Positions 1-48,790 of a stretch of 48,790 nt of DNA are shown here, in pieces. Below the pieces are notes generated by a model. The model made no database searches. It was not told the DNA's origin and saw only the letters and a program-made list of their open reading frames with translations. Source of the DNA: Macrostomum lignano (Eukaryota); NCBI GenBank assembly GCA_002269645.1, contig NIVC01002453.1, positions 1 through 48,790 of the forward strand. Direction: 5' to 3'. The translations under genes were made by a program, and so were the position numbers. Numbering within the stretch: the first letter of the stretch is position 1; each line of letters begins with the position of its first letter.

Positions 1-97
1 TAGAAAAAATACAGTGTAGCGATCAAATACTATTATTATATATTTTCTGCACGTCCTCCCGGCCCCCAGTTCATAAGGTCAGAAAGAGTAGGGCTAA

Positions 98-226
98 AGG
101 CTCATTCACAATGCCATCAAACGAGCCACCAAATCACACGACAATTTACAAAGGAATCAAATTTGATGTATAAATTGTGTGATCAAACCTAATTTGGTAT
201 TATTTGATGGCAGTGTGAACGAGCCT
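98..226. mobile_element. Short MITE-like element with ~25-bp terminal inverted repeats and TAA target-site duplication (PIF/Harbinger-like)
   Basis: Left end AGGCTCATTCACAATGCCATCAAA; right end TTTGATGGCAGTGTGAACGAGCCT (reverse complement AGGCTCGTTCACACTGCCATCAAA). TAA flanks both sides (95-97, 227-229). A related copy is at 10692-10798. Confidence 0.6.
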
Positions 227-383
227 TAAATTAGTGGAACCCTTCGCAATGTCGGTCCGAGTGACTGAGACGAGTCAGGCCAGTGAGTTAACGCCAACGC
301 CAATTCTGAATGAACAAGTTCAGAGTGCAGAAAGTCCGAGGAGAAGGGAGGGTGATGGGCGGCCGCCAGCCAGTCGCGCGCCC

Positions 384-489
384 ATTGGCTGGGCGGATCC
401 ATGGGGGTGGGGGTTGGAGGGCAGGCAGGCGCGCTGTTCCAAAATCGCTCTCTCTCCCCCAGGCAGAGGGGCGCGGCAGGGCTATTAAA
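384..489 (+). promoter_or_regulatory. Candidate core promoter of the 618-1361 gene
   Basis: ATTGG (reverse CCAAT box) at 384-388, GGGCGG at 391-396, G-rich stretch, and TATA-like TATTAAA at 483-489, about 130 bp upstream of the ATG. Confidence 0.4.
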
Positions 490-617
490 GTTGCGATCCG
501 AGCGAAGGCTTCCAAATTACACCAAGGCCAAAGGCTGCCAGTAAGCACAGAGCATCAACGGTGTTTGACCTGCAGTGACACCAAAGCCCTGCTAACTTCA
601 GCATCTCTGCCTGCACG

Positions 618-1361
618 ATGCCAGCCGCAGTGACTCCATTCGAGCAGTTCAGCAAAGCCGAGTCGCATCTCATCAAGCGGCTTGGCAGACACGCTGACGA
701 GCGAATCTTTGAGCTGAGCACTTGGGAATCAGCTGATCGGGATCTGCTCGGTCTGTTCCCCGCCATCTCCAGCGCTCTCACTGTGCTCAACGATGACCAA
801 AAACAGAGGCACGAGTCCGCGACCTCACCAGATGATACGCAGCGATCATCGCCCTGCTCCCTGACCGGATCCTCATCCTCAGACTCCTCTGGTGCCTCAT
901 CCTCATCATACGTGTCCGCCTTCTCAGCTTCATCTCGCAGCTCAGCTGGTGGTGCAGCCTCCCCCAACGGCCAGAAGCCTGCGGCTGCCAGGTGGTGCCA
1001 GCCCGGCTTGAAGGACCTGCAGCTTCTTGCCAGCAAGGAGGACGTGGCCAGCCTCCCCAGAGCCTCATCAATCGAAGAGGTGCTGGCCCTGCTCAGCAAG
1101 GATGACGTCATCGTGGTGCCCTGCGCTCACGGCGGCTACATTCTGTACGCGGTGACCTACTTGGACGATCTGGTGGCACAGCAGCCGCCGACTGTGATCC
1201 CTCCGAGTCCTGACGACCCGGCAACCAAGCTGAGCCCCGAGGTGTTTCAACTTGTTCCTGCAGAACGAGGAGCTGCTGAGCCACGGACAGGACGCCTCGC
1301 TGCTCGGAGCCCCGCCTGCTCTGCCATGCCTGCAGCATTTCTAGAACTGTTACAAAAGTAA
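618..1361 (+). CDS. Intronless 247-aa protein of unknown function with a Ser-rich central linker
   Basis: ATG-to-TAA ORF with the GC3-rich codon style of the other exons. Abrupt switch to AT-rich sequence after the stop; AATAAA at 2022-2027. No family recognised. Confidence 0.7.
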   Translation: MPAAVTPFEQFSKAESHLIKRLGRHADERIFELSTWESADRDLLGLFPAISSALTVLNDDQKQRHESATSPDDTQRSSPCSLTGSSSSDSSGASSSSYVSAFSASSRSSAGGAASPNGQKPAAARWCQPGLKDLQLLASKEDVASLPRASSIEEVLALLSKDDVIVVPCAHGGYILYAVTYLDDLVAQQPPTVIPPSPDDPATKLSPEVFQLVPAERGAAEPRTGRLAARSPACSAMPAAFLELLQK

Positions 1362-2174
1362 CTTTTTATCTTCACAGGTCCTGGCATTTCTCAGAAAATC
1401 AATTTGTTTTAAAAAGTCGCGCATTTTGCACCAGCTATTCATTGTGGAAATTATCCAGTCTGCTCCATTAATTGCATGCTATGGTTTGCTAAAATATTTT
1501 AACTGGTTGTATTGACTGTTTTATTTTTTATTTGGTATAGTAATGGCAGTTTTGTACTGTACTATTTAATGTAGTAGTATCCATGCGGAAATACCCTATT
1601 CTTCTATTGCAATCAGTTTTTTTGAGTCTGTTAATTTGTTGTAAGTTTATTTGTTTATTTATTTATTTAGCTTTTTGTCTGTATTTATAAGTTTCTATTT
1701 TGTTATAGCTAAGTTAGTTGTTTTGATGTACGCTCGTATAGCTGGTAGCCAGCTAGCTACTATCGAATGCTTATTGAATAACATGCATTGTAGCATTATT
1801 ATTTATTGTTGTTTATAGTTATAGTGTAGTGTATTGCTGCATTGCCTGTGAGTTTTTATAATAACTGCTATTTGTCGCTAGCTCCACTTCTATTGTATAG
1901 AATTTGTAAACATTTTCTTTTATTTTTTGCTATCAAAAAAACCTTCGACCAGCAATGCTGTAACCAACAGTCTCGATCGGGTGTAAGCCTGCTGACTCGA
2001 CAATGATTCGATGTTTATTAAAATAAAAAAATAGTTGCTATAATGCCATAATACATGCTCTGTAGGTGTTATTATTACTGTTTAAGTTAGTAACGTTTCT
2101 TATCTACTAATATATATGGTACATTTGAGTATGTTGTTTGATTAATACAGATCTACAGACGTAAAGTTCTGCAT

Positions 2175-2410
2175 AGGGAGGTCAGATAGGAGAGGTGAAG
2201 AGGGAAAGAGAAGAGAGAAGAGATTAGGGGTTGAGAAAGAAAAGATAAGAGAAGAGGAGAGATAGAGAAGAGAGAATAGAGAAGAGAGAGAATTAGAGGG
2301 AAGAGAAGAGAGAAGGGAAGAGAGAAGGGGAAGGAGAGGAGAATAAGGAGTTAGAGTACATCGAGGGGGAGAGAAGAGAAAAATGGGGGTAAAAAGAGAG
2401 AATATGGTAC
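2175..2410. repeat. Polypurine (GA-rich) low-complexity tract
   Basis: Almost exclusively A/G on the + strand (gagaagagaga... motifs). Confidence 0.85.
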
Positions 2411-3022
2411 AGGCAGAGAGATGTGGGTAGAGACTTGATTATGTTTGGCGGAAAAACTCATCTATTTCATGCGAGAAGTGCAAAACTTCAAAGTTGAAAA
2501 CCCAGCATTTGAATGAAGACTTATTTTGTAGCCAGCCCTGAAGTACGCAACGGTTCCAACTTTCAATCCAATGTTATGGCTACCCTAGCAACTGCCTAGA
2601 AACAGAGACTATACGTATAAGACTTTGATTATCCGTTATCTTAATAACCATCAGGCCCCACACACGCATGTAAATTGCAGTTCCGAAGACCTTTTCATGC
2701 GATAATTGTTTGCGCAACCAATCCCGCTTAAACCGGGCGAGTTCGAAGAATCTCCATCGAAGATTTATACTTTATCTATGCGGCATGTTTTTCTCTCCAC
2801 GGGTATTTGAACGAGGACGCGCGAGCCTTGACAACAAGATGACAACGGTTTTATCGGCTTGTCAAGCGACATTTTTATAAAGCTGGCTTTGCTATGCGTA
2901 CCAATTAGCCATCGTATTGCCCTGAAGCTTAATTAAGGAGAGAATTGAAGTGTGAAAGGCGACGCAATACGTAATTTTATACTAGCATACCTATGGAAGA
3001 GTGCTCGGACGAAAACAGAAAG

Positions 3023-3690
3023 GACGGCACCAAAATGGAAATCGTAGCGCCAGAAAAAATCGACGGCGCCAATAAAGAATTGACGGCGCTAGAAAAGAAT
3101 CAGTGGCGCCAAAATGGAATCGACGGCGCCAAAATGGAATCGACGGCGCCAAATGGAATCGATGGCGCCAAAATTGAATCAGTGGCGCTAAAACGGAATC
3201 GACGGCGCCAAAATGGAAACGACGGCGCCAAAATTGAATTAGTGGCGCTAAAATGAAATCGACGGCGCCAAAATTGAATCAGTGGCGCTAAAATGAAATC
3301 GACGGCGCCAAATGGAATCGATGGCGCCAAAATTGAATCAGTGGCGCTAAAACGGAATCGACGGCGCCAAAATTGAATCAGTGGCGCTAAAATGAAATCG
3401 ACGGCGCCAAATGGAATCGATGGCGCCAAAATGGAAACGACGGCGCCAAAATTGAATCAGTGGCGCTAAAATGAAATCGACGGCGCCAAAATTGAATCAG
3501 TGGCGCTAAAATGGAATCGACGGCGCCAAATGGAATCGATGGCGCCAAAATTGAATCGGTTGGAGCCAAAAAAGAATTGGTTGCACCAAAATGAAATCGG
3601 TGGCGCCAAAATGGAATCGACGGCGCCAAAATGGAAGCGTCAGCGCCAATGTAGAATCGGTGGTGCCAAAATGGAATTTACGCCGACAAA
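3023..3690. repeat. Minisatellite, 19-20 bp units (CGACGGCGCCAAAATGGAAT / CAGTGGCGCTAAAATGAAAT)
   Basis: Directly visible tandem units, often alternating as ~40-bp dimers. Explains ORFs 2993-3776. Confidence 0.95.
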
Positions 3691-4985
3691 AAGAAACGAT
3701 GAAGAATCGAGAAGGCCAGCATTCCTCTAAATCAGAGCAGGAAAACCTCATTAAAATGATTGCAAACCGATGCTAAAGACAGTCCTACACACGTATTCAT
3801 TAAAACAGTGGAAATTCAGTGCAGACCCTCAGACTAATTAGTGTCACTGTATACTTGAAAACTGCTGGCGGTCCTCAAGACTTACAAATTGGCGGACACC
3901 ACAAACAGCTCACTTGAAGGCCACACAACCGTGAACGCTGGACGTTTCTACATAATACACCCGACAACAAATACTACAATTCTTAGTTGTTAGGTGCGCA
4001 AAGGCTGGAGTACGTGACACTTGATAAGTATGTGATTGATTGGCAGTGTCACTGACCGTATCCTGGTGGGGTTGAATAAGCGCCCAAAGTTACATATACG
4101 AGAGCTAGATGGATATAAATTAGTGTAGAGAGCGTCCTTCGGCGACAGGGTCCCACAGCCAGCGCTGATTGCGCCCATTTCGCTGACTCCAGAGCACAGG
4201 AGCACATTCATGTAAAAGCGCGCCACGTGCGTCTTGAGCTTCTATGCCCCAAATTACTGTGGCTAATCTACAGATGTTGATTGACTAATCACTAGAAAAA
4301 TCTCCAGCCAGAAATATACCGGATTTAAAAACACCCTGTTGAGTTTTGACACTACTGTCAGTCTGCTACTAAGTAGGCCAGTAAGTTTTAGTTGGTTCAA
4401 AATCAAACAAATGAAATAAAATCAACACAGAATTTAAATGATAATAAGTACTCGCTGATTATATTCCAGTGCCAATTGCAAATTTCAACAGGCACGCAGT
4501 TAAACAAATCATGTAAGCTTTTTGGGGTTTATATTTTTATATGCAAGGACAAATTGTGACAAACAGTCATTGAAGAGTGCCTGTATATATTGGCATACTT
4601 ACTTAATTTTGCACGCATATTTTACTTACCATGTTAGCCTTGTACTACTAAACTGGTTTATTTATTGAATAGATTTGCATTTTAATATAACCGCGCCTAC
4701 TAACTACTGTAAGTAGCTGCTACGCTAAATAAACAAAATTCACAGACGCACAAAGTTAATCAATCGCAAATAAAGGCTCAGAGAGAAGCAGTTAAAAACA
4801 CAGTAGATGAGGAGCGCAAATTCTCAGGGACAACTAATTAATACTCGGCCAGACAGGCGGAATTACTATAATATATTGTAACACACTGAGAGGCATTCGG
4901 AGGTGCAGATGGAGATGGAGAGTGATACAGACACACAGCAGCAGTGTAAATTCACTACCGACACTAGCAACTACAGCTATACTAG

Positions 4986-5016
4986 TAATAATAGTAATAA
5001 TAATAATAATAATAAT
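4986..5016. repeat. (AAT)n microsatellite in the PNUTS 3' UTR
   Basis: taataataat run just beyond the PNUTS stop codon. Confidence 0.85.
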
Positions 5017-5038
5017 CTGATTTGCAACCATCCAACCA

Positions 5039-5404
5039 TCACATCTGGTGCCGGAATCTGCAGTCGGTTCGTCGGCACTCGCCGGTGGAAAACCAGGCTC
5101 GACAGACGCCTCGCGGAGCCTGCTGCTGCTGGCCGGGTGGCCCTGGAGGCCGGTGATGCCGCTGCCTGGGCGGACCCGTTGGCGGCGGCCTGTGCAGCAC
5201 TGGAGGCGGATGCGGATACCGTTGATGTTGCTGCGGAGGCTGCTGAGGCGGCGGCCGGTAGGACGGATAGGAGGCTACGCCGGGCGGCGGATGGCTGAAC
5301 GCGGAGGCCGGCGGTAGCGATGAGGACTGCGGCAGCATCTGCGGATGAGGCAGATTCTGCTGCTGCTGCTGCTGCTGCTGACAGGCGGGCAGGCTGGCCA
5401 GGAC
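5039..5404 (-). CDS. PPP1R10: PNUTS-like, last coding exon (Pro/Gln-rich region, C-terminal CCCH zinc finger)
   Basis: Acceptor ttctatttcgcag|GTC at 5404, phase 0. Encodes VLASLPACQQQ...VCRAWFSTGECRRTDCRFRHQM-stop; a terminal C3H finger is typical of PNUTS. Confidence 0.85.
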   Translation of the reverse strand, partial: VLASLPACQQQQQQQQNLPHPQMLPQSSSLPPASAFSHPPPGVASYPSYRPPPQQPPQQHQRYPHPPPVLHRPPPTGPPRQRHHRPPGPPGQQQQAPRGVCRAWFSTGECRRTDCRFRHQM

Positions 5405-5449
5405 CTGCGAAATAGAAGGGGGGAATAGTTCTTTAATAATTGATTCAAA

Positions 5450-6333
5450 TTGATGGGCGATTCTTGATGAATTTGATGGGCGATTCTTAGAGAATTTGAT
5501 GGGCGATTCTTGATGAATTTGATGGGCGATTCTTGATGAATTTGATGGGCGATTCTTGATGAATTTGAGGGGCGATTCTTGATGAATTTGAGGGGCGATT
5601 CTTGATGAATTTGATGGGCGATTCTTGATGAATTTGATGGGCGATTCTTGATGAATTTGATGGGCGATTCTTGATGAATTTGATGGGCGATTCTTGATGA
5701 ATTTGATGGGCGATTCTTGATGAATTTGATGGGCGATTCTTAGAGAATTTGATGGGCGATTCTTGATGAATTTGATGGGCGATTCTTGATGAATTTGATG
5801 GGCGATTCTTGATGAATTTGATGGGCGATTCTTAGAGAATTTGATGGGCGATTCTTGATGAATTTGATGGGCGATTCTTGATGAATTTGATGGGCGATTC
5901 TTGATGAATTTGATGGGCGATTCTTGATGAATTTGATGGGCGATTCTTGATGAATTTGATGGGCGATTCTTGGGGAATTTGATGGGCGATTCTTGGGGAA
6001 TTTAACAGGCGATTCTTGATGAATTTGATGGGCGATTCTTGATGAATTTGATGGGCGATTCTTGATGAATTTGATGGGCGATTCTTAGAGAATTTGATGG
6101 GCGATTCTTGGGGAATTTGATGGGCGATTCTTGATGAATTTGATGGGTGATTCTTGGGGAATTTGATGGGCGATTCTTGGGGAATTTAACAGGCGATACT
6201 TGATGAATTTGATGGGCGATTCTTAGAGAATTTGATGGGCGATTCTTGATGAATTTGATGGGCGATTCTTGATGAATTTGATGGGCGATTCTTGATGAAT
6301 TTGATGGGCGATTCTTGGGGAATTTGATGGGGT
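5450..6333. repeat. Intronic minisatellite, 23-bp unit GATGGGCGATTCTTGATGAATTT
   Basis: Dozens of near-identical tandem units filling PNUTS intron 2. Confidence 0.97.
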
Positions 6334-6470
6334 TTGTAGAGCGCAGGAAAAAAGCAGCAAAATTTGGTGCACAGCAATTCTTTTTGAGATGTGACAAAGG
6401 CAAATTTCGCTTCAAAAAGTTGGCATAGCGGTCACTGAATCGGCCGAGTTAAAATTAAGCATCCAATTAC

Positions 6471-6752
6471 CTGCGGGAACATGCCGCTGGCGGCCAATTC
6501 CTCTTTCAACGGTTCAAGCAGGCTTCGAATTCTATCCACAGTAAGATCCTCGGTTCTCTGCAGGTGCAAATCTGGATACCTCGAACGCAGCAGTCGCCAA
6601 AGAGCCTCTTTGGGCGTCTGGTTGGCGGCAGCGGTGGCAGAGGTGGAGGCGGCGGCGGAGGCGGCGGTGTCAACTGCGGGCGACGGCTGGTTCGGGACAC
6701 CGGCGGACGCCGTGGTGAGGTTGCGGGTGACCTGTTTGAGAATGTCGGCCAC
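6471..6752 (-). CDS. PPP1R10: PNUTS-like, internal coding exon (94 codons)
   Basis: Acceptor cccacctcgcag|GTG at 6752 and donor CAG|gtaatt at 6471, both phase 0 and matching the flanking exons. Confidence 0.8.
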
Positions 6753-6814
6753 CTGCGAGGTGGGGGGATGGAGTTTCAGTTTTCCGGTTGGTTATGAAAT
6801 TACTACTAACGCTC

Positions 6815-7232
6815 GCTTCCGCTTCCAGCTTCCGCTTCCAGCTTCCGCTTCCAGCTTCCGCTTCCAGCTTCCGCTTTCAGCTTCTGCTTCCAGCTTCCGC
6901 TTCCAGCTTCCGCTTCCAGCTTCCGCTTCCAGCTTCCGCTTCCAGCTTCCGCTTCCAGCTTCCGCTTCCAGCTTCCGCTTCCAGCTTCCGCTTCCAGCTT
7001 CCGCTTCCAGCTTCCGCTTCCAGCTTCCGCTTCCAGCTTCCGCTTCCAGCTTCCGCTTCCAGCTTCCGCTTCCAGCTTCCGCTTCCAGCTTCCGCTTCCA
7101 GCTTCCGCTTCCAGCTTCCGCTTCCAGCTTCCGCTTCCAGCTTCCGCTTCCAGCTTACGCTTCCAGCTTCCGCTTCCAGCTTACGCTTCCAGCTTACGCT
7201 TCCAGCTTCCGCTTCCAGCTTCCGCTTCCAGC
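6815..7232. repeat. Intronic pyrimidine-rich minisatellite, 13-bp unit CTTCCGCTTCCAG
   Basis: Fills most of PNUTS intron 1; produces the spurious FRFQLPLPASASS ORFs. Confidence 0.97.
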
Positions 7233-7298
7233 TACTATTAGTTCCCTTCCTAGCCTGACAATATAGACCTCGCTAATTCGGCTCTCGCAATGACTCAC

Positions 7299-9380
7299 CT
7301 CGTCTTTCAAAGCCAAACCGCCGTCCGAAGATCTGCTAATCGTCATCAGAAGGTCGGAGACGCTGCTGGCCACTGATGCTGCCGTGGAGGCGGCTGTCGT
7401 AGTCAATGTCGACGTTGCTGTAACAGCCGACGACGCTGCTGAGGACAGCGCTGCTGACGTTGGTGCAGCTGTCGAAGTTGAAGACGTTGAAGATACCGCC
7501 GCAGCCACTGCCACAGCGACCGAATCCGGCGATGGAAGAATTGATGCAGAAACAGTAGCAGATGGAGTACCGGCACTAGAAGCCACCGGTTGCTCCTGCT
7601 TCGGCTTCTGCTGTTGCTCTGGCTTTGCCTGCTGCTGAGGCGTCGCTGCAGAAGTCGTAGGCGGCGGCGACGCAGGCTTGGATACCTCTTCGAGCGGGAT
7701 AATTTTTGGCTCCTCAGCGTCCGCATGCTCAACGTCAGGCTCAGCCGGACTGGGTGGCACCGCTTCGCGGCTAAAATAAATCACCTGCAGAATGGCCTCC
7801 TGGCGCTTGGCCTGGCGGGCCCGCTCGGTGGATTTCCGGCCGCTATTGGACTCGGCAGCGAACGGCGGCAGGTCGCTGATTGGCCGCGGCCGGTACCACT
7901 GCGGCGGCCGGCCCAGCTGCAGACGGTGCGAAGCCGCCGGGTTGCTTGAAGACAAATCGGACGACGAATCGTCCATGGCGCCGTCCATCAGGCCCTCTTT
8001 GCGGGCCTTATTAAGCAATTCGCGCTCCCTGACGTGCTCCTGCTTGGACATCTCTTCAACGCTCTGCCGATTGACATTGACTCGTTCGGTTTCGTCCAGC
8101 TCGAAGTAGGACACCTGCTCCAGCTCGCCGGCTGGCGCCCAGCTGACCCGCCGGCCGGACTTCTTGTTGCCGGAGGAGGCGGCAGCAGCTAACTCAGGCT
8201 TCTTCGGGCTTGTCGCCGATGATGAGTCAGGCTGAGCTGTCGTCGATTGCAGCGCCGGCACCGCAGGCGGCTCGGGCGTTGTTGGCGTTGTTGCGTTGCT
8301 GTTGCCGCCGCTGTCCTTCTTCCGTTTTCGCACCAGCTTGGCGGAGCCACCGGCTGCGTGCTGTTGCTGCTGCTCAGTGCCGCCACCAGCGCCAGAATGG
8401 CCGCCATTGGAGAACAGCGAGTCCATAAAGCCGGAGTCCAGATGCAGCTCACCGGCTGGCCGTTTCTTTTGCTGTTGCTGCTGTTGCTGCTGCTGCTGGT
8501 TGTTGCTGCTGCCGGGTATGCTTTTAGGAGAATCTGACGGCGTTGGCTTGACGCTGATAGACGCGTGAATAGACTCCAGGTCCGTGTCCGGTCGCTTCCG
8601 TTTCGCCGCGGACGGACCTTCGACGGCTTCGCTTTTAAATTTTGACGAGGAAGCAGCGGCGCCAGCTCCGGATGACGACGACGACGACGGCGAGGACGAT
8701 GTCAGCTCGTCCGAGGCGAGCAGGTTGGTGTCGCGAAAATGCGACGGAGCGGTGCGGGCAGTCGATGGTATCTTACGCGGCTGCTGTTGCTTCTTCTCAG
8801 ACTGCTTCTCAGTTGAACGTCGCTGCTGCTGCTGCTGCTGCTCTTCGCCACCGCTGTCCAGCCGTTTTCTCTTGTGCTCGGAAGGACCGGTGCCTTTCTC
8901 GCTAGCCGGCAACGACGCCTGCTGCGGCTGAGGCGGCAGTTCCGCTTTGATCTGGTCCATCCACTTGTCAACTAGGCTGGCGGCCAGGTCAGACAGCTCG
9001 GCCTGGTTCTTGGCCTTGGCAATCTGCTTCACCATCTTGGCTGAATCGTTGCTCCTTAGCATGTCCAGAGTGACGGGCAGGCGGTGGAACACCTCGAGCA
9101 GCAGCTTCTCCAGGGCCCGGTTCTCATCTCGCCGGGCCTCCGCTAGCCACTGATTTAACAGCTGCCAGCCACCGTTCTTGCACAGCGCGGCCATCTTGTC
9201 CGCCTGGTCGGTGTACTTGATCACGTTCAGCATGATGGCCTTGGCCACGAGTTTATTAGCCGACAGCATTCTGTCGTAGAGTTTCGGCACCGAGTCTGCC
9301 GCCCGGATGCCGCCATTTGAGTCGATCAGGCCGTCTCTGGCCAGCGACTTAAAATACTCAAGTCTTTGTTCGGTTGCCAG
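7299..9380 (-). CDS. PPP1R10: PNUTS-like (PP1 nuclear targeting subunit), large first coding exon; exact start uncertain
   Basis: N-terminal TFIIS-like domain (GGWQLLNQWLAEAR...LPVTLDMLRSNDSAKMVKQIAK). PP1-binding RVxW motif RRVSW at 8139-8153 followed by ELEQVSYFELDETERVNV. Donor GAG|gtgagt at 7299. Joined exons give about 909 aa. Frame is open to a TAA at 9402-9404 with no ATG before 9269; 9380 is a CTG. Confidence 0.9.
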
Positions 9381-9599
9381 AAATATGCAGCGAATGAGGA
9401 TTTAGCTCGTAGTTCAGACTTTGAAATTTAGCTTATTCTTTGTGGCGTCATATTTACGATACATGCGACTTTTACAACTCAGTGACGGAAAACTGTTTAG
9501 TATATTAATATAACTAAAATGTCAATTCTAATTAATATAGCTAGCATTATAGACAGGAAACCTAGCAACCTTCCTGGCCAATAGCGAAGCAATTCAAAT

Positions 9600-10635
9600 A
9601 ACACACAAATATGGAGGGGCGGCTGTGATGGAGGGCCAGTTGTAAATAGAAAGAAGCTGTAAATGAAGAGGAAACTGTGAATGGGGGAAGCTGTGAATGG
9701 AGCGGCAGGTGTGAATGGGGAGGAAGCTGTAAATGGAGAGGAAACTGTGAATAGAGGGAAGCTGTGAATGGGGGAAAGCTGTGAATGGGGGGAAGCTGTG
9801 AATGGGAGAAAGCTGTGAATGGGGGGAAGCTGTGAATGGGGGAGCTGTGAATGGGGGGAAGCTGTGAATGGAGCGACAGATGTGAATGGGGAGGAAGCTG
9901 TAAATGGAGAGGAAACTGTAAATAGAGGGAAGGTGTGAATAAAGGGAAGCTGTGAATGGGGGAAGCTGTGAATGGGAGGAAGCTGTAAATGGAGCGGCAG
10001 ATGTGAATGGGGAGGAAGCTGTAAATGGAGAGGAAACTGTGAATAGAGAGGAAACTGTGAATAGAGGGAAGGTGTGAATAAAGAGAAGCTGTGAATGGGG
10101 GAATATGTGAATGGAACGGCAGATGTGAATGGGGAGGAAGCTGTAAATGGAGAGGAAGCTGTAAATAGAGGGAAGGTGTGAATTCAGGAAGCTGTGAATG
10201 GAGTGGAACCTGTGAATGGAAGGGAAGTTGTGAATGCAGGGAAGCTGTTAATGGGGGGAGCTGTGAATGGAGGGCCAGTTGTGAAGAGTAGAAAGTTGTG
10301 AACAGAGAGAATCTGTGAATACAGAGGAGCCGTGAATGGAGGGCCAGTTGTGAAGAGAAGGAAGCTGTGAAAGAGGGAAGCTGTGAATACAGGGAAGCTG
10401 TGAACAGAGGGAAGCTGTGAATCAAAAGCTGTGAATGAAAGGATGCTGTGAATGGAGGGAAGCTGGGAACAGGAAGCTGTGGATGAAGGGATGCTGTGAT
10501 TGGAAGGATGTTGTAAATAGGGGAAGTTGTAAATGGGGGATACTGTGAATGGAGGGGAAGCTGCAAAGCAGAGAAGCTGTTAATGAAGGGCCAGTTGTGA
10601 AGAGAAGTAAGCTGTGAATGTAGGGGAAGCTGTGA
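9600..10635. repeat. Degenerate purine-rich minisatellite (core GGGAAGCTGTGAATGG, ~16-20 bp)
   Basis: Tandem units visible; source of the spurious 334-aa LHSQLP ORF. Lies just upstream of PNUTS. Confidence 0.93.
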
Positions 10636-10691
10636 ATGGTGCTATAGTCAATAACATTACATATGTACGCTAATAACAAGATTTGGTTGAA

Positions 10692-10798
10692 TGGTCGTTC
10701 ACACCGCCATCAATGAAATCAATAAAAGTTATGAAGTGATGCATACATGAACTTTGCATACAAAGCGTTTTCAATTTATTGGCGGCGTGAACAAGCCT
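10692..10798. mobile_element. Degenerate second copy of the MITE family at 98-226
   Basis: Left TGGTCGTTCACACCGCCATCAA and right TTATTGGCGGCGTGAACAAGCCT are inverted repeats that resemble the TIRs at 98-226. Confidence 0.5.
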
Positions 10799-12001
10799 TT
10801 ATAATATATTTACTTACTATATAAGTTCTTAGTTAATAGAATTTAAAACTGATTACTTTCGACTTATTTCGATGACAATACTTTTGCCTAATTTTCTTAC
10901 TCTAAAGCCGACAGAAAGCCAATTAAAAATAGCGCTACAGATCACTAATCTACTAACCATATACATGGTATATATAAAGATTAGTTAAGTTCGCTTATTT
11001 ATAACAGTACAATCGCTGATTGAATTTGATAAATATATTCAACACTGATGTCCCATACTAACTACTGTTAGGCATAGCGGGTGTTCCACAATAGCTCGAA
11101 ATTCCATAAGCTCGAAATTGATGCGTGACTTTGATTAGTGATATTGATATTATGACGCAATAATATATATTTTCTGGTTTCAGAGCTGTGAATTGCACCT
11201 CAAGATATTGTTATATTTTGTCCATGTGTGAAATCATTCAGCCCTTTCGCATATAGTCAGTCCTACAATATAGCCTAAGCAAAAGCTGTGACAGAACACG
11301 GATATATAGCCAACAAATAAATATTCTTCAAACAAGAAACTAAACATCTAACTCAACAAGCTAGGTATATGATAAACCAGATAATAATTGGCAAATGCAA
11401 CTCTGCTTCGAACAGCGTCAGGTAGTACCGTATACTGTCATTACGGTAGCGGGAATGCGATCCCGACCTGACTCAATATTTTATCAAATAGCCAAGGGTT
11501 TAAAAAACATTCTGCACTACTTGCTACTAAAAGTAGGCAAAATAGTACCTGCCAAGAAAAAGGTTAACTTATGGCATTGTAGCCAAGCAACTGTGATATG
11601 TAGCCCTTTAACATACTATTTTTTATGGTGAATGTGACTACCTTCTGAGACCTCAACAGAACAATAATGTGATAGGACCGGAAGACACATAAATGTAATG
11701 CAAGAAACGTGAGAATGTACATTGGAGTAAAAGTACGTTTATTGCTTTTATTCAAAAATTACTTCAAAGATAGAGTATTGTCAATAAATAAACTGGACAC
11801 CCATTATTTCATTATTTACGACAGTATAGCCAAGGCAATAAAATGTATGCTGAGTTCCTCAAGATTAAAACTAAAAATAAACCTGATGGAAGTACTTAAA
11901 TGCAATTTATAGTACGATTTTTCTTCAAGACTGATTCAAATAAATCAACCGAGTAAATTACGCAGAAAAATACACGAAGACTACAGTAAGACTTTCAAGA
12001 A

Positions 12002-12962
12002 TAGAGAGGGTATCATAACGAAGGATTAGAGGGTATCATAAGGAAGGGTGAGAGGGCAGCTAGAGGGTATCATAACGAAGGAATAGAGGGTAGCTAGAGG
12101 GTATCATATGGAAGGGTGAGAGGGCAGCTAGAGGGTATCATAACGAAGGAATAGAGGGTAGCTGGAGGGTATCATATGGAAGGGTGAGAGGGCAGCTAGA
12201 GGGTATCATAACGAAGGAATAGAGGGTAGCTAGAGGGTATCATATGGAAGGGTGAGAGGGCAGCTAGAGGGTATCATAACGAAGGAATAGAGGGTAGCTG
12301 GAGGGTATCATAAGGAAGGGTGAGAGGGCAGCTAGAGGGTATCATAAGGAAGGATTAGAGGGCAGCTAGAGGGTATCATAAGGAAGGATGAGAGGGCAGC
12401 TAGAGGCTAGGGTATCATAAGGAAGGTTTAGAGGGCAGCTAGAGGCCGAGGGTAGCATAACGAAGGATTAGAGGGTAGCTAGAGGGTATCATGAGGAAGG
12501 ATTAGAGGGTAGCTAGAGATTATTACAAGAAATGATAAGGGCAGTTAGAGGGTATCATAAGGATTAGAGGGCAGTTAGAGGGTATCATAAGGAAGGATTA
12601 GAGGGTAGCTATAGAGATTATTTTAAGAAATGATAAGGGCAGTTTGAGGGTATCAAGGATTAGAGGGCAGTTAGAGGGTATCATAAGGAAGGATTAGAGG
12701 GTAGCTATAGAGATTATTATAAGAAATGATAAGGGCAGCTAGAGGGTATCATAAGGATTAGAGGGTAGCTAGAGGGTATCATAACGAAGGATTAGAGGGT
12801 AGCTAGATGGTATCATAAGAATTAGAGAGCAGTTAGTGGGTATCATAAGGAAGGGTTTGAGGGTAGCTAGAGGGTATCATAAGGATTAGAGGGCAGTTAG
12901 AGGGTATCACAAGGAAGGGTTTGAGGGCAGCTAGAGGGTAGCATAAAGAAGGATGAGAGGGC
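12002..12962. repeat. Minisatellite, 34-bp unit, partly organised as a 68-bp A/B dimer
   Basis: AGAGGGTATCATAACGAAGGAATAGAGGGTAGCT alternates with AGAGGGTATCATATGGAAGGGTGAGAGGGCAGCT at about 12060-12330, then degenerates. Confidence 0.95.
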
Positions 12963-14899
12963 ATGCAGCTAGGAGAGGGTACGAGTATCATCAGGCGAAT
13001 GCCATGCAAATTGTGCGAACATAATTTTTGCCACTCTGACCTTCGATGGCGGCATAAACGAATCGTAAACTCAATATACCTTCAACCAAAGCCCCAATCG
13101 CTAAAACAAATGTGTGCAATTTCTGTTTTAAAAGATCCACTTTTTTCGTACGGGCACTGCCTGCAAGTAGTAACTTCAAATTCATAATCGAGGACCCAGT
13201 GTGTACCTACAACACGTGCAGTATCCATTGTAAGCCATTTGTTTCGCTCAAAAGCGAAACTGTCGGCCCGGCTAGTGGTTTTACTGACAATGACCAGTAA
13301 TTGGTTCATTGCTCGTAAAAAGTACTTTCTCTATATGAATATTTTTCCTTCAAGTTCAAACCGACTTTACAAATTTTACGATTATTAATTTAAATAATAG
13401 TTCTCAATGATTTCTTCGTTCTAACAGTCAATAACTACCAAGATCGAAGCCATCTTGACGATGCAGAAGTTACTCAGATGACAGATGATAATAAAGTTAC
13501 TAACTGCAGACAGGCAGTGCCCGATGGAAATAGAAGTTGAAAGTTAATATTTAGCCCTATAATGTATAGCAGCTGATGAATATTTCAACCTTAGATCTGA
13601 TCTTTCATTCAGTCGATAAGACTCGGCAAAGTCTAGCTTGTTAATTGATATGCGATTGAGAACGGTGGACGCGAGTTCAGAAACTCTCAACGGCTCTTAG
13701 GGCTAGACTAAGTAGGATTTTGGAGACCGTGCAAGGATCGACGGCGAACTGCAGCCAGTCGATTAGCAGTGCTTCTTAATACTACCTAGCCACAGATAAT
13801 ACGCTATAGAGTTGACTGATAAGTGGCGCAACCAGAGATTTAGGTGAGGGGGCGGATACAAAGGGCCCACTGGTAGGCCGGCATTTCGGCAAAAATTCGG
13901 AGTCTCCTCCGAAGGGCGAATGCAACCGCCCCTGCTGACAGACAGTCAAGTGAGCCCCTTTTAAAGCTGTGCACTCGATGCGGAGCCGGTATTACTTATG
14001 AATTAATATATCGAATGTAATTTATTGAACTCTGGCGTTATGGTGACGCCAAAATCACTTTTAGCATTATTTTCATAAACTATAGTGTTACTTAAGATAT
14101 ATACACACATATCTTGTACGAGTAGACTATGCAGGAACATATGACGGCAAAATAAGATTCTTTTCCATTCCATACTTTGATTTAGAGTTAGCAAGTACAA
14201 TTAACACACAATATTTGTTCTGCTAGTAAGCAAACACTTAAACCCAGCAGATAAAATTATGAAATCCGACTGATCCATTGAGCACCAAGCAGATCTCTGG
14301 TCACCGCGGATACGAACTTGGTAACGACTTTGACGCTGGCAAGACCGATCAACGACCGCTAGTTCGACTCGACTTGAGCTGCAGGTGTCTCACACTGTGA
14401 AATCAGGGTTTAAAATGTCAATTCAGGTAGTTAGAATAAAGGACATTCACTTTTAATCCTACTTGAATTAAAAACATTTAAAATCTACGTATAGTTGATT
14501 AAATGACGCACCAGTTCCCTATCAGTAATAGTGACTAAATGGCAAACACCTCTGAGGCTTCTTAATCATCTTAAACTAATCGACATAGTAAAATGAGCGA
14601 CAGTCGCTTTTGCTGTCCCGACCAAAATAATTGTCCTTTTTGGACAGAAATAATTTACTAAGCTATCGATTTCTTACGTTAACTTTAAATTTCATCATAA
14701 ACAGTAGTACTAATACTGGTAAATAATCAAACCAGAATCCTAACGGGCGATAAGTAGTAGATAGCTTTGCATGGTCTTATCTCAAGCTCATTCTATCGTA
14801 TCTCATTCCACTTTTGATCATCGTCAGGAACCTAACCCCACTTTGGTGTGCGAATCGGAGGCGTTATCGCTCCGCTACTCAGCCGCAATGTTTCAAATA

Positions 14900-15994
14900 C
14901 GTGGAGCTTACTGAAAGTTTTGAGATACAACTGACTCATAAGTCACAACTGCACGTCTTTTCATGTACATACTCAGCCACAGTTCAGATGCTTGTGTATA
15001 AATTTTCAGCCTCTGTGCTTGTAGATTTTTCACGATCACTCTTTAAAGTTAACACCCCTTACCAAGCTGTACTCGCTCTGAAGGAATTGACAAACTGCGA
15101 CTTTCGTGCTTATGATCGTTTACGACCAGCGAAATGGTCTCACGCAGAAGCAGTGCTTTAAGAGTTTACATACTGCTTTCGGAGACCAAAACCCTTGGTC
15201 AGCTTTCGGTGGTAGTGTAAGTGGAGCCGAAAGTCTCGATGACGAACCTCGCACGGGACGCCCAGCTACTGCTGTCACCGACGAAAACATCGCTGCTGTC
15301 CGGAGAATGATCGATGAGGACCGGCGAGTAACCTGTGCCAAGATCAGAGAGGCTCTCTTGAAATTGGATCGGCAGTAGCTAGAACCATCCTGTACAAGCT
15401 TGGAGCCTCCTGGAACCTGACAGAGTACTAGAAGGCGGACAGGGTGCGTTGGTGCAAGTTCATTCCTGGCATGAAGCGAGTCTGGGAGATAATCAGAAGT
15501 GATGAGACCTGGGTCTACCAGAACGACCGGAAACCAAGCTGCAGTCCGCCGTTTGGCTCCTTCCGGAAGATACTCGTACCACCCCGACAAAAGTCAAGCG
15601 GGTCCCGCAGCGCCGGGAAGCAGATGGTCGCGACTTTTTAGCCAGGCTGCTGCACCACAACGCCAGTGCGCAGACTGCTACGACATTGGCAATGGCATTT
15701 CTGACCCGAGAATGGAGTCCAGCTGGTGAAATATTCCCCCACGGAGCATCAACTTCTTTCTCTTCCCCTTGGTTGTCAACTTTGTGGAACTTGTTCTGAA
15801 CCCGGAAGCAGCGAGAATCGAGTTCCAGTTAGTGGTTTCAGCAGTGTCAGAAGAACAATAGACTGGAGCCTGGACTCAGTGGTTTCACCGGATGAGAAAA
15901 TGTGTACAAGCTGGTGGCAACTACTTTGAAAAATCGACTAAATTTTGTTGACTCTTGGTTTCGGTGCACCTCAAAACGTTCAGTAAACTCCTCG
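14900..15994 (+). mobile_element. Defective mariner (Tc1/mariner) transposon, both TIRs present
   Basis: TA|CGTGGAGCTTACTGAAAGTTTTGAG at left; CTCAAAACGTTCAGTAAACTCCTCG|TA at right. Frameshifted transposase pieces LDDEPRTGRPATAVTDENIAAVRRMIDEDRRVT and IIRSDETWVY. Confidence 0.9.
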
Positions 15995-17813
15995 TATAAG
16001 TCCACAGTAAATGAACTTTTGACTTATTTGGTGCATGTATGATCGATACAATAACGCTTTTGATATATCTCAGCTTCAATTTGAATTTCATTGCATAAAC
16101 TAAATAATTGCTTACGATTCAATACACTCGATACGCCGCCTCGAACTTGCAGTTAGTCGGAAAAGAAACTTAGTTTCGAACGATGATTGGCTGTGGCCGG
16201 GGCTGTAGCTGTGCGATTTAGTTTTGATTAAACCGAAGAGACCTCAACTGCATAGTTTGGACAGTCGTTCTTGAGCTGCTCTCCAAACGGCGAGCCAAGT
16301 TACTAACGCGACATTCATTAATGCCACATCGACATTCGATGCAGAAGCCGTCCTTGTTGGTCAACAATTTTGGCCCTGAACCCGATAAAAGCACTTTAAC
16401 GAGAGTAATGTCTGTTCTTTTTGCAGTAATAAAATCTTTCAAAGTACAGCTTCGAAGCTGGCACACTATTGGGGTGAAACTTGCATAGAGGTTAGAAGAC
16501 TAAATAAACTGGGTTCTTATCCTGTGGTGTCGAATCAAACGAATACAAAGACTAATCTTTGCGTTGGTTTTTGTGCCATTGGTAGTTTGGAATCATAGAA
16601 ACAAAAAAACCAAATATTTTAAGCGTCGATTGCCAAAGCATGCTGCTAGCAAGCCAAAGGTTTAAAAACTTTAAGTTAAACGAGAGTTTCTCAACAGCTA
16701 TAGATAAAATTTGGACAATCGGAGAAAAAATACTTTTATAGTCTGACTTTTTGCATAAGAGAAAGTCTTTAAAGAGAAGCTTGTTTTATACTGTTTTAAA
16801 TAATGGTGAATGAAGCCTAAAACAATATACCTAGCTATCATTAATGGCTCTTTGCAATGTGTGAAATGTTGAATCAGTGCAATCACTTCAGCTGTAGATC
16901 TCGACAAATCTGTGCAAAAGTAGAATAAGGACGGTATTAGTTAATGCGTGACCAACTTCTATTATGTAGAAAGCATTTAAGAACTAGCAGAAATCAACTC
17001 ACCGAACTAAAATAACGAATAGAATGTTGAGCACTTAAATCTAAAATATGATTCAAAGTAATTCGATTAGGCGATTGGCAGCGAATAAGAATATTTTTAG
17101 CCATAAAAAGGATACTTACATTTGGAGGTCGTAAAACTTAAACAGCTTAAATGCTAGCTATGAATAGTTTAGATTACAATATACTTTTAAGATTACAATG
17201 GGATTTGATTTGAAACCGAACTGGCTTCCTAATCTATACTTACTACAATCTATTATACAACATTTTAGAGAACAGCCAATAGAAAGATTGAAGACAATGT
17301 GATATATTTAAAGCAATTAATCTTGAATTAGTAGCAACGGCAACGTTCAAGGGAATGTATTTAAACTAGTCGGCAGAATTAGCATAAAAGTATATACTCG
17401 GTAGAAGGATTGCTTGAAATGAAACTATACAATCAGGCGATAAATTTGACAAAGTACAGAGCAAGAATTTTAATTAAATTATTAGAATTAGTCCCAAAAC
17501 TTGAGACTAGACTTAGGAATAAGTAAAGTAATAAAACATATTCCGCACAGCCAGCTGAAAACAAAAGGAAATTGCTACTCAAGTGGAAATGATATACAGG
17601 ACACAAAAAATCAAACAATAAAAGTGCATCCAAGCTTAACAGAAAAAAACAGCTCGAGACAGACCAGAATAGGCGATGTGTAAAAATGTTTAAAAACCTA
17701 CTCAAGATTGATAAAAACTTGTGCATATCAGATACACAAAGCATTCAGTGCGGGGCATTTTTAGGTAATTACTACACAGATGCGCAACTCTCGAATTACC
17801 TCAGTATCTACTG

Positions 17814-17814
<1 letters not shown>

Positions 17815-17844
<30 letters not shown>
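17815..17844. repeat. (CA)n microsatellite
   Basis: 15 CA units. Confidence 0.95.
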
Positions 17845-17847
<3 letters not shown>

Positions 17848-18081
17848 ACTAGCTAATTTCGCTTCTTTAATGATTGGCATAGAGTAAAATTAGTACAAGA
17901 CAAACGAGCTAATTAAACCATGCCAATCATACAGTAATCACATTGCTTACTTTCAAAGCAGTTAAAGAAATGCGATTAAATGTTGTGACAGAACATGTCT
18001 TACTAATAAAAACGATTTTTGCCTTTGCTAAAGACATAGCGCTCATCATTAAGGCTATATGAGATGCCAGCTGGAGAATAA

Positions 18082-18335
18082 TTATGCACTATCCAAACTA
18101 GCAAAAAATTTTGTAGCGCTAGTAAGCAACAGAAGCAGGGGCACAAGCAATCTAGCAACGCTAGGACCGGCAAAAGCGGCATTGCAGCCGTGCTTATTAT
18201 TGCAATGACAGAAGCGCATTTTCACGCGCAGGGTGCCCAATCGTTCGATGCACCAGCGACCCTCCTCGGCGCCAATATCGCCATGGATGGCGCAGTCGCG
18301 AATGTAGCGCCGATCCCAGGAGCCGTCGTAATAAG
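18082..18335 (-). CDS. Quiver/sleepless-like Ly6/uPAR (three-finger) GPI-anchored protein, last exon
   Basis: Acceptor aaaaactcgcag|CT (phase 1). Translates (T)YYDGSWDRRYIRDCAIHGDIGAEEGRWCIERLGTLRVKMRFCHCNNKHGCNAAFAGPSVARLLVPLLLLLTSATKFFASLDSA-stop: CxC...GCN end of an LU domain plus a hydrophobic GPI signal. Confidence 0.85.
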
Positions 18336-18562
18336 CTGCGAGTTTTTGTAATAAATTTCAGTTAAAACTGATAGTACTACTCTGTAGCTACTACTATCAA
18401 ATTAAGCACAGCTACTACAAGCTTTAAATTCCAAACAGCAGTCCAGACCGCTGAGCAATATCCAACAACTTAGAATAAGTACACAAAAAACGCCTAAAGT
18501 AATTTTCCTCATAATATCCAGTGTGTAAAAGACAGTTGAAGAACAATTAAGAGTTTACTCAC

Positions 18563-18706
18563 TCTCTTGAATTATTTTTCTACACAGACGATGCGCGGGG
18601 CTGGGACAGGGTTCAACTAATCGGGTGCGGTTGTCAAAGAAGTCTGAACATTTATGATCCAGAAAGGAGTTGCAGATGTAGCAATGGAATAGCGTCTCGT
18701 TGTTCT
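18563..18706 (-). CDS. Quiver/sleepless-like Ly6 protein, internal exon
   Basis: ccattttag|AG...GAG A|gtgagt. Encodes NNETLFHCYICNSFLDHKCSDFFDNRTRLVEPCPSPAHRLCRKIIQE and splices in phase to the 18335 exon; 10 Cys in total. Confidence 0.85.
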
Positions 18707-19599
18707 CTAAAATGGAATATTTACAAGCCTTTTGTGATTATTTGTACTTTGCTTTATGAAAAATAACTTTGTTGGACAACTGCCATATGAAGAGCTACCA
18801 AATATTCAAAACTCAAAAAGAGTTTGTTAGGTACATATAAAAGATATATTTATCAAAATTTTAGCACATAATGATTTATCCTATATAGGACCAAATATCT
18901 GTTGTAAATAAAGTATATTTACTTTTAATACAACTTAAACTAGCTTAAGCAATGTAGATAAAATATTATTGCAAGCTATACAAAATTTAAAAGGCTCTTG
19001 GCAGTTATAAATGCTATAGCAGTTATATTACAATTTGATTTGCAAGAAGGTTGATCATATCAGTTGGTCTTCCTTTAGCTCCTAAATCACACTTAGGTCT
19101 AAGGCAGGGGTCCCAAACCTAATGTTAACAGCAGGCTACATTATTTAAGATTAGCTAAGATGCATGGGCCACAAAAAAAGTAAATGGCTTCATTTTTTCA
19201 GCTTGCCTATGCACTATCACCAAGACTAAAAATGACTTGGCAGGTCACATGCAATTCAAAATTGAAAAGAGGGACCATAGAAGTGGATCACAGAAATGGC
19301 CCACAGACTGCAGGTTGGAGAGGTCTAAGGACTTAGGATTGAATAACTAAGCAAGTTCTATCCTTATTGGACCAAATACAAATAGTGTCTTTTGTGGATA
19401 GATAAATCAGTTAATAGAAATGTCCAATTAAACATATTTAAAATCCACAACCTGAGAAATAATCAAATATCAAATTGCATAAAAACATGTTTCTTTTGCT
19501 CAAAGAATAAAATGGAATGATGTTAGGCTAACTAAGAAAATATGTTCTTATAATCCTTTTGAAACTACACAATTTAGATTAAGTTTGCCTAACAAGGTC

Positions 19600-20090
19600 A
19601 ACATATTTTTTAAATTCCAATAAGGAGTTCCACTTTAGCTTAATAACTAACACAACTGTCCCCATTGGGGGTCCAATACCAATTCCATTTTATAGTTTTA
19701 CCTTCTGCATAAATTCCTTACAAAGGAATATAATTCAAAAATACAGTCACAACTGTCCCTTGGATCATTAAATATTCTGTTTGGTCAATTAAATTCTCAT
19801 TGACTCAAGGATTCTCCTATTTAGTCAATAAATATTTCATTTTGTCTTAAGTTTCCCACTTAAACAATTTTTTTACTTATTTGAAATCTCCCTTACAATG
19901 TCAAGGAATCCCCAAAATATATAGGAAATTCATATATTAGTCCATAAATCCCTTGAAAATTGATAAAGTGAGGACACCCTGTAAGGTCTTTAGCCATTCA
20001 TATAGATGAAATGACCACCCAAAAGGTTGATAATTTGTCACAATTCAAGCAATAATTTAAGATTTAGTGTAAGAAGTAAATGATAAATAA
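19600..20090 (-). pseudogene. Possible heavily decayed Gypsy-like reverse transcriptase remnant
   Basis: Fragmented minus-strand translation LTLNLK...LYEWLKTLQG...FKGFMD...FLDIV...WYWTP loosely follows the order of Gypsy RT motifs. Many stops and frameshifts. Confidence 0.3.
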
Positions 20091-21756
20091 CAAGTTATTT
20101 TTGAAATCAACTTTGATAAACTATGCATAGGAAGTTAACATATGAAACAATGAGAAAAATATTCATAATGGATAGAAATGAATAATACTGTGCTTGATTA
20201 GCCTTTTAAAAATTTTCAATTCAATTCTAGCTCTAAACAGGTTGGTACTTGTTATGATGAATACAATTTACTTGCATTGGAATTCAAATCAAAGATAATT
20301 ATCATATATAACAATATTTAATGCAGAAAGCATTTAAAAAATACATTTTGAAAGATTCTACAAGATGTCTGAATTTGCAAAGTTGTCAATAATGCTTGGC
20401 AATACTTTTAATAAACATACGAGTATGACATACACCTTCATAGGAGCACTTATTTGGTGATTGCCAGAAGTGCTCTTATTATCAGAGGAACAAGAACCAC
20501 AAACTATCACTCCATTTCGTTCAATTGCAATGGCACATTTAGCCAGATTAATCTAGAACAACCCAAGGTCAAATCAAAGTTGAACAAGCTCTTAATTGAT
20601 ATGAGCAAAGTATTGATAAATATAGCCAATCAGACATCAAATCATTTGTTTGCAGGTAACTTATCTGACATCCACAGAAGCTTCAATACAAGTTTTGTGG
20701 AAGAACTTATGTGTGACATACTAAAGACATACTAGGCAGGCAAGTGTATGCATATTAAAGAGGCAGTTGGGAGATAGGGACTTATACATTATTCTTATAT
20801 TTTAATATATTTTGAAATTTTATCAAATGAAACAGATGTTGATTCAAATTTACAAGTTTATAGACAAATATTTGCATTGAAAATTTTTGGAGTTTTGACT
20901 ACTAGTAGATCACAACCTGAGTAGTACCACATTCTATAAAAATCATGTTCTAGTTCTCCATGTTCTATAGATAATGCCAATACCAATGATAAATAAACTT
21001 CACAACCTTTTTTAGAAAGTGACATTTTCAGGACTTTATTACATCAAATTGAAACATTTCAATATACTTGTCTAAATTTAGGTTTTTATATAGACTTTAT
21101 TTATAATATGTATATCATTTATACTAAATATCTTCAATGAACAGTGTGAACTTTAAATAAGGTTTCTAGAAAGAAAAAAGTAAAACAAAATTCTTTTGTT
21201 TATATTTCTTTGCTATTTGTCTAAATTTGAAAACAATTTCTAATAAGAATTTTTTATCAAATGGTGCATAGAAGTTAAAATAGAAATAAAATCTGAGCAA
21301 ATTATAAATTAGAATTATAAACAAAATACTAAGAGCTAAGAATTTAAAATTTAGCTACTTGTTGACTTGGGAAGCCTCAGTTAGATATGCATTTTATTTC
21401 ATTTTCAATTTTAGCTAGGCTCAATATGTTATTATACAGAACATTTTAGTATATAGAAATCTTAGATCTTCAAAAAATGTGCACTATATAGGTTTATAAC
21501 AGCAAGAGAAAATATAAATTCAAAGCTTCTGCCTTAGCATCTTTAGAAAAATGATAAAATCCAAGCATTTAAAATGTATGGGTTGGAGAAATATTGTGCA
21601 ACTCACTGCCTTGCATAGTAACATATAGGTTATGATACAACTCACATTTTTGGCAATCAATAAAAATCTCAGCCAGCTAAGAAAATATGACCTTTAAAAA
21701 TAAGGCTAAAAATCCAAGCTTTTCATATATGCACAACTTTGGAAATTACCTGGCTG

Positions 21757-21860
21757 TTTCTATTTGTAACACACATATGTAAGTTGCTATTGGCTGAGAA
21801 TAGTCACGTGACTACTGTTCTGTCCAATAGCGACTTACATGTGTGTGTTGCCAAAAGAAA
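21757..21860. repeat. Imperfect ~104-bp palindrome centred on TAGTCACGTGACTA
   Basis: Left arm TTTCTATTTGTAACACACATATGTAAGTTGCTATTGG pairs with right arm CCAATAGCGACTTACATGTGTGTGTTGCCAAAAGAAA. Confidence 0.85.
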
Positions 21861-23220
21861 TGGCCAAGTGAAAATGGCCAAGCAAGGTTGCACCCAAGCA
21901 TGAAGCTTTTTTAACCTTTGATCTCTTTAAAAAAGAGCAATTCTCTTTTTAGTCAAGAGAACCATACCAATTTGCAAGAATTACTAATTGAATAGTGCAA
22001 GTTTCAAAAATAAATAGTAAGATAAATTATTGTAATATATAAATATACATAAAAATACTTAGACCAAGGGTAAATTATAAATTTGAAAACCCTTTAAAAA
22101 CTATTTACCTTTCGAATAATATTTGATTCAAACAAAATTAATTTATTGTTTTTAGGTCATTTGCAAAACTTGATTATACTTTTAGTAAAAACTGAATTGT
22201 ATAACCAATGTAATATATTCTCAATGAGAATTGAAAAAAATTTTTTTTGATTGGCTGATTTTGTTATATATTGTATTTGGACCCCTTTCTTTGGTATGTC
22301 ACAATTGGTTGGAGTGGATTGGTTGTATTAATGCTGTCTGGTATAGGACCCTAGGGCTTATGCCAAGCAGTCTAAATATAATGAGAATTGCTGGCGGTAA
22401 GCAGGGGGTACGCAACCTTGCAATTTAAAATAGACCTTCAAACAGAATACTGACTATCGAAAATTACCTACTTAGCTAATCACGCCACCTGCTTTTGATG
22501 AGTCATCCATACACTGAGTTGATCATTGCCAATAAGTTTATGTTTGAGTTACTATTTTCGGAATTGTACTGGACTTGGGAACAGTGTTTGGGAAGTTTAG
22601 GGACAGACTGTCAACACTTCTTGATGCAACCTCCACTCAGAACCAAAGCTCAGTCCAGCCAGCGGACTAAAGCAAACTTGCGCTTGCCTGCTGGGAGTTC
22701 TCTTAATTTGATTAGACAGTCTAACACAATAATACTAATTAGCTAATTAGCTAACAAGGCATTCAGTCATTATAATACCATTATAATTATTCTTGCCATT
22801 TACCCAAACATGTTAACTTTTTTGATCAAAAAGTAAATCATATTTATATATCCAATATTAAACATGTATAGTAAAACAAAATTTTACTAGCTTCCTATAG
22901 GGCTAGAAATTTTTCAGTTTTTTGTAGTCAAATATGTTTATATTCCATTGCAATTACTACCTTTTGTTATATTCCTTTAATTTGCAATGGTTTTTAATTT
23001 TTTAGAAGCATATGTTTTTCCTATTTTTAGCTTTATTTTATAAATTTAATATAAAACTTGACCATTCTGGACTAACAAACAAACAAATATTAGAGATTTA
23101 GTATATTTAGATATATAAAGTTTATCCAAGTATAACTTTTGGACTTCTTGAACTTTGGGTAGATAAAATAGTTTCAGTTTTGATAAGCTTATACTTTTAT
23201 CTTTTATAAAAAGATTACGA

Positions 23221-23285
23221 AGTTACGAAGTGGCAAACGGCAGTTACTGTTACCGAAGTGGACTGTTACCAACAATGATAACGGA
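23221..23285. repeat. 65-bp dispersed repeat, copy 1
   Basis: AGTTACGAAGTGGCAAACGGCAGTTACTGTTACCGAAGTGGACTGTTACCAACAATGATAACGGA, identical to 29405-29469. Confidence 0.9.
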
Positions 23286-24448
23286 GTTTTCTCCATTGGA
23301 ATAAGCTGACAAATTGTAGACACGTGTCTGTCGCATTTACAAAATTTTTCCATGTTGCGTCGCAGTGGAGTTTTCAGTGGGTGGGTCACGTTGCCATCGC
23401 GGAGTCCATGGTTTTGTTTGGTAGTGTTACAACACTATTGCAGTTGTCAGTCACCACAATTAATGAACATACAGTCAGAAACCGTATCCAGGTCTTCATT
23501 TTCTGGGTTTTTGTTAATATAAGTGTCATTATGTCAAGAGATGAGCTTCTTGTATTTTTTTGTTTTATCCTCTTCTTATTTGTTTCAACTTACTTTTAAA
23601 TTATTTACAATATAACATGTGAATAGATAATATTTGCTATTGCAGACTTGAAGTTACAGTTTCTTGTTCTCTAGTTTTGATTTTAACATTTTTTCACTAA
23701 TGACAAACATTGAGAATTGAGTGAACTGAACTCAGATGAAGTGACTGCTAGGCCAGTTAATAGCCTACTATGAATTATGAAAAACAAGTAACAAGTAATA
23801 CTTATTAGTTACAATGCGTGCACTGCTTTTTTAACTGCTGTACCTTTGTTGTTTTACTTTTATTGTTTTTTAATTTCATTTCTTTTTCTGCAAAATTGAA
23901 AGGAATACTCTCATCCCTTGTTTTATGGTCTCGGTCTTGGGAGTGAACTGCAGAACAGGAATTGTCAATTTAAGTGAATGCTCTCCCCCCAGTTATTTGG
24001 TTAACAGACATTGGTGTTGCGTTGCCCCCCTCTCTAGTCAACAAAATTTGGTGTCACGTTGCGCTTTTGAGGGCACAACTTTGGCACCTGTGTTGGGCAT
24101 CTGCAGGTTTTTGAAACTTATTCCAATAGAAGTTTTTGATGGTGCTGATTTCAAATTTGAACTTCATTCTTTTGTAGCTTAAAGCCAACCACAGGGGCAT
24201 GGGGAATGGGGGGTTTTAGGGTGGGGAGAATAATAGAGAATGATTTTACATACCTAAACTTCAATAGAGGCATGGAGATTTATTGAAGATTAGGTAGATA
24301 AATTTGGAGGCTAAGGGGGTCCAGAAGGGGATTGTAATAAAGCTTAATTAAATTAAAAATTCAGCAAGTTATTAAACACTTCCATTCTATGGAAAAAACT
24401 ACAATTCTATCAAAACTACATGCAATAAATATTAGCAACTATACTTAC

Positions 24449-24499
24449 CGTCAAAATGGAGAAGACAACATAGATGACAACCATGCTAGTGACAACCAT
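24449..24499 (-). CDS. Candidate signal-peptide first exon (MVVTSMVVIYVVFSILT), possibly of the quiver-like gene
   Basis: ATG plus hydrophobic run ending at consensus donor ACG|gtaagta. It is phase 0, which does not match the phase-1 acceptor at 18706 unless the adjacent AG (exon start 18704) or an unseen exon is used. Confidence 0.3.
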
Positions 24500-25295
24500 G
24501 ATAGAATGACAGCAAATCAAAAGCAAGAGGTGAGGGTAATGAAAACACTAATTTGATGTGGCACTTTTGCTATACTATAATAAACTAGGTGAAAAAATTA
24601 AAATAGACACTCTTTATTACAGTTAAAATTCTAACCCTCTATATGTTCTTTTAAAATGATTTTGTTAAATTGTAGAACATATTTGGCAAAATCCAAAAAC
24701 ATGGGATAAAACAATAAAACAAATCTGCTGACATTTGATAGAAAGTAATGTATCTAAAAAAGGTTTTTGAAAGATAGATAGGTCTTTAGTTCTAGATAAA
24801 AACTAGTTTTCATGCTTTATATTGTTGAATAAATAAGAAAAAACCACAAGAAAAGCATTTTAAAAGTCCGAGTTGACTGATTTGCATTTTTTTGTTTCAC
24901 TTTTTTTCATTATTAAACAATTAATTTTAAGACTTGTAGGCCTTAGAGAAGGCTAATTTTTTTACTACTTACAAAACAGAATAAATGTGTTTTACTTTTT
25001 ATTCTATTCAAAAAGATGAAGTATTTCTAAGGATTTCAAAGTTTTTCTAAAACCACATAAACTCGCAAAAATTCATACTAATTTAAAGTTCAAAGTTTGC
25101 CAGCAAACATCTTTCTCTAAAAGTAAATATATTGTAATTCCTTGTTGCAAAATAATCTTTAAGTTGTTTTTTTTCATTTAAATATCAACTTGCATAGTAT
25201 TAATATTTGTAATATGCCTATATTTAGACTTAAAAATTTTGGGTAAAAAATGGTACCACAAAATGTAAACCTGGCATCCAAATCAAATGCATCCT

Positions 25296-25798
25296 ATTTG
25301 CTTATTAAGCAACAAAGAACAATGAAATTACACTAAAACATGTATCACCGCAGCGTGTATGCAGGAAAAAAAAGAATTTTCCAAATTGCTTTAGTAGAAG
25401 CTGAGTAAAATGCAATTTTCCAATCCTTATGGGAATTCCAATTTGTTACCTAGCTTCTAAATCAGATCAGATGCTTACTGTATGCTTATTAAGCGACAAA
25501 GAACAATGAAGTTACACTAAAATATGTATTATCACGGCGTGCATGCAAGAAAAAAAAATTTTTTAAATTGCTTTGGTAGAAGCTAAGTAAAATGCAATTT
25601 TCCAATCCTTATAGGAATTCCAATGTGTTACCTGGCTTCTCAATAAGATGCTTACTGTATGCTTATTAAGTGACAAAGATTAATGAAATTATACTAAAAC
25701 ATGTATCATCGTAGGGTGTATACAGGAAAAAAGTATTTCCCAAATTGCTTTAGTAGAAGCTGAGTAAAATGCAATTTTTCAATCCTTATGGGAATTTG
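25296..25798. repeat. AT-rich tandem repeat, ~180-bp unit, about 2.8 copies
   Basis: GCTTATTAAG...AGTAGAAGCTGAGTAAAATGCAATTTTCCAATCCTTATGGGAATT recurs at about 25300, 25484 and 25662. Confidence 0.88.
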
Positions 25799-26869
25799 TA
25801 TGTTTAAATAATAAACTTATGTTGAATTTAATTTATTGCAAATAAACTCTACAAAATACACATTGTCAAGAGTAACGAAAGTGATAAACAAATAAACCTT
25901 TAAAAATATTGTTAAATGTGTCAGGATTGTGTGCATTCTGATAACTGATTCTACTTGTTATAGAATTATAGTATAACATTAAAAGATAGTTAAAGTTAAT
26001 AAAATACATTATTATAGCTTTTCTATCATTTTCATTAGTCATTTTAGGTCATAATTAAACTTACCATTTTAATAAATCATTTTATTAAAAATAAAGCTAT
26101 ACATAAATAATTGGTACTTTTATAGACTTTTTTCCTTTTAAAAACTTAAATAAATTTATTTTATAGCTTTATTGCTTTCAAATTGCCAAAAAATGAATTT
26201 TATAAAACTTGCCCTTGATTTTTGGATTTTGCCATTTATATTTGAAAGTCACGATTCTAAAAAGTTTAATTCTCAAACATACAATTCCATAGTTCGGAAC
26301 ACTCTGTATGTACCCCAGAAAAAAAACTACCATTTTTTTTGTGTACGCCGATGTACGCCATATATCTTTGTGACGTTGTCGTTTACAGTGCTTTTACTTG
26401 CTTTTACAGTGCTTTTGCTTTTACAGTGATACTTTACTGGACTAGTGATATTGATATTTAATTTTAAATTGTCAATGTTGAAAATGGAAAATAACTTTTT
26501 TATTTATTTGTGAGAACTATTAAAAAGTGACAGTTTTATATGTACAACAGTTTATTTATAAAATTTAGGTAAAATTTGTGCATTTTTTGTTAAAATTACA
26601 ACTTCACCACAAGCAAAAAACACGGAAGTCAGTTCTGCATCAATTGTGAAATTTTACAGTAAATGCATAATGAACAACTTTGTAACTGTTATTGATTTCA
26701 CTAGGTTACGAATTTTTTATTTTTTGGTGCATGTTACACACCAAATTATTAAACATGGTTAAACATGTACGCCAAAAGCCTTAGAAAATTACTATTTGTA
26801 CGCCAACATGTACGCCAAATTTCTTGACTGTACCCTGGAAATTTCCGGCGTACATGATGTGAATAACTT

Positions 26870-27075
26870 ATGCCGCATGTTATTCCGTACGTTATTCCGC
26901 ACGTAATTCCGCATGTTATTCCGTAAGTTATTCCGCACGTTATTCCGTACATTATTCCTCATGTTATTCCGTATGTTATTCCGCATGTTTTTCCGTACGT
27001 TATTCGGCACGTTATTCCGCACATTATTCTGCACGTTATTCAGCACATTATTCCGCACATTTTTCGCATGTTATT
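26870..27075. repeat. 12-bp tandem array (TTATTCCGCACG), left arm of an inverted pair
   Basis: Tandem units; the reverse-complement array is at 27920-28235. Confidence 0.9.
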
Positions 27076-27919
27076 AGGCATTTTTCCACAATGTTCTGTA
27101 TAAAATTTACAAGTAATTTTTCCATTTGATAAATTTTAAATGTAAAGCAAAAGCCTAATGTACATGAGCTTGTCGTTATATTTTCCTGGATTACGCGAGT
27201 ACATGTACATGGCATTCGTAAAATTATAATTGACTGCAACAGAGTACTGTAGTTGCAGAGTTGTAAGTTGAGTTACAGAGTTGCATGCACAGAGCTGGGG
27301 TCGCGGAGAGGTTGAGAAAAGAAGATAAAAGTGACTACTTATCAACATATATTAAATTACTGAAAGAATCACATCAAATATGTACAAGGTCACTACGGGA
27401 CGCAAAATAAAGTGTTCTTTGATACTGAAAGAAGTTTACGCTTTAATAAGTATTATAAGTGCTAACACCAAATAAAGAACTAATGTGTAGTAAGTAAACC
27501 GTATTACTGCATTTAGCTAATTTAGCTTTTTTCAATTATATTTTATGCAGATCGTCATACTTATTAAAAACTATCTAAAACTTCACGTTTTTGATGTGGA
27601 AATCATGTATGGAACGCGTAAGTTAGACTAGGGGCCTTTTCATATGACCAATTCCATAACCAGAATCGGTTCGGAATTCCAAGAAAAACAGCAGTATAAC
27701 TATTAAACTCTGTTAATATTTGACTGCCTTAACAATCTCACTTAGCCCAATTTTTCACTTTCTTCTTGGCGATTGTCATTTAATAATAAAAACTTTATAG
27801 CACGTATCTCCCTCTAGTTATGGAGACTAAAAGTTATACTTCACAAATTGGTTCTGGTTCTAGAACCAGAACAAGCAATATGAAAAGACCCTTGGTGGGA
27901 AATATGTTAAAAAAGTAGA

Positions 27920-28235
27920 TGTGCGGACTATTGTGCGGAATAAAAATTCAGAATAGCGTGCAGAATAATTTATTCGGAATAATGTGCGGAATAATGTGTG
28001 GAATAAAATGCGGAATAACCTGCGGAATAACATGCAGAATAAAATTCGGAATAGAGTCCAGAATAATGTTCGGAATAATGTGCGGAATAACGTGCGGAAT
28101 AACATGCGGAATAACATGCGTAATAACGTGCGGAATACCGTGTGGAACAACATGCGGACCATGCGGAATAACTAGCGGAACGTGCGGAATAACGTGCGGA
28201 ATAACATGCGAAATAACATGTGTAATAACATGCAG
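27920..28235. repeat. 12-bp tandem array (GTGCGGAATAAC), right arm of an inverted pair
   Basis: Reverse complement of the unit at 26870-27075. Confidence 0.9.
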
Positions 28236-29404
28236 TGTATGTTACACTCATGCGTACATGCCCTCTTCCGAACTATGGATACAATTCTCTGAAACTACTT
28301 GCATAAAATTATTACTAATTATGTAGAGGATGCCTCTAAGACTCTAATGAAAGTTTCAGAAAAATTGGAAAATTAGAAGTATTTTATATACCTAAAGTTC
28401 AAGAAGTCCCCAGAATATACTAGTGTAATGTATGTCTAACCCCCTTTTGCTCTATTTGCTTTTTAGGCCAAACATTTAAATATAATTGCTTTTATATACT
28501 GTAGGCAATTTCCATGGTAGACAAAAAATGTTCTTTCATAACCAGTGCATCCACGAGACCATGGACAAAATTTAGTCTAATTTTATTTATATTTATTATC
28601 AAAATTATTTTATTTATTGTTTTTTTATTATTTTTTTTATAAAAAGGCCCCTAAGCTTAAAATGCTTATTTACTCTTTAAAAGAAAAAAACAAACATGTT
28701 AAACTTTTTCTAAGAATTATAGACAAGAGCTACGAACATTTAAAAAAAACCTCCTGTCTTTATAGGCCTAATTAATATAATTATATTATAAGTTTTTCTT
28801 TTCAAATTGTTAAGTTACAAAAAGAATAAGAAAATACAAAAAGCAATAAACTACTACTATCTATAGCCGATATAGGCAGGAATAAAATTAAGTATACTTT
28901 TATGTTTGGTTTTACGTCATTTAAAGTCATACACACAACACACTTACTGGCACCTGGAATACTTACTTGCAATTGAATTGTCAGCATACAAAGCTTGTCC
29001 AATGCATAGTGTAGGCAAAATGCATAGGCTTACAACAAAAAATATAAAAGGATTTAGATTACATAAAGACATGATTAAAGTATGCTTATTATTGATGTTA
29101 TTTGCAAGGTAATGAATTCGGACGCGTCAAAATGTATGTCAACGCGTTTGGCTCTATTCGACTAGGCCTACGGAAGTAAATTGATTTTATTTACACACTT
29201 TAAAATACAACGTATTACCTGTTATCGATGAAAAACAAAGTACACAAATTAAAACTTTAGTTCTGAATTTAAAACTTATTTTTTAACTGCAGAGAGTGTT
29301 TTAAACATTCAGACACAAAAACAAAGCAATTTTTTAAACGAAATTACTCTCCGTAATTGATTTCTAGCAAAACGCACGCCACTGCACAGTGGCCAGTAAG
29401 TGGC

Positions 29405-29469
29405 AGTTACGAAGTGGCAAACGGCAGTTACTGTTACCGAAGTGGACTGTTACCAACAATGATAACGGA
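29405..29469. repeat. 65-bp dispersed repeat, copy 2
   Basis: Identical to 23221-23285, same orientation. An extra TACCGAAGTGG motif lies at about 29523. Confidence 0.9.
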
Positions 29470-30241
29470 ACAATGTAGTCAATGTTTATAATGCATAATA
29501 TTAATTAGATATGAGATAATGCTACCGAAGTGGATTGTATTCCATCCTAGATCCCAGTGCCAGGGGCTAGCCTGGCTAGGGCCTATCACAGCAGGAACTG
29601 AATATTTCTAAACTGGCTCTTTACCGAGTACCAATAAGCCTAAGGGGCTAGGGCTTAGGCCTACAAAGTACAAAGTTTGATGTTTTGGTTACAAGTCTAA
29701 CAGTTATGTTCAAAAATTCTACTTTAGTGCCTAAGTAGTAGGCCCCTAGGCTCTAGTAAATTGCTACAAATTTAAGTTAGTCTAGGGCCTAGTCTATCAA
29801 CTATATAATCTATGACAAGTCCTATGGTACAGCCTACACTAGCAATGTTTGCCATTTGATACCTCAGTATTCCATAGCAGACAGTTCTTATTTAGAGGTT
29901 TTGCCTGGCCCTATTACTAGTAGTACTTAGATATGTTTTTGTATAAAGCCCTATATTCTAAGCCAAAAATATTGTCCAAAATATCCTAGTTGTCAAAATA
30001 CTAAATAGGCCAAATAGCAAAGTACATTAAATTATACATTTTTATGTTTTATTCCAAGCATTTATATAAATTTGTTTTTCTATTAGCCTTAGTTTTTATT
30101 TTTATTAGGCCTAGGCCTTATGCAAGGCATTTATGCTAGGCCTAGGGCTAATTTGAGACCCAATTTGCACTTAGGAATCAGGTAAAATGGCTCGCTTAAT
30201 GAAAAGTAGATAAATAAAGGTCAATTACTCAATATCAACAT

Positions 30242-30413
30242 TAAGTATTAGTTATTTATTTGAGTTGCTAATGCATTTTGTCCAATATTGGACATCTTTA
30301 GGGTCAAAATTTATTTGATATGATGACACATATCTTAATGATAAATTTTGACCTTGAAGATGTCTAATATTGGACAAAATGCTTTAACAACTCAAATAAA
30401 TAACTAATACTTA
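30242..30413. repeat. Long near-perfect hairpin, ~72-bp arms with a 26-nt loop
   Basis: 30242-30314 (TAAGTATTAGTTATTTATTTGAGTTG...GGTCAAAATTTAT) is the reverse complement of 30341-30413 with few mismatches. Confidence 0.9.
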
Positions 30414-31880
30414 TATTGCTCTTATGAATTCTAGTATAAATATAATAAAATAGGCCTAGAATATAACTTAGGCCTATATATTGGCTAAAACTTCAAATAC
30501 AATATCTTTTTTTATCAATAAAAACTCTACCTATAAAAATCAAAACCATCTATTTGTCTATCTATATATATCTATACATAATTTTGATTGTTACAGACTC
30601 CTAAACGACTCAACCAAATTATACTAATTTTTGTACCCATTATAAATAGAATGTGGTTTTGTTTGCTATCAGTTTATCTGCCGATAGACAAAATGACTTT
30701 AGTGATAGATGTGTTAATTGCTTGTTTTCATATGACTATATGACACATTATATATTACATGATTAATTACTTAATTCATGCTTAGTCTCAATATTCAAAG
30801 CAAAAGGAAAAATGTTATAGTTTCTTTATATGCTATATAGGGCCTAACATAATTTGAAGAGATGACATTGTATATTTAGCTTTCATTTTTAACTGTGATT
30901 TTAAACTTTGATTTAAATGTTTTAATGTGATTTTGTAATAATAATATATTTATCATACATTAAGTTTATTACTATTTGTAATTCTACAAGAAATGCATAG
31001 AGAAATATATGAGTTTTGTACTTTGTATGAAATTCCTACCAAAAAGTATATTCAAAACCTGAGATGAATCTATATTCATGGTAATTATTCTAATTAAAGT
31101 AGCATTAAATAGTAAAAAATGTATGCTTATTTGCAGCAAATACTGCTCTTTACACCAAAACATGCTTCATTGTTTTATTGCTAGGCATTGTTTTCATTGG
31201 ACACCACAGTAGACAAATCATCTACCATAGCATAGACCTCTAGAAGACAAATTGACAGCAGACAAAATGATATGCACCCCCCTAAACTTATTAAAATGTC
31301 TTAGGCTACCTTAAAATTTTCTAAATTTAAGTCTGCCTATCTAAAAATGCAAAAAAAACTGCTAAAAAGTGCATTATTAATTAAATTTTTAAGTTTCAAA
31401 CTTTATCCTGTTATGCACTTTTAAAGTTAGTCTGCTTTTTGTCAGCAAGACAGCCATCCCAAACTCCACCTCTTCTTTCCTTATCTGCAAGATGTGGAAA
31501 AGAGGGTTTCAAAATTTAATAAATTTTGGCTGCCATTAGTTTGTTCCACGTGAACCAATTGACTTTAAACTTTACAAGATTCTTCATTGGCTTATTTCTT
31601 TATCTAAATGTAAAGTCTCAACTCTATAACTCAATTAGAATAGAAACTGTAAACATGTAAAGTTGGTCTTAGAGTCACTTTCTTATTTTACCTATGTCAC
31701 CACAGATATTAGAATAACTAAAGGAGCCACTCAGGTGTATATACTTTGTAAAACAGCTTTTTACTTTGTGTTCAATAGCAATAATACTCGTAGTAAATAA
31801 TAATTGATTACACATACCCTAATTGGTAGATGTGCAACTGGCAGCTTTGCTGCAGCTATTGTGCGGCACATCAGGCTGCA

Positions 31881-31920
31881 TACAGCTGTTCACTCCAAGG
31901 ACTGGGGGTTGTCATACACA
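31881..31920 (-). mobile_element. 3' fragment related to the SINE at 34374-34606
   Basis: Minus strand TGTGTATGACAACCCCCAGTCCTTGGAGTGAACAGCTGTA resembles SINE body TGTGTGGCGACCCCCCTCCCCAGTCCTTGGACTGAACAGCCGTA. Confidence 0.55.
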
Positions 31921-31929
31921 CCCTTGACC

Positions 31930-32843
31930 ACTTGTCTGGACTAGTGGGTGGGGGCATTGTCGTGATAAAGAAGCACCCCCGAGCTCGAGTCCTTGGGCGG
32001 CGACTGGAGAGACCACTCAGCACTTCTGGCAGGCAGTAGTTAGTTGGTATAACAGTTGCCAGCGACTGTGTGCTGCTGCACAAGTGGCACAATCGCTAGA
32101 TGACCAGCTTTTGTCACAAAAACGACCAATATCTGCTTTGCCACGTTGCGCTCTTGCTGCAGCTTTAATGGTGGGGCTTCCAGCTGGTGTCCACTGGCCC
32201 GACTGCTGCTTGGTCTCTGGGTCGAAACTATAGATCCAGGATTCGTCACCACTGATGATTTCCCGGACCGAGTTTGAGCGGCCACCATCGAATCTGTTGA
32301 GTATGCATGGCACAAAGCCACCCGAGCCTCCTTTTGCTCCTCCATCAGATGATAGCATGCATAAACCTTGCTCAGGTGCAGGATCGTGCTGATGGTTCCT
32401 GATGAGATGCCCACTTCTGTCTCTATCTGGGTCACAGTTTCTCTGGCATCATCCTCAGTCATGCCCCGAATAGCAGCAACATTCTCTTCGCTTGCTGTGG
32501 ACTTGGGCCGGCTGTTGCGCTCTTCATCATCCAGACTCCATCGGCCACGTCAAAATTCGGCAAACCGCTCAAAAACTGTGGTCCTGGAAGTCCCTCAAGA
32601 CTTAAAGTCGCTCAAAGCTTTCCTGCTGCCTTAGACCACTTTTTGTTTTTATTAATTATCATAGTTAATAATTGTTCTCCATTCTCCAATGGCCTATTTT
32701 GAGCTCCCAGCGCAACACAGGCTTTTTAGAGTGAATTTGTCTGAAATCGCTCAACCATAATCACAAGATAATGTACATAATACCTGCTATGCCAAATTGT
32801 GTACATCACCTTCCCACTTTGGTAACTTATTGCATACCCCTCG
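31930..32843 (-). mobile_element. 3'-truncated defective mariner transposon
   Basis: TIR TA|CGAGGGGTATGCAATAAGTT at 32843. Broken transposase GRPKSTASEENVAAIRGM, IISGDESWIYSFDPETKQQSGQW, HDNAPTH. No second TIR found. Confidence 0.88.
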
Positions 32844-33165
32844 TACATTGCAGCTTTAGGCTGGAATTCTAAAGACAATAAAAGTTGGGGCGAAGTGGAA
32901 GGGTAGTGTTGAAAGGCGCGATTGGATGGTTCAAGCTTTGGCCTTGGCTTTAAAAATACATTGAAATGCTTCTGTCTAACTTACTACCGAACTGAAAGTA
33001 GCTTACATGCAAATGTGCTGAGTGGCCCATCTATTGTAGTTATTCTAGTATCTCTGTGTTGTCTGCAACGACTCTGGGGCGCTTCCTGGCCTAGATAAAA
33101 TTTTCATTGGGAATATTCATTAAAAATGTTCCCCATGCCTGTCAATAATATTTTCCAACGAATAA

Positions 33166-33448
33166 ATGCATGCTATGAAGCCGGCAGCAAAGCAGAGGCA
33201 GAATAAGCCACAGCAGACGCCTAAAAAGCAGAAGCAACAGACGCAGACTCAGTCGCAGCCTGTTTACAATAAGCGGCAAAAATCGAGGCGGCATAGAAAA
33301 ATTCGGCCATACTCTGAGCCAGACGCGGCCGATGTTGGCTGGTCGCCGGCGCCCGCGCCATCTGGCGGCGATTTGGCGCCCGGCGCCGGAGAAGATCGAT
33401 TCCTACCCCGATCTCTGCGCGAGATCATGTGGCTCAAACGGGTTGCTG
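33166..33448 (+). CDS. CCDC137: CCDC137-like basic nucleolar protein, exon 1
   Basis: K/Q/R-rich N-terminus and FLPRSLREIMWLKR, resembling human IPFRLREIMRSR as recalled. Donor G|gttagt at 33449 (phase 1). Start is ATG 33166 or 33175. Confidence 0.65.
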
Positions 33449-34373
33449 GTTAGTTTGTTATTTAAATAAGTTGGGTTGGTAAAATTACTTGTAGCAATAT
33501 ATTGAGACAATCATCCCCCCCCCTGATTTACTCCGGCCGTGCGACTTTTTTTCCCAAGAATGCGACTTGCCTATAAAAAACCTAAGATTGACGTAATTTT
33601 GGGTAAACGGCAGGAGTAACCTCGTCATCTAATTAGTACTCGTCTGTATTTTTGTGTGGGCATATTTGCGACTTAAATTGGCTGGGCCCCTCGCCAGCCG
33701 GGTCGGATTGGCGCGCATGTATGGAGGCAATGAGGCTAACTCAAGAAGCCTCTGTATCCAGACGTTGGGTCATTGTCTCTCCTCTCGCAGCCATGAGCAG
33801 AATTACTTATGAGTATGAAAGTCTTAACATCGGTTTAATTAGCTTTTTAATTGCTGTATTTTATGTTACCTTATTAAATAAAGTGCTGTTGCTCTACTAA
33901 GTAAGTAGCACGATGAAAATTTTATGCTTATTTTGATACTGATATACATTTGGGCTAATTTAATGCGCCTACGTTTTGACACAGTAGCTTCCTGTGTTGC
34001 AAAAGCAAGCAGCTATTCGGAGTCGATCATCACGCACGCCTTCCGCTTCCCATCTCCTGCACCCCATTGAATTTGGGCGTGTGCCAGTATTTTATTCTCT
34101 CGCTTCAAAGCCATAATAAATACGTTATTATGAAGCTGTAAAGTCCTTTATGCCATGCGTTGCATTTTCATTTCTGGCATAGGATTCTTATTACCGTGTA
34201 TTTGGCAACTGCGTAACGGATGCTTGGAATTAGATTCCTGAACTCAATTGAGTTGCTACGAGAATTGTAAATAATTCGCTTCTTCTGATCGCTTTTTTTC
34301 TGTGGATATTGTCGCTATTAGCATAAGATTGCCAGTGTGTATTATTTAGAGTGTATCCGGTGTGCTATTAAAA

Positions 34374-34606
34374 GGGTTGTAGCCTAGTGGTTAGAGCGTT
34401 GGACTCTCAGGAGCGCTGGAGAAAGGTCGGGGGTTCGATTCTCGACCCGCTGGGAACAATTTGTGTCCTTTTAGCTAGACACAAGTCTGCATTGCTTCAG
34501 TCAACCCAGCTGTAAAATGGGTGCCAGCATTAGCTGGGGTAATTGAGGCTGTGTGTGGCGACCCCCCTCCCCAGTCCTTGGACTGAACAGCCGTACCAGA
34601 CTCTAG
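34374..34606 (+). mobile_element. tRNA-derived SINE in the CCDC137-like intron
   Basis: Pol III A box TAGCCTAGTGG (34380-34390) and B box GGTTCGATTC (34432-34441), followed by the conserved SINE-body motif CTTCAGTCAACCCAGCTGTAAAATGGGTGCC. 3' boundary approximate. Confidence 0.8.
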
Positions 34607-34639
34607 AATCCCCATTCTCCACCTCTCCCCCATCCCCAG

Positions 34640-35175
34640 CTCTGTCCCCGAAGGATCGGCGCCGCTATTTAAAATCGCGCCGTCGCACCAATCCGGAGGT
34701 TGGCGACGTGGCCGGGATGCGCCGGGCGCCGGCCAAGCTGGCCGACCTGCGCCGCCGGCCGGGGGAGTCGCAGCCGCGCCACCTGGCCAGGGTGGAGCGG
34801 ACGGCGCAGCAGACGCTGCTGTCCGCCCAATACGCCGACCGCTTTGGCGAGCGACAGAATAAACAGCAGCAAGAGCAGAAGCAAAAGAATAAAAAGAAGA
34901 TTGTTGCAGAAGCAGCTGCCGCAGGGGACAGGCAATCAGAGCAGGAGCAGAAGAAAGCCAACCAAAAGCCACGGAGGACAGCCGGCACCAGGCCAAGCCG
35001 GCTGGAGCCAGTTGTTAGCGAGCCGCCAAAGTCTCTGGCTCGTCTGAAGTTGCCAATTATTAATAAGAAGAATAAAACTGGCAACGCTTCTTTGACAATG
35101 AAAGCAACAATTGCTGGAGACGTTTCTGCCCAAGGCGGCGGCGGATTTCCTTTGGATCGGATGTTGATCACGTGA
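34640..35175 (+). CDS. CCDC137: CCDC137-like, exon 2
   Basis: Pyrimidine tract and ccccag|CT acceptor in phase 1. LRRRPGESQPRHLARVERTAQQTLL resembles FKQRKGESDGAYIHRMQQEAQHVL, and PVVSEPPKSLARL resembles EVVLQPPELTARP. Joined length 272 aa. Confidence 0.65.
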
Positions 35176-35679
35176 CCAGCCTGATTGCTAAGAGAAATTA
35201 TCTCTGCATTTTTAAGTGATTAGTTAGCTAACTATGTTAGCAGTTAATAAAGATTGTCAAATTGAAAAGGAATTCGAAGACAATAAACCTGTTTTGTTTA
35301 AAACTTAAATATTTTTCTTTCAATTCGTAGGAATTGCAGGTACAGTCGCAGCAGTAATTATCATGAGTTGCGATAGATTGTAAATTAGCAAGGAATAAAT
35401 TCCGCTTCGATTCTTCTCTTATAGAAACACGCAACCCGGTCAGCATATAGGAATCCTAATGCATAATTTACCCCCTAACCCTCAATTCAACCCTAGATAA
35501 ACTTCATCCCGTGCATCCAGAATCTTTCATCTATTTTCCTTTTATGACTTTTTCTACCTTTAATTTTGATTCCATTTCCAGGTGTTCTCGCGCTTCGCCG
35601 AGTTCACCTGTCTCTTAATTCTTGTCTGCGCCCTGTCGCTACTCTTCTTTTTTATCTCTTTCAGCGTCAACGATACCAT

Positions 35680-35985
35680 CTCAGTCCTCGGATGTCCTTG
35701 CCGCTGCCCTCTCAGTCCTCGGATGTCCTTGCCGCTGCCCTCTCAGTCCTCGGATGTCCTTGCCGCTGCCCTCTCAGTCCTCGGATGTCCTTGCCGCTGC
35801 TCTCTCAGTCCTCGGATGTCCTTGCCGCTGCTCTCTCAGTCCTCGGATGTCCTTGCCGCTGCTCTCTCAATCCTCGGATGTCCTTGCCGCTGCCCTCTCA
35901 ATCCTCCGATGTCCTTGCCGCTGCCCTCTCAGTCCTCGGATGTCCTTGCCGCTGCCCTCTCAGTCCCCCAACTGTCCTTGCCGCT
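35680..35985. repeat. Minisatellite, 31-bp unit CTCAGTCCTCGGATGTCCTTGCCGCTGCCCT
   Basis: About 9-10 tandem copies. Confidence 0.95.
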
Positions 35986-36397
35986 ACCCTGTGTACTTTT
36001 AACTCCGTCTCCGTGCTAAATCCCAAAAATCTTCTCAGATAAATGAAGGCTTAATAATGTATTTTGGAAAGTTTTGGAGGCATGCGAATTTTGTAGAATA
36101 TGTTTGTAGTGGGCTACAGAAACTACATGTGTAGAAATAACGATTTTTTCAAGCCAGTTAAAGACGTTTCTGTATGAAAAATTGGCTTGAAAAATTCAAT
36201 GATTAAAACACATCAAAATTGGGCTAATTTACTCTGATTCCTATTTTTCCTACTAAAATCACTTTATCAATATTTGACTAATTAGATTCGATAATATTTT
36301 CTGTAGCCAGCAGTTTGTTTGTTTTTTAGGAATGATATTTTTTACTTCCCTTTTCTACTTTTTGTTGGAAGAACAGAATTATCCTGATTCACAATAG

Positions 36398-36586
36398 CAG
36401 GCCCGCCTTCCCCTGTGATAAACTGGCCTCTCCATTTTGAGCATGCCCGCCTTCCCCTGTGATAAACTGGCCTCTCCATTTTGAGCAGGCCCGCCTTCCC
36501 CTGTGATAAACTGGCCTCTCCATTTTGAGCATGCCCGCCTTCCCCTGTGATAAACTGGCCTCTCCATCTTGAGCATGCCCGCCTTC
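36398..36586. repeat. Minisatellite, 44-bp unit GCAGGCCCGCCTTCCCCTGTGATAAACTGGCCTCTCCATTTTGA
   Basis: About 4.3 near-identical copies ending about 110 bp upstream of the kelch ATG. Confidence 0.95.
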
Positions 36587-36699
36587 AGACAGTAAACTTA
36601 GTTTTTTCTTAACTGTATAATTGTTTTGCAATTAATTCATGCTGTGCCTGCCTTAGCCCCAATAAATTTAAAGGGCTACGAAATTTTTTTTTATCAAAC

Positions 36700-36979
36700 A
36701 TGACGTCTCCGGCATCAGGAGCCGACAAAGAGTCGGCGGCATCCTTGAGCACCAGCTGTTGGCACAGCCTGCCGCCGCTGCAGCAGCAGCACGTGTTCCC
36801 AACGATGGCTAAACTGGACGATACCCTGTTCGTGATCGGCGGCTGCACCCAGACTGGTCAGCCGATTGACTCCTGCGAAAGTATTCGACTTGGCAGCGGC
36901 GATGGCGATATTGCCGGGTCCTGGAGCGCAGCGCCCAGCCTGCCAACACCCAGGGCTGGCGTGCAGCTTGCGACTTTGG
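36700..36979 (+). CDS. KLHDC8: Kelch-only protein, KLHDC8A/B-like, exon 1
   Basis: WHSLPPL...LFVIGGCTQTGQPIDSCE...LPTPRAGVQLATLG resembles KLHDC8A (VYAIGGCDDNGVPMDCFE...LPTARAGVAVTALG) as recalled. Donor G|gtgagc, phase 1. Confidence 0.85.
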
Positions 36980-37040
36980 GTGAGCCGAAATAAAGGGTTC
37001 TTAGTTTTAATCCGATTGGCTTAGGGCTTACTAGATCGTG

Positions 37041-37345
37041 TCTGATTGGTTGAAATCAAACACTGGCTTCTTGTCAGTCTCTGATTGGTTGAAATCAAAC
37101 ACTGGCTTCTTGTCAGTCTCTGATTGGTTGGAATGAAACACTGACTTCTTGTCAGTCTCTGATTGGTTGGAATGACACACTGGCTTCTTGTCACTGTCAG
37201 TCTCTGATTGGTTGGAATGAAACACTGGCTTCTTGTCAGTCTCTGATTGGTTGGAATGACACACTGGCTTCTTGTCAGTCTCTGATTGGTTGGAATGAAA
37301 CACTGGCGTCTGATTGGTTTGAACGTAGAATTGCTAGGCTTGTCT
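37041..37345. repeat. Intronic minisatellite, 39-bp unit TCTGATTGGTTGGAATGAAACACTGGCTTCTTGTCAGTC
   Basis: About 7 copies in kelch intron 1. Confidence 0.95.
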
Positions 37346-37436
37346 GTCTCTGATTGGTTCATTGGTTGGGTAAATATTGTTCGCTAATTGGTTTGCGGTT
37401 GTAATTAGCAATCTCTTCAATCCAAATTTAACGCAG

Positions 37437-37745
37437 ACAAGCGGGTGTACGCCTTCGGCGGCTCCGGCCCAGGCCAATCCGGTGTGGCCACTATTGACGC
37501 ACTGGACGTTGAGTCGCAGCAGTGGCTGGAGCTGGGCCGGCTGCCCGTCGCCGTCAAGAGCTGCTCCGTAGCGAGTCGCGGCGGCAAATTTTTCATCGCA
37601 GGCGGCATGGAAACGGCCACTTCGACTAGGAACGAGTTTTATTGTTTCGATCCCGAGCGTAAAAAGGTTGGCAACTTGCCGCCAATGAGTGTTAAAAGGT
37701 ATTCGCCCGGCTGCTTCCTGGTTGAGGAATCGCTTTATCTGTTCG
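37437..37745 (+). CDS. KLHDC8: KLHDC8-like, exon 2
   Basis: Acceptor tttaacgcag|AC. Encodes (D)KRVYAFGGSG...FFIAGGME...LPPMSVKRY...LYLFG. Donor G|gtgaga, phase 1. Confidence 0.87.
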
Positions 37746-38335
37746 GTGAGATTTCCTTTGCTATCTCAGGGGTGAAATTTTCACTGCTATCTCAGAGATG
37801 AGGTTTTCACTGCTATTTCAGGGATGAGATTTCCACTGCGACCTCAGGGGTGAGATTTCCACTGCTATTTCAGGGGTGAGATTTCCACTGCTATCTCAGG
37901 GTGAAATTTCTACTGCTGTCACAGGGGTGAGATTTCCATGGCTATCTCAGGGGTGAGATTTCCATAGCTATCTCAGGGATGAGATTTCCACTGCTATTTC
38001 AGGGGTTAGACCTTCACTGCTATCTCAGGGGTGCGATTTCCACTGCTATCTCAGGGGGTGAGATTTTTACTGCTGTCTCATGAATGAGATTTCCATTGCT
38101 ATCTCATGGTGAGATGTCCATTGTTATCTCATGGGGAGATGTCCATTGTAATCTCACGGTGAGATGTCCATTGTAATCTCACGGTGAGATGTCCATTGTT
38201 ATCTAACGGTGAGATGTTCATTGTAATCTTACACGGTGAGATTTCCAATGCTATCTCACGGAAGGTGAGACTTCTGTAGCTACCTTAGAGTAAGATTTTC
38301 TTTTGCATCACATGGGATGAGATTTCCACAGCTCT
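37745..38335. repeat. Degenerate 26-bp minisatellite GGTGAGATTTCCACTGCTATCTCAGG beginning at the splice donor
   Basis: The first unit is the exon 2 donor itself; the next unit starts at 37771. Units shorten and decay toward 38300. Confidence 0.9.
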
Positions 38336-38511
38336 GTCAGTTTCAGATTTGGACCCAAACTGCATCAGGGTCTAACAGTAGTGATATTCTGAATCAATCG
38401 TGTACTCATTATTATTAGATGTCGACAAAATCATTTCTTCCATGCTTGAGTTTGTTATGCCAAATTTAAATATTAATGCAAAATTAGTTAAAATAGTAAT
38501 GTTTAAGATGG

Positions 38512-39104
38512 TTACGAAATGTTGAGCATTAATTTCCAAACGGTTAGCAACAGTGGCAGCAGCAGCGGCAGCTCAGCTTGAGCTAGATTTCCGTCATTGT
38601 GCAGCAGACTGCTCAGCGGCCCATTGTCGCTGCCATTGTGCGGTCTGGCTGGCAACCCTATCAGCCGGCAGGCTAGGCCATAGATATCTGTCTGCTCGGC
38701 TGTGCTATCCGTTCGGGCGCCTTTGACAAATGCCGGACCAATGGCCAGCAGAGGCACCTGCATCTCGTCCCAGTCCGGCTCTCCGCCGTGCATGCCCAGC
38801 TTCCAGACTGTGTCATTATTGTCGGCGATTTGATAGCCTTTGACTGGCATTATAAGTATATCCGGTATTCGTCTGTGCCTCTTATAGTGCAAGTGATCTG
38901 GCAGTTCCCGACGGTGCACAACATTTGCCATCTTGCTCTTGCCGCTCTTTCCAATGTCTTCTAGCATGGCCGAGTACAGCTCCATCGATCTGTTCGGCTT
39001 GGCGAATAGGCCTAGGGCGACGCCCATCTGCAGCACTGCTCTGGTAGCTGGGTGCTTCCTGCCGTTCACTCGGATCGTGTTGTTGTGATTCACTGGCAGC
39101 ATGC
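38512..39104 (-). CDS. ENPP: ENPP4/5/6-like ectonucleotide pyrophosphatase/phosphodiesterase, exon 3
   Basis: Acceptor aactcccgcag|GC completes SDHG-M. Contains RIPDILI, GMHGG, MQVPLLAIGPAF and a hydrophobic C-terminal tail. Confidence 0.9.
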
Positions 39105-39139
39105 CTGCGGGAGTTTTGAGGCTTTGTTTAAAGCAAATC

Positions 39140-39548
39140 CTCAGTTGCTGGGCCACCCTCCCGGATCGTCAGTTGCTGGGCCACCCTCCCAGATCCCTAG
39201 TTGCTGGGCCAGCCTCCCAGATCCCCAGTTGCTGGGCCAGCCTCCCAGATCCCCAGTTGCTGGGCCAGGGCCACCCTCCCAGATCCTCAGTTGCTGGGCC
39301 ACCCTCCCAGATCCTCAGTTGCTGGGCCAGCCTCCCAGAGTGTCAGTTACAGGGCCACCCTCCCAGATCCTCAGTTGCTGGGCCAGCCTCCCAGAGTGTC
39401 AGTTACAGGGCCACCCTCCCAGATCCTCAGTTGCTGGGCCAGCCTCCCAGAGTGTCAGTTACAGGGCCACCCTCGCAGATCTCCAGTTGCTGGGCCACCG
39501 CCGCCCTCCCAGATCCTCAGTTGCTGGGCCACTGCCGCCCTCCCAGAT
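39140..39548. repeat. Intronic minisatellite, ~28-bp unit CAGTTGCTGGGCCACCCTCCCAGATCCT
   Basis: Fills ENPP intron 2. Confidence 0.93.
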
Positions 39549-39589
39549 ACTAAAGGTCAAGACTAAAAAGCAATCCAAACGAAGCTTAC

Positions 39590-40320
39590 CGTGATCAGAC
39601 GTGATGATCACATTGACCCGCTGTTGCATGCCGCGCTCCTGCAGCTGTCTGAGAAACCGTCCGATCGCCGCGTCGATCTCCGCCAGCACGGGTCCCACAG
39701 CGCCTGGTCCTTGGCCGTGCGCGGTGAAGTCTGGCTCGTCGTGATACGCCACCACCAGTCTGGCCTGGCCGTTAGTCAGCCAGTCCAGCACCCTGTCAAG
39801 CCCGGCGCTGAGCTCCGGTGATTGCGCAACTTTGTCACCCCGCTTTTCTGTCCGCGGCGTCAAGTAGGTTGGCAGTCGGCCACCAATGGCCACGTGACCG
39901 CCGGGCCACCTGTACACACCAGCGCGCAGGCCGCTCGCTTCCGCTGTCAGCCAAATTGGCTCGGATGCGTTCCACCAACGCTCGTCGTCAGTATTAAACA
40001 TGTCGACTGTTTCATTGAAAACCGGGTCGAACATCTGATTGTTGACTACGCCGTGAACCTCTTGGTGTTGGCCAGTAACCATGGTCCAATGGTTGGCCGC
40101 TGTTTTGGTCATGTAGGCCGGCTTAACCCTGGCCGCGTAGGCGCCTTCTATTTGCGCCAGTCTATTCATATTTGGCGTCTCATTAGCGAATAGTGTCAGA
40201 TAGTCGTGCCGAAAGCCGTCCAATGAAATCAGTAGTAGCGGCGGCTTTGTGCTGCTGCGGCTTTCTTTCAGGGCGGCCGCTGAAGCCAATGGTATCAGCA
40301 GTAGAAGTAGAAGTCCTTGG
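39590..40320 (-). CDS. ENPP: ENPP-like, exon 2 (signal peptide end and catalytic core)
   Basis: Acceptor ttttcag|C. Motifs LLLISLDGFRHDY, TKTAANHWTMVTG (catalytic Thr), WWNASEPIW, YHDEPDFTAHGQGP and NVIITSDHG. Donor G|gtaagc. Confidence 0.93.
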
Positions 40321-41038
40321 CTGAAAAGTTGAAAAGAACGAAAAGAAGTTTACGATAGAATAAAATAGGGTTTGAGATTATACTGCAGGCTTGTTATGAA
40401 GCAGGTTTGAGAATGTACTGGATCGCTTGCTATGAAGCAGAAGGTTTGAGCTTATACTGGAGGCTTGCGATGTAACCGAAAGGATGGTTGAAATGGGTCG
40501 TATAAAGTTTGTCAAGACACCAGTGTCAGCACTTTTAAAGCATCTCAGAATTAAATTTAAGTTACTTATATTTTTGCTGCATTTCAAACGCTATATTGAC
40601 AATATACTTCCAACAATAGGGTTCCATAGTCTCATTCAGTTAAATGTTTAAGTTAACTAGTACTTAGCTACTTGTCATTCTATTGTCTGTCATCTGTCAA
40701 GCACTATCTAAAGGATACGACGATTGTAAGGATTGTCTTGACAGTGTAATTGCCAATGGCATCGCTTTAGCTATCGATCCTATTCTGTTAGGCATTCAGC
40801 CGCAAGTGTTGCTTGCTGCTTGAAGCCTCTATTTATTATAAGGCGTTAAAGAGAATTCGGCGAATGCTATTTCCTCTCCGCTGGGCCAGCTGAGTACCTC
40901 TCTCCTGCGTTGAGCATTCTTGAGTGCCGGAATGCCGCTCAACAGAAAGCAGACAGCCCGGAGTGAAGTCTTGTCTTTCTTTTTTGACAGATGCAGCTGT
41001 ATCGGAATTTTTCCCAGTCGAAATTCTCTAAAACTTAC

Positions 41039-41055
41039 CTGAGTAGGTGATTCAT
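41039..41055 (-). CDS. ENPP: ENPP-like, 17-nt first coding exon (MNHLLS)
   Basis: ATG AAT CAC CTA CTC AG|gtaagt is phase 2 and matches the 40320 acceptor, giving the signal peptide MNHLLSQGLLLLLLIPLASA. Total 446 aa. Confidence 0.75.
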
Positions 41056-42094
41056 AGTTTATGCAACGTCCTTGTATGTGCGCGTTCTTTTTTGCTTTTG
41101 GCCGATTCGTTAACTTCTTGCTTACCTTTAAATGCACAGTTTTGTCTCTCAGCCTTGAAGACTTGCTTGTGTATGTGTACAAGTGTACGCAAACTGCGCT
41201 TTGCACACAAGCCCTGCAGCACACGCGCTGCCTCTAGGACGAACTAGCTGCAATTAAAAAAGGAACTAAGTTGGGGTTGAAAATGACTGCGCTATCGCAG
41301 ACTGATAACTGATTAGTTTTTTCAACTGTTTTTGTACCGCTTCCAAAGTGTTAGATTTGGAATCTTACGCCAAGGCGTGCAAGTTAACTTGGTATGTTTG
41401 TAGCAGTCTGAAAATTTAGCTAATCGCAAAAAACTTCAGACAACAGTATAAACTGCGAGACACTTAAAATTGACCTTAGCCTTGAACTTAACTGACCCCA
41501 CGCATGCGTTGACAACTCGGGGGGTTGTTTTTTAGAGGAAAAAGAAGGCTCTGATTAAAACCCGATCTCGAATCTCGATCACTTAGCAAGGAAATTGCGT
41601 TATTCGACACTGTGAAACTGTCCAGACTCAAGTTAAATCGGCATCGCGCGTTTGAGTTTCCTAGTTGAGTTTTCTTGTAGATGTTCCAATGCATTTGGAG
41701 GGAATACGAGAATGACTAAAAATATTGCGTGCTGTGTATTAAGAAAAGTGGTGAAGTCTTTTAGAGACTTGGTTGTGTCTTCTAGATCTGACCTTCGGTT
41801 TTTGTGTCATAATCTTGCGATGACATGGTCGAATATTGAAATAGATTGGTGATTTTGTTGGCGTTACAACAAAATTTAGTTTTTCAGGATTCTTTTTTCA
41901 AATGTCAATTTCATTGTTATTATTGTCCTTAAAAGTAGTGCTTGAAAGGAATGTTGGTAAGATATCGTTAAATAATAAAAATATAGATTCTGTCAATGCC
42001 ATATTGATCTTGCGAATGGCATAAGAATTTTACGAAAAAACACCAGGATCTGGGGTGTCCTTATGTTACCCCCCCCCGTGTATTTATACTCGTA

Positions 42095-42292
42095 AATCTG
42101 ACGATGTCTTATAGAGTTTGATAATGTCTTTTAGAGACTTGACGGTATCTTGCTGAGACTTAATGGCATCCGGCTAAGACTTGACGGTATTTTGTTGAGA
42201 CTTGATGGTATCTTATTGAGACTTTACGTTATCTTATTGTGACTTGACATTATCTTGTTGAGAGTTGACGATGAGACTTGACGGCATCTTCT
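42095..42292. repeat. Degenerate 21-bp minisatellite GAGACTTGACGGTATCTTGCT
   Basis: About 8-9 divergent copies. Confidence 0.85.
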
Positions 42293-44656
42293 GACTGCCT
42301 AAATGTGCTGCAAAGTAGAAAAACGGTAAAAATGACATTCACACATATTCTAATTGGTATATACTGGTGTAGTTGCATGAGACATGAGACTAATCGCACA
42401 ACTTATTTCCCTAAAACCCGTTGGCAGCTCATATCGATATACATTAGCTGGAGTTTTTTAGCTCTCCTTCACGCCGTATCCCGCACGCAGCGGCGGCATT
42501 ATGCGGTTGTTTGCGATAGACAAACTGTACCAGCGTCGCGTTGAAAGAGAGGAAAAAGGGGGAGAGGCGGGTGAGACTGAAAGCTTCTCCCAAGTCTCTG
42601 AGGCAACAATGCCCGCCGTGTCTGGATCTTGGTGAATCGAACAGCTCCGCTTTACACGGCGAAGTGTCAAACTTGCTGATAGATGAAGTATGTGCAAAGC
42701 TGCTTTGAAAGCAATCAAATTTTGTTCTAAGATATATAAAGCTACTTTACAGCAAGACACAGTTAAATTGTTTTTTTTATTCAAATCGTAAAATAATTGT
42801 TGCTTAAAAATTGCAATCATCACTGGTTGTCATAATAAAAGCCAGCAGAATTCGCGACTAACAATACTGGAATAGCCTGGGTAAAATGGGGTTGCTGCTG
42901 GATGCCAGAGCGATCCTAAATTAAAATGATTCCTAAATGATTCAAGCGCGCATTATCTGTGCTATAAAAAATTCATAACTGAAACGAAGAAGGATCCATG
43001 ATGCGAAGATAGGCTTGTCGGGAATCAGATGGCAGATCAATGCCGATTCTCCTTTGTGTTGCAACGAGCAACTCTCCTCAAGCATTTGTGCTGCTATTGT
43101 TTGCCAAAACTGCCAGTTCTAAAACGGGAGCCCTAAATCAAAGATGGCAATTTGGGATAAAGCTAGTTGCTTTTTATTTGAGTAGCTTTTCATGCAGTTG
43201 ATGGGAGCTCAAGCGTGCCGCCAATGCTGCTGCTGCTACATAGTTACGTTTTTTAGTTTAGTTTGTTGCTTAAACGCGGCTGGTTGCTTTGTGACTTTAA
43301 AGCCCTAGCCGCTTTTGAAAACAACTCATATTGGCCTAATATGTCATTAGCGCATAGGCGCTGTAAACATCTGGCTTTTTAATTGTGATTATAAATGCAG
43401 CTGCTAATAATTATGGATGGGGCATGGGATGAGTGAGGGTGACGTTGCAGAATGCGATCTGGGCAGTTCTTGCAGTAGCTCGGAATCCTATTTTGCTACC
43501 ACTCTTGCTATCTATAGCCATATTTGATGAACAGTTTTGAGCCTCGGCGGCCGTCTTCTGTAGCTCTTCTTTACAAATATAGCCCCAGAAAAAGATCAAC
43601 CTATCAGAAACGTGTTTGCAATCTGGTACAGAGGGGTGGAACCACCCCCTCTATGATGAGAGAGGCTAGATGTTTATAAGTTATCTATATTTTAGACGGA
43701 GTAGCTAGCAATCGAACTTTTGTTAAAGAGCTACTCAGAAAAGTAAAATTATTAAGAATTGAAATGGTCAAAAATCAAACAGAATAGCCTGTGCGCTCAT
43801 TCCAAAGTCGAACACATTCGTTGCACTCTTATTCTGGATCATGCAAAAAGATGTACAACTTGCGCACTTAATCTAGCTGCTGTTGGCACAGCGCGCTTAT
43901 GCCCAGTGTTATGCGCGCATATCCAGTCCTCTCCCCCACAGTTCATAGAATCCGCGGGCATTCTACAGTGCCAGCCCCAACCCTTATAGTGCCATATTGC
44001 GCCACTGGGGTTCCTTGCGATTTTATCGTTAAGCTCACTTTCAGCTTTCGAGTGCGTTGGAGTGAAATGACGACAGAAAGTGAAAGTTGCTCTGGTCCTG
44101 TGCTATTGTGGACTGCACCATTCACCAAGTATTCGTATATCGTTTTGACAGCTCATATTTGCATAGATCAGCATCGGCTTGGAGTTGATGCTATGCTCGA
44201 AACATCCTAGTCAGATGAAGATGAAGTGAGATGCTCTCACTTCCGCCTGGCTGACTATTTGTTGTCGTGACTAGAAGCACTCTAGACAGTTCGAGTCTAA
44301 TTTACAGTAAGATTGCAATACGACTTGATACTGGGCTCTTCTCAATCTATGATCTGCACCTGGATTTTAAAACAAATAATTTATAGGCTTACGCTGAAAA
44401 CGGCCATTTAGTCCGCCTTTTTCAAAATTGCAATGATTATTTTGTTTTACTTGAGTTGTCCATGGCGTTTAATGATAGAAACTGTTGTTATTAACGGTAT
44501 TGCAAACGGTAACGCAAGCGCACTTAAAGCCGCAGTCGATTTTTACTTTCATTGTCACTGTTATCAGTTTATAATAGGAATCAGTCGGATATTAGTAGAT
44601 CGAAATATGGCCGGCTCTCGGGGTCGATTCGATAAAAGCTGTTGCGCTTTCATGGC

Positions 44657-45001
44657 TCACTTGCCCCACTCGTACCACTTCTTCTGCTGCTGCCGTCCGA
44701 CTCCTCCTTGCTGCCGATGCTGGCGAAGGAGCTTGAAGCCAACTTCAGGAACCGGGTAGTTCTCGTCCGTGTTTCCTGACTGCATCAGCTGCGGCTCCTC
44801 CTCGCTCAGTAGCACGGAAGCCGCCAGCCGGTTAGCCAAATCGTCGTACCGATCTCGGGCTACGTTGCGCACTCCGGAGTTCTGCGGCTCGGACACTGCG
44901 GCGGCAGTGACGATGCCAGTTTGGCTACTGATTGCCAGCAGTAGCAGCGATGTAGCGGCTGCCAGCGCGAGCAAATTGGGAATGCTGCGTTGGGACGGCA
45001 T
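44657..45001 (-). CDS. Putative amidated neuropeptide prohormone (114 aa)
   Basis: Signal peptide (LLALAAATSLLLLAISS), acidic spacer, and C-terminus GR-QQQKKWYEW-G-K-stop. A CAG acceptor directly precedes the ATG. Confidence 0.75.
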   Translation of the reverse strand: MPSQRSIPNLLALAAATSLLLLAISSQTGIVTAAAVSEPQNSGVRNVARDRYDDLANRLAASVLLSEEEPQLMQSGNTDENYPVPEVGFKLLRQHRQQGGVGRQQQKKWYEWGK

Positions 45002-45289
45002 CTGTGGGTAGTAAGAGTTTTAAAAAAACTGGTTCACAACTGCTCGCTTTTCTAAAACATTATAATCTGTTGCTTGTACATGTATTTCTTTGAGTACTTT
45101 CTTGTGGCTCATTCGTGTGTCTTGTTTATTTGTTTAACTGGTTTCGCGAGTTTCGTTCGCAGCGCACCTGCCTGAGTGTTGAAGGTCGCAGCGGTCGGCC
45201 CTCGACAGCTGTAACCCAGCACAACATCAATAAAGCTGAGCGACTGGTAAACTAGAACAGGCAAATAACCTACGACGAGTTACAGTCGC

Positions 45290-45821
45290 AAAGAAGATAG
45301 TCGCCTCCTTTATCACCGCCTCCGGCCATCTGGTGTCGGTGCCCCTGGAGGATCATCGCACGGTGACTGCGGCATGGTACACCAGCCATTGCCTTCCTCA
45401 GGTCATCAGCGCTTGGTTCCAGAGGCGACAAAACACGAACCCGAGGCCTCCAGCTGCACTAGGACAACGCCAGCACCCACACTGCACGCTTGACTTCTGC
45501 CTTCCTGGAGCAAAATGGAGTCAAGCTGGTCTCCCACCCACCCTACTCGCCTGACCTGGCCCCCTGCGACTTTTTCCTGTTTCCGACAGTCAAACAGCAG
45601 ATTCGGGCCAGCGATTTGAGACCCCAGAGGCAGCCCTGCAAGCTTACATGCATGCAATTGACACCTGCCAAGTTCGGCCTTCTCACACGCTTTTGAGCAA
45701 TGGTTTCGCCAAATGGAGAAGTGCATCGCTACTGGAGGGAGTTACTTTGAAAATTTTAGAGTTTTGTTTTGTTATTAGCATTATAACCGTTCCGTTCTAA
45801 AAACTTTCGGAGTGACCCTCG
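45290..45821 (+). mobile_element. 5'-truncated mariner fragment
   Basis: VPLEDHRTVTAAWYTSHCLPQV and HPPYSPDLAPCDFFLFP motifs. Right TIR AAAACTTTCGGAGTGACCCTCG|TA. Confidence 0.9.
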
Positions 45822-47156
45822 TAAACTCTGACTGTGGAGTGTTAAGATCTCATTAAAATCCTTGCAGCAGTCTGTAGTGTGCAGAAGTAATACTTTTAGC
45901 TCTCAACGACCGTGCCAGTGAGGGAAACTCAGGACAAGTGACTTTCCTTCCTAGCTTGAGTATCTTAAAAGTGAGTTTTTCGAGTCCGAATCGAATTGAG
46001 ATAAAGACAGACTAGATCATATGATATTTTTGCCTTCGACCCGTATTGATTCTTGGAACTGAGTTATCGCCCTGAAACTTTTCCTTCCTGTGCTGCGGCA
46101 CGCACTGTCACGACTTACAGGACAATATCACTGAAGTTATCGAAACTTACCTTTATTGCCTAACGAAGTAAATTTGGAGCTTGAGATTTACTGTTTTATT
46201 GAGCCTCAATGCCAACGATATTGAAGGTATGTCTGCGTCAGCAAAAATTCCTCCTGGTTTCCTGGACGTTGCTTCACTTATAATGAGGGGGGATAGAGGA
46301 GGCTGGCTGCTTCGCGATGCGGAACCCTTCAGGCTGGCATTGGCTTCTCCTGGCCTTGTATTGGTCCGATATTGTCATTGGCTACCTTGCTGAATCTTGC
46401 TCAGCACGCTCCAGCTAGTCATCGACTCCAGCACGCATCGCATTTGACCCTTATCGCGATGAGCGCCGATTCGTCTTATTTAAACAGTCCTTTCCTACTG
46501 TTTGAATTATATCCAGCATCGCGCTGCTGCTTTGTTAGTAAAAAAAGACAGCGGTGATTGCATCTAAAATTATTCCCGGCATATTGTATCGCTTCTTTGA
46601 CAATTTGCCATATTTGGTAGCTGGGAATTGAAACTCTAAAAATATAGAAATCAGCCAATCGATTGTCACTTAGAATCTTTGTTGAAGCAAATAGCTAGGC
46701 AACGGGAAAATAAATGTTTGAATAGCTAATTTGACTGACTGTTTCCCAGCCGTTTCAGTCTCTTGTTGCACACTCGTGCACTTTCCTTGATCTTAATCCC
46801 GTAATTTGCATACCAATTTATCTGTGTGCCATTTGAAGACGCTGACGTGCCTTATATCTGCATACATGTAGTAGTATAACTGACAGGCCTCAGACATTAG
46901 TGCACTACCACAGAGGCTCAAGTTGATCCTTTAGCCTAACAAGTATGATGCTAGTGTCGAAGAGCAAATCTTTCTCTAATTTATTGTTAAGGAAATCCCA
47001 TCTCAGGCTTGCTCTGCCAGCGCCCGGATTTTCTACTCGTTTTAGCTACAACTGTCCCTCACCCTTCCCAGCTGTCTCTCCTTTCTCATTATCCCATACT
47101 CTATTCTATCTGTTAAACTCAACTAGTTGCTAATTGGTTGCTTCGAACACTGCCAG

Positions 47157-47369
47157 GCGGTCGAGAGGGTCGAACCCCTGTAGCCGGTTGCGAAGTATTC
47201 GACTTCCGCGCCTGCAAATGGCGCCCACTGCCCGAACTGCCCAGCCACGGCCGCGTGTTCCCCATCTATGCCCGCACTGGCCGCCGGGTCCTCTGCATGG
47301 GCGGCCTGGACCCCGGCAATCTGGCCAGCGGCTTCTCCTGCCTGTGCCATTCGTTCGATTTGGACACTG
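47157..47369 (+). CDS. KLHDC8: KLHDC8-like, exon 3 (gene continues beyond the window)
   Basis: Acceptor actgccag|GC in phase 1 restores LYLFG-GREGRTPVAGCEVFDF, resembling KLHDC8A IYVLGGRQSKYAVNAFEVFD. Donor G|gtgagc at 47370. Confidence 0.82.
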
Positions 47370-47398
47370 GTGAGCAGCTGTTAGATTGCTATTGTTGC

Positions 47399-48790
47399 CG
47401 ATCCAACCCTGCGAGTCGGCCCAATCCAACCTGCGAATCGGCCCAATCCAACCCTGCGAATCGGCCCAATCCAACCCTGCGAATCGGCCCAATCCAACCT
47501 GAGAATCGGCCCAATCCAACCCTGCGAATCGGCCAATCCAACCCTGCGAATCGGCCCAATCCAACCGTGAGAATCGGCCCAATCCAACCTGCGAATCGGC
47601 CCAATCCAACCCTGCGAATCGGCCCAATCCAACCCTGCGAATCGGCCCAATCCAACCTGAGAATCGGCCCAATCCAACCCTGCGAATCGGCCCAATCCAA
47701 CCCTGCGAATCGGCCCAATCCAACCCTGAGAATCGCCCAATCCAACCCTGCGAATCGGCCCAATCCAACCCTGCGAATCGCCCAATCCAACCCTGCGAAT
47801 CGCCCAATCCAACCCTGCGAATCGGCCCAATCCAACCCTGCGAATCGGCCCAATCCAACCCTGAGAATCGGCCCAATCCAACCCTGCGATCGGCCCAATC
47901 CAACCCTGCGAATCGGCCCAATCCAACCCTGCGAATCGGCCCAATCCAACCCTGAGAATCGCCCAATCCAACCCTGCGAATCGGCCCAATCCAACCCTGC
48001 GATCGGCCCAATCCAACCCTGCGAATCGGCCCAATCCAACCTGAGAATCGGCCCAATCCAACCGTGAGAATCGGCCCAATCCAACCCTGCGAATCGGCCC
48101 AATCCAACCGTGAGAATCGGCCCAATCCAACCCTGCGAATCGGCCCAATCCAACCTGAGAATCGGCCCAATCCAACCGTGAGAATCGGCCCAATCCAACC
48201 CTGCGAATCGGCCCAATCCAACCTGAGAATCGGCCCAATCCAACCTGCGAGTCGCCCAATCCAACCCTGGAATCGGCCCAATCCAACCCTGCGAATCGGC
48301 CCAATCCAACCGTGAGAATCGCCCAATCCAACCCTGCGAATCGGCCCAATCCAACCCTGCGAATCGGCCCAATCCAACCCTGCGATCGGCCCAATCCAAC
48401 CCTGCGAATCGGCCCAATCCAACCCTGCGAATCGGCCCAATCCAACCTGCGAATCGCCAATCCAACCCTGCGAATCGGCCATCCAACCCTGCGAATCGGC
48501 CCAATCCAACCCTGCGATCGGCCCAATCCAACCCTGCGAATCGCCAATCCACCTGAGAATCGCCCAATCCAGCACTGAGAATCGCCCCAATCCAACCTGA
48601 GAATCGCCCAATCCACCTGAGAATCCCCAATCCACCTGAGAATCGCCCAATCCAGCACTGAGAATCGCCCCAATCCAACCTGAGAATCGCTCCAATCCAC
48701 CTGAGAATCGCCCCAATCCACCTGAGAATCGCCCAATCACCTGAGAATCGCCCCAATCCACCTGAGAATCGCCCCAATCCCACCTGAGAA
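47399..48790. repeat. Intronic minisatellite, 22-23 bp unit CCAATCCAACCCTGCGAATCGGC, shifting to CCAATCCACCTGAGAATCGCC
   Basis: Runs to the window end; source of the spurious 309-543 aa ORFs. Confidence 0.97.

Follow-up and report, generated by a model that had tools for sequence, protein, structure and literature searches.

A candidate Trp-amide prohormone encoded by an orphan gene of the flatworm Macrostomum lignano

The window analysed here is the whole stretch of 48,790 nucleotides of the Macrostomum lignano contig NIVC01002453.1, an origin that bears out the flatworm source supposed in the earlier note on this DNA. Its minus strand carries at 44657..45001 the complete single-exon CDS BOX15_Mlig010817, recognized from the ORF list and by translation, which comprises 114 codons and the stop codon TGA, with the ATG at 45001 and the TGA at 44659-44657, and whose product, MPSQRSIPNLLALAAATSLLLLAISSQTGIVTAAAVSEPQNSGVRNVARDRYDDLANRLAASVLLSEEEPQLMQSGNTDENYPVPEVGFKLLRQHRQQGGVGRQQQKKWYEWGK up to the stop, bears the name "hypothetical protein" in GenBank. 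The earlier note had given the gene the span 44657-45020, which holds for the ORF itself and not for its upstream end, where 19 nt of extra sequence had been included. All features of the gene described below lie on the same strand and were located by direct reading, unless another approach is mentioned. Mlig010817 is nested in an intron of a Kelch gene of the opposite strand and is adjoined by a degenerate DDE-transposase remnant. The locus does not represent a known RNA gene, because the window gave no match in Rfam and none in a tRNA scan.

Four genomic copies of Mlig010817 were found, and the ORF is intact in all of them: the identical protein is encoded on NIVC01002453.1 and NIVC01004471.1, while the copies PAA72189.1 and PAA57720.1 are 98-99% identical. 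The copies share ~99% identity over 3.3 kb, the flanks included, and are thus too alike to reveal selective constraint. All three substitutions among them are non-synonymous, a number (n=3) that is uninformative, and the C-terminal tail is unchanged in 4/4 copies.

The coding character of the ORF was assessed against a codon reference table made from three exons of this window that are bona fide, and the codon log-likelihood amounted to +0.19 to +0.23 bit/codon in the ORF frame, with negative values in each of the other five frames. By this score the ORF takes the 4th place among the 33 ORFs with a length of 90 aa or more, being preceded by two of the reference exons and the CCDC137 exon, and its GC content at the first, second and third codon positions (0.67/0.44/0.71) matches that of the three reference exons. 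The default length threshold of TransDecoder is 100 aa, and since the 114-aa ORF barely exceeds it, the codon test and the annotation are not independent of each other. The annotation of M. lignano was derived solely from RNA-seq transcript models and TransDecoder (PMC5730564), and the transcription of Mlig010817 is evidenced only indirectly, via this RNA-seq-derived annotation. The view that Mlig010817 is a real gene is supported by its transcript-model basis and its coding-like codon usage. Among the 105 ORFs of the window that start with ATG and have 50 aa or more, the G[KR] end occurs in two and a signal-like core in 12, and the only ORF to combine both is Mlig010817. A random ORF is unlikely to unite a signal peptide, a charge-split propeptide and an amidation end, with about 0.1-0.2 such cases expected per window.

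The 5' flank tttttttaaaactcttactacccaCAG (45002..45030), directly followed by the ATG, contains an acceptor-like CAG at 45004-45002, which abuts the ATG and is preceded by a T-rich tract, and, 7 codons ahead of the ATG and in its frame, a TAA (45022-45020). The splice motifs described in M. lignano are the cis acceptor CAG, the trans-splice acceptor [T/C]TNCAG and the donor GT[G/A]AG, and the spliced leader (SL) of this species itself ends in ATG (PMC8629364). The acceptor that had been proposed immediately before the ATG is indeed adjacent to it and fits the cis motif, and it agrees only in part with the trans motif (CCACAG against [T/C]TNCAG, PMC8629364). A TATA-like element, ATTATAAT, lies ~60 nt upstream of the ATG (45059..45066) and is a possible core promoter, in which case the gene would need neither an intron nor an outron ending at the CAG. 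At the other end of the gene, an unannotated splice-donor-like GTGAG (44660-44656) overlaps the stop codon, and an isoform, likewise unannotated, that is spliced at this site could lack the G-K-stop ending. The ATTAAA located 184 nt past the stop (44468..44473) may serve as a polyadenylation signal, for which it is weak evidence, the motif being common in AT-rich sequence.

The precursor begins with a predicted signal peptide of residues 1-25 (44927..45001), delineated by the hydropathy profile and by inspection of the -3/-1 positions, with the n-region MPSQRS, the h-region at approximately residues 7-24 and the c-region SSQTG. Its hydrophobic core is uncharged and reaches a mean Kyte-Doolittle hydropathy of ~2.4 in the best 9- or 10-residue window. 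Small residues stand at -3/-1 in A-I-S/S, or in A-A-A/V at residue 35, and the alternative cleavage after Ala35, noticed by the same -3/-1 inspection, would extend the signal peptide to 44897. Residues 26-89 (44735..44926) were recognized by composition and charge as an acidic spacer or propeptide, and the whole protein has no cysteines. Both of these elements had been claimed in the earlier note: the signal peptide is upheld, as a heuristic call, by Arg5 in the n-region, the hydrophobic core, the polar c-region and the -3/-1 residues, and the acidity of the spacer by a net charge of -6 over residues 36-89. The remaining residues 90-114 (44660..44734), as seen from reading and charge, form the basic C-terminal tail KLLRQHRQQGGVGRQQQKKWYEWGK of net charge +6, which holds every candidate processing site. 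The single-sequence AlphaFold2 model has a mean pLDDT of 56 and a pTM of 0.23, with a helix of low confidence at residues 8-35; taken together, the lack of cysteines and this low-confidence modelled fold may be seen as weak support for a processed propeptide rather than a stable extracellular domain.

The end of the precursor reads GR-QQQ-KK-WYEW-G-K-stop, in which KK (residues 107-108, 44678..44683) is the sole dibasic site of the whole precursor. It is followed by WYEW (residues 109-112, 44666..44677), the candidate mature tetrapeptide core, which was located by the six-frame motif scan and represents the one occurrence of the motif W..WG[KR] in the whole window, and by Gly113-Lys114-TGA (44657..44665), i.e., the putative amidation donor, a trimmable basic residue and the stop. 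The rules known for monobasic cleavage sites were applied to R96 and R103, between which the stretch QQGGVG (residues 97-102, 44696..44713) is situated: R96 belongs to an RQHR motif, and R103 has Arg at P8. This interval forms a second amidation-type site, from which (p)QQGGV-NH2 may be released as a further product, its pyroglutamate form having a predicted [M+H]+ of 470.236. The cleavage sites and the amidation signal sought in a peptide-hormone precursor were found at KK107-108, R103, RQHR96 and G113-K114-stop; the W-G-K-stop ending, the KK and the monobasic R103 are all present as had been claimed, and so are the sequence prerequisites for removing the signal peptide, cutting at KK, trimming by a carboxypeptidase and amidation directed by Gly.

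No Pfam family matched the Mlig010817 protein at E up to 10, and among 5.8 billion proteins a word-indexed search returned its own cluster alone and no homologue. The exhaustive phmmer search of 1.84 billion cluster representatives gave no accepted homologue; the sole match (E=6.7e-4) was to a 2747-aa bacterial repeat protein and was rejected as compositional, with 11 matched stretches. The motif-level queries, composed of the tail with synthetic WYEWG repeats or of the natural 40-residue tail, returned nothing and missed even the query's own protein, so the word index is evidently unsuited to such short motif queries, and these empty results were not counted as negatives. Short neuropeptide precursors are usually devoid of whole-precursor homologues. 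The automatic UniRef label of the paralogues, 'RxLR effector protein', was discarded, as x-L-R does not follow any of the eight Arg residues. In the literature search, WYEWamide, YEWamide, WYEWG and the identifier 'Mlig010817' were not found; four expression studies of M. lignano likewise do not have the identifier in their supplementary gene lists, and WYEW or YEWG is missing from the searched part of a lophotrochozoan proneuropeptide supplement. The string 'EWamide' occurs in one paper (PMC5051934). The claim that the peptide matches no known family is, accordingly, shared by Pfam, the sequence searches and the literature, with the main flatworm npp catalogues (McVeigh 2009; Koziol 2016) lying outside this comparison, and some chance is left that a family of these catalogues would be matched.

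It is suggested, with a probability of about 45%, that Mlig010817 is a lineage-restricted orphan gene, whose 114-aa secreted prepropeptide acts as a small prohormone giving rise to WYEW-NH2 or pQQQKKWYEW-NH2. The signal peptide would direct the precursor into the ER and then be removed near Ser25/Ser26 or Ala35, and the acidic, disordered and Cys-free propiece would take the basic tail into the regulated secretory pathway. There, a PC2-type convertase would cleave after Lys107-Lys108 and perhaps also at RQHR96 and R103, Lys114 would be trimmed by a carboxypeptidase, and Gly113 would be converted into the amide of Trp112 by the peptidylglycine alpha-amidating enzymes. The predicted product is WYEW-NH2 with [M+H]+ of 682.298 or, if KK is spared, pQQQKKWYEW-NH2 with that of 1305.638. 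The homologue of pc2 (prohormone convertase 2) in M. lignano is expressed in the nervous system, and its knock-down is lethal (PMC4490696). The term candidate is apt for Mlig010817, and the processing, secretion, neuronal expression and receptor signalling of its product, as well as the label neuropeptide, are what we infer. The more specific proposal is doubtful that WYEW-NH2 or pQQQKKWYEW-NH2 is a bioactive neuropeptide with a receptor of its own, the founder of a Trp-amide family that is new, confined to macrostomids or to flatworms and unrelated to MIP/npp-5, APGWamide, AKH/GnRH or luqin.

The prohormone reading is opposed by the presence of only one peptide copy and one dibasic site, and so small a set of motifs might be a chance product in an orphan protein that is secreted. 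The same two features speak for a genuine orphan protein, secreted or membrane-associated, which is neither processed nor amidated and in which KK and G-K-stop are coincidental. The G[KR]-stop ending is expected in ~1% of proteins and was seen in 2/105 ORFs of the window, the motif was picked post hoc by a reader seeking such motifs, and the ~99% identical copies give it no support by conservation. However, no extracellular function is obvious for an intact protein of ~85 aa that is of low complexity, free of Cys and modelled with no confident fold, and all basic residues of the C-terminal half cluster in a prohormone-like manner at two Gly-basic sites. An unprocessed orphan is rather unlikely. 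A chance ORF, called by TransDecoder on its length and carried by an incidental transcript that lies antisense within the Kelch intron, is more improbable still. Incidental transcripts are frequent in intronic or antisense, transposon-adjacent settings, and the nested position beside the degenerate DDE-transposase remnant, the mere 114 aa of the ORF with no homologues found and the exclusively non-synonymous (3/3), although uninformative (n=3), inter-copy substitutions would suit such an origin. Against it stand the positive codon score in the ORF frame alone of the six, its 4th rank among the 33 ORFs, the exon-like GC by codon position and the low joint probability of the signal peptide, charge-split propeptide and amidation end.

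A processed and amidated product would also be obtained if Mlig010817 encoded a gland or epidermal secretion of the host-defence, adhesive or reproductive system, with the acidic propiece neutralising a cationic tail that contains Trp and is amidated at its C-terminus, e.g., KLLRQHRQQGGVGRQQQKKWYEW-NH2 of net charge +6. The signal peptide and the amidation signal suit this secretion equally well, the charge is divided between the spacer (-6) and the tail (+6) with no cysteines in either, and lineage restriction without homologues is typical of fast-evolving secreted effectors. The precursors of amphibian antimicrobial peptides consist of the signal peptide, an acidic propiece, a basic site and a cationic peptide, whose Gly-Lys end is turned into the amide, and their layout resembles that of Mlig010817. 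However, the tail of Mlig010817 abounds in Gln and Gly and has no clear amphipathic character, amphibians belong to an unrelated phylum, no sequence similarity was found, and the gene is not among the transcripts of the searched reproduction-related and position-specific supplements. The gland or defence secretion is, on balance, unlikely, if somewhat less so than the chance ORF. Should either of these two origins prove correct, the lesson would be that a signal peptide and a G-K-stop ending are insufficient for a neuropeptide call.

Flatworm regeneration, reproduction and locomotion are governed by peptide signalling, which is among the targets proposed for anthelmintics, and the flatworm peptide repertoire, being mostly lineage-specific, is still under cataloguing. 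To our knowledge, stable transgenesis is routine in no flatworm other than M. lignano, and for this reason a validated amidated peptide with a single-copy and easily knocked-down precursor would be tractable for ligand-receptor pairing and neuron-type labelling. If the peptide proved to be conserved across flatworms, the comparative map of spiralian neuropeptides would gain one more family.

Among the known systems, the C-terminal tetrapeptide of gastrin/CCK is Trp-Met-Asp-Phe-NH2, and the protostome CCK/sulfakinin ends in RF- or RW-amide; characteristic of the CCK/gastrin/sulfakinin peptides are the sulfatable Tyr in a D-Y context and the C-terminal [W/H]-M-[D/R]-F-amide. WYEW-NH2 resembles gastrin/CCK, as a lead only, in the pattern Trp-x-acidic-aromatic-NH2 and in its position near the C-terminus of a small precursor after an acidic stretch, but it has no Asp-Tyr sulfation motif and ends in Trp instead of Phe. 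The CCK/gastrin/sulfakinin family was rejected, as the Tyr stands between KKW and E, the end is W-Y-E-W, and homology was not detected. A gastrin/CCK system is not known from the flatworm phylum; common descent of WYEW with gastrin/CCK is unlikely, and a very divergent gastrin/CCK-like signal with a W-x-acidic-aromatic-amide end deserves a few percent at most. The peptides of the AKH, GnRH and corazonin type have 8-10 residues, run from pGlu to Trp-NH2 and stand right after the signal peptide, with position 4 aromatic and position 8 occupied by Trp. With KK uncleaved, pQQQKKWYEW-NH2 is likewise a 9-residue pGlu-blocked Trp-amide; it was rejected from this family, as it occupies residues 104-112 of the 114, its position 4 is Lys, and its Trp residues stand at positions 6 and 9. 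Luqin is distinguished by the RF- or RW-amide end and two conserved Cys in the C-terminal part of its precursor, and was set aside, the candidate ending in EW and the protein being free of Cys. The planarian cpp-1 peptides VPGWamide and TPGWamide, related to APGWamide, are also Trp-ending tetrapeptide amides of a small precursor with the last copy at the extreme C-terminus. However, they have the x-P-G-W core, several copies and KR/KK spacers, nothing is alike beyond the terminal Trp, and the absence of PGW from the Mlig010817 protein led to the rejection of APGWamide/cpp-1.

The Trp residues are separated by six residues in the arthropod MIPs and by four in the MIP/allatostatin-B-like npp-5 peptides of Schmidtea and Schistosoma (SAWRDMPWamide and PNWKDMPWamide), against two between W109 and W112 in Mlig010817. 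The npp-5 prohormone has ~7 tandem KR-flanked copies versus the one C-terminal copy after KK. The assignment to MIP/allatostatin-B/WWamide was, therefore, rejected: the C-terminal W-G-K is present, with the amidation presumed, whereas the Trp spacing and the repeat copies differ, and no sequence similarity was found. In MIPs, both Trp residues are critical for the receptor, and the length of the Wamides is 9-12 aa (PMC7270403), the planarian npp-5 peptides having 8 aa (PMC2953531). The likeness of npp-5 to Mlig010817 consists in a flatworm prohormone with the signal peptide ahead of the peptide region and in the two Trp, of which the C-terminal one is amidated via a W-G-basic signal (PMC2953531, Tables S4 and S5). 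Planarian prohormones of the same logic, including those of SAWRDMPWamide (npp-5) and V/TPGWamide (cpp-1), have been confirmed by MS (PMC2953531), and Mlig010817 may be placed beside them as one further candidate among the many lineage-specific flatworm prohormones.

The candidate is encoded by a minus-strand ORF of 345 nt, which, as the coordinates of the finding are read, runs from the ATG at 45001 to the TGA at 44659-44657 and is translated into 114 residues, MPSQRSIPNLLALAAATSLLLLAISSQTGIVTAAAVSEPQNSGVRNVARDRYDDLANRLAASVLLSEEEPQLMQSGNTDENYPVPEVGFKLLRQHRQQGGVGRQQQKKWYEWGK. The earlier note had proposed here a signal peptide, an acidic spacer and a single C-terminal peptide ending in an amidation signal, and all the sequence elements that it named were recovered by translation and by charge and hydropathy calculation. 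The N-terminus is signal-peptide-like, with Arg5, an uncharged hydrophobic core (mean Kyte-Doolittle hydropathy ~2.4 in the best 9- or 10-residue window), the polar SSQTG and small residues at -3/-1; the spacer (residues 36-89) has a net charge of -6 and the basic tail (residues 90-114) of +6; and direct reading of the tail gives R103, then K107-K108, the sole dibasic site of the precursor, followed by W-Y-E-W-G-K-stop. The same tail carries a further Gly-basic site, absent from the note, R96/QQGGVG/R103 (44696-44713, minus strand), with Arg in the P4 position relative to R96 and in P8 relative to R103, which could release a putative (p)QQGGV-NH2 of predicted [M+H]+ 470.236 (pyroGlu form) or 487.262.

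The CAG reported immediately 5' of the ATG is present and is preceded by a T-rich tract; newly seen are an in-frame TAA seven codons before the ATG and a TATA-like ATTATAAT ~60 nt upstream of the candidate. In M. lignano, CAG ranks first among cis-acceptor motifs, and trans-splice acceptors follow [T/C]TNCAG (PMC8629364), from which the hexamer CCACAG before the ATG differs by one mismatch. The spliced leader (SL) of M. lignano has ATG as its own last three nucleotides (PMC8629364), so that trans-splicing at this CAG would yield an in-frame ATG-ATG, adding one Met only; the TATA-like element would equally permit a 5' UTR that is short and unspliced, and for the peptide question the splicing mode is immaterial. 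At the 3' end, a GTGAG pentamer (44656-44660, minus strand), likewise new, overlaps the TGA and agrees with the published splice-donor motif GT[G/A]AG (PMC8629364). If used, this donor would lead to a downstream exon replacing the G-K-stop ending; the annotated CDS is single-exon.

By exact-sequence look-up, the candidate protein belongs to Macrostomum lignano, and the assembly GCA_002269645.1 is Mlig_3_7, with the window as its contig NIVC01002453.1. An identical protein is encoded by NIVC01004471.1, while PAA72189.1 (99% identical) and PAA57720.1 (98%), both annotated as 'hypothetical protein', are BOX15_Mlig010817g1 and g2 on two further contigs. The four copies are ~99% identical across 3.3 kb, flanking sequence included, and hence say nothing about selective constraint; such identity is consistent with the redundancy known for this neopolyploid assembly (PMC5730564). 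Substitutions in the CDS number three, all non-synonymous and all outside the C-terminal tail, too few to interpret. The neighbourhood is common to all four copies. On the three other contigs, the candidate is a nested gene, enclosed by an opposite-strand Kelch-repeat gene model (L001, 5159-18347; L003, 611-12345; L004, 1716-12345); the window has a shorter Kelch model (36643-37801, plus strand), which lies downstream, not enclosing it. On the candidate's strand, 3.6 kb downstream, is an ENPP-type phosphodiesterase gene (38512-41055, minus strand; 446 aa, Pfam Phosphodiest E=4e-54); a 28-bp tandem repeat (39137-39532) occupies most of the gap between its two large ORFs (38512-39156 and 39459-40289), overlapping their ends. 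Upstream, a degenerate DDE-transposase remnant adjoins the candidate in every copy, as frameshifted plus-strand ORF fragments at 45270-45700 in the window; their HPPYSPDLAPCDFFLFP recalls Tc1/mariner transposases, and Pfam DDE_3 matched only at E=0.3, below the cut-off.

Elsewhere in the window, a 23-bp tandem repeat (47401-48784, ~62 copies, 91% matches) extends up to the contig end and on both strands produces several spurious ORFs that overlap one another and are 300-540 aa long. Densely clustered minisatellites of period 13-34 bp, repeated up to 60 times (3023-3677, 5450-6331, 6815-7233, 9622-10639 and 12027-12963) flank a 698-aa Gln-rich ORF with a Med26/TFIIS N-terminal domain (7194-9290, minus strand), the repeat at 6815-7233 overlapping its low-coordinate end. 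An AT-rich 16-kb block (16001-32000; GC 0.29-0.35 vs 0.42-0.55 in the flanks) harbours 12-bp and 177-bp tandem repeats. The window contains no Rfam family and no tRNA.

No Pfam family was found for the candidate at E up to 10, and a search of 5.8 billion proteins, in collections evidently without other Macrostomum species, returned nothing beyond its own cluster. From 1.84 billion representatives, an exhaustive HMMER scan brought up a single marginal match, to a bacterial repeat protein in 11 stretches, which was rejected as compositional. Neither the window nor the fetched loci contained a related ORF or a second copy. The motif-level word-indexed searches, with queries of 40-62 residues including the exact C-terminal 34-40, returned nothing, not even the protein itself, so these negatives are not readable as absence. 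WYEWamide, YEWamide and WYEWG were not found in a literature search that did not include the two main flatworm 'npp' catalogues (McVeigh 2009, Koziol 2016); the string 'EWamide' occurs in one paper, PMC5051934. The gene id Mlig010817 appeared in no paper of that search and in none of four M. lignano supplementary data sets, and neither WYEW nor YEWG occurs among the entries listed from a lophotrochozoan proneuropeptide collection. The UniRef name 'RxLR effector protein', borne by the paralogues P0002 and P0003, is an automatic misnomer, as the sequence has no R-x-L-R motif.

That the ORF is non-functional and carried by an incidental transcript seems decidedly unlikely. Such a reading could draw on the 114 aa, barely above the usual TransDecoder length threshold (100 aa by default), on the nested, antisense locus (three of the four copies) and on the adjoining transposase remnant; however, codon usage, the GenBank annotation and the coincidence of features favour a gene. 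With a codon table from three Pfam-confirmed window exons (two from ENPP, and the Med26-domain ORF), the candidate scored +0.19 to +0.23 bit per codon in its own frame, with negative values for the other five, and its GC at the three codon positions (0.67/0.44/0.71) agrees with that of the reference exons; it ranks 4th among 33 ATG-ORFs of 90 aa or more, after the CCDC137 exon and two of the reference exons. Of the window's 105 ATG-ORFs of 50 aa or more, a G[KR] end is seen in two and a signal-like core in 12, the candidate alone having both (chance expectation roughly 0.1-0.2). The annotation came solely from genome-guided RNA-seq assemblies (StringTie/TACO/TBONE) followed by TransDecoder, with novel transcripts below 0.5 RPKM discarded (PMC5730564), so that the existence of the gene model implies read support.

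The reading of the candidate as a prohormone is given a probability of roughly 0.45. The motifs are present, and from them we infer every biochemical step: import during translation with removal of the signal peptide; sorting of the acidic disordered propiece and basic tail into secretory granules; convertase cleavage after KK107-108, possibly also at RQHR96 and R103; removal of K114 by a carboxypeptidase; and G113-directed amidation. The products would be WYEW-NH2, pQQQKKWYEW-NH2 if KK were spared, and possibly (p)QQGGV-NH2. A pc2 (prohormone convertase 2) homologue of M. lignano is expressed in the nervous system and essential for post-embryonic development (PMC4490696), and prohormones of the same logic in the planarian S. 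mediterranea, including those of the Trp-amides SAWRDMPWamide and V/TPGWamide, were confirmed by mass spectrometry (PMC2953531). The 114 residues include no cysteine, and the single-sequence, hence weak, prediction gives no confident fold (pLDDT 56, pTM 0.23), both of which suit a propeptide that is processed better than a stable extracellular domain. A rather doubtful extension, the most novel of the readings, is that the candidate founds a new Trp-amide neuropeptide family of flatworms, with a receptor of its own. It is unlikely that this is an orphan secreted protein left unprocessed, with KK and G-K-stop coincidental, and quite unlikely that the same maturation steps take place in a secretory cell other than a neuron, yielding a defence or gland peptide; the product might then be the cationic tail as a whole, and the architecture recalls that of amphibian antimicrobial-peptide precursors.

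Flatworms have dozens of lineage-specific amidated peptide precursors, and the candidate, if real, would be one of this well-known kind, a reasonable candidate for specialists and no surprise. The earlier failure to match it to MIP/AST-B, AKH/GnRH or luqin was borne out feature by feature. MIP/AST-B and the planarian npp-5 have Trp spaced by 4-6 residues in several copies, whereas the candidate has a spacing of 2 and a single copy, which rules out membership; APGWamide and the planarian cpp-1 are ruled out by the absence of their PGW core. AKH/GnRH peptides directly follow the signal peptide, with an aromatic at position 4 and Trp at 8, in contrast to the C-terminal location, Lys at 4 and Trp at 6 and 9 found here, and luqins have an RF/RW-amide end and a Cys pair, unlike the EW end and lack of Cys of the candidate; both families are thereby excluded. 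With CCK/gastrin, defined by a sulfatable D-Y and -M-D/R-F-amide, it shares W-x-acidic-aromatic-amide and nothing else, and membership is dismissed. The candidate, which failed each specific family test, would, as far as its sequence goes, behave like any small amidated-peptide prohormone.
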